A stretch of 64,000 nucleotides of DNA from an uncultured cyanobacterium (lineage in GTDB: Bacteria > Cyanobacteriota > Cyanobacteriia > Cyanobacteriales > Cyanobacteriaceae): assembly GCA_963710605.1 (NCBI GenBank), contig CAVQBA010000001.1, positions 192,001 to 256,000 on the forward strand, written 5' to 3'. Below, one piece after another: positions 1 to 64,000 of this stretch. A program made the translations under genes and the position numbers. A model generated the notes under the pieces. The model had not been told where the DNA came from. It searched no databases and was given only the letters and a program-made list of their open reading frames with translations. Positions within the stretch are counted from its first letter, which is position 1. Every line of letters starts with the position of its first letter.

Positions 1-75
1 ATCATCCCAGATAATATTACGCTTAATCGGGTTAGCAAATATGGCATCATAAGTTTTACGTTGTTTTTTATTCAT
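1..75 (-). CDS. hicA: HicA-family toxin, N-terminal part (runs off window start)
   Basis: My translation of the minus strand from ATG at 75 gives MNKKQRKTYDAIFANPIKRNIIWDD, resembling HicA N-termini; not in the ORF track. Confidence 0.65.
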   Translation of the reverse strand, partial: MNKKQRKTYDAIFANPIKRNIIWDD

Positions 76-147
76 TATCTCATTACCACTATTTCTCTAG
101 TGATTTTAAGAGATAATATCATATAGACCTATATAGATAATTTTTTT

Positions 148-2796
148 ATGACTAACTTACCTCCTTCCTTAAGCGGTGACGAAATAAGAGATAAATTTTT
201 ACAATTTTTTGCCCAAAGAGATCATCAAATATTACCTAGTGCGTCCTTAATACCTGAAGACCCTACAGTATTATTAACTATAGCAGGGATGCTCCCTTTT
301 AAACCGATTTTCCTCGGACAAAAAAAATCTGAGTTTCCTCGTGCGACTACTTCCCAAAAATGTATCCGTACCAACGACATCGAAAACGTCGGGCGTACTG
401 CTAGACACCATACCTTTTTTGAGATGTTAGGTAACTTTAGTTTTGGTGACTATTTTAAAGAACAAGCGATTCGCTGGGGATGGGAATTATCAACGCAAGT
501 ATATCAATTACCGCCAGAAAAAATTGTTGTTAGTGTCTTCCGTGATGACGATGAAGCCTACGAAATTTGGCGAGACAAAATTGGTGTACCCGAAAAAAGA
601 ATCATCCGCATGGGTGAAGAAGATAACTTCTGGAAATCGGGGGCAACTGGTGCTCGTGGTCCTTGTTCTGAGTTATACTATGACTTTAAACCAGAGTTAG
701 GCGATGATGATATCGATCTAGAAGATGACGATCGTTTCATCGAATTTTATAACCTCGTCTTCATGCAATACAATCGATCTGCTGATGGTAACTTAACCCC
801 TTAGAAAATCGTAACATTGATACGGGTATGGGTTTAGAAAGAATGGCTCAAATCCTACAACAAGTACCAAACAATTACGAAACCGATCTTATTTTCCCGA
901 TTATTAAAACAGCGGCTGATATTGCAGATATTGATTATCATACAAGCTGATGAAAAAACCAAAGTATCTCTTAAAGTAATTGGTGATCATGTTCGATCGG
1001 TCGTACAAATGATCGCTGATGGTGTTTCTACCTTCTAATACCGATAGAGGATATGTCTTAAGACGTTTAATTCGTCGAGTAGTTAGACACGGGCGTATGA
1101 TTGGGATTGAAAATAAATTTATCAATCAGGTTGCTGAAACTGCAATTCAACTTTTAGAAGGCGTTTATAGCAATACCAGAGAAAGAGAAGAATTAATTAA
1201 AGCTCAACTAGATAATGAAGAGACAACATTTTTGGCTACCTTAGAAAGAGGTGAAAAACTGCTAAGTGATGCGATTGTCAAACTCAAAGAAACAGGTAAA
1301 ACGATCGTTTCAGGAGAAGATGCTTTCACGCTATACGACACCTATGGTTTTCCCTTCGAGTTAACCCAAGAAATTGCCGAAGAAGAAGGGCTGGTAGTGG
1401 ATGAAGAAGGTTTTAAAGTCAAAATGAAAGAGCAACAAGTGCGTGGTAAAAACGCTCATAAAACGATCGATTTAACCTTACAAGGAAGTATCGAGCAGTT
1501 AAGCGAAAGTCTGCAACCAACCCAATTTTTAGGTTACGATCAAAATCAATTATCTGCTCGTGTAGAAGTCTTATTAATTGATGGTAAATCAGTAGAAACC
1601 GCCGAAGCAGGAGACAAGATACAATTAATTTTTGACCAAACTCCTTTTTATGCTGAATCTGGAGGGCAAATTGGCGATAAGGGTTTTCTAGCTGGAGATG
1701 ATGCTTTAATCTCGATCGAAGATGTGCAAAAACAATCAAACTTTTTTGTTCATGATGGTATCGTTAAAAGAGGTACAGTAGAAGTAGGACAAGAATTGAA
1801 CGCAACAATCGATCGTAGTTGTCGTCGTCGTGCTCAAGCTAATCATACCGCAACCCATTTATTGCAATCAGCCTTAAGAAAAATTGTCAGCGATTCTATC
1901 TCTCAAGCAGGCTCACTTGTCGATTTTAATCGTTTACGTTTCGACTTCAATTACCCTAAAGCTGTTACAAAAGAACAATTACAGCAAATAGAAGAACAAG
2001 TTAATACTTGGATTGCTGAAGCACATACTGCTCATATTTCTGTGATGGGAATTGATGAAGCTAAAGCAAAAGGAGCGATCGCTATGTTCAACGAAAAATA
2101 TGGATCAGAGGTACGTGTCATCGACATACCCGAAGTTTCGATGGAATTATGCGGGGGGACTCATGTCAAAAATACCGCTGAAATAGGTGTCTTTAAAATC
2201 GTCTCAGAGAGTGGTATTTCTGCTGGTGTCAGAAGAATTGAAGCTGTCGCTGGTGCATCAGTATTAGAATATCTTCAAGTACGTGATGATGTTGTTAAAG
2301 AGTTATCTGATAAACTCAAAGCCAAACCCGAAGAAATACCCGATCGTTTTACTAACTTACAAACTGAGTTAAAAAATACTCAAAAAGAAGTAGAAAACCT
2401 CAAACAACAATTAGCGTTCATTGAAATCTGACAGTTTGATTAATGAAGGCTATTACAGTCGGAGACTTTAAAGTATTAGTTGCCAACATGGGCGAGTTAG
2501 ACGCTAAATCATTACAAACCGCAGGAGAAAGACTACAGCAAAAACTGGGTGAAAGTGCGGTGGTTTTGGCTTCAATTCCAGCAGAAGGTAAAGTTAGTTT
2601 GGTGGCGGCTTTCAGTGAAGGTGTTTATAAAGATAAAAAGTTACCCGCGGGTAAGTTTATCGGTGTAATCGCCAAAATCTGCGGAGGCGGAGGCGGAGGG
2701 CGACCAAATCTGGCTCAAGCAGGTGGTAGAGATGCGTCTAAGATTGATGAGGCTTTAGAAACTGCGATGGCGACGTTAAAAGATAATTTAGCTTAA
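148..2796 (+). CDS. alaS: Alanine--tRNA ligase, broken into 3 ORFs by several indels (near 800, 940, 1025 and 2420)
   Basis: [48 protein letters not shown] and C-terminal [14 protein letters not shown] motifs; the [10 protein letters not shown] motif is readable in a shifted frame after 802. Confidence 0.97.
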
Positions 2797-2806
2797 AAAT
2801 AAAATG

Positions 2807-2828
2807 TAGGGTGGGTATTGCCCACCTT
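2807..2828. repeat. REP-like hairpin GTAGGGTGGG-TATTG-CCCACCTT after alaS (possible terminator)
   Basis: Inverted repeat starting with GTAG directly after the alaS stop. Confidence 0.55.
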
Positions 2829-2942
2829 AAAAACACTGTAATTCACCGCTTAATTTTTACGTTTTAACGCTTAATTATCAAATTTCAAGAGAAAAATAAT
2901 ATAATCAATATTAATCAAAAGATTAATTTGAGAACTAATGCG

Positions 2943-3191
2943 ATGAATGTTAATTTTCCCATACCCCAAGAACTTGAACATTATGTTAAATTACAGGTTC
3001 AATCTGGCGATCATGCTAGTGTAGCAGATTATTTTTTAGCATTATTACATCAAGATCATCAAAAGAAAATAGCACAGGAAAAATTAAAAGAATTAATACA
3101 AGAAGGTTTAGATTCTGAAGGTGAATTAGTTACTTCAGATTATTGGCAAAATCTGCGAATGTCAGTTTTAGAAGCACCGCCAGAAGTATGA
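2943..3191 (+). CDS. parD: ParD-like ribbon-helix-helix antitoxin
   Basis: MNVNFPIPQELEHYVKLQVQSG..SVADY..LL..LKELIQEGLDS pattern; stop overlaps the toxin start (ATGA). Confidence 0.8.
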   Translation: MNVNFPIPQELEHYVKLQVQSGDHASVADYFLALLHQDHQKKIAQEKLKELIQEGLDSEGELVTSDYWQNLRMSVLEAPPEV

Positions 3192-3517
3192 GTTTATCAT
3201 TAATTATCCGTAATCGAGCTACTAAGGATATTAGACAACAAGCTAATTATATATTGACCCAAAGGAATCGTAATACAGCCGAAAAATTTTTATCTTCTGC
3301 TGAGTTAACCTTTTCTCAATTAGTCAAAACACCCCATATAGGGAAAGTTGTCTCATTTGGTTTGTTCGATATTGGCGAAATTCGTCAGTGGTATATCAAG
3401 AACTTTAGAGATTATTTGATTTTTTATCAAGTAGTAGATGAGAGAATTGAAATTCTAAGAGTTTTAAATGGTAGAAGAGATTTGAGAGATATTTTGCCAT
3501 TTTTAGATGAAGAATAA
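3188..3517 (+). CDS. parE: ParE/RelE-family toxin
   Basis: A.KDIRQQANYI...YLIFYQVVDERIEILRVLNGRRDL motif; ATG at 3188 coupled to the antitoxin. Confidence 0.85.
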   Translation: MSLSLIIRNRATKDIRQQANYILTQRNRNTAEKFLSSAELTFSQLVKTPHIGKVVSFGLFDIGEIRQWYIKNFRDYLIFYQVVDERIEILRVLNGRRDLRDILPFLDEE

Positions 3518-3634
3518 GTAAATTTTGATAATTATAGATCGAATGACACGATCGGTTTCAAAATAACATAAGTATGAATCAATTCGAGTGATAGTACAAT
3601 ACAACTATTATGTATTGTTTAAAAAAATATTATT

Positions 3635-4268
3635 ATGTCTATCTTAAAAGACGCATTAAACAGAATTGACTTATGGCTTGAGAATAACCAAGAAAAATTA
3701 TATGCACAAAGATTAAAACAAAGTTTGTTACCTGGTGTTTCTCGTGAAGAAATCGATCGAGCATTTCACGATATTGATTCATTTTATTATTTACCAGAGG
3801 AATTATATGAGTTGTATGAATGGCACGATGGTAGTATGAATTCGGTTATACCTCTGAGTAGCGCAATGGATGCCTTTTGAAGACATAATGTGGGCGACAA
3901 CAGATGAAGTGTCATTCACCTTATTTTCGTTTATTTTAGGAGATGATTATGTAGCATTTGTTATTCGAGGCAGTGAACAAAAAAGCGAAGAGTATTCATC
4001 TGTTTATTATTACAGTAAAGACGGATGGACAGATTATTCAGTAGAAGTAGCACCAAACATTACAAGCATTATGTGTGCTGTAGCTGAGTGTTTAGAAACT
4101 TATGGTTATACTTCATCATCAGAAGCAATCTTTGATGATACAAGACTTTGTTGGGATGACAAAGAAAATTTTAATCGTACTATGAGTAATCTTGAGGCAG
4201 AATACCTACCTTTATTTTGGAAAATTTATCGAAAATACGACATTGATGTAGAAAGTATTTGGTGGTAA
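3635..4268 (+). CDS. SMI1/KNR4 (SUKH) family immunity protein, split at ~3875
   Basis: L.RID.WL...LLPGVSREEI...LPEELYELYEWHDG signature; second ORF (3870-4268) overlaps and continues it. Confidence 0.7.
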
Positions 4269-4395
4269 ATAAAATTATCGGTGAATAACGACTTATCGGA
4301 TGACACAGGTTTAAAATAGATGAGACAAACCAAATGCTTGTTAAGATAGAAGCTAAAGTCTCGCTCTTCTTCTCATTACAGTTTTTATTCAATAG

Positions 4396-4749
4396 ATGTC
4401 TTATACACCAGTCATTGAGGGTAGTTTAGTCGCATTTGGAATTATCGGCTTAACTATAACTGCAATTTTTTATAGTATCAGCAAACCTGAATATCGTAAT
4501 GGTAATTTAGCTAATCTTATTTGTTGGTTAACTGTAGCTTTAGCTGTTTTGACTCTTGCTCTAATTTTATTAATGGGAAAAACAATTACAGCAATTAGCT
4601 TCACTGTTATTTATATCTTGCTAACTTTTATTCAACCAATTATAGATACGTATGTTGTATCCACTTTATTTATTACCTCTATCGTAATGATTATTGGGTT
4701 AGTATGTTCACTTTTAATTATTTCCTGTTTTTCCTTTCTTCCTATCTAA
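4396..4749 (+). CDS. Small multi-TM membrane protein, unknown function
   Basis: 117 aa, about four hydrophobic segments. Confidence 0.5.
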   Translation: MSYTPVIEGSLVAFGIIGLTITAIFYSISKPEYRNGNLANLICWLTVALAVLTLALILLMGKTITAISFTVIYILLTFIQPIIDTYVVSTLFITSIVMIIGLVCSLLIISCFSFLPI

Positions 4750-4796
4750 AAAACCATCAATGCAAAAATGCTAACATTAAATAAGATGTTAATTTA

Positions 4797-5153
4797 ATGC
4801 AGGAATACATGATGATTAATTTAAGTCGAGATATTCAATCTTTGTCAACTTTTAAACGTAATACTAATGAGTTGATGAAACAAATAAAAGAAACAGGAAA
4901 TCCTCTTGTTTTAACTGTAAATGGTAAAGCCGAATTAATTGTTCAAGATGCTGTTTCTTATCAAAAATTATTAGATTCAATCGAAGAATTAAAAGCTATT
5001 ATCAAGCAAAAACAATCTCTTGAATCATTAGAAAACTACACTATAGATGATTTTAATCAAGAAACTCAACAAGCAATTATCAATACTGAAATAGGAGAAA
5101 ATCTAACTGTTTGCCAAGATAAAGACGATCTTTATAGTCAATTAGGTATTTAA
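4797..5153 (+). CDS. Phd/YefM antitoxin with a RelB/DinJ-like C-terminal tail
   Basis: DIQSLSTFKRNT..PLVLTVNGKAELIVQDAVSYQ (Phd-type), followed by FNQETQQAI...LTVCQDKDDLYSQLGI. Confidence 0.75.
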   Translation: MQEYMMINLSRDIQSLSTFKRNTNELMKQIKETGNPLVLTVNGKAELIVQDAVSYQKLLDSIEELKAIIKQKQSLESLENYTIDDFNQETQQAIINTEIGENLTVCQDKDDLYSQLGI

Positions 5154-5173
5154 TGTTAACATCAGTAAGAAAA

Positions 5174-5485
5174 TTAATCATCGGATGATAGAGGTTTAAA
5201 ATCAATCGATAAATCAAGCACTTGTAAAATAGAAGCCAAAGTTTCAACAGTAGGATTACCCTTACCACTAAACAAAAGATGTAAATGTTGTCTTGATATT
5301 TGAGATTTATTAGCTAATTCAGATATAGACACTTTAGCATCAACAATATTTTTTAAAGCTAAGAGAAAAGCCTCCATATTACCATCATTAAGAGTTTCAT
5401 CAAAAGCAGTTGTGAGATATTTTGAAGCGTAATTTGAATCACGAAGTCTTAATAACTTATCTTCTTGATAACTTTTTACTGGCAT
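5174..5485 (-). CDS. Addiction-module antidote, HTH (HigA-like)
   Basis: AFLLALKNIVDA..SELA.KSQISRQHL..LFSGKGNPTVETL motif. Confidence 0.85.
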   Translation of the reverse strand: MPVKSYQEDKLLRLRDSNYASKYLTTAFDETLNDGNMEAFLLALKNIVDAKVSISELANKSQISRQHLHLLFSGKGNPTVETLASILQVLDLSIDFKPLSSDD

Positions 5486-5488
5486 TGT

Positions 5489-5827
5489 TTAATTTTCTCC
5501 TACTTCTTTTTTATAATCAAACCAATATTTTTGAGCAATTTTAATATCTTTATTTTGACTCTTTTTCGATCCTCGTGTAAGTAAGAGGACAATTCTTTTT
5601 CCTGTTATTCCATAATAAACTCTATATCCTGAATCGAAAAAAAATCTTAACTCATAAACACCTTTTCCTACACTTTTATAATCGCCAAAATTACCTAATA
5701 CTAGTCGATCGAAACGAACATCAATACGTACTTGAGTTTTTACTGAAAGATTTTTAAACCATTCATCAAATGGGCATATATTATTATTGGTAACATATTT
5801 CTGAATTTCCCATTCTTTTTCACTCAT
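5489..5827 (-). CDS. Addiction-module killer protein (RelE/HigB-like toxin)
   Basis: PFDEWF..L...RL.LGNFGDYKSVGKGVYELR..GYRVYY..LLL..GSK motif; toxin-first order. Confidence 0.88.
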   Translation of the reverse strand: MSEKEWEIQKYVTNNNICPFDEWFKNLSVKTQVRIDVRFDRLVLGNFGDYKSVGKGVYELRFFFDSGYRVYYGITGKRIVLLLTRGSKKSQNKDIKIAQKYWFDYKKEVGEN

Positions 5828-6162
5828 AAATTATTATACTAAGTCTTTTATTTTATTCATTTTGTCAGATAAATATGACATTAGTAATTATAGACTAACG
5901 ATCGTCAAAGATAAATATACGATCGAAGTTATAGCGATTAAACAGAGAATTAATAACAAATATTAAGTTTCAAGCTAAATATATCATTGAGCCACATACT
6001 TCAGTAAATTTGAATTAAGATAAAAAAACTAATTCGATCGTTAGATAAAATAACCAATATCTCTAAGTTAGTTCAATTGTTATAAAGTACTATCTAATAT
6101 TGAAAACAGACAGTCAATTTATCGTCTTTAGTTTAACCAACTCCTATTACCGCTTATTTGCG

Positions 6163-6975
6163 ATGACTAATAATATTATTTCGAGTGACAGACTAAAAAA
6201 CCGCCGTAATGTACTTAAAAAACAACGTCAATGGCGTATCTTCATTTGTTCTATTCGTATTTTACTAATAACATCTTTGTTTGGTAGTGTTTTTTGGCTT
6301 TTTACTTCACCTAGATGGGTGCTTAGCGATAGTAAACAAATTGAAATAGAAGGAAATAATTTATTAACAGACGATGAAATTCGTAGTTTAGTGGATATTA
6401 GCTACCCTAAGTCTTTATTACAACTCTCAATTGATCAAATCAGGAATGATTTAGAGGAAGATATTCCTGTACGTGATGTTATAGTTACCAAAAAGTTTAT
6501 TCCTCCTGGTTTACAGATTCAAGTTACCGAAAAAAAACCAATTGCTGTGGCTTTGGCACCAAGATTATCACCAAAAACTAAAAAGGTGCAGGTAGAAACG
6601 ATCGGTTATATTGATGAAGATGGTAAATTTATTTCTAGTAAGTTGTACCAAAACTTGAAAAAAAATCCTGAGCAAATACCTAAATTAAAAATTACTGGTA
6701 ATCCGCAAATATATTTAGCTTATTGGTCAGAATTATATAATTTATTAACTCAATCTCAAGTAGAAGTAAAAGAACTAAACTGGCAGAATCCTGCTAATCT
6801 AATTCTAACAACTGACTTAGGAAAGGTACATTTAGGTAGTTATACCTCTAAATTTGCTGAACAATTAATGATGTTAGAAAAACTAAAAATAATTACTCAA
6901 CAAGTACGTAGAGAAGATATTCTTTATATTGATTTGACTGACCCTCAAATACCATCTATTAAAAAACGAAATTAA
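6163..6975 (+). CDS. ftsQ: Cell division protein FtsQ/DivIB
   Basis: Basic N-terminus, single TM, POTRA (IEGNNLL..EIRSL), VTEKKPIA, C-terminal YIDL. Confidence 0.88.
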   Translation: MTNNIISSDRLKNRRNVLKKQRQWRIFICSIRILLITSLFGSVFWLFTSPRWVLSDSKQIEIEGNNLLTDDEIRSLVDISYPKSLLQLSIDQIRNDLEEDIPVRDVIVTKKFIPPGLQIQVTEKKPIAVALAPRLSPKTKKVQVETIGYIDEDGKFISSKLYQNLKKNPEQIPKLKITGNPQIYLAYWSELYNLLTQSQVEVKELNWQNPANLILTTDLGKVHLGSYTSKFAEQLMMLEKLKIITQQVRREDILYIDLTDPQIPSIKKRN

Positions 6976-7349
6976 AATTGCTTATCTTATTTTTATCTAT
7001 TTAATAATATTATAAATTATTCTCGTTTCAAATTAGTCTAGGAAATAAACATCAGTTGTCGTTATCCTTTTTTTAATTGTGATTGCATTAATCATCTGCG
7101 ATCATCATCAAATGGGATGATTTTTTGACTCTAGAATGAAACGATCGAGTCATATTAGGATATAATCATATTAGGTTTAATTAAAAAGTCAATTCTTATA
7201 AATCACGATCGTTTTTTATATTTGTTACAATTAAAAAGCAAATACTTTATTGTAATTCAGAAAAAATATTAGCCATTAATGTTATGATTAATAATGGTAA
7301 TAATCTGAAAATAAATATAAATTTAAAGATCATAATTTAACTGGTAAAA

Positions 7350-8585
7350 ATGCCCATAGAAGTAATTAATTGGTGGCGAATTGTTTTACCTCCTGTAGCA
7401 GGTGGTTTTATAGGTTATTTAACTAATGATTTAGCAATTAATATGCTATTTCGTCCTTACAAAGCTCGATACATATTTGGCAAAAGAGTACCGTTTACCC
7501 CCGGTTTAATTCCCCGTAATCAAGAGAGATTAGCAAAAAGAGTCGCCGATACTATCATGACTTCTTTGTTAACACCAGATGAGTTACAAAAGTTAGCCAA
7601 AAAATTATTAGCCGTAGAAAGGGTACAAAGTGCTATTTCGTGGCTTTTGCAATTAGCATTAAAGCAAGTAAAAGAAGATAAAGAAAAGAAAACAGCTAAA
7701 ATTTTAGGCAATGTACTTAAAGATTTGTTCGGTGATTCTTTACCTAAATTACTCAAAATATTAGTCAGAAAAGATGATTTATTAGAAGGGCAAATCAATC
7801 AAATATTCGATCGTATTTTGTTAGAATTTCAATTAACGGAAGTACAAGCAAGACAATTATCAGATTGGGTATTAAAAGTTGTTTTGGCACCTAATTTGAT
7901 TAGACAAACATTAATTGATTTTTTAACTGATCGTAATATTAGCGTAATTGATGAAGGTTTTCGGGAAAAAACTAGTGGTACTTATTGGGTAGTTGCCAAT
8001 TTATTCGGTGTCAGAAATACTTTGCTCAGATTACGTAGTTTTTGTTTAGACGAAAAAGAAGTTGCGAATACTCGCATTCAAGAATTACTATTGTCTTTAG
8101 AAGCCAGAAATAGACTCAAAGAATTTTTCCTATCTTTATCATTACAAAATTTACCTGTAGGCACTGTTAAACAATTAAGAAAAACTACTAATACCGCAGT
8201 CAGAGGTTATCTAAAAGATAATGGCTCGGAAGTTTTACAACAATTTAGCTCTATGATAGAGTGGGATAAAATATCGATCTTAATTATTAATCGTTTACAA
8301 GCATCTAATGTCGTTAATAGCTCTTTAGGTTTGATTAGTGAAGAATTAGCTTTAATCTTAGAGCGTTATTTAGAAAACGATTTAGAAAAAATTGTCGCTC
8401 AGGTTATCCCTATTTTATCGATCGATGAGGTAATTGTCGAGAGAGTTAAAGCAACTTCTCCTGAAGAATTAGAAGTAGCAACCCAAAGTATTGTCAAAAA
8501 TGAATTACAAGCGATCGTTAATTTAGGTGGTATTTTAGGTATAGTTATCGGACTATTACAAAGTATTCTGTTTTTAGTAACTTAA
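7350..8585 (+). CDS. DUF445-family membrane protein
   Basis: [20 protein letters not shown]...PFTPGLIP and [13 protein letters not shown] ends. Confidence 0.88.
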
Positions 8586-8657
8586 AACGAAAATTGACAA
8601 AAATTGGTACTTGCAATAATGAAGAATGGAAAATAAAGAATAGAGAATTAATTTTAT

Positions 8658-8818
8658 TATAGTCGTAAAAAAAAAGAATTGAGATAGTATTAATAATCGT
8701 AAAAATGTAAGTAGCAAACCCGCCGTGTAATAAATTACAAGGCTAATAAATACCGTTTAATAAATTAAACTCAAAGAAAATATATCAGATTGTCTCATTC
8801 TTATTTTAATTAGCTATA
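8658..8818. mobile_element. ~160-bp MITE-like element with TATAG...CTATA ends (copy 1)
   Basis: Imperfect TIRs (TATAGTCG..TTGAGATA / TGTCTCA..TAGCTATA); internal sequence shared with 33933-34092. Confidence 0.75.
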
Positions 8819-9190
8819 CAATCAAAAGTAAATTGTCAATTTTCGCTACGAACACTATCGTATTACTAGATGATTACACATATCATCGCCAATTGAGCAT
8901 AAAGGGAAGTCACGATCGAATCTTAGGTTAGTATAAGTATCACAATCAGAAGTAAATTGTCAGTTTTCGTTACGAACACTATGGTATTACTAGATGATTA
9001 CGCATCTTTATGTCTAAAAAACGATCGTAGTTTAATCAGATAATTCTTAATTCTCTTACTGAACAATTCTCAATTATCAATTCTGTAAAGTTCTATGGTA
9101 TTACTAGATGATTACACATCTTAAGAGTTAAAAGTTAAGAGTTAAGAGTTAAGAGTAAAATAATTCTTAATTCTCTTACTGAACAATTCT
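8818..9190. repeat. Triplicated ~120-bp unit containing CTAT(C/G)GTATTACTAGATGATTAC(A/G)CAT
   Basis: 64-bp copies at 8818-8881 and 8942-9005, a 28-bp core at 9093-9120, and a second motif TAATTCTTAATTCTCTTACTGAACAATTCT at 9041 and 9161. Confidence 0.85.
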
Positions 9191-9205
9191 CCATTCTCAA
9201 TTATT

Positions 9206-10873
9206 ATGTACCCATTAACAGAGTTTTTAACCGAAGAAGAGATAGACAATATATCCTCACCCTACTATCAGACTATCACTTATAGTTATGAAGGTATTTG
9301 TCCGCAAACAGGAGAAAAACTAACCTTACCTCGTACTATAGTTGCTGAAAAAATAGCGATTCGTTTAAGTAAGCAATTGACACAACGAGGATGGGAAGCA
9401 AAAAAAGGAAAAATGTTGGGGGTATTGATAATAAAAGATAAAACAGGTAAATTAGGCGTAATCAAAGCCTTTTCTGGCTCAATGAAAGAAGAGAAACAAC
9501 TGACAGGATGGGTAACACAAATACCAGGGCATTCAGTAATCGCCCTTGCTGAAAAACTAACTTTACAAAAATTAGAGCAAATCAAAGAGCAAATACTAGA
9601 ATTACAACATTTACCGATTAGACAAGTATATCCACAATTACAAGCCGAATTTACCCAAGAAAAAAAACAACTAAAGCAAATTCATCGTCAACGCAAAAAA
9701 GCTAGAGATAAACAAAGACAAACACTTTTAGAGAATGAAGACACTCAATCTTTAGAAACACAAATGTACCAACTACAACAGCAAAGTCGTCGTGATGATT
9801 GGGAAAGAAGAAAACTAAAGCAGAGATGGCAAGAAAAACTTGAGCCTATTGAAAAGCAAATTAATGAGGCTGATAAACAAATTCAACAACTCAAGCAAGG
9901 AAGAAAACAAGCCTCTCGACAGTTACAAGCACAAATGCAAACAGCTTATACTATCACTAATTTTGCAGGGGATAGTCTTAGTGTGGGTAAATTGATGGGT
10001 AAAACTTTCATCCCGACAGGTACGGGCGATTGTTGTCTGCCTAAGTTATTACATCATTGTGCGACTCATAATCTACTACCTGTGGCGATGGCAGAAATTT
10101 GGTGGGGAAAAACATCACCTAACGGTTTGATGGTAGCTGGTAATTTTTATCCTGCTTGTGAAGAACGTTGTCAACCTTTAATGGGTTTTCTTTTATCTGG
10201 TTTACAAGTCAAAAATAAGATCGATCGATCGTTATCAATGCCAATTATTTATCAAGATGATTACTTAATTGCTGTTGATAAGTCAAGTGGTTTACTATCA
10301 GTTTCAGGTAGAGGTAGTGACAAGTTTGATAGCGTTGTTTCTCGTTTTAGACAGATTACTGGTAATGAAAATCATTTATATATTAACGCAGTCCATCGAT
10401 TAGATCAAGATACATCTGGACTACTATTATTAGCCAAAGACGATCGAACTTATATTCATCTTTCACAACAGTTTGCACAAGGCAAAGTCAAGAAAATCTA
10501 TGAAGCGATCGTCTGTGGTATCGTAACTAATGATGATGGTGAAATCAATTTACCTTTATGGGGTAACCCTTTGTCTCGCCCTCGACAAGAAGTAAATTAC
10601 CAGTATGGAAAACCGAGTTTAACTTATTACCGTGTCTTAGAAAAAGATACACAAAACAAAACGACTAGGATTGAATTTATACCCCATACAGGAAGAACAC
10701 ATCAATTAAGAGTACATTCGCTTTTTGGTTTAGGTTTTGCTATCAAAGGGGATAAGCTATATGATAAAGCAGTTGACGGAGACGATCGATTATTTCTTCA
10801 TGCTCGTGACATCACATTCACTCATCCTATAACCCAACAAACTATTCACCTTAAAACAAAAATACCCTTTTGA
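9206..10873 (+). CDS. RluA-family pseudouridine synthase with long N-terminal coiled-coil/Cys-containing extension
   Basis: VDKSSGLLS, HRLDQDTSG, TGRTHQLRVH and LHA motifs. Confidence 0.92.
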   Translation: MYPLTEFLTEEEIDNISSPYYQTITYSYEGICPQTGEKLTLPRTIVAEKIAIRLSKQLTQRGWEAKKGKMLGVLIIKDKTGKLGVIKAFSGSMKEEKQLTGWVTQIPGHSVIALAEKLTLQKLEQIKEQILELQHLPIRQVYPQLQAEFTQEKKQLKQIHRQRKKARDKQRQTLLENEDTQSLETQMYQLQQQSRRDDWERRKLKQRWQEKLEPIEKQINEADKQIQQLKQGRKQASRQLQAQMQTAYTITNFAGDSLSVGKLMGKTFIPTGTGDCCLPKLLHHCATHNLLPVAMAEIWWGKTSPNGLMVAGNFYPACEERCQPLMGFLLSGLQVKNKIDRSLSMPIIYQDDYLIAVDKSSGLLSVSGRGSDKFDSVVSRFRQITGNENHLYINAVHRLDQDTSGLLLLAKDDRTYIHLSQQFAQGKVKKIYEAIVCGIVTNDDGEINLPLWGNPLSRPRQEVNYQYGKPSLTYYRVLEKDTQNKTTRIEFIPHTGRTHQLRVHSLFGLGFAIKGDKLYDKAVDGDDRLFLHARDITFTHPITQQTIHLKTKIPF

Positions 10874-11010
10874 AAGAGTAACGAGTAATGAGTAACGAGT
10901 AATGAGTAAGAGATACCAATTATTAATTCTTCTAGATAGATGAGTGCCTGTTGCCTTCCTAACTCCGAATTCCGACTTCCGAATTAATTGTTCATTCTTG
11001 GCACTGTTGA

Positions 11011-11409
11011 TTATTTGTTGCCAATTACTTGTTTGATTTTGTTGACAAATTCGTTATGATCAACTATTGGTTTAGAGATATAAGTATCAGCACCACTTTG
11101 GGATAATAAATTTTCTCGATCGCCCCTCATAGCATGAGCGGTTACAAGTATAATGGGTATATGCTTAGTTTTCTCGTCATTTTTGAGCATTCGAGTAATT
11201 TTGACACCGTCAACTGGTTGCCCTTGATAATAGCTATTAGCTAAAGATATATCCATCAAAATCACATCGACTTCAAGTGAATGAGTTATGGAGATAATTT
11301 CCTCAACATTTTCTGTACCTCTAACATCAAATCCACCTCTTTTAACAAGAATTTTAGAAAAAACTTTTAAATTGATCGGATCGTCTTCTACAATCAATAC
11401 TATACCCAT
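11011..11409 (-). CDS. Single-domain response regulator (DivK/CheY-like)
   Basis: VLIVEDD, ILMD, VTAHAM, YISKP. Confidence 0.9.
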   Translation of the reverse strand: MGIVLIVEDDPINLKVFSKILVKRGGFDVRGTENVEEIISITHSLEVDVILMDISLANSYYQGQPVDGVKITRMLKNDEKTKHIPIILVTAHAMRGDRENLLSQSGADTYISKPIVDHNEFVNKIKQVIGNK

Positions 11410-12866
11410 TATTTATTACTTAAATATACTTTCTCATTATGTTTGATAGAGGGAAAGAAATCTACGATCGGATTAGAATAATCAACTCCTAATTGTACAC
11501 CAAACTGTTTTTGTTCGGAAGAAGATAATTTCCAAGGTTGATGTATTTTGTCTCCCTTAATCGAGGCGATTTCAGGTAACCAATATCTTAAGTAATCTCC
11601 TTTTGCGTCATATTGTTGTGACTGTTTAGGAATATTAAAATAACGAAATCCACGAGCATCATTTCCAATTCCTGCGGTGTAATTCCAATTACCCCAATTA
11701 CTACAAACATCATAATCAATCAACAAAGACTCAAACCACTCAGCACCCATTTGCCAATTAACACCCAAATTTTTAGTCAAAAAACTAGCGACGTTTTGTC
11801 TTCCTCGGTTAGACATAAAACCTGTAGCTTTTAATTCTCTCATATTAGCATCAACTAAAGGGTAACCTGTTTGTCCCTCGCACCATACTTCAAACAATGA
11901 CCAATTTTCTTGCCAAGGTATCTCAATATTTTGTAAACCAGATTGATAAAATAAGCGGTTACCATATTTGAGTGCGGTAAAACGGAAAAAGTCACGCCAA
12001 ATTAATTCAAAGATAAGCCAATAAGTAGAATCGTTGGCAACTCTTTTGTCTTCGTATTCTTTTACTTGTTGATAAATAAAACGAGGGGAAATACAACCAA
12101 GTGCTAACCAAGCTGAAAATTTAGATGAGTAATCTGCACCTAACATCCCGTTACGAGTTTCTTTATATTTTTTCAGGCAATCTTTTTCCCAAAAATAATC
12201 TTTTAGCCTTTGAATGGCTTGAGTTTCTCCACCGACAAAATTTAATACTCCTCGTTGCTCTTGATCATGCTCATCTTTTAATCCTAGTTGTGATAAAGTA
12301 GGTATGCTACCTCGATCGATTTCGATCGTCGGCGGTAATTTAGTAGGTGTTTTAACAGTGGGTTTAACTTCACTATGTTTTTCTACTTTTTTACGAAAAC
12401 TGGTATAAAGATCGGGAATATTACTTGTTTCAAAAGGTAAATCTTCAGGGTGATATAAAGTAGATTGCCAAATAGATTCAACTTTAATATTTGCTTTATT
12501 TAAACTGTTAATTATTCTTTTTTCTACTTGTGTTTCTTCTGAAGTTACTTCTTCACTAAAAAGTACTAAATCGATATTGTTATCGATCGCAATTTGAGTT
12601 ATAATATCTTCTGTTATTCCTTTTCTTACTATTAAATCACTACCAATTTTTTCTAAGTTTTGCCTCAAATCGCTAACGCTTTCTAACATAAATTTAGCTC
12701 GATGTATTCCTGTTTTAGGAAAGCCAAAAGAAGTAGTCGTAAAAACACGATCGTCAAAACAATATATAGGCGTAATCTTTTGAGGATTAAACTCGATCGC
12801 TTTAGTTAGTAATTGTTGGTCGTGTATTCTTAAATCGTTTCTAAACCAAATTAAAATATTATCCAC
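11409..12866 (-). CDS. cry: DASH-family cryptochrome
   Basis: WFRNDLR, YKETRNGMLGADYSSKFSAWL, ELIWRDFF, GFMSNRGRQNVAS. Confidence 0.93.
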   Translation of the reverse strand: MDNILIWFRNDLRIHDQQLLTKAIEFNPQKITPIYCFDDRVFTTTSFGFPKTGIHRAKFMLESVSDLRQNLEKIGSDLIVRKGITEDIITQIAIDNNIDLVLFSEEVTSEETQVEKRIINSLNKANIKVESIWQSTLYHPEDLPFETSNIPDLYTSFRKKVEKHSEVKPTVKTPTKLPPTIEIDRGSIPTLSQLGLKDEHDQEQRGVLNFVGGETQAIQRLKDYFWEKDCLKKYKETRNGMLGADYSSKFSAWLALGCISPRFIYQQVKEYEDKRVANDSTYWLIFELIWRDFFRFTALKYGNRLFYQSGLQNIEIPWQENWSLFEVWCEGQTGYPLVDANMRELKATGFMSNRGRQNVASFLTKNLGVNWQMGAEWFESLLIDYDVCSNWGNWNYTAGIGNDARGFRYFNIPKQSQQYDAKGDYLRYWLPEIASIKGDKIHQPWKLSSSEQKQFGVQLGVDYSNPIVDFFPSIKHNEKVYLSNK

Positions 12867-13250
12867 GTCTGATAGTTAATAGTTAATAGTTAATAGTTAA
12901 TAGTTATCAAGACAATAATTAATTAGCAATTGCTATATAATTTATCTAATTACCTATTATAAAACAAATAAAAGCAATACATAAAAGTTACAAAATGTCA
13001 ACTATTTTAGCTAGTTATTTAATGTCTTAAAATTATGATTATCTTAATATTATAAAATAAACGATCGTTCAATATTTAGTATAATAGTTAAAAATTTAAA
13101 ATATTCATCTTTATCAAAAAACGAGCCTATAAAAAAGAGTCAATAAATCTTTGTTTAGTAAACAATAAAAGTAATTACAATTAACGTTTAGATTTCACTC
13201 TTCATCTTTTATTCTCAATTCTCAATTCTCAATTCTCAATTATTAATTCT

Positions 13251-14126
13251 ATGGTAGAGACAAAATCAGATTTTTTTCATCAATCGGTATTACCCCAAGA
13301 AATAATTAGCCATCTTGAGATTAAAAACGATGGTCATTATTTAGATGCGACATTAGGTGCGGGAGGACATTCTAATCTTATTTTAGCTCATTATCCGCAA
13401 GTTAAATTAACCTCGATCGATCGAGATATTAATGCCATTGATTTTGCTAAACAAAAACTAGGCAAATACGGTAACAGAATCAACTTTTGGCAGGGAAATT
13501 TTGCTGAATATAAACCATTCAATAATCTGTTCGATGGTATTATAGCCGATTTAGGAGTTAGTTCACCACAATTAGATCATCCCGAAAGAGGTTTTAGTTT
13601 CCGCTTAGAAGGAGATTTAGATATGCGGATGGATTCTTCTCAATCTTTAACCGCCGCCAAAATAGTTAATCATTGGCGAGAAAAAGATATAGCTGATTTA
13701 ATTTATCTGTATGGAGAAGAAAGATTATCTCGTCGTATCGCTCGTAATATAGTTGAAAATCGTCCTTTTACTACTACTATACAGTTAGCCGAAATAATAG
13801 CCAATTGCGTACCAGGAAAATACCGTCACGGTAGAATTCATCCTGCAACACGAACATTTCAAGCCTTAAGAATTAGGGTGAATGAAGAATTAGAATCGTT
13901 AGAAAAATTTATTCAAGTTGCCCCAAACTGGTTGCAACCAGAAGCAAGAATTGCTATTATTAGTTTCCATAGCTTAGAAGATCGAATTGTTAAACATCAG
14001 TTTAAAGGTCATGAGCAATTAAAAGTTATTACTAAAAAACCGATTATACCTACAGAAGAAGAACAAAAACAAAATCCTCGTTCTCGATCGGCTAAACTTA
14101 GAGTAGCTTATCGTATCCCCACATAG
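13251..14126 (+). CDS. rsmH: 16S rRNA m4C1402 methyltransferase
   Basis: [47 protein letters not shown]. Confidence 0.97.
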
Positions 14127-14240
14127 AATCATGGAAAATATTTATCTTGTCGTAATTGAAATAAAGCGAATAAATTATCTTATTTTAATTATTGACAATT
14201 AGATATACAGTGATAATTAGATAAACTGTTAAGTAAAATA

Positions 14241-14816
14241 ATGGCATATATTTACGTAATTGCAGGAGCAAATGGAGCGGGAAAAACTACTACTGCATTA
14301 GAGATATTACCAGAATATTTACAAATATTAGAATATGTTAATGCTGACGAAATAGCAAAAGGAATTTCACCTTTTAATTCTGAATCTGTTGCTATACAAG
14401 CTGGAAAATTAATGTTAAGAAGATTAGATTATTTGAAAAATAAAAAATCTGATTTTGCTTTTGAAACTACTTTATCTTCCAAGCATTATGCCCGTTTTCT
14501 CAACCAATGTAAACTAAAAGGATATACTATTAATTTGTTATTCTTTTGGCTAGATAGTCCAGAATTAGCTGTTTTGAGAGTTAAGCAAAGAGTAAAAGCT
14601 GGAGGACATAATATCCCTGAAAAGGTAATTTATCGACGCTATTACCGAGGATTAACTAACTTGTTTAATATTTATTTATCTTTGTGCGATAATTGGTTTA
14701 TCTATGATAACTCTGAGTTTCCAATCAGTTTAATTGCTAAGTTTACTCAAACTAGTAAATTAGTTATCAACGAGCGACAAAAATGGCAAAAAATGAAAGG
14801 TAATGATTATGAGTAA
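14241..14816 (+). CDS. Zeta-toxin-like P-loop kinase/ATPase
   Basis: IAGANGAGKTT, NADEIA, FAFETTLS, RV..GGHNIP. Confidence 0.88.
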   Translation: MAYIYVIAGANGAGKTTTALEILPEYLQILEYVNADEIAKGISPFNSESVAIQAGKLMLRRLDYLKNKKSDFAFETTLSSKHYARFLNQCKLKGYTINLLFFWLDSPELAVLRVKQRVKAGGHNIPEKVIYRRYYRGLTNLFNIYLSLCDNWFIYDNSEFPISLIAKFTQTSKLVINERQKWQKMKGNDYE

Positions 14817-14985
14817 AAAGGATTTAAATTTACGATTAATAAACCTTGATGATAAAATTAATTTATCAGTTAGAAAGGCTTTAGAAAAACATCAAAAATT
14901 AGGAGAATCAATTGTTGTTTCTGAACATGGAAAACCCAAAATTTATACTGGCGAAGAAATTAAAACTTTATTAGATAAAATCTGA
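14809..14985 (+). CDS. Small partner protein of the zeta-like kinase (putative antitoxin)
   Basis: Overlaps the kinase stop; VRKALEKHQKLGESIVV..GK pattern. Confidence 0.6.
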   Translation: MSKKDLNLRLINLDDKINLSVRKALEKHQKLGESIVVSEHGKPKIYTGEEIKTLLDKI

Positions 14986-15206
14986 GAATTTGACTAATAA
15001 TCTAAGTAAAAAAACTAAATATAATAAAGAAAGTAGGTAATAAATTGTTAGTAATCCAACAGTAAGATTGGTAATGTGATGGGTTAAGGCTAAGTTGTTA
15101 GTTTATTTATTGAAGATAACAATCTATAGTTATCTAAAATATTTTATGAGAATAATTACTGAATTATTATATACTTTTGAGAAAATCAATTCGTTAGTTC
15201 GATCGA

Positions 15207-15446
15207 TTGAATATGAACTTAAATAAATTAACTAATCTCGAACAAGAAGAGTATTGGATAGAAAAATGGTCTGAATTATATGAATTAATTGAAGTTGAAT
15301 CAGATATAGTTTTCCTTACATCGGATTGGAGAGAAATTACTTTAGATGAAGCTTTAGGTATTATACAAGATGAAGCATATCAAGACTATAAAATTAAGTT
15401 TAGAAAAGTTTGGTATAAAGGTAAGAAAGCACTTCAACTTTATTAA
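15207..15446 (+). CDS. Small hypothetical protein
   Basis: 79-aa ORF with protein-like composition. Confidence 0.45.
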   Translation: MNMNLNKLTNLEQEEYWIEKWSELYELIEVESDIVFLTSDWREITLDEALGIIQDEAYQDYKIKFRKVWYKGKKALQLY

Positions 15447-15659
15447 TCAAAAAACAAATTTATTTTTCGATATTTTAGTACAATTACGGTAATTTGTAGG
15501 AAATGGTTAAGCTTGAAAAAATTACCTACCAAAACTATAGCTTTAGATAAAGCGTAACCTAATCGTAAAATTGGTAGTGTAAGGAATTGCGTTTAAGTTT
15601 AAATCGATTGATTTTAACAAATAATTAATTGTTGTTTAACCTAACCTATCTTACTAATA

Positions 15660-16478
15660 TTAATCGTGATTGTCTTGAGAATAATCACAGATAGAATTAA
15701 ACTGACAATACCGACAAACCATACCTGGATTTGGGGGGAAAACTCAATCGAATTCTTGCTTATAAAAACGATAGCTTTTTAATTCTGATTGATGTTTCTG
15801 AGCAATTTTTTTCAGTCTTTCCTGTAATAACATTAACTCATATTGTGTAGCGGTTAATGTTTCTGACCAAATTTCTTTTTCGAGGTTATAAAATGAAGCA
15901 ACAGCTTGACGATAAGGATATAAATATTGAGCCGCCAACAAATAAATATATCCTTGTCTGGTATCAAAATCAGAAGTACCAGTTTTTAAATCAATAATAT
16001 TAATTACACCGTTATTTTCTTCAACAATACAGTCAACAGCGGCATAAAGATTAAATTCAAAACCGTTATCATTAATTACTATAGGTTGAGGATAACCTTC
16101 ATCACCACGACTTAAACTAAGTATTTCTTTATCTTTTAAAACAGGATTTTTTTGATACTTTTCTAAGATTACTTCAACTCTATTTTGTACCTCTGGTAAT
16201 TCTTCAGCTAATTTTATTTTTTCTTTGACTTTTAAAATAGAATTAACATCATCTAAATCGCAATCTGGTTGATGAAATTCATAGACTGCTTCTTGGGCTA
16301 ACAAACCGATACGTTGAGGAATACTTTCTATATTTAATAAAGCCTTGACTTCTTCTTCTTTTTTTCTGGCTTTATAAAAACCTCTTTTCATATCACAATG
16401 CCATACTTCTTGCCCGACAGCGGGAGAATGAAGGTTGAGCAAATTGTAACTAGCAAAATTATAATTTTTCTTCTTCAC
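15660..16478 (-). CDS. PD-(D/E)XK Cas4/AddB-like Fe-S nuclease with an in-frame TGA at 15744-15746
   Basis: WHCDMKRG, YAAVDC..IIDLKTG..Q.YIY; reading through the TGA gives VFPPNPGMVCRYCQFNSICDYSQDNHD*, completing a 1+3 Cys pattern. Confidence 0.8.
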
Positions 16479-16576
16479 TATATTTCTCTATTTCGTCTTA
16501 TTTTTCTATTATATAAGTGCCAAAATTAAATCTATCTCTTATCGATAAGAGGGTGTCAATCAGAATGGAGAATGGA

Positions 16577-16604
16577 GATGAATCCCTGCTTCGCACGTCT
16601 TCGG
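16577..16604. repeat. 28-bp small dispersed repeat GATGAATCCCTGCTTCGCACGTCTTCGG in GAGAATG heptamers
   Basis: Exact reverse complement at 22211-22238; degenerate tandem copy at ~16615-16643. Confidence 0.85.
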
Positions 16605-16958
16605 GGAGAATGGAGATGAATTCTTGCTTTGCAATTATTCGGGGAGAATTACCTTTACACTCAAGTATGAGGCTTGAAATAATGAATTAATTATTTTCTT
16701 ATTTTCACGCTTTTAAGAGGAGGCTTGTATCCATATTTTTCGGTAAACCTTACACCCCTACATTAGAATTTTTTACTTAAATTTGCACTCTTACTTACCT
16801 TTACCGATTATACTAATTTATCAACACTGGAAAAAACGATCGTTTCAATTCTTCTTTTATTTTCTTCACTCTCCATTATTGTTGCCCATTCTTTATGATA
16901 GTAATGTGTGTCGTCATTATTAATCTATATATATTCAGCCTTTATTCTCAATTCTTCT

Positions 16959-18623
16959 ATGATGTCCTTATCTCGTATAATTACGATCGTTGTTGGTATT
17001 AGTGCTATCTTTGGCTTAATGCTATGGTTAGTAAGTGCCGTATCTAGACTTTATAGCGAAATAGCATGGACTAGCCCTTTTTTAGCTAACTTCCTTGTTT
17101 TTATCCTCATTGTCTTACTTATTTGTTTTATTGCTTTATTTGTCTATTATTTATTCATTCTCCCGAATCAAAGTAAAGGTAAAGGAGGAAGAAGAAGAGG
17201 AATAAATCGTATTTTACCTACCTTACCCTCAGGTAAAAATGAAATTGCCACTGAAACTTTAAAAGCAGTCAAAAAACAAGTAGCTCAAATTCAGGATGAA
17301 GTCGCCCAACAAGCACTAATAGAAAAATCAGTCGAAATCGAAACCAGTTTAACGACAGGAAGATTACAAGTAGTAATATTTGGTACAGGTAGTGCAGGTA
17401 AAACTTCTTTAGTTAATGCGATTATGGGTGAAATGGTAGCTGATGTACAACCGAGTATGGGTACAACTACCGAAGGTACAACTTATCGTTTAGAATTAGT
17501 TGGTATTGCACGAGAAATATTAATTACTGACACCCCCGGTATTCTAGAAATGGGTGCATCAGGGGAAACAAAAGAGCAATTAGCCCGTGAATTAGCAACC
17601 TGTGCGGATTTACTTATCTTCGTCTGTGATAACGATTTGAGGGCATCTGAATTTAAACCTTTAGAAGCATTGGCAAGTATTGGTAAACGATCGTTATTAG
17701 TACTTAATAAGATAGACTTATACTCACAAGAAGAGCAAGAAATAATTGTTAAACAACTCAAAGCTAGAGTCAAAAATTTTATCGCCCCAGTAGATGTCTT
17801 AACCGCTTGTGCAAATCCTCAACCGATACAATTTTCCGCTGAGGAAACAATTCAACCTGATGTCGAAATTTTGTCTGTCATCAAACGTTTAGCCGCAATT
17901 TGCCGTGGTGAAGGAGACGACTTACTCGCTGATAATATCTTATTACAATCTCAAAGACTTGGTGCTGAAGCCCGTAAATTAATTAGTAAACAACGTAGCA
18001 AAGAAGCTGATAAAATTATTACCCGTTATCAATGGATTGGTGCAGGGGTGATTGCTTGTACACCTCTTCCTGTTGTTGATATGTTAGCTACCGCCGCCGT
18101 TAACGCTCAAATGGTAGTCGAAATTGGACAAGTATATGGATGTGAATTAAATAGCGAAACAGGCAAAGATTTGGCTTTATCTTTAGGTAAAACCCTAGTC
18201 AGTTTGGGTGTAGTCAAAGGGGCGGTGGATTTAGTGGCTAAGGCATTACAATTTACGGCGACGACTTATGTCGTAGGTAAGGTAATTCAAGCAATTAGTG
18301 CGGCGTATTTAACTAGAATTGCTGGAAAAAGTTTTATTGAATATTTTAGTCAAGATCAAGATTGGGGAGATGGAGGTATCACTGAAGTCGTCCAGAGACA
18401 ATTTAAATTAAACCGTAAAGACGAGTTTATCAAAGCTTTCGTACAGGATGCCATAACTCGTGTTATCGATCCAATTAAGGACAATTTTGAGGAGAACATA
18501 GACGATCGTTTAGAACCAATCGAATTACCTCAGCAAATGAGTAACGATGTTTATTTTAATGATACTGCTGAAGATGATTGGCATAATGATGGTTATAGTA
18601 AGACTAATGATGAATGGCAGTGA
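16959..18623 (+). CDS. Membrane-anchored Era-like GTPase with DUF697/YcjF domain
   Basis: Two N-terminal TMs, GTGSAGKTS, DTPG, NKID, TPLPVVDMLA. Confidence 0.85.
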   Translation: MMSLSRIITIVVGISAIFGLMLWLVSAVSRLYSEIAWTSPFLANFLVFILIVLLICFIALFVYYLFILPNQSKGKGGRRRGINRILPTLPSGKNEIATETLKAVKKQVAQIQDEVAQQALIEKSVEIETSLTTGRLQVVIFGTGSAGKTSLVNAIMGEMVADVQPSMGTTTEGTTYRLELVGIAREILITDTPGILEMGASGETKEQLARELATCADLLIFVCDNDLRASEFKPLEALASIGKRSLLVLNKIDLYSQEEQEIIVKQLKARVKNFIAPVDVLTACANPQPIQFSAEETIQPDVEILSVIKRLAAICRGEGDDLLADNILLQSQRLGAEARKLISKQRSKEADKIITRYQWIGAGVIACTPLPVVDMLATAAVNAQMVVEIGQVYGCELNSETGKDLALSLGKTLVSLGVVKGAVDLVAKALQFTATTYVVGKVIQAISAAYLTRIAGKSFIEYFSQDQDWGDGGITEVVQRQFKLNRKDEFIKAFVQDAITRVIDPIKDNFEENIDDRLEPIELPQQMSNDVYFNDTAEDDWHNDGYSKTNDEWQ

Positions 18624-18799
18624 AGCAATTAATAATTAATAATTAATAATTAATAATGAAATAAACTGACTGGTAGTTAGTTACCTTGATGTTTAATGCT
18701 CGAACCTAAAAAGAGTTTTGTTGATGAAAAAAGATGCTCTAAATATAGAACATCTTAAAATACAGACTAAAGATTAATAATCAATAGTAACTAATGAAA

Positions 18800-19813
18800 T
18801 TATTTCCAGTTAGAAGCAACAATTTCAGCTAAATCAACAACTCTTTGAGAATAACCCCATTCGTTGTCATACCAAGCAATGATTTTAATCATATCTCCGC
18901 CCATAACCATGGTGTAGTTACTGTCAAAGATAGAAGATACATTAGCACCACGAAAATCACAAGAAACTAAAGGTAAATCGTTATAACCTAAAATACCTTT
19001 CATACTTTTTTCACTAGCTTCTTTCATCACTCTGTTGACTTGCTCAGCGATTGTACCTTTTTCTACTTGTACTACTAAATCAACTACAGAAACGTTAGGA
19101 GTCGGTACTCTTAAAGCAATACCATTCAACTTACCTTTTAACTGAGGTAATACTAAAGCAACAGCCTTAGCCGCACCAGTACTAGTAGGTACAATGTTAA
19201 GTGCCGCCGCACGCGCTCTACGTAAGTCACGGTGACTTGCATCTAATAAACGTTGGTCTCCAGTATAACTGTGAGTGGTAGTCATTGTACCTTTGACGAT
19301 ACCAAAATTGTCATCAATTACTTTCGCTACAGGTGCTAGACAGTTAGTGGTACAACTTGCATTACTGACTACATTAAATTTATCATGACTATACTCACTG
19401 TCATTAACACCAACTACATAAGTACCAATCTCACCACCTTTACCCGGTGCGGTGATTAAGACTTTTTTAGCACCTGCTTGAATATGTTTAGAAGCACCTT
19501 CCTCGCTTACAAATACACCAGTTGATTCAATTACTAAATCAATATCCCATTCAGCCCAAGGTAAATTTAAAGGATTACGATCGGATACACATTTAAGAGT
19601 CTTACCATTGACAGTAATGGAGTTTTCATCCGCTTCAATATCTGCATCTAAAATTCCTAACATGGAATCATATTTTAGCAAGTGTGCATTGCTTCTTGGA
19701 TCAGAAGTATCATTAATTCCAATTACTTCTAAACCACTATTCTCACGTCCTAACCAACAACGTAAAAAGTTACGACCAATACGTCCAAAACCGTTAATAG
19801 CTACTCTTACCAC
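18800..19813 (-). CDS. gap2: NAD(P)-dependent glyceraldehyde-3-phosphate dehydrogenase (Calvin cycle type)
   Basis: [47 protein letters not shown]. Confidence 0.97.
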
Positions 19814-20261
19814 AGTTTATTCCCTCTTTTATTTAAGATTAATAATGTAAATTTTTCTAATTGTGCCTAATCATATCGTAAATAACGTACCATGCGATAC
19901 CCATATTTAAGTTTTTTTTAATTTTTTTAATTTTTTTCTGATTCACATTTCACTCTTTTTCTTGTTTTTACTCTCAACTGAATTAATGGTTAAATAATTG
20001 ATAGTTGTTAATTATTTTTTATCTTTGTTATCACTTGATTGTGACTACTTTCGGTTAACTAATAATTGCTATACTAATGGCTAGATTTTGTTAACAAGAT
20101 CAAGGTTTGAAGATGGCTTTTGCCTTGGATGGCTTTGTACTTAATTAGATATTTATTCGGACTCAAACTATTGATTTATCTCGTGTTGTAGAAGATCATA
20201 ATATATCAAGCCAAAATAGACTCGATTGAGCGAAATTAAAAAATAAAGAATAGCAAAAATT

Positions 20262-20927
20262 ATGACAAGCAAAAAAGCAATTGTTTTATTATCTGGTGGT
20301 TTAGATTCAGCAACTAGTGCAGCGATCGCCATCTCTCAGGGATATGATACGATCGCTCTATCATGTAGTTATGGACAAAAACACGCTAAAGAATTAGAAG
20401 TAGCTAAAGCCCTCGCCCCACGTTTAGGTATTAAAGAGCATCACATTATTGATGTTAATCTTTCATTATGGGGAGGCTCATCTTTAACTGATGATAATAT
20501 GGCAATTCCAGATACTGGTGTCGAATCAGGTGTTATACCTTCAACCTATGTACCCGGCAGAAATACTGTTTTTATTTCGATCGCACTTTCACTAGCAGAA
20601 GCAAGACAAGCAGAAGCGATTTTTTTAGGTATCAATGCGGTGGATTATTCTGGTTATCCTGATTGTCGCCCCGAATATTTACAAGCATTTCAACAATTAG
20701 CTAATCTTTCTTCTAAAGCAGGAATAGAAGGTAATGCACCTGAGTTAATCGCTCCTTTAGTTACTTTATCCAAAGTAGATATTGTCAAAAAAGCAATTAG
20801 TTTAAACGTACCGATACAAGATACTTGGTCATGTTATCAAGGAGGAGAAAAACCTTGTGGAGTTTGTGACTCTTGTAGGATTAGAGATGAAGCCTTAGTT
20901 AAAGCAGGTTATTTCAGTGAACAATGA
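20262..20927 (+). CDS. queC: 7-cyano-7-deazaguanine synthase
   Basis: [32 protein letters not shown]. Confidence 0.96.
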
Positions 20928-21048
20928 ACAATGAACAGTGAACAATGCTAACAGTAGTCTTTATTAATTAATAGATTAATTGTCTTTATTTGATTTGGTT
21001 ATTAATTAAATTAATCTGAATTAGGATAAGAAGGGTTTTTTTAATAGT

Positions 21049-21576
21049 TTAGATACTAACTAAAGAGTTTGTCTGAGCTAAAATCTGAGGGTTGGCAAAC
21101 TTATTATCAAGATTGATATTAATATGTCTAGCTAATGTAGCAACATCCAAACATTCTTGAGTAACTTTATCTTGATGACCATTGTTAATAAACCACTGTA
21201 AAACTGTTTCTAAGTACCAAATTGCTTGTGAACCTCGATAAAATGGTTTGGGGAAGGTAGCTCGCTCAACAAATTTCCTAATATTTTGTCTTGTACAGTC
21301 AAAAAGTAGCGAAAGTTCTCTAACTCCTACAATATCTGGTGAAACATGAGCTAAAGTTGCATCAGGAATAGCATCACGAACATCATTGATAGCACTTGAA
21401 ATAGCATCGTAAGCAGATTCAGATTCACGAATAAAGTCTAAAGCTATAGAGCCTTTTTCCCCAATTCCAATACAAGCATCACTACATCCGCTTTCATATA
21501 GCTTATCCACATAAATAGCAGGATTTAGATTAGAATCACCAAGTTTAAATATCAAAGCAAAATCATATTCATTCAT
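21049..21576 (-). CDS. HicB-like domain plus AlpA-type HTH DNA-binding protein (putative antitoxin)
   Basis: LYESGCSDA..IALDFIRE..AI..A..DV; PDIVGV.EL...TRQNIRK...FPKP. Confidence 0.7.
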   Translation of the reverse strand: MNEYDFALIFKLGDSNLNPAIYVDKLYESGCSDACIGIGEKGSIALDFIRESESAYDAISSAINDVRDAIPDATLAHVSPDIVGVRELSLLFDCTRQNIRKFVERATFPKPFYRGSQAIWYLETVLQWFINNGHQDKVTQECLDVATLARHININLDNKFANPQILAQTNSLVSI

Positions 21577-21645
21577 ATAGCAAAGGGCAAAGTTCAAAGG
21601 TCAAAGGGCAAAGGTAAAATGCTTGTATCTTAATAGCTTTACTTC

Positions 21646-21759
21646 TTACATTTTTCCCCAAGCGTGAGAATGGGCAGAAGCAATTTCAACTCGCCACTTT
21701 TTTTCAATTGCATATTCAATAGCATCATTAATATCTTTATTAGGATGACTTTTAACCAT
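21646..21759 (-). pseudogene. Truncated HicA-like toxin upstream of the HicB-HTH gene
   Basis: My translation is MVKSHPNKDINDAIEYAIEKKWRVEIASAHSHAWGKM*, followed by heptamer repeats instead of the rest of the domain. Confidence 0.65.
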
Positions 21760-21771
21760 ATTTAATCGTAG

Positions 21772-21787
21772 GTTGTCACTTGACAAC
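21772..21787. promoter_or_regulatory. Palindrome GTTGTCA-CT-TGACAAC, probable autoregulatory operator
   Basis: Perfect 7-bp inverted repeat 12 bp upstream of the HicA-like start. Confidence 0.55.
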
Positions 21788-21970
21788 TTGATCTAATCTA
21801 ACAAAAATAAAAAATAATTAAGTAAAATAGGATACAGCTAAAGTAATCAAAGATGACGAAACCGAAGCTCTTTTTGAGAGTAAGTTTGGTATAAAGCCTT
21901 GTTTGTTCGATCGATTAGCTATACCGTATGACTCAAAAATAGACACACGATCGAGTAAAATTTATTTATT

Positions 21971-22195
21971 ATGGCACAATCAACAATTAAAATAGGCGAT
22001 CGTATTCAAGTTACCGAATTACCACCATACCTCAAAACAGCAGACCCTATGCCTATGTTACGCTCTAGTAGCTTACTTACCCTAGGAGAAGAAGGAATAA
22101 TAATCAAAGCCAATCCAGCAGGTTACTGGAGTATTCGTTTTACTCAAGGTGCATATTTATTAGAAAGTAAATTTTTTAGAGTAATAGAATCTTAA
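21971..22195 (+). CDS. sipA: SipA (NblS-interacting, DUF3148) protein
   Basis: LPPYLKTADPMPMLR...GEEG...W.IRF..GAYL. Confidence 0.85.
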   Translation: MAQSTIKIGDRIQVTELPPYLKTADPMPMLRSSSLLTLGEEGIIIKANPAGYWSIRFTQGAYLLESKFFRVIES

Positions 22196-22210
22196 AACTA
22201 CCAATTCTCA

Positions 22211-22238
22211 CCGAAGACGTGCGAAGCAGGGATTCATC
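22211..22238. repeat. Small dispersed repeat (reverse complement of 16577-16604) in AATTCTC heptamers
   Basis: CCGAAGACGTGCGAAGCAGGGATTCATC. Confidence 0.85.
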
Positions 22239-22751
22239 ACGGGTTCTCAATTCTCAATTATTTAGTCGTAGTATCACCAAACAAAAGATAGTAAAAACAA
22301 ACCAACAGTTACAATTATTTCAATAGTAAGATATAATAGTAAAGAACATCACCACGAACACGGAAAGCAGATGAAATTGTTAATCGAAAATCAAAGTTTT
22401 TTCTCAACGAAACTTAGTTTTAGATTGATCTGTTTAATTCTTAAGTTGTTAATCAAATAAGCTAGTTGTTATATTGACTAGCGGAAAGGTAGTATATCTC
22501 AAAATCTAGATAAATGCAACGATCGAAAATGATTTTGAGAAAAAATATTAACTTCTTTCACATTTTGTTACAATGACTTATCATAACTTATCAAGAGTAA
22601 TAGACACTTTTTTAAGATAAAGACTTAGGATTTGACAAAACCTAATTTTTATCCTCAAACCCTTGTGTTTAAATAGCCTCTGATAGATCATACTGCATCG
22701 ATCGTAAGGTAGTTGATTCTAAACCCTTAAAAACTTATACAAAATCGAATT

Positions 22752-24845
22752 ATGAAAAAAGACCTAAGTAAATATAGAAATATAGGCATTTTTGCTCACG
22801 TTGACGCGGGTAAAACTACTACAACAGAAAGAATTCTTAAATTAACTGGCGAAATTCACAAAATTGGTGAAGTACATGATGGTGCGGCAACTACCGACTT
22901 CATGGAACAAGAGCAAGAAAGAGGTATTACAATTCAATCTGCGGCTACCACTTGTTTTTGGAATGACCATCAATTCAATATTATTGATACTCCCGGACAC
23001 GTTGATTTTACGATCGAAGTATATCGTTCATTAAAAGTGCTTGACGGTGGTGTTGGTGTATTCTGTGGTTCTGGTGGGGTTGAGCCTCAATCTGAAACTA
23101 ACTGGCGTTATGCTAACGATTCTAAAGTTTCTCGTATTATCTATGTCAACAAATTAGATCGTACTGGTGCTGATTTTTACAACGTTGTTAAGCAAGTTGA
23201 TGAAATCTTAGCCGCTAAACCATTAGTGATGGTTTTACCAGTTGGGATTGAAAATGAATTTAAAGGTGTAGTTGATCTTCTTACCCGTAAAGCATGGATT
23301 TGGGATGATTCTGGAGATCCGATGAATTATACCATTGAAGATGTTCCTGAAGATATGAAGGAAGATGTCGAAATGTATCGTGAGCAGTTGATTGAGACTG
23401 CTGTGGAGCAAGACGATGACTTAATGGAAAAATATCTAGAAGGTGAAGAAGTAACGATCGAACAGATCAAAAAATGTATCCGTAAAGGAACATTAGAACT
23501 CGCTTTCTTCCCTACTTATTGTGGATCTTCATTTAAAAATAAAGGTGTACAACTAGTATTAGACGCTGTGGTAGATTATCTACCTGCTCCTGATGAAGTA
23601 CCTCCTCAACCTATTGTTGACTTAGAAGGTAACGAAACAGGAGAAGTAGCGAAAGTAGATCCAGAAGAGCCTTTACGTGCTTTGGCATTCAAGATTATGG
23701 ACGATCGTTATGGTGCTTTAACCTTTACTCGTATCTACTCAGGTACGATCGCTAAAGGTATGACCATCCTTAATACCGCTACAGGTAAAACCGAGCGTAT
23801 TGGTCGTTTAGTCGAAATGCAAGCCGATGACAGAAAAGAAATTGAATCAGCACAAGCAGGTGATATTATCGCTATCGTTGGGATGAAAAATGTCCAAACA
23901 GGTCATACTCTTTGTGATAAAGATCACCCCGGTACTTTAGAACCAATGGTATTCCCAGATCCAGTTATATCGATCGCTATTTCACCTACACAAAAAGGTG
24001 GTAACGAAAAAATGGGTCTTGCATTAAGCAAAATGGTACAAGAAGATCCTTCTTTCTATGTTGAAACCGACCAAGAAAGTGGCGAAACAATTATTAAAGG
24101 AATGGGTGAATTACACCTTGATATTAAAGTTGATATTCTTAAACGTACCCACGGAGTTGAAGTTGAAGTTGGAAGACCTCAAGTAGCTTACCGTGAATCA
24201 ATCACTAAAGTTTATCAAGATAGCTATGTCCACAAAAAGCAATCTGGTGGTGCTGGTCAATTTGCTCGTATTGATTATACGATCGAACCGGGCGAACCAG
24301 GTAGTGGTTATCAGTTTGAATCCAAAGTAACAGGTGGTAACGTTCCTCGTGAATATTGGCCTGCTGTAAATAAAGGATTTGAAACTAGTATCCAAAAAGG
24401 TATTCTTGCAGGTTTCCCTTGTGTTGACCTTAAAGTAACCTTAAAAGATGGTTCATTCCACCCTGTTGACTCTAGTGCAGTAGCATTTGAAACAGCGGCA
24501 AGAGCGGCTTATCGTCAGTCTTTACCTAAAGCAGGACCTCAATTACTTGAGCCTATCATGAATATTGATGTCTTTACTCCCGATGATTATATGGGTGATG
24601 TAATTGGTGATATTAACCGTCGTCGTGGCATGATTAAATCTCAAAGTACCAATCCTATGGGTGTCAGAATTAAAGCTGAAGCACCTTTAAGCGAAATGTT
24701 TGGTTATATTGGTGATTTACGTACTATGACTTCTGGACGTGGTCAATTCTCCATGGAATTCTCTCATTATTCAGCTTGTCCTCGTAATGTAGCTGAAGAT
24801 GTAATCAAAGAAGTGAAAGAGCGTGAATTAGCAATGGCTAAATAA
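22752..24845 (+). CDS. fusA: Elongation factor G (stand-alone paralogue, not in an str operon)
   Basis: [37 protein letters not shown]. Confidence 0.97.
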
Positions 24846-24936
24846 CATTATTCATCGCTATAAATTAGTTCGTTTTTAATCTATTCATCAATCCCCTTCT
24901 TTTTGTAGCAGGGGTAAGAGTAGGTTAAAAAATAAC

Positions 24937-24980
24937 AAAAGGTTGGGTTAAACACTAGTGGTTTTTGCCCAGCCTTTTTT
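24937..24980. terminator. Bidirectional intrinsic terminator between fusA and tic22
   Basis: AAAAGGTTGGG...CCCAGCCTTTTTT hairpin with A- and T-tracts. Confidence 0.7.
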
Positions 24981-25026
24981 ATTGTTAATTGTCAATTATC
25001 AATTATCAATTGTCAATTTGTACAAT

Positions 25027-25779
25027 CTATTTTTGTTGTTCTTGTAATTGTTGTTGTTGTTGAATGATGCTATTTAGAACTTCGACTGAATCTTTAGCAG
25101 GAACAAATTCGATCGGTAAAACATCTTCATTACCTTCTTTTAGTCTGCCTAACATTACTTCTAAAGGAACAATGACTTGTATTTTAGCATCCGTAGCTAA
25201 ATCAGGTTGTTTTTTCTTCATCTCTGAAATCATTATCTCTCCTCTTTCTTTCTCAAAGAAAACAGGCATAAATTCTACTTCTTCGTTTTGTTCATTTTTA
25301 ATTGTTAGATATAAAGGTTTATCTTCTGAAAAAATAGCGAATAAAGGAACACCATTATATTCAGGATTGAGTTTTTTCGCCTCTTCAATTTGTTTGTTTT
25401 GCCCGATGAATTGAAAAGTGATTTGAGGATTTTCTTTAAATGCTTCGTTGTAAATATTTAATAAATTAGTTGGTTGTATGCTTTTATCTTGTAAAGCATT
25501 AGGATTACTTTTACCTAAATCCTGAACAAAAGATTGAGCTTCTTCCCTAGCCATAAAAATAGGTGTAATTAGTTTTCCTGTTTTTTCGTCTTTACCAACT
25601 AGAGGTACACCTTCTTGATTAGAAATAGTGAAAACAAATATCTGACCAAGTTTTTGATTGATTGCTTCTTGAGGAAGAGCTAATACTTTAGTACTCTGTG
25701 TGTACCAACAACCCAAAACGGTTGTACCGACTAAAGCTAAACTTTGTATTTTACTTAATAAAGATTTTTTTCTTAACAT
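25027..25779 (-). CDS. tic22: Tic22-family periplasmic chaperone
   Basis: Signal peptide, ALP...QKL..I.VFTI...G.PL, GVPLF, PVFF. Confidence 0.85.
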   Translation of the reverse strand: MLRKKSLLSKIQSLALVGTTVLGCWYTQSTKVLALPQEAINQKLGQIFVFTISNQEGVPLVGKDEKTGKLITPIFMAREEAQSFVQDLGKSNPNALQDKSIQPTNLLNIYNEAFKENPQITFQFIGQNKQIEEAKKLNPEYNGVPLFAIFSEDKPLYLTIKNEQNEEVEFMPVFFEKERGEIMISEMKKKQPDLATDAKIQVIVPLEVMLGRLKEGNEDVLPIEFVPAKDSVEVLNSIIQQQQQLQEQQK

Positions 25780-26193
25780 AATAGTTTTGCGAATGTATGT
25801 GATTGAAGATGACGATTAAATACACTAATAGTTTCGGTTCTATCTTAGTGTAATAATAAAGATATTTACAATACGTGTGCTAAGGTTGTGATTATACAAT
25901 TGAATTTTTGTCGCTACAAAACAAAAGTTAGACAATAGATGCTTCAGCTAAAATATTCGACATATTTTTTAGCTACTTAATTATCAGACATACTAACATC
26001 TTATTAAAAATTTGGTGAGCTGAAGACTCGATGCTTAACGTAAGTTATTAGAAATAATCTCTTCAATGCCACATTTTGATTAAAGTAATAATTATCTCAC
26101 CAATGTAATTAAAATGGTATAATATTTATGCTTACCTATGGTATCAATTTTTAATCAACAAACCAAAATGTGATAGTTAAATAAGTGAGTATT

Positions 26194-26280
26194 GGAGAGG
26201 TGGCAGAGTGGTTGAATGCGGCAGTCTCGAAAACTGTTTGGGCTTTATAGCTCACGGGGGTTCGAATCCCCCCCTCTCCG
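26194..26280 (+). tRNA. trnS: tRNA-Ser(CGA)
   Basis: GGAGAGG/CCTCTCC acceptor stem, anticodon arm GCAGT-CTCGAAA-ACTGT, long variable arm, GGTTCGAATCC. Confidence 0.96.
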
Positions 26281-26673
26281 TAACAAAAGTAATGAGTAAG
26301 AAGCCTTAATAGTTAAGAGTTAAGAGTTAAAAGTTAAAAAACATTGTCAATTGTCAATTATTTCGTTGTTAATTCTTTCCCTCCGCCATCGATCGTTTTT
26401 AACTAATTATAAAATTATTGATATTGATATTGATATTTATTTATTTTGTAATTTTCCGATGACAACTCTAACATTAATAATTATGTTAACGATTAAATAA
26501 TATATATGTCTAAAAAATATAGTTATATATAATCAAAAAAATAATTATTTACTGTATCTAAATTAATAAAATTTACTAACAAGTAAACTATCAAAAAATA
26601 GTTGAAGATGCCGATCTAAATAATGATAAAATATATCTGTGTTATTAGATAAAGTGAACATCAGAGTTATTAT

Positions 26674-28429
26674 TTGTCGATGATTGAAAAATTAAGAGCT
26701 ATATTTAATCAAGCTATAGTTGAAGCATTTGGAGAAGATTTACCTGATTGTTCTCCTTTAGTTGTACCTTCAACTAATCCTAAATTTGGTGACTATCAAT
26801 GTAATGTCGCTTTGTCTTTGGCTAAAGTTTTAAAAGAAAAACCAAGAACGATCGCTACAAAAATTGTCGAAACAGTTAAATTAGATGATTGGATAGAACC
26901 ATTATCGATTGCACGACCGGGTTTTATTAATATTAGTATAAAACCAGAATATATAGCTCAACAAATTCAATTTGCCCAACAAAATGAACGTTTAGCAGTC
27001 ACTAAAACTGATTATCCTGAAAAAATAGTAGTTGATTTTTCAAGCCCTAATATCGCCAAACAGATGCACGTAGGACATCTACGATCGACTATCATTGGAG
27101 ATACGATCGCTAGAATATTAGAATTTAGAGGGCATCAAGTTTTAAGACTCAATCATGTTGGTGATTGGGGTACGCAATTTGGTATGCTGATCAGTTATTT
27201 GCGTACTGAGAAACCAGAAGTTTTAACTACTGCTAATGCGGTCGATATTGGCGATCTTGTTACTCTTTATAAACAAGCTAAAGCTAAATTCGATCGAGAG
27301 CCAGAATTTCAACAACAAGCCCGAACTGAAGTAGTAAAACTACAAAGTAAAGATTCTGAAAGTATCAAAGCATGGCAACTACTTTGCGAACAATCTCGTC
27401 ATGAATTTGAAATTATTTATGATTTATTAGATATAGAATTAACTGAAAGAGGAGAATCTTTTTATAATCCTTTTTTACCTGATATAATTGATACTTTAAA
27501 AGCAGAAAATATACTTGAAGAAAATCAAGGTGCTCAGTGTGTTTTTGTCGATGGTTTTATTAATAAAGAAGGTGAACCTTTACCTTTAATTGTGCAAAAA
27601 AGTGATGGCGGTTATAACTATGCTACGACAGATTTAGCGGCAATCAAATATCGTGTTAATCAAGACCAAGCTACCCGTATTATTTATGTAACAGATGCAG
27701 GACAAGCTAATCATTTTACGCAAGTTTTTGAAGTAGCAAAGAAAGCAAATTTAGCACCTAGAAAATATTGATTTAGTTCATGTACCTTTTGGTTTAGTTT
27801 TATCAAAAGACGGGACAAAAATTAGTACTAGAGAAGGGGAAACAATTCGCCTTCAAGACTTGTTAGATGAAGCAGTAATTAGAGCAAAACAAGACTTAGA
27901 AAGTCGGTTAGAGAAAGACGAAAGAAGCGAAACACCTGAATTTATTAATCATGTTAGTCAAGTGGTTGGTTTAAGTGCAGTTAAATATGCTGATTTAAGT
28001 CAAAACCGTACTACTGATTATCGCTTTAGTTATGATAAGATGCTGAATTTTCAAGGGAATACAGCACCGTATCTTTTGTATGCTTATGTCAGAGTTCAAG
28101 GTGTTAGTCGTAAAGGAGAGATAGATTTAGATAATTTGAATAGTAGTGAGACTATTATTTTAAATGAAGAAAGTGAATTAGTTTTAGCTAAACATCTTTT
28201 GCAACTAGATTATATTATTAAACAAGTAGAACAAGATTTATTACCTAATCGTCTTTGTTTGTATTTATTTGAACTTAGCCAAAAGTTTAATCAATTTTAC
28301 GATCGATGTCCTATTTTGGATGCGGAGGAAAAAGTAAAAATATCTCGTTTAATTCTAGCTGATTTGACAGCAAAAACAATTAAATTAGGTTTATCTTTAT
28401 TAGGTATTTCGGTGCTACAAAAAATGTAA
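26674..28429 (+). CDS. argS: Arginine--tRNA ligase, split by a frameshift near 27760
   Basis: [43 protein letters not shown]. Confidence 0.96.
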
Positions 28430-28563
28430 GTAACCAAAAAACAATTAAGTGGTCAGCCATTGTAAATTAAATTAAATAAGAACTTTTGTAAAAGCTAATT
28501 ATTACTAAATTTTTTTTATTTGAGCAAGATTACAATTGCTGTGGTTAAAAAAACATTAATTAT

Positions 28564-28711
28564 CGTCTTGGTGGACATTCCCTTGCGGAAAAGTGTGGTC
28601 TTGGACGGGGCGTACAAGCACCTGAAATGAATTCAGGTGTCAGCCCCTCGGTTCTCCCCCATGAACAACTTTTTCAAGAAGCGACTTGCGGTCGTCGCGG
28701 GCTTCCACCGC
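28564..28711. repeat. Composite nested GC-rich small repeat element
   Basis: Nested stems GGTGGA/TCCACC, GAAAAG/CTTTTTC, GGGGC/GCCCC and CACCTGAA/TTCAGGTG; ends related to 30822 and 60203. Confidence 0.75.
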
Positions 28712-28738
28712 AATTATCAATTATTAATTATCAAATGT

Positions 28739-29701
28739 ATGCGTGTTTTTATTACAGGTGCAAGTGGTTGCGTTGGGCATTATATAACTGATTTATTAAT
28801 CAAAAATACAGATTATGAATTATTTTTATTAGTCCGAAATCGTCAAAAACTAAAACTAAAAAATTACGATCGTTCTAATGTTCAGATTATAGAAGGAGAT
28901 TTGAGCAATGTTTTAGCTCATCAAGAATTACTCAAAACAATAAATGCAGTAATTTTGATTGCTACTTGTTGGGGAGGAGAAAAAGAATCTTATCAAATAA
29001 ACGTCGAAGCAAATATTAATATCATTAATAGTCTTAATCCTGATATTTGTGAACGAATTATCTATTTCTCGACAGCAAGTATTTTAGGTAGAGATAATCA
29101 GCTTTTACACGAAGCAGGTGAATTTGGGACAGATTATATCAAAACTAAATATCAGTGCTTTACCCAATTACAAAAATTAGATTTATATCCGAAAATTATT
29201 ACTGTTTATCCAACTTTAGTTTTTGGTGGAGAAGAAGATAAACCATATTCTCATCTCTCAGCAGGATTACAAGACTTACCTCAATGGATGAATATTATTC
29301 GTTGGTTTAAAGCTGATGGTAGTTTTCATTTCGTTCATGCTTATGACATTGCTCAAATTGTGGTTTATTTACTACAAAATAATCAAGATGTCGTGCGAAT
29401 TTATAATAGTAAATTAGTCTTAGGTAATGAGCCTTTAACCGTCAATCAAGCAATTAAAGAGATTGGTGATTATTTAGATAAAAAAATATATTTCCAAATC
29501 AATCTACCAATTTGGTTGGCGAATATTTTTATTAAGGTTTTTAATATTCAAATGGCTAAATGGGATTATTTTTGTTTGAATTATCGTCATTTTACCTATC
29601 CTAAATTTGTTAATCCGCAAACTTTCAGTTTATCGACTCATGTTCCTAATATTGATAGATTAATGAAAGCGACTCAAGTATTAAATCAAAATGATAACTA
29701 G
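28739..29701 (+). CDS. NAD-dependent epimerase/dehydratase
   Basis: MRVFITGASGCVG Rossmann motif, YxxxK (YIKTK). Confidence 0.88.
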   Translation: MRVFITGASGCVGHYITDLLIKNTDYELFLLVRNRQKLKLKNYDRSNVQIIEGDLSNVLAHQELLKTINAVILIATCWGGEKESYQINVEANINIINSLNPDICERIIYFSTASILGRDNQLLHEAGEFGTDYIKTKYQCFTQLQKLDLYPKIITVYPTLVFGGEEDKPYSHLSAGLQDLPQWMNIIRWFKADGSFHFVHAYDIAQIVVYLLQNNQDVVRIYNSKLVLGNEPLTVNQAIKEIGDYLDKKIYFQINLPIWLANIFIKVFNIQMAKWDYFCLNYRHFTYPKFVNPQTFSLSTHVPNIDRLMKATQVLNQNDN

Positions 29702-30381
29702 AGAAAAAGGTATTCGAGAATGGCTGGCTATTAAGTTTTGTAATTAGTATTATATTATATTTTTTAGTGTAAATATAAGTTAAAGCGATCGTTATCACCT
29801 GTCAATATCGATCAAGATAACAATAATTTAAATACATTTAGTATTTGATTCTTATCGTTATGTCAAAGATGGCTTTGTTATAATTAAAAAAATAATTTGA
29901 GATTTTATGAAAAATAAAATGCTTCACATAGCTCAAGTAAGTGATAAAATTAACGATCGTTGTAATTACTATTCCCGATTAGTAGTAGTCGGATTGTTAT
30001 CTGCTTAACTTTTTTCAAGAAACTAATCATAAGACTTGTTAATCACAAATGGTAAGATAAAGTTGTCAAAAAGAGAGCTTATTCTTAGCTTAATTTGCTA
30101 TATAATCAGAAAACTGATAAGTAAGTAGAGTTAATAATTTTAATTATTTTCCAGCTTTGTGAATCTTTGAGTGTTAAATTTAAGTATTATACCTATATAA
30201 TTAATATTTACTATTTGTAAATGTGGATAAATTTTTACATTACAATTAAGTAAAATATCTAATTACTTATATATAGCCAAATCAGGTAATATAGTTAGAG
30301 TAGATACGGTCAGACTGCTTTGAAAACTGCGGTGGACATAATATAAACCAATTATAATCTTTAACATTAGATAAAATATCG

Positions 30382-30771
30382 GTGATTACCTTAACTCTTT
30401 TGCACCCTTTAAAATCGATTCCAGTTCAAAAATGGAATTTTAAACCTAATACTGTGATTAGAGTCGGAAGAGCAAATAATAATAATGTAGTGCTTTATAG
30501 TGCAGTCGTATCTCGTCACCATGTTGAAATTAGACCGAGAGGAAATGACTGGGCTTTAATTAGTTTAGGATCTAATGGTACGTTTGTTAGTGGTCGAAAA
30601 ATTAATAAAGTTTTAGTCAAACACGGAATGGTAATTCGTCTGGCTAGCTCAGGTCCTAAAATTAGGATTACATTAGAAGAGAGTAATCTGTCACTTGAGA
30701 CACAAAATGAACAAAAACAAGCCAGAATAGCTAGAAGTAGAAATATATCGAAAGAGACTGTGATGAATTAA
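30382..30771 (+). CDS. FHA-domain protein
   Basis: VGRA..N.VVL..VVSRHH...SNGT. Confidence 0.9.
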   Translation: MITLTLLHPLKSIPVQKWNFKPNTVIRVGRANNNNVVLYSAVVSRHHVEIRPRGNDWALISLGSNGTFVSGRKINKVLVKHGMVIRLASSGPKIRITLEESNLSLETQNEQKQARIARSRNISKETVMN

Positions 30772-30821
30772 AGCAAGGGCAAATCAGTGAACAGTGAACA
30801 ATGAACAATGAACAGTTAAAA

Positions 30822-30857
30822 GCCTCTTGGTCAGCCTTCTTTGGGGGTTCTGACCGC
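30822..30857. repeat. Simple (un-nested) copy of the small structured repeat
   Basis: GCCTCTTGGTCAG...CTGACCGC, inserted between heptamer runs. Confidence 0.7.
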
Positions 30858-30923
30858 TATAAGCTAAAGGCTAACAGCTAAAACCTAAAACCTAAAACCT
30901 AAAACCTAAAACCTAAAACCTGA

Positions 30924-31766
30924 CTATTTTTGATTAAGTGTTTTAAAGGCTTGATGAGTCAGTTGAGTGATACTTTCTAAGAATTTATCTTCTGGTTCGA
31001 GGTTTTGATTTTGATTTTTGCTTTGGTTTAACCACAATAGATATTCTATATTACCAGCCGGACCTGTGATTGGTGAATAAGTTAAGTTTTGATATTGCCA
31101 TCCTAATTCGAGAGCATCTTGTAGTACTTCATAAATAGCTTGAGCTTGTAAATCGGGATTTCTCACAACACCTTTTTTACCTACTTTATCTTTACCCACT
31201 TCAAATTGCGGTTTTACTAATAAGATAATGTCTTTGGGCGTAGTTAGTAATTCCCATAATTTAGGCAATACTTTTTTTAAGGAAATAAAAGACAAATCCA
31301 TCACACCTAAATCAGCTTGTGTATTGTTTTGATATAGTTTTTCAGGAGTTAAATGGCGAAAATTAGTTCTTTCTAGGAGAGTAACACGATCGTCTATTCT
31401 TAATTCCCATGCTACTTGCCCATACCCGACATCAACGCCATAAACTTGTTTTGCTCCTTTTTGTAATAAGCAATCAGTAAATCCTCCTGTAGAAATACCG
31501 CCATCAAGACAAATACGGTTTTTAACATCAATCTCAAATTCATCTAATGCTTTAACTAGTTTTTCTCCTCCTCTAGAAACAAAAGGAGGTTTAGCTTGTA
31601 CTTGAATCTCACTAGTTACATCAATTAAAGTACCGGGTTTATCAACAATTCTTTCTTTAACTTTAACCTTACCTGCTCTAATTAATTTTTGGGCAAGCGA
31701 TCGACTAGTACATAAATCTTGTTGAGTTAATAAAACATCTAATCTTTCCTTGGGCAAAAGTAACAC
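30924..31766 (-). CDS. tlyA: TlyA-family rRNA methyltransferase
   Basis: KERLD, FVSRGGEKL, STGGFTDCLL, LVKPQFE, GNIEYL. Confidence 0.95.
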   Translation of the reverse strand: MLLLPKERLDVLLTQQDLCTSRSLAQKLIRAGKVKVKERIVDKPGTLIDVTSEIQVQAKPPFVSRGGEKLVKALDEFEIDVKNRICLDGGISTGGFTDCLLQKGAKQVYGVDVGYGQVAWELRIDDRVTLLERTNFRHLTPEKLYQNNTQADLGVMDLSFISLKKVLPKLWELLTTPKDIILLVKPQFEVGKDKVGKKGVVRNPDLQAQAIYEVLQDALELGWQYQNLTYSPITGPAGNIEYLLWLNQSKNQNQNLEPEDKFLESITQLTHQAFKTLNQK

Positions 31767-31806
31767 CTCAAAAATCTAGTCATTACTAATTTACCCAAAG
31801 ATACGA

Positions 31807-32289
31807 TTAAACAGCAACCTTAACTGCTTCAGCTAGAGATTGCCAACGGAAATATCTTTCTCCACCTAATTCTAAGACTATTTTAATTTTGGGTTGTTCT
31901 TTAGCTAGATCAATCAAATATTGTTTTTCTTGGTTAGAAAGTACATAACCTTCAAGAATCCAAAGTACCAAACCTTTATAATTTTCAGGTAAACTTTCAA
32001 CTTGATAACCTGCAATCGGAGGTACAAAATAAACTGGCCCTACCGCACCTTCTTGGGCAATATTTTTTTTACCTAAATGAGGAGGGCGTACACCATGCAC
32101 GTTCATCAAGTAAGCACTCAAATCACCTAATCCTCTAGCTGAGATACTCAAAGTTTTATAACCTGTGTTTCTTAATCTGCGGATATAACGTCCTTCAAAA
32201 CCACCTTCTAAAGGAGCATAAATTGCTAATGAGCCTGATTGCTCTAAATCACGAATGAATTTTTTTCCTGTAATCAATAAAAAAGGCAT
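31807..32289 (-). CDS. ndhN: NAD(P)H-quinone oxidoreductase subunit N
   Basis: APLEGGFEGRY, ARGLGDL, HGVRPPHLGK. Confidence 0.95.
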   Translation of the reverse strand: MPFLLITGKKFIRDLEQSGSLAIYAPLEGGFEGRYIRRLRNTGYKTLSISARGLGDLSAYLMNVHGVRPPHLGKKNIAQEGAVGPVYFVPPIAGYQVESLPENYKGLVLWILEGYVLSNQEKQYLIDLAKEQPKIKIVLELGGERYFRWQSLAEAVKVAV

Positions 32290-32765
32290 AATATAATAAT
32301 TGAGAGAGTGTGATAATTGAGAATTGAGATAGTGCGAGAATTACCAGAAGACAACTCTGCTGCTACTGCTACTGCTTGCTGGTGAGAAGAACGCACCTAG
32401 ATAAAAGATTTTTTAAGCCTGTGTGACACTTAAAGCTTGATAGAGCTTATAGCAATCACGCTTGTAGCTATAAAAGAATCAAATACTTTTAACATTAAAC
32501 GTAATTTATTTACGATTAATTAATTTTATTTTACTCCGCATTCGCTTTTTAACAATAATTTTCTACTTGAGAATGAGCAAAAAATTGTTAATGATAGTCG
32601 ATCGACGATCGAGATTAAGATTTGATATTAACTAAAAAATAAGTTTGTCACAAATGATTTGATTTGTGTTAAGTTTAGAGTGATATAATTTTTGTTAAAT
32701 TAAATGTGCCGCTGTACGATCGTTATTAATCATTATTTTTTGACGTGTGGAGAAGGAGAACAATA

Positions 32766-33608
32766 GTGAACGAGTTAAGATCTGCATTAGAGTTAGCTAC
32801 CCCTGAAGAATTGCAACAAGTTACCGAAATTCTTTTTTGTCGTCGTTTAAATCCCTTAGATTATTATTACACCCCAACTCCCTTAGATGTTCAAAGTCAA
32901 GATTTATCAACTTGGTTAGATACGATCGAAAACAGATTTCGTTTTTTAGGTGCAAATGGTATGACAGTTCTACGTCGTCAAACCCACGAAGTAAGGTATA
33001 AAGATATTTTAATTCAAGTGTGTCGCTATCTTAAAATTCCTTACAAACAAAAGATGAAGACAGTTGAGTTGGAAACAGAAGTATTTTTACATCTATTACA
33101 AAAAGCATGGCTACAACTACCCAAACAAGAACAAAAATCTTTAAAAAATAAAGTAGTCAAATCTTTAGCAAGTAGTCCGACACCTCACCCTTTACCAGTT
33201 AGTTTACAACATGACCCTTTACAAATCATTTTACGTGGTAGTGGTTTGTTGGCAATTAATTCGATGGTTAAACCTTGGTTATTACAAAAAATTGCTCAAC
33301 AATTTGCACTTCATTTTGCTACCTATCAAACAGCTAAGGCAAGTTTAATTAAAGGCGGAATAGCTACTGCAACTCAAATACAAAAGCGTTTTGCTCTGCA
33401 AATGGCAAAAAAGGGTATGGTTGCCAATACCGCTCGTTACACAGCAGTTAGAGGTGTATTTACTTTTTTAGGACCAGTTTTATGGGCTAGTTTTTGTGCC
33501 GATTTAGGTTGGAGAGCTATTTCTACTAACTATACTAGAATTATACCTGTTATTTTTACCCTAGCTCAAATTCGTTTGACTCGTGGTTATAATTATCAAT
33601 TAGTCTAA
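32766..33608 (+). CDS. YaaW/UPF0174-like conserved cyanobacterial protein
   Basis: ELRSALELAT.EEL, ADLGWRAI.TNY.RIIP. Confidence 0.8.
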   Translation: MNELRSALELATPEELQQVTEILFCRRLNPLDYYYTPTPLDVQSQDLSTWLDTIENRFRFLGANGMTVLRRQTHEVRYKDILIQVCRYLKIPYKQKMKTVELETEVFLHLLQKAWLQLPKQEQKSLKNKVVKSLASSPTPHPLPVSLQHDPLQIILRGSGLLAINSMVKPWLLQKIAQQFALHFATYQTAKASLIKGGIATATQIQKRFALQMAKKGMVANTARYTAVRGVFTFLGPVLWASFCADLGWRAISTNYTRIIPVIFTLAQIRLTRGYNYQLV

Positions 33609-33680
33609 AAAATAATCGTGTTAATATAGTTGAGCAAAATAATAAACTGTTGATGATAATTACATCAAAGAAATGATTTA

Positions 33681-33881
33681 ATGTTACCAGAGTATATCTA
33701 TGTGACGATCGGTATCTTGTTGTTTATTAGTGTGGTTGCTAGTAAATTATCGGGTAAATTTGGCATTCCGGGGTTACTGATATTTCTTTTCATTGGTATG
33801 TTAGCAGGTTCAGAAGGAATTGGCGGTATTTATTTTGATGATTACTCCTTCGCTCAATCAATTGGGGATGTTGCTTTAATA
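33681..33881 (+). pseudogene. cvrA: 5' remnant of a K+/H+ antiporter (CPA1, CvrA/NhaP2-like)
   Basis: KFGIPGLLIFLFIGMLAGSEGIGGIYFDDY...GDVALI, after which similarity is lost (expected ILF.GG absent). Confidence 0.85.
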
Positions 33882-33932
33882 TCATACAAAAAATCGGCTA
33901 AGTTAGGAAGTTATTTTTGCGTGACTCCTAAG

Positions 33933-34092
33933 TATAGTCGTTTTAATTAAAATTGAGACAGTCTTAATAACAGTAAAAATGTGAGCTTCAACCCCGCCTT
34001 GAAATAAATTGCAAGGCTAATAGAATCCGTTTAATAAATTAAACTCAAATTTTAGCCTCAAAATTGTCTCACTGTTATTTGAAATGACTATA
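33933..34092. mobile_element. ~160-bp MITE-like element (copy 2)
   Basis: TATAGTCG...TTGAGACA / TGTCTCA...GACTATA TIRs; shares CCCGCC..AAGGCTAATA..CCGTTTAATAAATTAAACTCAAA with 8658-8818. Confidence 0.78.
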
Positions 34093-34137
34093 TGTCAACA
34101 AAGGGCAAAGGTAAATTTAATTATTCTTGATCAAAGA

Positions 34138-34198
34138 CGATCGATTGAGCATATGAAGCTGTACGATCGATCGAGCATATGAAGCTGTACGATCGATT
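34138..34198. repeat. 26-bp tandem duplication bounded by CGATCG sites
   Basis: CGATCGAT(T/C)GAGCATATGAAGCTGTA twice, then CGATCG. Confidence 0.85.
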
Positions 34199-34263
34199 AT
34201 TAAACAAAAACAGTAATTAATTTTGTCTTAGAATTATGAATGTAGTCGGCTATAATTAGACTC

Positions 34264-35031
34264 ATGACGCTTATGAATAATTTGATTTCTTTAGTTACGA
34301 CAGTTTATAACCGAGAAAAATACTTAGCCGAAGCAATCCAGAGTGTGTTAAATTCTGAATATCAAAATTTTGAATATCTAATTTGGGATGATGGTTCGAC
34401 AGATAATAGTTTAAAAATTGCAAAACAGTTTGCTCAACAAGACGATCGAATTAGGGTAATTGCTTCCGAGCATAGAGGTAGGGGATATGCTTTAAAGTTA
34501 GCACTTGAAGAAACGAAGGGAGTTTATTTAGGTCTAATTGATAGTGACGATTTGATTACTAAAACTACTTTGACTGAAACTGAATGTTTGTTATCTTCTG
34601 ATTCTCAGTTGGGAATGGTTTATACAGATTATTTAGTGATCGATATTAACGGTCAAGTTAGAGGATTAGGGAAACGTTGTCAAATACCATATTCTCCACA
34701 AAGGCTACTTGTAGATTTCATGACTTTCCATTTTCGCTTAATACGCCGAGAAGTTTATCAGAAGGTGGGCGGAATTAATCCCGAATTCAGTGCGGCTCAA
34801 GATTACGATTTATGTTTAAAGTTATCAGAAGTGACTAAAATAGAGCATTTATCAAAGCCTTTATATTATTATCGTCATCATTCAGAAAATATTTCTCACC
34901 AACGACAATTGGAGCAGATTCATTTTACCCAAAGAGCAATTAATGAAGCCTTACAGCGACGAAATTTAGCCTCTAAATTAGAATTAACAGTAGAAATTCG
35001 TCCCCGATACATTTTGAAAAAAAGAGTTTGA
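34264..35031 (+). CDS. Glycosyltransferase family 2
   Basis: VYNREKYL.EAI.SVL, DDGSTD, DSDD, QDYDL, YYYRHH. Confidence 0.92.
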   Translation: MTLMNNLISLVTTVYNREKYLAEAIQSVLNSEYQNFEYLIWDDGSTDNSLKIAKQFAQQDDRIRVIASEHRGRGYALKLALEETKGVYLGLIDSDDLITKTTLTETECLLSSDSQLGMVYTDYLVIDINGQVRGLGKRCQIPYSPQRLLVDFMTFHFRLIRREVYQKVGGINPEFSAAQDYDLCLKLSEVTKIEHLSKPLYYYRHHSENISHQRQLEQIHFTQRAINEALQRRNLASKLELTVEIRPRYILKKRV

Positions 35032-35231
35032 ATTTTTATTCTTATTGGGGTGTTAATATTTTTACCGAAAGTAGAAGTTAAAGTACTGTAGTATTAGTTA
35101 AATACTGATTAATACGATCTATTATCATAATAAAATTGGTGTATTACACTTAATGTTTAATTATGAATACGATCTTTTAGGTTTATTTTTTTACTCGATA
35201 CGTACCCGACTATAATCTATAACGATCGTAC

Positions 35232-35456
35232 TTAACCTACTTTTTCTGACAAAACGCTAGGTAAAGGTAGCTTTTCACCTGAGAGTCGATAATCCTCGAT
35301 TAATAATTCTAAAACCTCCATACCACGATTGACAGCCTCAGTATAAGTGTCACCATGAGTACGCCATTGTTGTCCTGGAAAATCAGGTAATCCCACCAAG
35401 TAACAATCATCAATATTAGACCATTGAATTACCATTTTATATTTATGATTAGTCAT
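35232..35456 (-). CDS. hicB: HicB antitoxin
   Basis: YKMVIQWS..D.CY.V.LPDF...THGDTY.EA. Confidence 0.88.
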   Translation of the reverse strand: MTNHKYKMVIQWSNIDDCYLVGLPDFPGQQWRTHGDTYTEAVNRGMEVLELLIEDYRLSGEKLPLPSVLSEKVG

Positions 35457-35661
35457 TTGTTTTTCTCTTTTTTACATCTTTAATTGCTTGAAAAACCTCT
35501 TTCTCTTGATAATCTCTAGCGTCGTTACCGTCTTTGCCTGAGATAGTTATTCGACCTAAATATAAAGGATGAAACCAGTTAGAGTGACTTCCTTTTCCTG
35601 TTCTTTGAGAAAAACCAGCTTTTTTAAGAATTTTTTTTAATTCTCGAATTTTCTTAGGCAT
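35449..35661 (-). CDS. hicA: HicA toxin
   Basis: MPKKIRELK..L.KAGF...GKGSH..W.HP. Confidence 0.9.
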   Translation of the reverse strand: MPKKIRELKKILKKAGFSQRTGKGSHSNWFHPLYLGRITISGKDGNDARDYQEKEVFQAIKDVKKRKTND

Positions 35662-35945
35662 TAGTTAATTAATTTTTCGAGTTTTAATATATCATAAGTT
35701 TTATAATATTTTTTTCTACCCTTACAAAAACCAAATCTCATCTTGACCATCTAACCACTACAAATACAATATTACTTCTTCAATTGTCGCTGTAGCTATC
35801 GCTACTGTTTATAAAATACGCACGATCGTTTTAATTAATCGATCGAGTGAGTCATACTCGTATTGAGTACGATGAGCTAACCCGTCAATAGTAGCGATAA
35901 TATTACCGATAGGAGGGTGTCTGGTATTAATTAATGAGCTTGATG

Positions 35946-36005
35946 GTGCGTTCCAACCAATAAAATTAGCGAGAACGACAGTAATTTTACCGAACGTACC
36001 CTACA
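35946..36005. repeat. REP-like hairpin element (GGTGCGTTC...GAACGTACCCTAC)
   Basis: Ungapped similarity to 37852-37908; GTAG end on the minus strand. Confidence 0.7.
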
Positions 36006-36042
36006 GATTTACTACAGATCAACGATCGCACTTGAGCGTACT

Positions 36043-36504
36043 TTATGTTAACTTAAATTCCTTTTTGAAATCTTTTATAGAGTTTTGAAAATCATTATAG
36101 ATAATTTCTTCTTCATTAAGAAATCTGCAATATTCTGATACAAATATTTTGACTCCATTCCAAATAGAATAGACAAAATCATTTTCTTTTAGTGTCAATA
36201 TTTCTACACTTTCGCTATCTTTCAAGATTAATTTATTTTCTTTTTCTCCAAAATTTTTGACGAAAAAAAGTTTGAAAGATGAATCTGCTCCCACAAAACA
36301 GTATGACTTTTTATTTTTATCTTTTAATAAGATTCTAATTCCATCTAATAGTTCCACGATAGAAATAAATATCATCATTGATTGACTACTATTTAGTTTT
36401 TTAGGAGGATATAATGTCTTTTTAGTCTCTATAATTATAAAACCTTGACTAAAACTATCAATATCAGATAAAGGTTCATTTAACTTGAAAATAAATTTTA
36501 TCAT
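36043..36504 (-). CDS. Putative immunity protein 4
   Basis: Directly follows toxin tip 4; low GC; cytoplasmic-looking. Confidence 0.7.
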   Translation of the reverse strand: MIKFIFKLNEPLSDIDSFSQGFIIIETKKTLYPPKKLNSSQSMMIFISIVELLDGIRILLKDKNKKSYCFVGADSSFKLFFVKNFGEKENKLILKDSESVEILTLKENDFVYSIWNGVKIFVSEYCRFLNEEEIIYNDFQNSIKDFKKEFKLT

Positions 36505-36514
36505 CAGTTTACTT

Positions 36515-37850
36515 TTACTCACTTCTAGGCGGAAATATAGTGACAACTTCTTCAGTTACCGTATCAACAATAACTCTTACTCGTTCTCTTTTGCCATTAA
36601 CTTTAATTCTATCTTCAAAAGTTTGTACGTTTCTTGAAGGATCAGAAATTCTAGTTCCTTCTTTAATAATTTTATTTGCTCCTTCTTGTAATTGATCTCT
36701 TGTCGTTCCAGGTGCGAAAAGATCTGCTGGTCGCTTTTGTTGGATGATCACCCGTAACATGACGAGCATCAATATGTATCCATCCTTTTTTTAAATTTCC
36801 GTCGAGTATTTTGGCTGTACCTCTCCAAGGTGGTTTTACAGAACTGTCAAAATATGGATTAGAAAAATCATCATTAGCAGGACAAGAATTTCCCGTATGA
36901 GTAATTGGTTCAACATTGGATTCAGTAGGAGAAGAAGGAGGATTTGTATCAATATCAGGTTTTGTCGTATGTCCTGTATTGTCAGAAAATTTGTTCTCTT
37001 CACGATCGGGAATACCTTCAGGGTTAGGAAAATGATTATCTGGAAGAGACTTAATGTTATTTCGCTCTCGATCGCGATTTAATTTTTGCTTTTGTTTTTC
37101 TATTTGGTAAATACTATAAAGAGCAAAGCCTGCTGGAAGTATTACATCTTTAATAATGATTGTTCCAAATATCGCTGCTTCGCCGAATGGATCGATCGCA
37201 TTAGTTGCATTATTACCAACATAACGATAAAGATTAGCATCACCACCAGCAAACCCTATGGTATCCTCAGAGATAAACCTTCCTACCGAGCTGTCATAAT
37301 AACGAGAGCGGTAATAATGTTGCCCGGTTTCCTCATCTAACTCCCTGCCCGTGTAACCATTACGGAAATCAATAGATGGATCAGTCTCAGAAGTTACCTC
37401 ACCGAAAGCATCATATGTAATGGAATTAATTACATCACCATTATGATCCAAAACATAACGAACCGAACCTAAATTATCAGCTAAAGCCCAATAAACGCTA
37501 CCATCTGCATTCTCTTGTGCAATTACTTGGTCAACTGTGACACCATGAAGGAATCTTTCCTTTAAATTACCCTCTCCATCAAAAACGAGTGCGATTTCAT
37601 CACTATCTAACACATATCTCTCTTCTAGATCGAGATTACCATCGCCATCGCTATCTACCGATTTAGCAATTCTTCTGTCATAAACATCGTATTGGTATTC
37701 AACAGTAGCCAGAACATTACCACTAACATCTTTAGTTACAACACCTACGAGTCGATTACGATAATCCCACTGATACTCAGTCACCTCACTAGTAGTATGG
37801 TTATTAGCATCCGTAAGCGAAATTAAATTATTGGCACTGTCATAGACAAA
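36515..37850 (-). CDS. rhs: Orphan Rhs cassette 4 (core type B) with predicted RNase-like tip; frameshift near 36735
   Basis: YTGRELD..RSRYYD..GRFISED..DPFG; tip GWIHIDARH continuing in ORF 36515-36772 to VVTIFP; no clear start. Confidence 0.85.
37189..37789. repeat. Rhs core type B direct repeat (partner 39630-40230)
   Basis: Near-identical ~600 bp at offset 2441. Confidence 0.9.
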
Positions 37851-37851
37851 A

Positions 37852-37908
37852 CGTTCCCACCGAAAAAATTAGTATGAACGACAGTACTTTGTAAAGACGC
37901 ACCCTACA
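37852..37908. repeat. REP-like element with truncated left arm, at the cassette 3/4 junction
   Basis: CGTTCCCAC...GAACGACAGTA...ACGCACCCTACA aligns with 35949-36005. Confidence 0.7.
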
Positions 37909-38419
37909 AGAGGGCGATCCCACGATTATTCTGCTCGTATTTCTTTAACAAAGCAATCAGGACCAAATATTTTTCTGTGATTCTTAAAGTATCTAGAAAA
38001 TCTTCTTCATTTAAATATTCAAAATAAATTTCTAAATTATTTTCTAGTTGTATTTTAATCGCAAATTCACTAGGATTATTATCAGAAGCATATTTTGATT
38101 TTAAAAAAAATATTTTTTTGATTATCCTACCAATTCTCGGTTTCCAAAAACTATTTTTTGTAAGATTACGATATTCATAACTATCTCCATATTTCTCCAT
38201 AAGACCTTTTTTAACGCCAATACTCTCAATTTCTAGTAAAGAGTAAAAGTTTAAAATATTACCATCGTCCAACATTATCTCTATCGGTCCGTCAGCAGTT
38301 TGTTCAAAATCATTTCGAACAAAATCATCTTTAAAAAGTTGACGATTTACTTGAATAATTTTACGACCTGAAAGACTTTGAAGAAGATCTAAATTGCAAG
38401 AAGGAATTCCTAAATTCAT
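37904..38419 (-). CDS. Putative immunity protein 3
   Basis: Starts 15 bp after the toxin 3 stop; the C-terminus may be frameshifted. Confidence 0.7.
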   Translation of the reverse strand: MNLGIPSCNLDLLQSLSGRKIIQVNRQLFKDDFVRNDFEQTADGPIEIMLDDGNILNFYSLLEIESIGVKKGLMEKYGDSYEYRNLTKNSFWKPRIGRIIKKIFFLKSKYASDNNPSEFAIKIQLENNLEIYFEYLNEEDFLDTLRITEKYLVLIALLKKYEQNNRGIALL

Positions 38420-38434
38420 AATCTTTAAAAATAA

Positions 38435-41200
38435 CTATTGATTAATAAATGTATCAAATTGACTATCTATAATTCTAACTCCTCTTCTTGTTTCTGGATT
38501 AAAAATATCAACACGTTCTTGTCCATTTCGATTAGTTCCTCTTTGAATTATAGGATTCTCATTTGTGTCTCCTAATACTTCTCTAATAATTTGATTTGCT
38601 GAATCTTGGCTTTTACTAAAATCTTCACCTTGAAAAGCTGAATTTTTTGAAGGACTTCCATCTAATCTTTTTCTTATAGCTTGAAGGGCTCGTGAATCTT
38701 CTGAATTTGGACGTGATGGTCTCATAGAAGAATCAATTATATCATTAATATCGGATATACCAATAGTTCTACTAACAGTTTCATTCATTCTCACATCACA
38801 CATATTATGAACTAAAATAGCTAGTTCAGAAATATAATAAGTGTGATAATTTTCTACCTCAAAATTATAGACAGTTTCCTCGCCCTCACGCCAAGTAACA
38901 GATTCAATAGATAAGACTTTACCATCTTTAGTTAAGAGCTCATCACCTACTTGTAACTCATGAGCTAACTTCCAACCATAGTCTCTTATCCAGAAAGGAT
39001 GGGTTGAAGTACAGGTAATTTTTACCTCATTTACAATAATATCGCCGACTTTATCTACTTGTTTTTGAAATAATTGTTTGACAACAGAAATTTCACCTGA
39101 AAACTGCTCACTTCCAGTGTAAACTCGATCGCCTATTTTAATTTGTTCAATAGGAATAAAACCATATGGAGTAGCAATCAAAGTTCCAGCAACAAAACAC
39201 TCTATTTGACGAGCTAAACCATCTACCGCATCATCGATGTTACCATCAGCACCTTTTATAAAAGAATCTAATTGTTTAAAAAGCGGTTGAACAATTTCTC
39301 CTAAAGCACCACCTAGTCCACCGATTAAACCTTGTTGAAGAACGTTATCAGATAAATTACAACCTGTGAGTGCATTTCGACCAACTTGTAATCCTGCATC
39401 AATACCTCCACTAGCAAGACCATTGACAACAACTCTTTGTAGTAGAGAAGCAAATTTAACCGCCGCTTTAGCTGAAACAACACCACCAAGTGCACCACTT
39501 AAGGCACTCATGGCAACAGACATCCAATCGACTTTAGAAATATCGCCTTTATGTTGAATTAGTTGAATTGTTAAATCGACACCTGCACCAATACCAGCCT
39601 GTACCGCAAAATTAGCAAATTCACCAGTAGGATCGGTTGCATTAATCGAATTATTACCAACATAACGATAAAGATTAACATCGCCACCAGCGAAGCCAAT
39701 CGTATCCTCAGAAATAAACCTTCCTACCGAGCTATCATAATAACGAGAGCGATAATAATGTTGCCCTGTTTCTTCATCTAACTCTCTGCCCGTGTAACCA
39801 AAACGGAAATCAACAGATGGATCAGTCTCAGAAGTTACCTCACCGAAAACATCGTATATAATCTCATTAATTATATTTCCATCATTATCTAAAACATAAC
39901 GAACCGAACCTAGATTATCAGCCAAAGCCCAATAAACGCTACCATCCGCATTCTCTTGTGCAATTATTTGGTCAACTGTGACACCATGAAGGAATCTTTC
40001 TTTTAGATTACCCTCTCCATCAAAAACGAGTGCGATCTCATCACCATCCAATACATATCTCTCTTCTAAATTGGGATTACCATCACCATCGCTATCAACA
40101 GACTTAGCAATTCTTCTGTCGTAAACATCATATTGATACTCAACCGTAGCGAGAACATTACCACTAGCATCCTTAGTTACAACCCCTACCAGTCGATTGC
40201 GATAATCCCACTGATACTCAGTCACCTCACCTGTATCAATATCGGTACGATCGAGACGATTACCTTCATTGTCGTAGGTATAATTGTAAACACCATCAGA
40301 CAATAACTGATTATTATCACCTGTCACATAACCGCCGTTAGTGCGATTACCAGTACCGTCATAACCATAACTTTCATCATCCTGATAATTATAATCAGCA
40401 TTCGTTAATTGATTCGTGTCGTCATAATTATAAACAACAACACCATCAGGACTGGTAAGCTGCTCTATACGGTTAGCCTCATCATAAATCCAATTGTAAT
40501 TAGCTATAGTCCCAGTACTATTGTTATGAACTAAATCAATCAAACGACCAAAATCATCGTAGTCATAATCACTTTCTGCGACTAATTGCGTACCAGCTAG
40601 ATCGGAGAATCGATCGATCTCTTTTAACTGTGAAGCCTTATCATAAGTAAAATCAACCCGTTTATTAGTTACCCCATTACCCGATTGAGTAATACTCACA
40701 ATTCGATTTAATTCGTCTAATGTAAACTCTTCAATACCCGATACAACGCCCTCGATCGTATCAGTAACCGACAACATATTACCGACATTGTCATATTGAT
40801 AATTTAAGACAACATTAGGAACACCAACAGTACCTAAATTATCGATCGAAGTGAGTAAGTTTCTTTCGTCATAGCTGTACCCATAGCTGGAAAAGCTGTC
40901 AGACACGGATAAAAGACGACTACCTTTGTCGTAATCATAAATTATGAGATTTGAACCATCCTCCCATTCTTCTTGAGTAAGACGATTTAAACTATCATAG
41001 CTGTAATTAGTAGTGCGGTTATTTCGATCGGTCATCTCAATCAAATTACCCGCCCCATCGTATTCATAAGTACGAATGAAACCTAATTGGTTGGTATCAG
41101 TTAAAAGTCGATCGACACCATCGTAAGTATAAGTCGTCGTATTATCCTCACTATCAGTAAGACTTAAAAGATTACCAACCTCATCATATACATAGATAGT
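38435..41200 (-). CDS. rhs: Rhs cassette 3 (core type B): YD repeats, Gly/Ala-rich spacer, pretoxin Hint domain and RNase-like tip; 5'-truncated
   Basis: DPTG; CFVAGTLI...HPF...VYNFEVENYHTYY..LVHN; tip RALQ..SAF..GVR; the frame stays open upstream of 41044 with YD repeats but has no ATG. Confidence 0.9.
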   Translation of the reverse strand, partial: TIYVYDEVGNLLSLTDSEDNTTTYTYDGVDRLLTDTNQLGFIRTYEYDGAGNLIEMTDRNNRTTNYSYDSLNRLTQEEWEDGSNLIIYDYDKGSRLLSVSDSFSSYGYSYDERNLLTSIDNLGTVGVPNVVLNYQYDNVGNMLSVTDTIEGVVSGIEEFTLDELNRIVSITQSGNGVTNKRVDFTYDKASQLKEIDRFSDLAGTQLVAESDYDYDDFGRLIDLVHNNSTGTIANYNWIYDEANRIEQLTSPDGVVVYNYDDTNQLTNADYNYQDDESYGYDGTGNRTNGGYVTGDNNQLLSDGVYNYTYDNEGNRLDRTDIDTGEVTEYQWDYRNRLVGVVTKDASGNVLATVEYQYDVYDRRIAKSVDSDGDGNPNLEERYVLDGDEIALVFDGEGNLKERFLHGVTVDQIIAQENADGSVYWALADNLGSVRYVLDNDGNIINEIIYDVFGEVTSETDPSVDFRFGYTGRELDEETGQHYYRSRYYDSSVGRFISEDTIGFAGGDVNLYRYVGNNSINATDPTGEFANFAVQAGIGAGVDLTIQLIQHKGDISKVDWMSVAMSALSGALGGVVSAKAAVKFASLLQRVVVNGLASGGIDAGLQVGRNALTGCNLSDNVLQQGLIGGLGGALGEIVQPLFKQLDSFIKGADGNIDDAVDGLARQIECFVAGTLIATPYGFIPIEQIKIGDRVYTGSEQFSGEISVVKQLFQKQVDKVGDIIVNEVKITCTSTHPFWIRDYGWKLAHELQVGDELLTKDGKVLSIESVTWREGEETVYNFEVENYHTYYISELAILVHNMCDVRMNETVSRTIGISDINDIIDSSMRPSRPNSEDSRALQAIRKRLDGSPSKNSAFQGEDFSKSQDSANQIIREVLGDTNENPIIQRGTNRNGQERVDIFNPETRRGVRIIDSQFDTFINQ

Positions 41201-41214
41201 AAAAATATACTAAT

Positions 41215-42213
41215 TTAATCAGCCAAATTATTAATATGTTCTCTCATTTTCTTTATATCTTTTCTATCCACTTGATTATGATGAATTTCAAAATCTTTCA
41301 ATTTTTTTAACTGATAAATTGAATCAGGGATATTTTTTATTTGATTATGATCGAGCCATAAACATCGAAGATTTATGTTTTTAGCAAAATTAGCAAATAC
41401 ATTCTTTATTTGATTATGACTTAATTGTAATATTTCTAAATTACTTAGCTCTAAAAATATATTATTAATTTGGGTTATTTGATTATTACATAAATTTAAC
41501 TTTTTAAGTTTTTTTAATTTGGATATATGATTGGGTATTTCGCTAATCTGATTCTCATATGAATAGAAAGACTCAAGAAGATTTAAAGAAAAAACTATTT
41601 CAGGTATTTGAGTAAATAAATTACGACTTAAATTAAAGTATATTATTTGATTATCATATTTAGATTTTTTTAATTCAATATCCCTTATTTTATTACCATC
41701 TAAATTTAGAGAGTTTAATTTATTAAGGTTAAAAAGATAAAAAGGTACATTGACTATTTCATTGTAACTAAAATCTAAGATTTCTATTTGTGATAAATTT
41801 GTTATTGAATTAGGAATAAATTCGATATAATTTCCCCCTAATTTCAAAGATGTTAAATTAGTAATTTCAGTGAGACATTTAGAAAAACAATTAATTTTGT
41901 TTGAAAATAAATTTAAATCAAATAAATTTTCTAGCATAGATATAGAATCTGCTATTTTCTCAATTTGATTTCGTTCCAAAATTAGTTGTTGTAGATTAGT
42001 TAATTTATAAATATTTTCAGGAATTTCTGTAATATTATTATTAGTTAAATCTAAATATTCTAAATGTTTTAATTCAAAAACTTCATCAGGAATGTAACTT
42101 AACTTTTCATCATCACCATACCAGTTCTCACGAGAGAAATCTAAAACATCAGATTTTTCTTGTTGGCATTGTTTTAATTTTTCTTGAAAAGAATCAGGTA
42201 TCTTATTCATCAT
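41215..42213 (-). CDS. Leucine-rich-repeat protein, putative immunity protein 2
   Basis: About 12 LxxLxLxxNxIxxIP repeats, directly after toxin tip 2. Confidence 0.85.
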   Translation of the reverse strand: MMNKIPDSFQEKLKQCQQEKSDVLDFSRENWYGDDEKLSYIPDEVFELKHLEYLDLTNNNITEIPENIYKLTNLQQLILERNQIEKIADSISMLENLFDLNLFSNKINCFSKCLTEITNLTSLKLGGNYIEFIPNSITNLSQIEILDFSYNEIVNVPFYLFNLNKLNSLNLDGNKIRDIELKKSKYDNQIIYFNLSRNLFTQIPEIVFSLNLLESFYSYENQISEIPNHISKLKKLKKLNLCNNQITQINNIFLELSNLEILQLSHNQIKNVFANFAKNINLRCLWLDHNQIKNIPDSIYQLKKLKDFEIHHNQVDRKDIKKMREHINNLAD

Positions 42214-42250
42214 GGAAATATTTTGAGAGAATTAATTTAATTGATAACTA

Positions 42251-43834
42251 TTAAAAAATAGGATTTCTAAAAGGATTTAACCATCTAGGAATTGGAGAGA
42301 TAGGAATTGGAGGGATAGTAGGAATGTCAAATGTAGGATTTGGTTGTGGTAGTGGTGGTAGTGGTGGTAGTGGTTGTTGTTGCGGACTAATCATTGGTAC
42401 CGCAGGTATTGCGATGCAAAAATTATTAAATTCGTCTGAGTCTTTCCAACGAAATTTTAGTTCGGTGACATTTTTATATCCTCTCGTATGATGTCTATAT
42501 TCTATTCTTCTGTTAAGTTTTGTTGGCTGTAAATCAATCGTTGGTAGAGGACCTGATTTTCCAACAGATATCAAACTGGCTTGTCCACCTTCTCTTTCTC
42601 CTTGTCTTAGACTTGCGAAACTACCATTAACTTTTAATTTATAAGTTAAACTCCAAGCTGAAACAGGGAAATTTGGATTATTACGATCTGTTGTTAATCG
42701 ATTAGTGGCTATATTTTCTCGTGTTGTTATGCTTTTAAAAGCAATTAAAGCTCTGCTATATGCCTGTGCATAATTTTTATATACCGTTTTACTTTGATAG
42801 CCACTTGGTATTTTGCCTATAGTATTAGGAGAAGGTTCAAAAGTATTTAAAAGTGTTGTTAACTCTGCTGATGCTAACCCAAAAGGATCGATCGCATTAA
42901 CGGGATTGTTATCAACATACCCATATAAATTATAAGTCCCACTATCAAAAGAAATAGGATCGACACTGATAAACCTGCCAGTCTTACCATTATAATATCT
43001 GGCTCTGTAATAGTATAAATCTATCTCCTCATCCCATTCACGTCCAGTAAAGCGATAACGACTATCAACAGACGCATCAGTTTCCGATACCACATTGCCA
43101 TAAGAATCATAAGTAAGATGATTGACCACATCCCCAGTGTTATCCACTAAATCACGAATCGTACCTAAATGGTCAGTTAAAAGCCAAGTTATATTACCAT
43201 TGCTATCCTCTTGAGCTAAAACTTGGTCAATACCTGCACCATGAAGATAACGCATATCCAACTCCACACCGCTACCATCATCGACAAAATCAAGAATTAC
43301 ATCCTCCCTGTCGTAAACAAAATAAGTCGCAATACCATCAACCACTTTTGATAACCTTTGCCCAAACATATCGTAACTAAACTCAACAGTTTGTGACACA
43401 TTATTACTACTATCAAAGTCAGTTACTGCCACCAAGCGATTGAGATAATCCCATTCAAATAGCCTGACCTCACCTGTAGCAATGGTAGTTTGAGAAATTA
43501 GATTACCCTCATCATCATAATCATAGTTATATACTCCATCAGAGAGTAACTCATTATTAACTCCTGTGTCATAGCCTGTTATAGTACGATTACCATTATC
43601 ATCGTAGGAATAAGTTTCATCATCATTATCAATATCGCTGTGAGTAGCGTTTAATAATTGATTACAATCGTCATAAGTAAAACTAGAAGTACCATCAACA
43701 TCGATAAGACTTAAAAGATTACCAACTGCATCGTAGGTATAAGTCGTTGTGAAATTTTCACTATCAGTTTGAGTTATTAGACGATTAATCTTATCATAGG
43801 AATAAGTGGTAAGATTACCTAGCCCATCAATCAT
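42251..43834 (-). CDS. rhs: Orphan Rhs cassette 2 (core type A) with an unknown/BECR-like tip and Pro-rich tail
   Basis: FTGREWD..RARYY..GRFISVDP..DPFG; tip with SGPLPTIDL..ELKF and PLPPLPPLP. Confidence 0.88.
   Translation of the reverse strand: MIDGLGNLTTYSYDKINRLITQTDSENFTTTYTYDAVGNLLSLIDVDGTSSFTYDDCNQLLNATHSDIDNDDETYSYDDNGNRTITGYDTGVNNELLSDGVYNYDYDDEGNLISQTTIATGEVRLFEWDYLNRLVAVTDFDSSNNVSQTVEFSYDMFGQRLSKVVDGIATYFVYDREDVILDFVDDGSGVELDMRYLHGAGIDQVLAQEDSNGNITWLLTDHLGTIRDLVDNTGDVVNHLTYDSYGNVVSETDASVDSRYRFTGREWDEEIDLYYYRARYYNGKTGRFISVDPISFDSGTYNLYGYVDNNPVNAIDPFGLASAELTTLLNTFEPSPNTIGKIPSGYQSKTVYKNYAQAYSRALIAFKSITTRENIATNRLTTDRNNPNFPVSAWSLTYKLKVNGSFASLRQGEREGGQASLISVGKSGPLPTIDLQPTKLNRRIEYRHHTRGYKNVTELKFRWKDSDEFNNFCIAIPAVPMISPQQQPLPPLPPLPQPNPTFDIPTIPPIPISPIPRWLNPFRNPIF
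42885..43707. repeat. Rhs core type A direct repeat (partner 44834-45656)
   Basis: Near-identical ~820 bp at offset 1949. Confidence 0.9.
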
Positions 43835-43881
43835 TGTAATAATCTTACCGATTACACCTAACTATAAAAGAGACAATCATA

Positions 43882-44256
43882 TTAAAGACATGTAAGATAG
43901 TATTGAGCTCTAATAGTAGATAAAGTATCATTTTCATCTACAGTCCAATGGATTATCCAATCATCTCTACATATAAAGCCTGATATAGAAAAAGATGCTA
44001 CTTTTTCAGAAGTTACATTTGACGTGTCAAGAGAAAATCCTTGTTTAGATAAACTTTCAACTATTACAGTATTATTTATTCCTATTGGAAATGCATCATT
44101 GACCCTTTCTTTAAATTCTGTTTGAGCTACTAAATAATTTGAAGGAAGATTACGTGCCATTGAAGGAGTTTTTTGATAATTCCATAACCTGATTACAATT
44201 ATCAGAATAATAAATCCAAATATAATCATTAAAAATATTTTGATATGTTTTATCAT
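43882..44256 (-). CDS. Putative membrane-anchored/periplasmic immunity protein 1
   Basis: N-terminal TM, two Cys in the C-terminal half; follows toxin tip 1. Confidence 0.7.
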   Translation of the reverse strand: MIKHIKIFLMIIFGFIILIIVIRLWNYQKTPSMARNLPSNYLVAQTEFKERVNDAFPIGINNTVIVESLSKQGFSLDTSNVTSEKVASFSISGFICRDDWIIHWTVDENDTLSTIRAQYYLTCL

Positions 44257-44307
44257 TTTTTATATTTTTGTAAATTTTGAAGTAGTTTATAAAGAGTAGA
44301 TTTGAGT

Positions 44308-47300
44308 TTAAGGATAAATACTAGTTCCTATATTTTTTGATTTTACACCTGTAAAAATATCTATTTCCCAGGCGGGAGGATCAATACCAACTTTAGGAAA
44401 AGGACGTAATAACTGTGGTAAAGCCAATTCTAAAATAGTAAATGCTGCCGAATTACTATTTTTTAAAAAAGGGTTATAATTAATGTCTGAATTGGTGATT
44501 ATTTGAGAATATGCTTTAGTTTTAGAGAGTATAGATGGTGCATATTTAAGGCAATCTTCTTCATAAACAATTTGTCTTTGAGCTATTTGTGAAGATTTAC
44601 TATAAGGTATATCCTCTTGCATAATTACTTTTCCAAATCCAAATGAACCACCAGCACTACCACTACTAGAAAGCGTATTACTTACTTGAAGAGAACCTCC
44701 TTGTTCTGGTTCACCAATAAATCCTCTACTTCCTAACATATCTGTAATAAGAATTTCAGCGTGGTGTTTAAGACCGCCAGACAAATTAATATATACTAGT
44801 TCTACTTTAAAATGTTGTTTATTTTGTCCAGAAGGATCGATCGCATTAACAGGATTATTATCAACATACCCATACAAATTATAAGTACCACTATCAAAAG
44901 AAATAGGATCGACACTAATAAACCTTCCAGTCTCCCCATTATAATATCTGGCTCGGTAGTAATAGAGTTCTATTTCTTCATCCCACTCTCTTCCAGTAAA
45001 GCGATAACGACTGTCAACAGTAGCATTAGTTTCTGATACCACATTACCATAGGAGTCATAAGTTAAATGATTGACCACATCACCGCTATTATCTACCAAA
45101 TCACGAATCGTACCTAAATGGTCAGTTAAAAACCAAGTGACATTACCATCACTATCCTCTTGTGCCAAAACTTCATCAATACCCGCACCATGAAGATAAC
45201 GCATATCTAACTCCACACCGCTACCATCATCGACAAAATCAAGAATTACATCCTCCCTATCATATACAAAATAAGTCGCAACCCCATCAACTACCTTTGA
45301 TAAACGTTGACCAAACATATCGTAACTAAATTCAACAGTTTGAATAACATCATTATCACTATCAAAGTCAGTTACTGCCACCAAGCGATCGAGATAATCC
45401 CATTCAAATAACCTAACCTCACCTGTAGCAATAGTAGTTTGAGAAATTAAATTACCTTCATTATCATAATCATAGTTATATACTCCATCAGAGAGTAATT
45501 CATTATTAACTCCTGTGTCATAGTCAGTTAAAGTACGATTACCATTATCATCATAGGAATAAATTTCATCGTCATTATCAATATCACTATGAGTAGCGTT
45601 TAACAGTTGGTCACGGGTATCATAAGCAAAAGTATTCGTGCTGTCAACATCGATAATTTGAGTAATACGACTACCCGCATCATAAGTTAAATCGTAGAAA
45701 GCGACATCATTAATACCATTATTATGAATTAAATTGGTTAGACGATTAGCACCGTCATAATCATAACTACTACTGACAAGCAAATTTGTATCAGTTAAAT
45801 CAGAATAACGATCGATCCTCTCATACTGACCAACACCGTTATAATCAAAATCTACTCGTTTATCTTCTACCCCATTACCCGATTGAGTCAAAGAGGTAAG
45901 ACGGTTAAGACGATCGTAATCATAAGTGGTAATACCGCTATCAATACCATTAATAGAATCAGAAACAGAAATGATATTACCTTGCTCGTCATAATTATAA
46001 GTTAAAACAACGTTAGGAACATCTGGAGTATTTGCATTATCAACAGTTTCTATACGCCCCATCACGTCGTAAGTATAATTATAAGTAGCGTCAGGATTAG
46101 TAATAAAGATTAACTCATTACCTGCATTATAAGAGGAAGTCGTCGAGTAAATAGGGAGGGAGTTATCATCGAGCCAAATCTCTTCTATTTGGCGGTTTAA
46201 ATTGTCGTAGCTAAAGGCTCTAACTCGATCGTTACGGTCAATAGTACGAGTTAGATTATTAGCCTCATCATAGGCAAAAGTACGAGACAAACTAAGCTCA
46301 TTAGTTTCAGTGATGACACGATTACGAGCATCGTAAGTATAACTAGTTTGATTATTAACAGAGTCAGTTACCGATAAAACATTACCAACATCATCATAGG
46401 TAGTAGTGGTAATAATATCATCACCACCATCGATGACATTACGCATCAGGATTTGTCGGTTTCGAGCATCATACTCGTATTCAGTACGATTACCGTTCCC
46501 ATCGATCGTCGCAGTGACATTACCTACTTTGTCGTATTCATAACGAGTAATATTACCTTCACCATCAGTAACTTTAATTTGTCGTCCTAAATCGTCATAT
46601 TCAAATTCAGTACGATTATCGTTTCCGTCGATAAGAGCAATTAACTGATTAGCTCGATCGTATTCATACTTAGTTTCGTTGCCTTCAGCATCAATTTCTC
46701 TGATTAATCGATCGCGATAATCATAGATATTAGTAGTTAAATTTCCAGTTTGATCAGTAGTAGAAACTAAATTATTGTTATTATTATCGTAATGAGCTTC
46801 GGTTGTGTTACCGTCAGGTTGAATAATTTCTACCAATCGATTACGACTATCGTAAATATAACGAGTTTCTCGGTTAAGAGGATCGATTGTAGAAACTAGA
46901 TTACCATTACCATCATAAGTATTAATCGTAACAGGATTGCTTAACGGACCTGCACCATCAGGATCGGCTTCGATGACTTTAATTAAACGATCTTGAGTAT
47001 CATAAACATATTCAGTGACATTACCTAACCCATCGGTCATGATAATTAGATTACCATTATCATCATAATCCATCATTTCTACTGCTTCATCTGATGCACT
47101 ACCTACAGCATATCTAGTTTCAATTAATCGATTAGCATTATCGTATTCGTATTCAGTACGATTATTGTTTTCATCGATATATACTATTTGATTACCAGCA
47201 GTATCGTATTCGTATTTAACGATCGCCTCCTCACTGGTACCTACGGCATAGATAATTTCAATTAAATTACCTGTATCGAGATGATAATTATAATCAGTAA

Positions 47301-48486
47301 TCTGACCGTTAGCATCAGTCATTTTATCGATTAACCCAGCATTCGTATAGGCATAGCGAGTCATAACGTCATCAGTTTCGCCATTACTAGGAGCATCTAA
47401 TTCCCCGACAACTCTGGTAGTAGAGACTACGTTCCCATTATCCGAATCAATCTCATAAAGAGTAACTCGACCAATTTCATCAGTATAGCTAGTTAGTTGA
47501 TTGAAAACAGGCTCATAAGTATAAAAACGTTCGTTAAACTCACCATTTTGTTGATTAATTAAGACAGAAATATTATAGTCGTTGGGGTTAACGGTTATAA
47601 TATCAAAGTCTCCATCGGTATTAACATCGACTAATAAAAAGTCTGCAAAAGAGTTACCTACCTCAAAATGATTCAAAGAGTTGAAACTTCCTTCACCATC
47701 TCCTAACCAAACAATAATAGAATTATTAGCAATATCTGGTACAGTTGGATTGCCTCCTAGATAATTAGTGACTAAATCTAGTCGTCCATCTCCATTCAAA
47801 TCAGCAAAAGCGACATTTATTGGTCTTGAGCCTTCTGGTAGAGAATAAGTAGAAAGCCGAGTAAAAGTCCCATTTTCATTCCCTTTTATTACGACTATCT
47901 GATTTTGAGAAGTACTAACGATCGCCATTTCAAGTTTACCATCTCCATTAATATCTTTCAAAGCTAATGAATCGACATCACTGGTAAAACTAAAATTACT
48001 TTGAAAAGACAGAGTACCATCTCCATTACCATTTAGTATCGAAATACTATCAGAAAAATAGTTGGTAGTTATTACGTCTTGGTTTCCATCATCATCAATG
48101 TCTTCTATGGTTATAGAAATTACTTCATCATCAAGTTCTTGATTGATTGGTTGTTCAAAAGTACCATCTCCATTACCTAAAGAGACACCGAGGAAGTAAT
48201 CTTCTTCTTCATACCCACCACCTTCAATTCGATAACCACTGATTAAGTCTAAATTTCCATCAAGATCTATATCAGCAATTGAGATAGTATCAATCCAAAT
48301 TGAATCGATTACATAATTATCGAATTCAACAAAAGTACTATCACCATAACTAGCCGTTACACTATTACCACTCTCGGTCATTAAGACTAAAGGAGGAGAT
48401 AATGGATTAATAGTCTGTGTAGGTAAATATAAACCTTTTTGTACCTCTACTGGTTGAATATTGATGGTTGTGCCATCTTTACGTAC
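44308..48486 (-). CDS. rhs: Large Rhs/YD protein (core type A) with FG-GAP repeats and an H...YNP..NSNS tip; 5'-truncated
   Basis: D.D.DG.LD FG-GAP repeats, many YD repeats, DPSG; the frame is open upstream of ATG 48381 (VRKDGTTINIQPVEVQKGLY...) up to the cvrA junction. Confidence 0.92.
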   Translation of the reverse strand, partial: VRKDGTTINIQPVEVQKGLYLPTQTINPLSPPLVLMTESGNSVTASYGDSTFVEFDNYVIDSIWIDTISIADIDLDGNLDLISGYRIEGGGYEEEDYFLGVSLGNGDGTFEQPINQELDDEVISITIEDIDDDGNQDVITTNYFSDSISILNGNGDGTLSFQSNFSFTSDVDSLALKDINGDGKLEMAIVSTSQNQIVVIKGNENGTFTRLSTYSLPEGSRPINVAFADLNGDGRLDLVTNYLGGNPTVPDIANNSIIVWLGDGEGSFNSLNHFEVGNSFADFLLVDVNTDGDFDIITVNPNDYNISVLINQQNGEFNERFYTYEPVFNQLTSYTDEIGRVTLYEIDSDNGNVVSTTRVVGELDAPSNGETDDVMTRYAYTNAGLIDKMTDANGQITDYNYHLDTGNLIEIIYAVGTSEEAIVKYEYDTAGNQIVYIDENNNRTEYEYDNANRLIETRYAVGSASDEAVEMMDYDDNGNLIIMTDGLGNVTEYVYDTQDRLIKVIEADPDGAGPLSNPVTINTYDGNGNLVSTIDPLNRETRYIYDSRNRLVEIIQPDGNTTEAHYDNNNNNLVSTTDQTGNLTTNIYDYRDRLIREIDAEGNETKYEYDRANQLIALIDGNDNRTEFEYDDLGRQIKVTDGEGNITRYEYDKVGNVTATIDGNGNRTEYEYDARNRQILMRNVIDGGDDIITTTTYDDVGNVLSVTDSVNNQTSYTYDARNRVITETNELSLSRTFAYDEANNLTRTIDRNDRVRAFSYDNLNRQIEEIWLDDNSLPIYSTTSSYNAGNELIFITNPDATYNYTYDVMGRIETVDNANTPDVPNVVLTYNYDEQGNIISVSDSINGIDSGITTYDYDRLNRLTSLTQSGNGVEDKRVDFDYNGVGQYERIDRYSDLTDTNLLVSSSYDYDGANRLTNLIHNNGINDVAFYDLTYDAGSRITQIIDVDSTNTFAYDTRDQLLNATHSDIDNDDEIYSYDDNGNRTLTDYDTGVNNELLSDGVYNYDYDNEGNLISQTTIATGEVRLFEWDYLDRLVAVTDFDSDNDVIQTVEFSYDMFGQRLSKVVDGVATYFVYDREDVILDFVDDGSGVELDMRYLHGAGIDEVLAQEDSDGNVTWFLTDHLGTIRDLVDNSGDVVNHLTYDSYGNVVSETNATVDSRYRFTGREWDEEIELYYYRARYYNGETGRFISVDPISFDSGTYNLYGYVDNNPVNAIDPSGQNKQHFKVELVYINLSGGLKHHAEILITDMLGSRGFIGEPEQGGSLQVSNTLSSSGSAGGSFGFGKVIMQEDIPYSKSSQIAQRQIVYEEDCLKYAPSILSKTKAYSQIITNSDINYNPFLKNSNSAAFTILELALPQLLRPFPKVGIDPPAWEIDIFTGVKSKNIGTSIYP

Positions 48487-48785
48487 TGATTGAGATAGTG
48501 CCTGTAGCAGTGGTAATTGCTATGTTTTTAATCTTTGTTGCTCGTCCTTTAAGTGTCTTTATTTGTACGATTTTTAATCAATACAATCGGTCAGAAAAGT
48601 TATTTATTTCTTGGGTTGGTTTAAGAGGTTCTGTGCCTATTATTTTGGCGATCGCTCCTATTACAGCCCAAATCGAAAATGCAACGGTTATTTTTAATGT
48701 CGTATTTTTTATCGTTTTGATTTCAGTCTCAGTTCAAGGTTTGACTTTAGTACCGATCGCCAAATACTTAAAATTAGATCAGTAA
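48486..48785 (+). pseudogene. cvrA: 3' remnant of a K+/H+ antiporter (CvrA/NhaP2-like)
   Basis: FLIFVARPLSV...ISWVGLRGSVPIILA...IFNVVFFIVLISV.VQG. Confidence 0.88.
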
Positions 48786-48869
48786 AACACAATTCGCAGT
48801 TATAATTACGAATCTACTCTGAGTATTCTTGATTTTTCAGTAAATTTATTTAGTTAAGCTATCAAATGT

Positions 48870-49397
48870 TTAATCGTCTTCTTTGACTGAATACTCAAAA
48901 GGAAAGTCATTTTTTAATTGAATTAATTCGTCTCTGTGAGCTTGAATGGTAATAACAGTATTCTCAGTTGATTCTTGCTCATAATTATCCAAACGAAAAG
49001 CTACTTGTTCGACTCTTGATGAGCCTTGCCAATAAAAATAGCCAGCTAAAGGTGCTAAAACCAAAAGAATTAAAAATGCCGTTGATGAAGTAGAAAAGAG
49101 CATTGATAATACTAAAGCCAAACAAAACAAACCACAACTAGCTAAAAAACTTAATAAGACAGCTAAAAAAATACTCGGTGCAACTAATCCTTCTAAAGTT
49201 ACTTTATTTGTTTCGGTATCGATCGCTTTTACTTGATAAGATCGATCGATAAAATAACTACGTAAATAACTCAAAATATTATCAGAAGTATCTACGCAAT
49301 TGAGAGTAACAATTTCAGTTCTATCCTTAGTGCTTGCTCTAATAAAAAAGAATAAACCGATCGTTAATAGGATAGTCAAGATAAAAGTAGATGTCAT
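48870..49397 (-). CDS. Cofactor assembly of complex C subunit B (Ccb1-like)
   Basis: LLTIGLFFFIRASTKDR...AHRDEL. Confidence 0.85.
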   Translation of the reverse strand: MTSTFILTILLTIGLFFFIRASTKDRTEIVTLNCVDTSDNILSYLRSYFIDRSYQVKAIDTETNKVTLEGLVAPSIFLAVLLSFLASCGLFCLALVLSMLFSTSSTAFLILLVLAPLAGYFYWQGSSRVEQVAFRLDNYEQESTENTVITIQAHRDELIQLKNDFPFEYSVKEDD

Positions 49398-49449
49398 TAT
49401 AGTTAAGAGTTAACAGTTAAAAGTTAATAAGTGAGATAATTGTCAATTG

Positions 49450-51120
49450 TCAATTGTCAATTGTTGTCTGTGTTTTTACTACAGGTAATTGAGCTAGAGG
49501 AATGATTAAAGTAACAGTCGAGCCTAAATTTTCGCCCATACTATAAAACGAAATTTTCCCCCCCATTCCTTCTACTAAACGCCTAGAGATTGATAACCCC
49601 AAACCAGTACCACCGTAGGCTTTAGTTCTAAATCCATCAACTTGATAAAAATTTTCAAATAGTCTTTCTTGTTTATCTAAAGAGACACCAATACCGCTAT
49701 CTTCAACCCGAATTTTAATCATTCCGGGTAAAACTTTTTCTCGATAGGTAACAGGGGTAATAATAATTTCGACATTAATACTGATATTGCCTTCGGTAGT
49801 AAATTTTAAAGAATTACTCAACAAATTGAGCATAACTTGTAATAACCTTTGGTAATCAGCATGAAGCAAAATTTGATCATAAGTAGGGGGAAGATTAATT
49901 TCAAAACGGAGATTTTTCTTTCGGGCTTGATTGTGACCAAATTTATAAATATCTTCGCAAACTTTATTTAAAGAAATAGAATCTAAATCAAATTCCATTT
50001 TTCCGGCTTCGATTTTGGCAATATCTAAAATGTCATTAATCAGATTAAGTAAATGTAAAGCCGATTCATAAGCTTGAGTGATAAATTCTCGCTCTTCTTC
50101 TATATCATCTGCCATATCATCCAGAATTAGTTTCAGAAAACCTAAAATACCATTAAGAGGCGTTCTTAATTCGTGACTAGTACTTGCTAAAAATTCACTT
50201 TTAAGACGATTAGATTCTTCAGCTTGAATATTAGCACTCTCTAGTTTTTGGTATAAAGTGGCATGGGCCATTACTGTACCGACTTGATCACCTAATTCTT
50301 GAACTAGTTCTAATTCTGCTTGATACCAAAAGCGAACTTTGTCTAATTCAGACAAACAAATTAAACCGTTTAATTCTTGCTGATAAAAAGTAGGTACTAA
50401 TAAAATCGATCGAGCTTGAAAAAAATTATGCTCACCACCGAACAAAATTTCGGGTTGCCCAGAAGAAGAAATAGCTTTAACTATTTGAGGATAATCATTA
50501 ATCTTTAAACGATGTCCGAGTAAAGAATGACTATCACTTTTTTTATATTCTGCCTTAACTTCCAAATAATCCATTTCTGTAGTCGGTGTCAGTAAAAAAC
50601 ATTGATCAACTTTTAATTCTGTACCGATGTTGTCAACAGTTTTTTGCCAAATGGTTTCTAAATCTAAAGAGCGACGTATTTTACGGGCAATATTAGTTAA
50701 TAATTGTTGATAAGGATCAGGATTAGTCGGTAATGCGGAAGTAGAATCAACGATCGAATCATGATTAGGTAAATGATGTCCTATCACTAATACTTTATCA
50801 GCATTGCCATCTGCTAAGATAATCGGACTAATTATTAACTCAAAAGTTAAAGTGTAATTATGATACTCAAAAAGACAATGACATTGTTCAGGAATTTTAC
50901 GATTTAAAACTCGTTTTATTCTTTGTAAATAAATATCTTGTCTTTGGGGTTTTAAAACAGTAGAAAATGAAGTCTTTTGTTTTTGGTGATGGGTTAACTC
51001 AATCAAAGAAGACTGCCAATGAAAAGAAAGGTATTCTCCTTCACTCGATTGAATAAAAACTAATTCTGCACCTAAATGTGATAAGTCTTGACAATTGTAG
51101 GTGATTTGATTCAAATTCAT
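49450..51120 (-). CDS. GAF-containing sensor histidine kinase
   Basis: IRRSLDL GAF start, SHELRTPL H-box, NLLSN, DSGIG, GGTGLGL. Confidence 0.93.
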   Translation of the reverse strand: MNLNQITYNCQDLSHLGAELVFIQSSEGEYLSFHWQSSLIELTHHQKQKTSFSTVLKPQRQDIYLQRIKRVLNRKIPEQCHCLFEYHNYTLTFELIISPIILADGNADKVLVIGHHLPNHDSIVDSTSALPTNPDPYQQLLTNIARKIRRSLDLETIWQKTVDNIGTELKVDQCFLLTPTTEMDYLEVKAEYKKSDSHSLLGHRLKINDYPQIVKAISSSGQPEILFGGEHNFFQARSILLVPTFYQQELNGLICLSELDKVRFWYQAELELVQELGDQVGTVMAHATLYQKLESANIQAEESNRLKSEFLASTSHELRTPLNGILGFLKLILDDMADDIEEEREFITQAYESALHLLNLINDILDIAKIEAGKMEFDLDSISLNKVCEDIYKFGHNQARKKNLRFEINLPPTYDQILLHADYQRLLQVMLNLLSNSLKFTTEGNISINVEIIITPVTYREKVLPGMIKIRVEDSGIGVSLDKQERLFENFYQVDGFRTKAYGGTGLGLSISRRLVEGMGGKISFYSMGENLGSTVTLIIPLAQLPVVKTQTTIDN

Positions 51121-51501
51121 AGATTGTCTTTTTGTGCGTTCTTTAGCTTATCTCTGAACAAGTTAATCAAAAATCGATTTTAGTGATTCAAATATACTTT
51201 TATTACTAATTATTCTGGCGAATTGACTTTAGATAGTAATAAATAAGATTGTTATTTGTTTTTTTTAAACTATTTACTTTTCTGGAGTTATCGATCGAAT
51301 AGATAAATATTTTTTAATCAATTAATTAGTCTTTGGTCATATTTTAGCAAAAAATCGTCATTAAAAAAAAAGAGATTAATCAACAACTTTACTTAATTAA
51401 GACATAAATGCTTTTTGGCTGAGGAAAAAAGTAATTGTTCAATCAACATTTTTCCCGCCTTTTGCTTTTGTGTAGTCAGTCGTTTAATCATCAATTAATA
51501 A

Positions 51502-51732
51502 TTAATCGTTCCATTCACCTCTAGGAGGCACAGGAGGATTACGGCGTAAACTACGAGTTAGATCATCATCTTGTTGTCTTTCTCCTTTAAGCCATTGTTT
51601 AAGTGCTGATTCAATTACTTTACTCGGATCGTTAGTTAGATGCTTAATTTTGTTGGCTAGCTCAGAATCAAGATGGATGGAAATTTCTACTTTCTCATTG
51701 TTGCGTGTCTGTGACAAAGTGTTATCATTCAT
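51502..51732 (-). CDS. Small conserved cyanobacterial RHH-like protein
   Basis: KVEISIHLD...LTNDPSKVIE.A..QWL, PPRGEWND. Confidence 0.65.
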   Translation of the reverse strand: MNDNTLSQTRNNEKVEISIHLDSELANKIKHLTNDPSKVIESALKQWLKGERQQDDDLTRSLRRNPPVPPRGEWND

Positions 51733-51888
51733 ATAATAATATTTGATTAAACTTATATATATTAATTGTACAAAATTATACTCTTCCTATTGTTCCCTAT
51801 TTTCAGTTATTTCTCTACAAAGATATTAAAATAAGTTAAGATACATTAATTTTTTATTCATTATCATTCATTATTTAAAATAAAATCT

Positions 51889-53703
51889 ATGACTTCTGTT
51901 CCTGTTAAACGATTGCGTAATTTTTGTATTATTGCTCACATTGACCACGGAAAATCTACCTTAGCAGACCGTTTACTACAGGAAACAGGTACTGTAGAAG
52001 TCAGAGATATGAAGGCTCAATTTCTTGACAGTATGGATATTGAAAGAGAAAGAGGTATCACGATTAAACTGCAAGCGGCACGGATGAACTACACCGCAAC
52101 CGATGGCGAGGAATACGTACTCAATTTGATCGATACTCCCGGACACGTTGATTTTTCTTATGAAGTATCTCGCTCTCTCGCCGCTTGCGAAGGTGCATTA
52201 TTAGTGGTAGATGCCTCTCAAGGGGTAGAAGCTCAAACTTTAGCTAATGTCTATTTAGCCTTAGAAAATGATTTAGAAATTATTCCGATTTTAAATAAAA
52301 TTGATTTACCCGGGGCTGAGCCAGAACGAGTAATTCAAGAAATAGAAGATGTAGTTGGTTTAGATTGTACTGATATTATTTATGCTTCTGCTAAAAGCGG
52401 TTTGGGTGTTGATAAAATTTTAGAATCGATCGTTAAACTAGTACCTCCTCCTCCTGAAACGATCGAAAAACCTCTCAGGGCTTTAATTTTTGATAGTTAT
52501 TATGATGCTTATCGTGGTGTAATTGTCTATTTCCGTATTATGGATGGTAGCTTGAAAAAAAGCGATCGTATTCGTTTGATGGCATCAGGGCAACAACATG
52601 ATATAGATGAGATTGGAATACTCTCACCGGGGCAAGTACCTGTAGATGAATTACACGCAGGAGAAGTGGGTTATCTAGCAGGGGCAATTAAAGAAGTTGG
52701 TGATGCAAGAGTAGGAGATACTATTACCTTAGCTGATAAACAAAAATCGGCAACCGAACCTTTACCCGGTTATACAGAAGCCAAACCAATGGTATTTTGT
52801 GGTTTATTCCCGATCGATAGCGATCAATATCCTGATCTTAAAGAAGCTTTACTTAAACTAACTCTGAATGATGCGGCTTTGTCTTTTGAACCTGAAACCT
52901 CAACGGCGATGGGTTTTGGTTTTAGGTGTGGATTTTTAGGCTTATTACATATGGAGATTGTTCAAGAGCGTTTAGAAAGAGAATATAATTTATCTTTAAT
53001 TACCACCGCTCCTTCGGTTGTATATCAAGTTACAACTACAGACGATGAAGTGATTGAAATAGACAATCCTAGTGCATTACCTGAACCGAACAAAAGAACC
53101 AAAATTGAAGAACCTTATATTAAAATTGAGATTATTACTCCTGAAGAGTATGTTGGTACTTTGATGGATTTATGTCAAACTCGTCGGGGTATTTTTACCG
53201 ATATGCGTTTTTTCACTCATAATCGGACTAATTTAATTTATGAATTACCTTTAGCTGAAGTTGTGACAGACTTTTTTGATCAATTAAAATCTCGCTCTCG
53301 TGGTTATGCTAGTATGGAGTATCAGTTAATTGGTTATCGGGAAAACAATTTGATTCGCTTAGATATATTGGTAAATAAAGATCCCGTTGATGCTTTAGCG
53401 ATGATTGTTCACCGTGATAAGGCTTATAATGTTGGACGTGCTTTAACTGAAAAACTCAAAGAGTTGATACCTAGACATCAGTTTAAAGTACCTATCCAAG
53501 CGTCGATCGGTTCTAAGGTAATTGCCAGTGAACATATTGCGGCTTTACGTAAGGATGTTTTAGCTAAGTGTTATGGTGGTGACATTTCACGGAAGAAAAA
53601 ACTGTTACAAAAACAAGCTAAGGGTAAAAAACGGATGAAATCGATCGGTACTGTTGATGTACCTCAAGAAGCTTTTATGGCAGTCTTGAAACTTGATAAT
53701 TAA
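51889..53703 (+). CDS. lepA: Elongation factor 4
   Basis: [35 protein letters not shown]. Confidence 0.98.
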
Positions 53704-54098
53704 ATATAACAATTTGAGAGAGATATTCATAAGTGCGTATCATCTGAGAAAATCTTGGATGACACGTATTGCTCTTGTATTGTTAAACTAAAATATCAAA
53801 ATCGATCGACTATAACTCAAAACCCATCCCAAAATAGCTATCTGCTCACAATAAATAGCTAGAAGCAAAAAATAAATAGCTAGAAGCTATTACTACTCGA
53901 TCGATCGCTCGTTGGTTACATTTTCTTTTTACGATTAGAAAAAAACGGCTAAATTTACTGCTATTTCTGGCATTGTAGAAATTACAAAAATAAGACATGA
54001 AACAGCCTTGCCTTACCGAAGGGGGGAGATTCGGGGCGTAATTCCCCTTGATTTTCTGGTCATAAACTATATGCTTTCAAACGACAATAACAATAATA

Positions 54099-54899
54099 CT
54101 AATAAGTTACACGATCGAGAAAACTAAGTAGTTTTTGCCAATTATGTCCCGAACGTTGCCAGAAAAAAGATAGATGATTTGGATCGTATAACTCGATCAA
54201 TTCTTTAGGGGCGATTGCACTTTCATATAACTTCAATCCTAAATCAAATGAAACAACCCGATCTTGAACAGAGTGGATAAACATTTTTGGTACGTCTATT
54301 TTCTTGACGCATTCTTGAGGCTCAAACTGATTATCAAGAAGCATTTTTGTAATCAGACGTGATATGATACTGGGAAAAAAAGTTAGTTTGGAAACTGCTA
54401 TATCTCTAAAGCTATTAAATGAGCTATCAATAATAACTCCAACAATATCTTTATCACAACGATCGGCTAAAGCACAAGTGGCAAATGCCCCTCCAATACT
54501 TTGACCAAGAATAATTTTTTTAGATTGCCTCAATAAATTGCTATTTTTCACAAAATCAAGTACACAACAGCAGTCATCAAAAACTCCTTGAAAATCTGGT
54601 TTTCCAGAAGAGTTACCAAAACCCCGATAGTCAAAGGTTACAAGATCATATCCCAAATCAGGCAACCAAGAAACAAAATCCCAATGATTTGTGATGTTAC
54701 AAGCATTACCATGAAAATGAACGAATGTAGCTTTCGGATTGGAAATTGCCGATTTAACATACCAACCATCTAATGTGACATTATCTTTGGCTTGAATTTT
54801 AATCGTTTCAAAATCAAAACCATTTTTCTGGGGATGACCTCCATAATTTACACGATCGGGAAAAAAAAATAAAGATTCGAGTTTTTTAACCATTTGCAA
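54099..54899 (-). CDS. Alpha/beta hydrolase
   Basis: HGNA, DYRGFG, GQSIGG nucleophile elbow, D..V, H. Confidence 0.9.
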   Translation of the reverse strand: MQMVKKLESLFFFPDRVNYGGHPQKNGFDFETIKIQAKDNVTLDGWYVKSAISNPKATFVHFHGNACNITNHWDFVSWLPDLGYDLVTFDYRGFGNSSGKPDFQGVFDDCCCVLDFVKNSNLLRQSKKIILGQSIGGAFATCALADRCDKDIVGVIIDSSFNSFRDIAVSKLTFFPSIISRLITKMLLDNQFEPQECVKKIDVPKMFIHSVQDRVVSFDLGLKLYESAIAPKELIELYDPNHLSFFWQRSGHNWQKLLSFLDRVTY

Positions 54900-55007
54900 C
54901 TATTACCTCTGAATCATTATGACCTAATTACGATTAACAGCGATATTCAAAGTCCAAACATTGTAACTAATACAGTTATTAATATGTTTAGCTTTATATC
55001 TCAACTT

Positions 55008-56184
55008 TTAATTACCAATTATCTCTTTTAATCCTTTGACTAAACGATCGATTCCTTCTTTGGCGGTATCAGGATTTAACGCACCATATGCGACTCTTAA
55101 ATAACAACCTTTTTCCATACCAAACGTATTACCCGGTATCACCGCAACCCGATAATCGGTAATCAGTTTTTTAGCTAATTCAAAACTATCGTAATCACCG
55201 TTTACTTTCAAGAAAAAATAAAATGCCCCTTCAGGCACGCCAAAAGTAACTAAATCGCTAATTTTATTTAATTGGCTTTGGAATAATTGACGCAAAGAAT
55301 CGATCGTTTTTAGGTGTTGTTGACAATAACTTTTACCTGCTTCTAACGCCCCTAATGCACCATATTGAGAGATTACGGGCGGACAGATCAAAATGGTATC
55401 TTGAACTTTTTTCACCGACATCAAAAGGTGTTTTGGTATCACCATGTAACCAATCCGCCAACTAGCAAAACCATAAGCTTTAGAAAGACTAAATAAAGAA
55501 ATGGTGTGATTATGACTAGCAACAATTGAGCAAGGAGAAAAATGAGTTGTTTGCCCGTAAGTAAAATATTCGTAGGCTTCATCACTAATATGATAAAGAT
55601 TATGTTCAAGGGCAAGACGATTAATTTCTCTTAATGTCGATTCAGGATAAACTACTCCTGTGGGGTTATTAGGAGAGATAGTAACGATCGCTTTTGTTTT
55701 ACTGGTAATAGCTTGTGCGATCGCATCTGGACGTAATTGATATTGCTCATCTGTGGCTACTAATACAGGATGACAACCCGCCATTTTAATCGCCATTTCG
55801 TGGTTGAAAGTAATAAGGAGTTTGTAATATAATCTCGTCTTCTGGTTGAGTGATGGCTAAAACAGTATTCATAAAAGCCATATTGCTTCCTGCGGTAACT
55901 ACAACACAACTATCGGGGTGGAGTTGATAATTATTATCTTGTTGTAATTTAACTTCAATCGCTTCTAATAAAGGAGTAATACCTTGCACTGATTTGTATT
56001 TATGACTATGCGCTTGTTGCCAAAATTCACTAACTCGATCGAGTGCTTCAGTAGGAGGATTATAATACACTATTCCTTGCCCTAAAGAAATAGTACCGGG
56101 ATTGTTACTAATTAATTCACCAATCACAGGTATCAAGGGTGATTGGATTGTTTGCATACGGTTAGAGTGAAGATTGGTAGTCAT
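55008..56184 (-). CDS. PLP-dependent class I/II aminotransferase, split by a frameshift near 55800
   Basis: ISLGQG, PYYF(NHEMA shifted), SPNNPTG, DEAY, SLSKAYGFASWRIG. Confidence 0.92.
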
Positions 56185-56353
56185 AGAAATTAGTCGGTAA
56201 TTATTAATAATATAACGATCGTATTTTTACTGTTGTTGTCGATCGCTTAGATTCTCTTCTATAATAAAATTTCTTGATGATTTTCATTAATATTTTTCAT
56301 CTTCGATTTTTGCTTTTTAGATTAACAACGATCGCTACTTTTAAATAATTAAT

Positions 56354-56758
56354 ATGCAAAAACTAGTTCAGTATTTATCGTTATCTAAGTTTAACCGCAT
56401 CAAACTATCTAATAGACTAAATTTATTACTTAATAAAATATTACTTTTGATAATTGTTTCAGTCATCTCTTTCACTATTACAACTACACCAATTTGGGCA
56501 AAGACAAAATTAGATAACCTCAATGATACTCAGAATAATTTAGCACAACAGACGAAGACGATCGCTCAAGCAAAAAAAGTTAAAACAAAACAAATTTCAA
56601 CTAACAAACTTAATACCTGCGTCAATTCAGATTGTAATTGTAAAGATTTTAAAACCCAAAAAGAAGCCCAATTAGTTTTTAATGCTTTTAGTAAAGACAT
56701 TTTTCGTTTGGATAGAGATAAAGACGGTATAGCTTGCGAAAGTTTGCCTGCTAATTAA
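56354..56758 (+). CDS. Excalibur-like Ca-binding exported protein
   Basis: TM/signal, then DCNCKDF..Q.EAQ...LDRDKDGIACE. Confidence 0.8.
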   Translation: MQKLVQYLSLSKFNRIKLSNRLNLLLNKILLLIIVSVISFTITTTPIWAKTKLDNLNDTQNNLAQQTKTIAQAKKVKTKQISTNKLNTCVNSDCNCKDFKTQKEAQLVFNAFSKDIFRLDRDKDGIACESLPAN

Positions 56759-57829
56759 CGGGAGTAGTTTGTTTTGATTCTCTAACTGTTTGAAGATCGT
56801 TAATCCATAAATTTAACAAATCGTAACCCAAAGCTAAGACAACAGGGCCAATAAATAAACCAATTATTCCGTGGAGAATAGTACCACCAAAAACACCAAG
56901 GAAGATAACAACCATCGGGATAGATAAACCTCTAGCCATTAGAATAGGTTTGAGAAAGTTATCAATGACAGTCGCACTCATCATCCAGATGCTAAAAATA
57001 ATCGCAACAAGCGTACTAGCATGCAACCAGATAAAGATAATTGAAGGGATAATTACTATAGTAGGACCAATTTGAATAATACTTAAAACCAAACAAGCAA
57101 GAGTGAGCAAACCCGCCGAAGGCATTCCTACTGCGACAAAACCAATACCTGCTATTGCTGTTTGCACGATCGCAATCCCGATAATTCCCCGAATAACATT
57201 ACGTAAAGTAGAAGAAGCTAAATCAACAAATTCTTCGGCTTTATCTGGTGTTAATCTTTTCAAAAAGGTAGTTAATTTTAGATTAAGTCGTCGAGCATTA
57301 ATCATTAAAAAGAGCGAAATAATGATCGAAAGTAAAAATTCGACAAGGGCAAAACTAATATCCGCAGTGATAGGTAACAAATAACTTGCTAGTTGTTTAA
57401 TTTGAGGTTCGAGTTTTACTAGTGCATCTAAGATGTTAACTGAAGCTAATTGCCAAGTATTATCTAATGACTCACCAAAAACAGGTATTCTCTGAATAAT
57501 TTCTGGAGGAGGAGGAAAAACTAATGTACCTGAAAGAAAACTCTCTACTAAGCTGTTGATATTACCAACTAATGTTTGTCCCATGAAAGCGACGGGCCAA
57601 GTATTACAGCTATACCGAATAAACCGATTAATGCACCAGCTAATTTTTTTCTGCCACCTAACAGATTTTTTAGCCATTCAAAAATAGGATAAAAAGCAAC
57701 GGCTAAAATGGTTGCCCATAACAAAAGAATAATAAATGGACGCACTAACATAAAGCACCAAGCTATAATAAAGCCCACGATGACAATTCTAATCAGTAAA
57801 TCGATAACCTTAAAGCTACTTTTATTCAT
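56751..57829 (-). CDS. AI-2E family transporter, split by a frameshift near 57590
   Basis: PF...LLWA.ILAVAFYP; DNFLKPILM, GVFGG...GIIGLFIGP. Confidence 0.9.
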
Positions 57830-57950
57830 AATTTGTTGCTTGGGGCAGTCCGTGGGTAAATTAATCAGTACTTAACAATTAATAACTATTTATACTTTAA
57901 GTTAAATACATCATTATTATTTTTTATTTTTTAGAGACATAAATTAACAA

Positions 57951-58063
57951 TATAGCGTTTCCCTTAATTATGAGGTACGGTCACTGTTTTCAAGTCCCCC
58001 AAGCTTGTTGGTTCGGACCCGTGGGGGCTTTCTTTGTACTTCATAATGGCAATAATTGCTATA
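57951..58063. mobile_element. 113-bp MITE-like element with TATAGC...GCTATA ends and internal GC hairpin
   Basis: TIRs TATAGC..ATTATGAGGTAC / GTACTTCATAAT..GCTATA; internal AAGTCCCCCA/TGGGGGCTT. Confidence 0.72.
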
Positions 58064-58173
58064 TACTAATTAAAAGTTTTGTAGTAATGGTTTTAGCTAT
58101 TGATAGAGTTACTTAAAAGTTACAGTTGTTGTGTCTTATCAACAGAGATACCGAATTATTGTCAATTGTTTCG

Positions 58174-59514
58174 CTAAATTTTTTCTGAGTGGATATAATC
58201 GACAAAATAAAATTTGGGTTCTAGCCATAGTTTTAGCCACGTATAAAAACTTAGCCCCAATAAAGCAGTAATCATAATGGGAATACCCCAAGATTGACGG
58301 TAAATATCAGGCAGAAGAGTGCTTATCGTCAAACAAAGGGTGAAGTAACCTAACAAAATCTTTTGGGTAGTCTGAGTCGATTTAAGGGCATTGCGACAAC
58401 TATGACAATGAATCGTATGTTGCTCGTAACGATCGAGCATTTGTTGGCGATGAGGATTAATTTCTCTAATTGCCGGCTGTGTAATGCCGACTTTCTCCCA
58501 AGGTATTTTAGCGTCGCAATAAGTATCAAACCAGCGACGAAATTCAATAATTAATCGATCGGCACTTGTCGGTAATTTGTACGCTTGTTTCCACGTTTTA
58601 CCTTCTAATTGTTGCTCACGTTGTAAAAATATTTCTTGTTGATGAAGTAATACCATATCGCCATCTAAAACAGCATTCCTAGTTTTGATATGTTCCCACC
58701 AACGAGGAATTACTTTACTTGAATTGGTGGCAAAATTACGAGTAAATTGAGCCACTACCCGACATTTACCCGGGGTAGTAGGAATACAATAAGTAATCAA
58801 TCCTAATTGTTTGCCATCATCGCCAAATTTAATTGCGTATTCTAATCGTGTTGGTGGCTCGAAGGTGATTGTTGTCTTAAATCCACTGTAGGATTGTGCT
58901 TCGATTAAATTGCGATCGGATTTGATTATTTCGATCGGTACGGGTTTGGCACTATTTCTGTTTCCTTGGATACCATGGTGGGCGAAAGGTACATGAGCGG
59001 GATCGGCTACATTTTCGATGAAGGTTTGCCAGTCATAAGCTAAATCTCTGACTAGTGAAGACCACACGAATCCTTTTTTGGCATCAATTTGAGGTGAAAG
59101 AGGTAAAGATGTTTTTTCGGCTAATTCGGGGCTGTTTGCATCTGCCCATACCCATAATAAATCGTTGGCTTGACGGGTAGGAAAAGTAGTTACGGCAAAG
59201 TTTTCTTGATTTTGCTTGACTAAATCTTCATTTTCTGCTTGAGGAACACAAGTACAATTACCTTCTTCGTTAAATTGCCAACCATGATAACTACACGTGA
59301 GGTTACCTGTCTTTTCATCGATACGCCCTTCACTAAGCGGTGCAAGACGATGAGGGCATCTATCTAAAAAAACATGGTAGGTTGAAGAGGTCTTTTTTTT
59401 CCAAATAACGATCGCTTGTCCGAGTAGTGTAAACGGTGTTGGGCGATCGATTTTCAAATCTTCAACAGGAGAAACAGGATACCAGTTTTGCCAAAAATTA
59501 AATTCTGAAGACAT
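58174..59514 (-). CDS. Rieske oxygenase with PaO domain
   Basis: DRCPHRLAPLSEG, CSYHGW, ENVADPAHVPFAHH, HTIHCHSC. Confidence 0.92.
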   Translation of the reverse strand: MSSEFNFWQNWYPVSPVEDLKIDRPTPFTLLGQAIVIWKKKTSSTYHVFLDRCPHRLAPLSEGRIDEKTGNLTCSYHGWQFNEEGNCTCVPQAENEDLVKQNQENFAVTTFPTRQANDLLWVWADANSPELAEKTSLPLSPQIDAKKGFVWSSLVRDLAYDWQTFIENVADPAHVPFAHHGIQGNRNSAKPVPIEIIKSDRNLIEAQSYSGFKTTITFEPPTRLEYAIKFGDDGKQLGLITYCIPTTPGKCRVVAQFTRNFATNSSKVIPRWWEHIKTRNAVLDGDMVLLHQQEIFLQREQQLEGKTWKQAYKLPTSADRLIIEFRRWFDTYCDAKIPWEKVGITQPAIREINPHRQQMLDRYEQHTIHCHSCRNALKSTQTTQKILLGYFTLCLTISTLLPDIYRQSWGIPIMITALLGLSFYTWLKLWLEPKFYFVDYIHSEKI

Positions 59515-59566
59515 TTTTAATAGTTAATTATGGATAATTGCGTGCTTACTAATTATCCATTGTCGT

Positions 59567-60166
59567 TTATATTTCATTAGAAAAATCATTAACACGGGTA
59601 AAATGAAATGGCCCTGCTACTGAACCCCATAATACTTCATCGGTGACAGGATCTCGACCTCGATCGAAACTAATCAGTTTTTCACTATCAATATCAAAAG
59701 TATTATCAAGATAAGACATTTTACCTTTTCTTTCTACCATACAAGCTTTACCCGGTTTGATATAACCATGAAAACGATCGTCTTGTTCTTCTTCTCTTCT
59801 CTCGGCAATCATATCACAACCATTCATTTTTTCTAGATCAGCTAAAGTTAGTTGTTGCAACATTTCAGGTTTTCTAGAAGCACCATAAAACCTAGTTTCT
59901 TCCTTTAGTTTATAATGCTCTAACTCTAATCGATCGTCAACCAAATGAATTTTAAATACCCTCAAACGATAAGGTTGTTGAGGTAAAAAATCATAGGCTT
60001 GCTCTAAAAACAAACTTGTACCATCCAATAAAGTATCAGGTAATGGACGCATACAGACACGAATATGAGCAAAAAATGGTGGATTAGCTAATGCTTGGGC
60101 TTGATTAGAAAAATCTGCCGCCATTAATCTGGCTAAACCTTTTATATCTCTGGTATTACTCGTCAT
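59567..60166 (-). CDS. cpcT: CpcT/CpeT-family bilin lyase
   Basis: FSNQAQA..NPP.FAHI, EQAY..PYR, DRG.DP...WGS. Confidence 0.92.
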   Translation of the reverse strand: MTSNTRDIKGLARLMAADFSNQAQALANPPFFAHIRVCMRPLPDTLLDGTSLFLEQAYDFLPQQPYRLRVFKIHLVDDRLELEHYKLKEETRFYGASRKPEMLQQLTLADLEKMNGCDMIAERREEEQDDRFHGYIKPGKACMVERKGKMSYLDNTFDIDSEKLISFDRGRDPVTDEVLWGSVAGPFHFTRVNDFSNEI

Positions 60167-60202
60167 GACAAATAGTTGATAGTTGATAGTTGATAGTTGA
60201 TA

Positions 60203-60360
60203 GCGGTCAGAACCCGCTCAGGAGCGACAGACGCAAGCGTTCAGACCCTGCGACGACGTTAAGTCGCAAGCGTTCAGAACCCGCTCAGGGGCGACAGACG
60301 CAAGGGAACGCTGAACAAGACACCGAAAGCTGAACAAGACACCGAAAGCTGACCAAGACG
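60203..60360. repeat. Three-level nested small structured repeat inside an ATAGTTG heptamer run
   Basis: Three left arms G(G/T)TCAG-(A)ACCC..CGCAAG followed by three right arms CTGA(A/C)CAAGAC. Confidence 0.85.
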
Positions 60361-60389
60361 TTGATAGTTAAATATTTACTCTTAAAAAC

Positions 60390-61040
60390 CTAATTCTTAA
60401 CTCTGTGTTTAGCTAATTGAGCGCGACTAGTTACCGCAATATCTAAATCACTATTGATTATTTTAGTTAATAGTTCGACTATTCGACTACTCAAGTCTTG
60501 ATGATTAAATTCTTCTAATTTATTGGCTAAATTTTCTAACGCTACTACCACCGCATAACGTACTACCCATTCGCCATCTTGAGCAGTTAAACATAATACC
60601 TCAAAAATTTGTTTTTGAGTCGTAACAACTTGATTTGTCGGTAACTGATGCCATTGCAAATTACCTAATCCTCTAGTTGCCGCCCTTCTGACACTTAAAG
60701 AAAAATCGGTAGTAGCGGCTTTGATAAGTAAATCAATCGCTCTAATATCACCAATTCCAGCAAATACTCTTAATGCCCACGCCCTCGCACCATAGTTATA
60801 ATCATCCAAACTCGCTAATAACGGCTGAATAACTGTTTCTCCTAATTCAATTAAGCCTTCTGTTGCCGCTACTGCCGCACCGGGGTTGTTGTAACCCAAA
60901 ACTTCAATTAAAGTGGGTATCGCTTCAACAGATTTGCTATCGGCTAATTCTTCAACTGTTTCTAATAATTTTGTCGCTGAGTCTGCTTTGTTGACTGCTT
61001 CAATTAGTTGGGTTACTGTTGTGGTTGTATTAGATGCCAT
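60390..61040 (-). CDS. cpcF: HEAT-repeat phycocyanin lyase subunit
   Basis: LGYNNPGAAVAA, YNYGARAWA.R, DFSLSVRRAA, EWVVRYA. Confidence 0.88.
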   Translation of the reverse strand: MASNTTTTVTQLIEAVNKADSATKLLETVEELADSKSVEAIPTLIEVLGYNNPGAAVAATEGLIELGETVIQPLLASLDDYNYGARAWALRVFAGIGDIRAIDLLIKAATTDFSLSVRRAATRGLGNLQWHQLPTNQVVTTQKQIFEVLCLTAQDGEWVVRYAVVVALENLANKLEEFNHQDLSSRIVELLTKIINSDLDIAVTSRAQLAKHRVKN

Positions 61041-61093
61041 GAATAATTAATAATGAATAATTAAAATATTTATTAGGGTGTAACTCTTAACTT

Positions 61094-61381
61094 TTAACTG
61101 TCAAGGAGTTGACTAAACTCGATCGTAGTAAGATTAGCTTGGATATATTTAGGCTCATTTGGATTATAAGGGCTGGCTAAACGATCGATTCTAATAATTT
61201 GTGCTTGTTCAGATAAAATAGGTAAATCAGGATCAAATGCAGTGGCACTAGTTAAACTACTGGAAAATCCTTTAAAAATAATAATTTCGATCGATTCTCC
61301 TCTTTCTTTTGCCTGTACCGCTAAAACTTCTTCTGGGTGTTGTTGGCTATATTTTTCTAACTGCTCGATCGTGATAGTCAT
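61094..61381 (-). CDS. Conserved cyanobacterial hypothetical protein
   Basis: IFKGFSSSL..T.FDPD...IDRL.SPYNP. Confidence 0.75.
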   Translation of the reverse strand: MTITIEQLEKYSQQHPEEVLAVQAKERGESIEIIIFKGFSSSLTSATAFDPDLPILSEQAQIIRIDRLASPYNPNEPKYIQANLTTIEFSQLLDS

Positions 61382-61389
61382 AATTAATT

Positions 61390-61983
61390 TTACTGCTCAA
61401 GGGCAATTCTACCTTGTTTAATTAAACGAAAAGTCAAAAAATACGCCAGATAAATTAAATATATTACCAATCCACTCATACCTAAAAAGCCTAAAAATCC
61501 TGTAGTAGCATTAGAATGAAACCAATCTTTGTATTGCCAAGGAAGCTCTAACCAAGCCCTACAAGCTAACTCATCACTAGCTTTATCAGCAAAAGCACAA
61601 CGGACAAAAGGAATAAAAACGATCGCACCAGCTAAGCCATAAAAAGTAGTCGCCCAACGCCAAACACGAATTGCTAGACGAATCGGTATTTTAGGTAAAT
61701 CACGAATCTCATCATTAATATCAGCCCAAAACCAAAGACTAATAACGACAAAAAGATGAGCCACAAACCAAGCTAAATATCCTATCTGCCATACAGGAAT
61801 AAACAGATAAATGGCAATCATCATCAAACTAGCTACTCGCCAAAAAATCACCATCAAACGCTGAATTGAAGGGATTCCTGACTTCATTGCCCAAACAGAT
61901 AAGATTAAGGGGCAAATCAAGCAAATAAAAACAAATAATTTATAGTTAGTCCAAGCTACGACTCTAAATAAAGCTTCTTCCAT
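61390..61983 (-). CDS. DUF3177-like membrane protein
   Basis: VW.DY-like start, WRVASL..I, SLWFW.D.N.EI. Confidence 0.78.
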   Translation of the reverse strand: MEEALFRVVAWTNYKLFVFICLICPLILSVWAMKSGIPSIQRLMVIFWRVASLMMIAIYLFIPVWQIGYLAWFVAHLFVVISLWFWADINDEIRDLPKIPIRLAIRVWRWATTFYGLAGAIVFIPFVRCAFADKASDELACRAWLELPWQYKDWFHSNATTGFLGFLGMSGLVIYLIYLAYFLTFRLIKQGRIALEQ

Positions 61984-62012
61984 AAAATTTAGACAGTAAT
62001 CATTTTACACAC

Positions 62013-62038
62013 AAAAAGAGGTGGGGAAACCCCACCTT
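62013..62038 (-). terminator. Intrinsic terminator after cp12
   Basis: AGGTGGGG-TTT-CCCCACCT hairpin followed by a T-tract on the minus strand. Confidence 0.7.
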
Positions 62039-62067
62039 ATCATAAAATTCGTCGAAAATAAAAATCT

Positions 62068-62289
62068 CTAGTCTTCATAAACACGACACTCTGCCGCATC
62101 AGGATTATCGTCACAATATTGCTCTAAAGATGTTTTTTTAGTTGCGTTTCCTTTTTGGTGAGAAGCCTCTGCCTGTAACTCTTCAACGGCATCCCATGCG
62201 GCTGCACATTCACCTGAATTGCTGTCAGTGCTACATACTTCTCTTGCTTGTTTTAGTTCTTCTTGAATTTTTTCTTGTATATCGCTCAT
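62068..62289 (-). CDS. cp12: Calvin cycle regulatory protein CP12
   Basis: C...CAAAWDAVEELQAE...YC.DNP.A.ECRVYED. Confidence 0.97.
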   Translation of the reverse strand: MSDIQEKIQEELKQAREVCSTDSNSGECAAAWDAVEELQAEASHQKGNATKKTSLEQYCDDNPDAAECRVYED

Positions 62290-62650
62290 AATGTTTTGAT
62301 TTGTTGTTTTAATCTTTACTTTAGCTTATAACAGAATTTTATTATTTGTTATGGGTAAAAACCCCATTGCTAATATTATTTATTATATTATTAATATTTA
62401 CTGTTGTTTAAATTTTTTTTAGTCTCAACTTCTAAACCTCTAGCTATAAGCAGATTAGGTAATTTAAATATCTTCATAATTATCGTTTTATCTCTGATAT
62501 TTTTACTTTTTTAGGCTTTTGTTTATAAATTTATTTTATCTTTTTGATTAAAAATCGTTAACTCAAATCTGTTTTTCTGATTCGTGCTATTATACTTAAT
62601 CGACTAATATAGATTATACTCTATAAAGTAAACAGTTTTAATAGATATTT

Positions 62651-62989
62651 ATGAATAAAATACTTATATTAGAAGGTTTTATTGTAGCGACTATATTATG
62701 CGGTTTTTTGGGTTTAGTTTACAAACGCAATTTAGTAATGAAGATTATGGCAATGGATGTAATGAGTACTGGTGTCATTGCTTTCTACGTTTTTATCGCT
62801 TCACGCGAAGGATTATTTACGCCTATTTTATCACCTACTTATAAAGGTGACTATGCTGACCCTGTACCACAAGCTGTAATACTAACAGCGATCGTGATTG
62901 GTTTTTCTATCCAAGCGTTGATGTTAGTAGGGGCAATGAAACTCGCTCAAGATAATCCGAGTTTGGAGGTGGAGGAAATAGAGAAATAA
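62651..62989 (+). CDS. mrpC: Mrp Na+/H+ antiporter subunit C
   Basis: DPVPQAVILTAIVIG. Confidence 0.92.
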   Translation: MNKILILEGFIVATILCGFLGLVYKRNLVMKIMAMDVMSTGVIAFYVFIASREGLFTPILSPTYKGDYADPVPQAVILTAIVIGFSIQALMLVGAMKLAQDNPSLEVEEIEK

Positions 62990-63095
62990 TTGAGAGTTGA
63001 GAGTTGAGAGTTGAGAATTAGTTTTGTTACTGTAAAAATGCTGAATATAAGCCTCTTTATTCTCTATTCAAAAATTACTTATTACTTAAATAATT

Positions 63096-64000
63096 ATGAC
63101 AATAAATACTTGGACATTGATTTGGGTAACTTTGCCTTTTATAACTGGTTTTACCATTTATTTGTTCCCTAAAATCGATCGTCACCTAACAATTTTAACT
63201 TTATTTTTAACCACTATTTATCCTTGCTGGTTGTTACTTACAGATACTGTTTTAAATATTACCTTAAAAGATAGTTTTGGCGTAACTTTAATGATTGATA
63301 GTCTTAGTGGCTATTTAATTTTAACTAATTGTTTAGTGACAATAGCAGTTACTTTTTATTGCTGGCAAAAAGAAAAAAAGACTTTTTTCTACACTATTAT
63401 GATCATACTTTATGGTAGTGTCAATATTTGTTTTATCGGTAATGATTTAATCAGCTTTTACGTCGCCTTAGAAGTAATTAGTATCGCTTCTTTTTTACTG
63501 ATGGTTTATCCACGTACTAATTATTCTATCTGGATTGGTTTACGTTATTTGCTTATTAGTAATACAGCTATGTTGTTTTACTTAGTTGGTGTTATCTTAG
63601 AATATCAAGCTCATCATTCTTTTGCTTATGAAGGATTACAAGAATCTCCTCCAGAAGCGATCGCACTTATTGTTTTAGCATTATTAGTCAAAGGTGGTAT
63701 CTTCGTCTCTGGCTTATGGCTACCGCTAACTCATTCTTCTGTTGATACTCCTGTCTCTGCTTTACTTTCTGGTATTGTCATCAAAACAGGTATTTACCCA
63801 TTAATTCGCTTATCTTTATTAATCGACCAAATCGATATGGTAATAGGTATTTTAGCAGTAACTACAGCTATTTTTGGTGTCACTTATGCTATTTTTGAAA
63901 AAGATGTTAAAAGAATGCTTGCTTTTCATACTATCTCTCAATTAGGTTTTATTTTGGCAACACCAACCGCCGCCGGCATTTATGCTTTTAGTCATGGTTT
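63096..64000 (+). CDS. mrpD: Mrp Na+/H+ antiporter subunit D (partial, runs off window end)
   Basis: My translation shows DLISFYVALE, KGG..GLWLPLTH, SALLSG..K, KRMLAFHTISQLG. Confidence 0.88.
   Translation, partial: MTINTWTLIWVTLPFITGFTIYLFPKIDRHLTILTLFLTTIYPCWLLLTDTVLNITLKDSFGVTLMIDSLSGYLILTNCLVTIAVTFYCWQKEKKTFFYTIMIILYGSVNICFIGNDLISFYVALEVISIASFLLMVYPRTNYSIWIGLRYLLISNTAMLFYLVGVILEYQAHHSFAYEGLQESPPEAIALIVLALLVKGGIFVSGLWLPLTHSSVDTPVSALLSGIVIKTGIYPLIRLSLLIDQIDMVIGILAVTTAIFGVTYAIFEKDVKRMLAFHTISQLGFILATPTAAGIYAFSHG

Follow-up and report, generated by a model that had tools for sequence, protein, structure and literature searches.

We find that the window, a 64,000-nucleotide stretch of a cyanobacterial contig, probably contains a ~14.6-kb island, bearing a decapitated Rhs displacement locus, inside a Na+/H+ exchanger gene. 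The toxin-antidote (Rhs) array itself is of an ordinary kind in bacteria, but here its main gene has lost the front end and the block lies within a broken ion-transporter gene. It thus has the appearance of a stranded remnant, as opposed to a functioning weapon store.

The island and its contents

The exchanger survives as two fragments, numbered here by a 407-aa orthologue (G010; PF00999); orthologues in four relatives are open frames of 407-412 aa. The match to aa 311-404 spans 48495-48773, and the middle part of the protein was found nowhere in the genome. As the halves share strand and reading frame and lie 14.6 kb apart, the island (about 33879-48494) would have replaced ~720 bp of the gene (aa 70-310). 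The neighbour of R1 that a sequence-only reading of this DNA had called cvrA is thus identified more precisely as the 3' end of a Na+/H+ exchanger (PF00999) of ~407 aa. The cargo of the island would be a GT2 gene, hicAB, and the wreck of a Rhs polymorphic-toxin locus. Blastn gave another 141 genomic matches to the MITE-like repeat at the left edge, the majority of which start at 33933 and end at 34092-34093.

Four minus-strand units, each consisting of a Rhs core, a DPxG motif, a variable tip, and a small downstream ORF, had been proposed from the letters of the DNA, and the ORFs, the Rhs-associated core model TIGR03696 (81-85 bits in R1-R4; cut-off 32.5), and DPxG motifs at aa 1182 (R1), 316 (R2), 471 (R3), and 198 (R4) bear them out. 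R3 also matched PF05593 and PF07591 (E 5e-18). Frame starts confirm that every unit begins mid-YD-repeat, 6-35 nt past the preceding stop codon; the R3 frame, for example, is open up to 41209, 6 nt after the stop of the LRR gene. In all four units the downstream ORF starts 10-51 nt past the toxin stop. In the stub that follows R4, 15 of 26 residues are identical to one R1 YD unit, and its junction (35949-36005) resembles the junction before R4 (37852-37908; 57 nt at 75%). R1, R2, R3, and the four downstream ORFs have intact frames, as do tips 1-3; together with the ATG and the uninterrupted 4.1-kb frame that R1 retains, this is a higher degree of order than old debris would be expected to show.

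Features of the island and of the flanking exchanger fragments
Feature	Coordinates	Strand	Description
Na+/H+ exchanger 5' fragment (left flank)	33690-33878	+	aa 7-69; tblastn with G010 orthologue 65%/63 aa, frame +3
MITE-like dispersed repeat, island left edge	33933-34092		~160 bp; blastn
Family-2 glycosyltransferase (GT2) gene	34264-35031	+	PF00535, E 4e-29
hicB-like	35232-35456	-	PF15919, 25 bits, just below cut-off 27
hicA	35449-35661	-	PF07927, 38 bits (cut-off 27)
Fifth Rhs remnant	35812-36000	-	63-codon open frame, one YD repeat
Putative immunity gene 4	36043-36546	-	167 aa from TTG; no family; 23% GC
R4 orphan	36515-37868	-	YD stub, 601-bp core copy, DPFGEA, tip over two frames
R4 frames	36672-37784 (370 aa) + 36515-36772	-	tip split across both
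Putative immunity gene 3	37904-38419	-	171 aa; no family
R3	38435-41209 (ORF 38435-41044, 869 aa)	-	5'-truncated Rhs body, core, DPTGEF
R3 C-terminal part	after DPTGEF	-	Gly-rich segment, PT-HINT, 125-aa C-terminal domain
Putative immunity gene 2	41215-42213	-	332-aa leucine-rich-repeat (LRR) ORF; 22% GC
R2 orphan	42251-43861 (ORF 42251-43834, 527 aa)	-	mosaic YD 5' end, 829-bp core copy, DPFGLA, tip
Putative immunity gene 1	43882-44256	-	124 aa, hydrophobic anchor at N-terminus
R1	ORF 44308-48381, open frame to 48519	-	1357 aa; FG-GAP propeller, YD shell, core, DPSGQ, 176-aa tip
Na+/H+ exchanger 3' fragment (right flank)	48495-48785	+	aa 311-404; 62%/94 aa, frame +3; PF00999 positions 285-374/375

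Two core lineages and a missing head

The cores shared by the first two and the last two units, estimated earlier at ~820 and ~600 bp, measure 829 bp for type A (42879-43707 versus 44828-45656; 88.2%, ungapped) and 601 bp for type B (37189-37789 versus 39630-40230; 90.0%, ungapped). Type A (R1/R2) and type B (R3/R4) are ~47% identical in amino acids, and R3 is collinear with R1 aa 702-1232 at 47%, supporting the earlier claim of a headless array built from two core lineages. The YD units at the start of R2 and R4 lack collinearity with R1 and R3, ~215 aa (R2) and ~260 aa (R4) being skipped, as expected from the mosaic 5' ends that had been noticed. Values of dN/dS were 0.105 for R1/R2 (dS 0.52) and 0.118 for R3/R4 (dS 0.39), which indicates that purifying selection governed most of the divergence between the paired cores, past and present constraint being indistinguishable by this measure. 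Such low ratios would be expected of cores that derive from functional genes belonging to different lineages, rather than of duplication in place followed by decay. The longest exact runs (50, 36, and 34 bp in R1/R2; 34, 33, and 31 bp in R3/R4) would provide a substrate for recombination.

Judged by its own sequence and that of its relatives, R1 is truly headless. First, no stop codon interrupts its frame over the 46 codons before the ATG, up to 48519, and Rhs homology continues to about 48480. Second, in the same-genus relative G001 the residues upstream of the ATG have a counterpart, at 76% identity, that is internal to a frame; this frame continues for another 34 aa upstream, and before it comes a frame of 1583 aa carrying Ig-like and haem-peroxidase domains. 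Third, the motif formed by these upstream residues occurs in a Crocosphaera Rhs protein of 2596 aa, at about aa 870-890, in which a CarboxypepD_reg-like match and RHS repeats come first, then the motif, and then FG-GAP repeats. Finally, the heads of these relatives gave no tblastn match anywhere in this genome. The claim that even the largest unit is open towards the exchanger and has no N-terminal secretion domain thus stands for the headless, open frame; it missed the FG-GAP repeats near the start of R1. These repeats correspond to an internal propeller inserted in the shell of relatives and not to a delivery domain at the N-terminus.

The YD shells of TcB-TcC (BC) toxins and teneurins contain an inserted beta-propeller. 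Similarly, the Crocosphaera relative has its propeller between the first and later shell strands, and Pfam hints in this direction, TcdB_toxin_midN (E 0.034) and TEN_YD-shell (below cut-off), are both sub-threshold. Unlike TcB-TcC, the locus has no visible TcA-like partner, and in R1 the shell portion ahead of the propeller is absent.

Toxin tips and downstream ORFs

The structural model of tip 1 predicts a hydrolase that acts in the periplasm or envelope and has a permuted papain-like (TseH/PPPDE/LRAT) fold. Among 1.84 billion representatives, 16 homologues were found at E<=0.001, and 5 of the 11 aligned homologues (alignment A1) come after a Rhs core end and DPxG. All 12 top structural matches of the model (pLDDT 85.3) were permuted papain-like enzymes, including TseH (Z 7.9, rmsd 3.6, 125 aligned), CLN5 (7.6), DeSI (7.3), and PPPDE1 (7.0), Z values of 7-8 being middling by the tool's own scale; TseH was also the ESM Atlas lead (score 0.87, 11% of cluster members). 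Like TseH, a Vibrio cholerae T6SS effector, and PPPDE, DeSI, and LRAT proteins, the family conserves a His near the beginning of the domain and an N-x-N motif towards its end. Unlike TseH and the PPPDE hydrolases, tip 1 has an invariant Ser (NSNSAAF) at the position expected for the Cys nucleophile, which makes its chemistry uncertain, as well as no Pfam match and a Foldseek E of 0.19. A periplasm or envelope target would fit the membrane-anchored ORF downstream, the putative immunity protein 1, which had no homologue besides itself.

Tip 2 (212 aa, with a proline-rich tail) is rare, as weak matches occurred in 2 of 400 other cyanobacterial genomes. The ORF after R2 matched LRR_8 (E 2.5e-34), and Imm-LRR is a named immunity superfamily in PMC3482391. 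With the exception of the LRR ORF, no downstream ORF belongs to a known family, and an immunity role for all four is putative, suggested by position. Putative immunity gene 4 has an internal ATG at 36504, 10 nt past the tip-4 stop.

Tip 4 would belong to a BECR-type RNase-like family, judged by the model of a relative. Of 92 candidates, 10 matched at E<=0.001 (59-70% identity); these intact relatives are carried by Rhs and HINT proteins. In all, 10 of the 12 top matches to a model of one relative (P0004) were RNase toxins, including CdiA-CT of K. pneumoniae 342 (Z 7.0), BrnT (6.4), YxiD (6.3), and colicin D (5.5). The model thus resembles BECR-fold toxins such as CdiA-CT, colicin D, RelE/BrnT, and bacterial EndoU, and one relative is an EndoU nuclease by UniRef name. 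Unlike those toxins, PF14436 reached just E 0.04, below the cut-off, in one of six relatives scanned, and the copy in the window is split over two frames. The break, at about 36735-36750, lies beside an A4 run. The window also contains two breaks in alaS and one in argS, located within or next to short homopolymer runs, and these are indel errors of the assembly; the tip-4 break therefore cannot be counted as decay, and the frameshift may be an assembly error.

History and present role of the array

The layout would be that expected from C-terminal displacement, a model set out with orphan recombination in PMC2935791 and PMC3967940. R1 would be the former main gene with its current tip and immunity gene, followed by the displaced older tip R2, which kept 829 bp of core. 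Downstream, a second pair from the other lineage would comprise R3, a former main-gene body, and the orphan R4, with 601 bp of core shared, and then the one-repeat stub of a fifth unit. The head of R1 would have been lost at the exchanger junction and that of R3 at the LRR gene; by comparison with relatives, the R1 head may have comprised roughly the first 870 aa, with surface/adhesion domains, a plug, and the first YD-shell strands. Either the island inserted and a deletion followed, or an already truncated fragment was captured.

As in enterobacterial rhs loci (PMC2935791, PMC3967940, PMC3150448), core fragment, DPxG, tip, and small gene are repeated head to tail, orphans begin within YD sequence, have neither a start nor an export signal, and hold a core stretch in common with the upstream gene, and cores and tips are decoupled. 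Unlike those loci, the main gene is decapitated here and two unrelated core lineages stand in tandem. Relatives' bodies carry an FG-GAP propeller in the shell and long Ig/peroxidase heads instead of the enterobacterial PAAR/VgrG-binding domains. No secretion apparatus is visible in the window, and in the assembly (3.93 Mb, 7 contigs, 84.9% complete by marker genes) the type VI markers PF05943 (TssC) and PF05488 (PAAR) likewise gave 0 matches each, unlike in the enterobacterial case. Orphan immunity arrays left by successive effector displacement, such as those reported for V. cholerae T6SS clusters (PMC5361080), similarly keep antidote genes downstream of displaced or lost effectors, with protection against kin as a likely shared benefit; in the present locus the tips have stayed beside their putative immunity genes, and what has gone is the delivery gene. 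Toxin delivery from the present locus is unlikely because, being headless, it would lack export and presentation domains and have an incomplete shell. The four intact downstream ORFs could nonetheless protect against kin with the same tips, and R1 x R2 or R3 x R4 recombination could swap tips, although onto headless bodies only.

Another reading has the headless genes used within the cell, R1 from its ATG and orphan tips from internal starts, as toxin-antitoxin-like regulators or addiction modules that stabilize the island. [quoted passage not shown] We nevertheless regard it as rather unlikely, since predicted promoters (83 versus 78.8 +/- 9.1 in shuffled sequence) and terminators (6 versus 6.2 +/- 2.7) match chance, no Shine-Dalgarno-like sequence is visible ahead of the R1 ATG, and tip 1 with its membrane-anchored partner looks periplasm-directed and would not act from the cytoplasm.

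Highly unlikely is the proposal of the sequence-only reading, a detached recombination library that would pass its tips by homologous recombination to two full-length Rhs genes at other sites in the genome, its immunity genes meanwhile protecting the cell. Salmonella orphan tips do recombine with the main gene (PMC3967940), small type-B core relics on contig C4 suggest that such elements once stood elsewhere, and at 84.9% completeness a head or parent could lie in unassembled DNA. When the array was compared with the 3.93-Mb assembly by blastn, however, no full-length type A or B parent with DNA-level identity emerged, leaving the rearming of two distinct parents unsupported and the reservoir idea half refuted; the matches were a 236-bp relic (C4:50970-51205, 82%, internal stop) and a 65-nt relic (94%). 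The one full-length Rhs protein in the genome (contig C6, 3195 aa) is ~32% identical to the array at protein level and has no blastn match to it, and a Rhs locus on contig C5 is likewise headless. Partners of both core types are present within the array: R2 and R4 have their decapitated parents, or natural partners, in R1 and R3, respectively.

A mis-join of repeats at the array or exchanger junction is scarcely credible: Rhs repeats are difficult to assemble and essential genes of this assembly carry indel errors, but the two exchanger pieces on either side of the island have the correct order, strand, and frame, which a mis-join would not give, the repeats are only 88-90% identical over 0.6-0.8 kb, the contigs span 0.05-1.4 Mb, and a contig of another cyanobacterial MAG from another study (L024) has a type-A core (81.5%) and then a type-B core (77-78%), which is also the order seen here.

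Four Rhs units on two core lineages

The minus-strand array is probably a stranded Rhs locus, carried in an island, that in its present form cannot deliver toxins. Its four units (R1–R4) and a fifth Rhs remnant are listed in the table. YD (RHS) repeats were present in all four (PF05593, cut-off 22), with 12 stretches in R1 (E 1.8e-82), the same E value of 1.1e-21 in R2 and R3, and a weaker match in R4 (E 3.1e-06, 27.9 bits). The Rhs-associated core model TIGR03696 matched each unit at 81–85 bits (cut-off 32.5), and each core ended in a DPxG motif: DPSGQ at aa 1182 in R1, DPFGLA at aa 316 in R2, DPTGEF at aa 471 in R3, and DPFGEA at aa 198 in R4. A reading made earlier from the sequence only had described four minus-strand units of core, DPxG, variable tip, and small ORF, and this plan holds throughout. 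Over 57 nt, the junction upstream of the fifth remnant and the one preceding R4 shared 75% identity.

Rhs units of the array (coordinates within the window)
Unit	Coordinates	Strand	Frame	Next ORF
R1	44308-48381	minus	1357 aa	124 aa
R2	42251-43834	minus	527 aa	332 aa
R3	38435-41044	minus	869 aa	171 aa
R4	36672-37784 + other frame 36515-36772	minus	370 aa	167 aa
Fifth Rhs remnant	35812-36000	minus	63-codon frame, single YD repeat, downstream of last small ORF	

The sequence-only reading had also proposed two core lineages and mosaic 5' ends, and both proposals were borne out. Positions 42879–43707 of R2 aligned without gaps to 44828–45656 of R1 (829 bp, 88.2% DNA identity; type A), and 37189–37789 of R4 aligned without gaps to 39630–40230 of R3 (601 bp, 90.0%; type B), with protein identity between the two pairs of only ~47%. 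Within each pair, blastn similarity reached no further than the DPxG codons; the tips therefore have no detectable nucleotide similarity to each other. The open frame of each unit began within a YD repeat, 6–35 nt past the preceding stop, and in R2 and R4 the YD sequence at the very start (one or two units) was not collinear with R1 and R3. R2 relative to R1, and R4 relative to R3, is a core fragment that begins mid-repeat and is homologous to a longer upstream rhs gene, as expected of an orphan.

Synonymous divergence was substantial in both pairs of cores (dS 0.52 for R1/R2 and 0.39 for R3/R4), with dN/dS values of 0.105 and 0.118, respectively, that cannot reveal present-day selection. Such mostly synonymous differences are expected of copies that descend from working genes in different lineages, not of copies that were duplicated on the spot and then decayed. 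Main-gene-plus-orphan layouts have been explained by C-terminal displacement (PMC2935791); here, displacement would account for two tandem pairs, each with a beheaded main gene. A single array can combine two core lineages, and the same order recurs in a second MAG: a 4.7-kb contig from another cyanobacterium (L024) has a type-A core (81.5%) and, after it, a type-B core (77–78%), and its array has the same build, so mixed arrays are not unique to this genome. Within positions 1–1000 of that contig, the type-A orphan and the type-B core come after the terminal part of a further Rhs gene, in which a different tip follows DPSGL. The Rhs loci of one relative (G035), broken into many frames, were left out of the comparison.

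The longest exact matches were 50, 36, and 34 bp between R1 and R2 and 34, 33, and 31 bp between R3 and R4, runs long enough for homologous recombination, which makes tip switching within the array conceivable. Such switching would be of the kind shown for orphan tips in Salmonella (PMC3967940) and would place tips only onto headless bodies.

Head loss and the search for parent genes

Several observations bear on the start of R1. First, its frame stays open for 46 codons upstream of the ATG, and the 33 residues preceding the ATG represent Rhs sequence rather than spacer. Second, these residues showed a 76% match to an internal stretch of a longer frame in another genome of the same genus (G001); that frame extends 34 aa further upstream, and before it a different frame encodes 1583 aa that include Ig-like and animal-type haem peroxidase domains. 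Third, in an Rhs protein of Crocosphaera sp. XPORK-15E (2596 aa), the same motif lies at ~aa 870–890; a CarboxypepD_reg-like match and the earliest RHS repeats precede it, and the FG-GAP repeats follow. By comparison with these relatives, R1 lacks some 870 residues from the N-terminus of such a protein. Its frame begins at a point internal in them, and neither an N-terminal delivery or presentation domain nor a complete shell was found in R1, in agreement with the earlier claim that even the largest unit is headless. Finally, tblastn of the 3.93-Mb assembly with the G001 head, or with residues 1–660 of the Crocosphaera protein, gave no match. The head of the R1 relative in G001 (L013, G001:C146, 9275–15099; haem peroxidase domain PF03098, E 1e-138) lies in a gene of two frames whose downstream end is cut off beside mobile-element-like genes.

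Because the Crocosphaera motif follows the first RHS repeats and precedes FG-GAP, the FG-GAP repeats of R1 are predicted to form a propeller inserted in the YD shell and not an N-terminal delivery domain, which presents the FG-GAP domain of these proteins as an internal propeller. A YD shell with an inserted propeller is the arrangement of TcB/TcC and the teneurins, and R1-type proteins would be alike in this respect.

Outside the array, blastn of the array against the genome found only two relics, both on contig C4 and both of R3/R4-type Rhs core and body: 236 bp of the R3/R4 core at C4:50970-51205 (82%, interrupted by a stop codon) and 65 nt at C4:266003-266067 (94%). The sole full-length Rhs-type gene in the assembly (C6 858427-868107, L039:2524-12111; 3195 aa) encodes He_PIG, Big_9, and cadherin-like domains before its YD region and is preceded by a 737-aa Ig-domain ORF; it had ~32% protein identity to R1 and no blastn match to the array. 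A second headless Rhs locus (C5 262000-273000) contains two ~580-aa frames that begin mid-YD, small ORFs after each, paralogous membrane-protein ORFs, and an Ig-like head fragment, and its cores were only 65–68% identical in DNA to the C6 gene. In this genome, 84.9% complete by markers, models for the type VI markers TssC and PAAR gave no matches (not found, as distinct from absent), and no full-length main gene able to take an orphan tip was found, R1 and R3 both being 5'-truncated. The sequence-only interpretation survives in its headless, two-lineage part and lacks support in its idea of a detached library for two parents elsewhere: no parent at the DNA level was found in the assembly beyond the two relics, and the partners lie within the array (R1 for R2, R3 for R4).

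We consider it improbable that this cyanobacterial lineage deliberately retains headless Rhs arrays, as immunity banks and as tip-and-core donors to headed kin. The context for this idea is the presence of two headless arrays (in the window and at C5:262-273 kb) beside one unrelated full-length Rhs gene. It would involve uptake by natural transformation, and, if it were true, the cassettes, not a resident delivery gene, would be the target of selection. As a stranded locus, the array illustrates how an entire set of cassettes can outlast the delivery head it once had. In enterobacteria, Rhs arrays of a main gene plus orphans are well documented, as is their turnover through C-terminal displacement. 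The present locus opens no new kind of system; it is a clear example of such an array in a cyanobacterium in which T6SS markers were not found. A full-text literature search returned cyanobacteria only in catalogue-type work (for example, PMC3482391) and no orphan-array study there.

Tips and downstream ORFs

Apart from a PT-HINT domain in R3, none of the four tips matched Pfam. Tip 1 (176 aa) had 16 homologues at E<=0.001 among 1.84 billion representatives; RHS repeats scored above cut-off in 3 of the 11 scanned, and 5 of the 11 aligned (alignment A1) were placed after the end of an Rhs core. A PDB sequence search with tip 1 gave 0 matches. Its AlphaFold model (12 sequences) had a pLDDT of 85.3, and Foldseek returned nothing at E<=0.001 (best match TseH, E 0.19). 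With a second-look aligner (VIA), the top 12 matches to the model were all permuted papain-like enzymes, at Z scores of 3.9–7.9 that are middling (<8) by the tool's own note: TseH (Z 7.9, rmsd 3.6, 125 aligned), CLN5 (7.6), DeSI (7.3), PPPDE1 (7.0), followed by picornavirus 2A, YiiX, and the PLAAT/H-REV107 group. No unrelated fold exceeded Z 2.4. The fold of the TseH, NlpC-P60, and PPPDE hydrolase clade is a candidate for tip 1, on matches at this middling level. In alignment A1, the family has an invariant NSNSAAF motif (N127-S128-N129) with no Cys, and the catalytic His...Cys pair was not found in tip 1; a Ser stands where the Cys of the permuted papain-like fold would be expected.

Tip 2 gave only 2 matches in a PDB sequence search (E ~0.9) and weak matches in 2 of 400 other cyanobacterial genomes. 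For the C-terminal domain of tip 3, a PDB sequence search gave 0 matches, and none of 89 candidates among proteins of 477–1521 aa matched at E<=0.001; the only lead from the ESM Atlas was EndoU (0.88, recognition below the tool's threshold), and hhalign against the tip-4 family gave a probability of 0.2.

Tip 4 is split over two frames beside an A4 run. Its second piece was 59–70% identical to the C-termini of 10 of 92 candidate proteins, and its relatives include Rhs and HINT-domain proteins, one of them an EndoU nuclease by UniRef name. The EndoU model PF14436 matched neither window piece at E<=5 and, among 6 relatives, scored at best E 0.04 and 14.7 bits, below the cut-off of 25.3. A model of one relative (P0004; pLDDT 66–87 over the domain) had RNase toxins as 10 of its 12 top matches (Z 4.7–7.0), the best being CdiA-CT, BrnT, YxiD, and colicin D (Z 5.5–7.0), which points to a predicted BECR-type RNase fold for the tip 4 family. 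A metagenome scan with the 85-aa tip-4 piece found 2 weak loci that covered 36 residues, too little to assess linkage to the downstream ORF. Two tip families without a Pfam model are offered for toxin/immunity assays.

The tip-4 frameshift is not counted as decay, since alaS and argS are also frameshifted in the window. The alaS gene (148–2431) lies in three frames, with breaks near 803 and 950, and argS (26674–28429) in two, with a break near 27760, each in or beside short homopolymer runs; the tip-4 break may therefore be an assembly error. Two further genes look broken as well, each continuing in another frame: an aminotransferase gene (55008–55796; continuation upstream) and an AI-2E transporter gene (56751–57677). 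Assembly indel error is the most likely cause, and such errors explain the low completeness of the 7-contig assembly. The structural conclusions are independent of single-base accuracy. Elsewhere in the window, an ORF with a Zeta-toxin domain (14241–14816; PF06414, E 1.3e-13) lies beside an mraW-like methyltransferase gene.

The small ORFs begin 10–51 nt past each toxin stop, and from this position we infer an immunity role for all four. The product of imm1, the ORF after R1, has a hydrophobic N-terminus, consistent with an envelope-directed tip 1 toxin; a search for imm1 homologues returned only imm1 itself. The ORF after R2 starts 37 nt past the R2 stop and encodes a leucine-rich-repeat protein (LRR_8, E 2.5e-34). 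Imm-LRR is a named immunity class (PMC3482391), and the ORF after R2 is likewise an LRR protein directly behind a toxin tip, with putative activity. A scan for promoters and terminators found no enrichment over shuffles. The putative antidote genes, and perhaps internal toxin-antitoxin behaviour of the kind with precedent in PMC7043789, may still matter in a stranded array.

An island within a Na+/H+ exchanger gene

The gene fragment adjoining R1 covers only positions 285–374 of 375 in the Na+/H+ exchanger model (PF00999), and exchanger orthologues in four genomes of the family are open frames of 407–412 aa. With the orthologue from one relative (G010) as query, residues 311–404 mapped to 48495–48773 and residues 7–69 to 33690–33878, in the same strand and frame; residues 70–310 were found nowhere in the genome. 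With exchanger fragments on both flanks and the middle absent, ~14.6 kb has replaced ~720 bp of the exchanger gene.

From left to right, the island contains a ~160-bp dispersed repeat, a family-2 glycosyltransferase gene with a putative hicAB pair, and a YD stub with the four cassettes. The MITE-like repeat (33933–34092) starts 55 bp past the end of the exchanger 5' fragment and has 141 other blastn matches, across all contigs. HicA scored 38 bits (PF07927, cut-off 27); the adjacent HicB-like protein, at 25 bits (PF15919), fell slightly short of its own cut-off, also 27. Neither an integrase nor a transposase ORF was seen within the island, and no tRNA gene was found at 28000–54000. The GC content of the island (33.4%) is close to that of the window (33.2%), and that of the small ORFs downstream of the toxins is much lower (22–28%). 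Either an already truncated fragment was captured, or a later deletion took both the R1 head and the exchanger middle. In G001 (67% complete), the pre-insertion state was not recovered: the two flanks fall on separate contigs, and no orthologue of the exchanger turned up.

Two short repeats lie in spacers of this region. A ~27-bp unit is present in two tandem copies before the glycosyltransferase gene (34137–34195), and a ~28-nt sequence between the CCB1 and histidine kinase genes (~49437–49465) recurs at >30 places in G001, with 90–100% identity.
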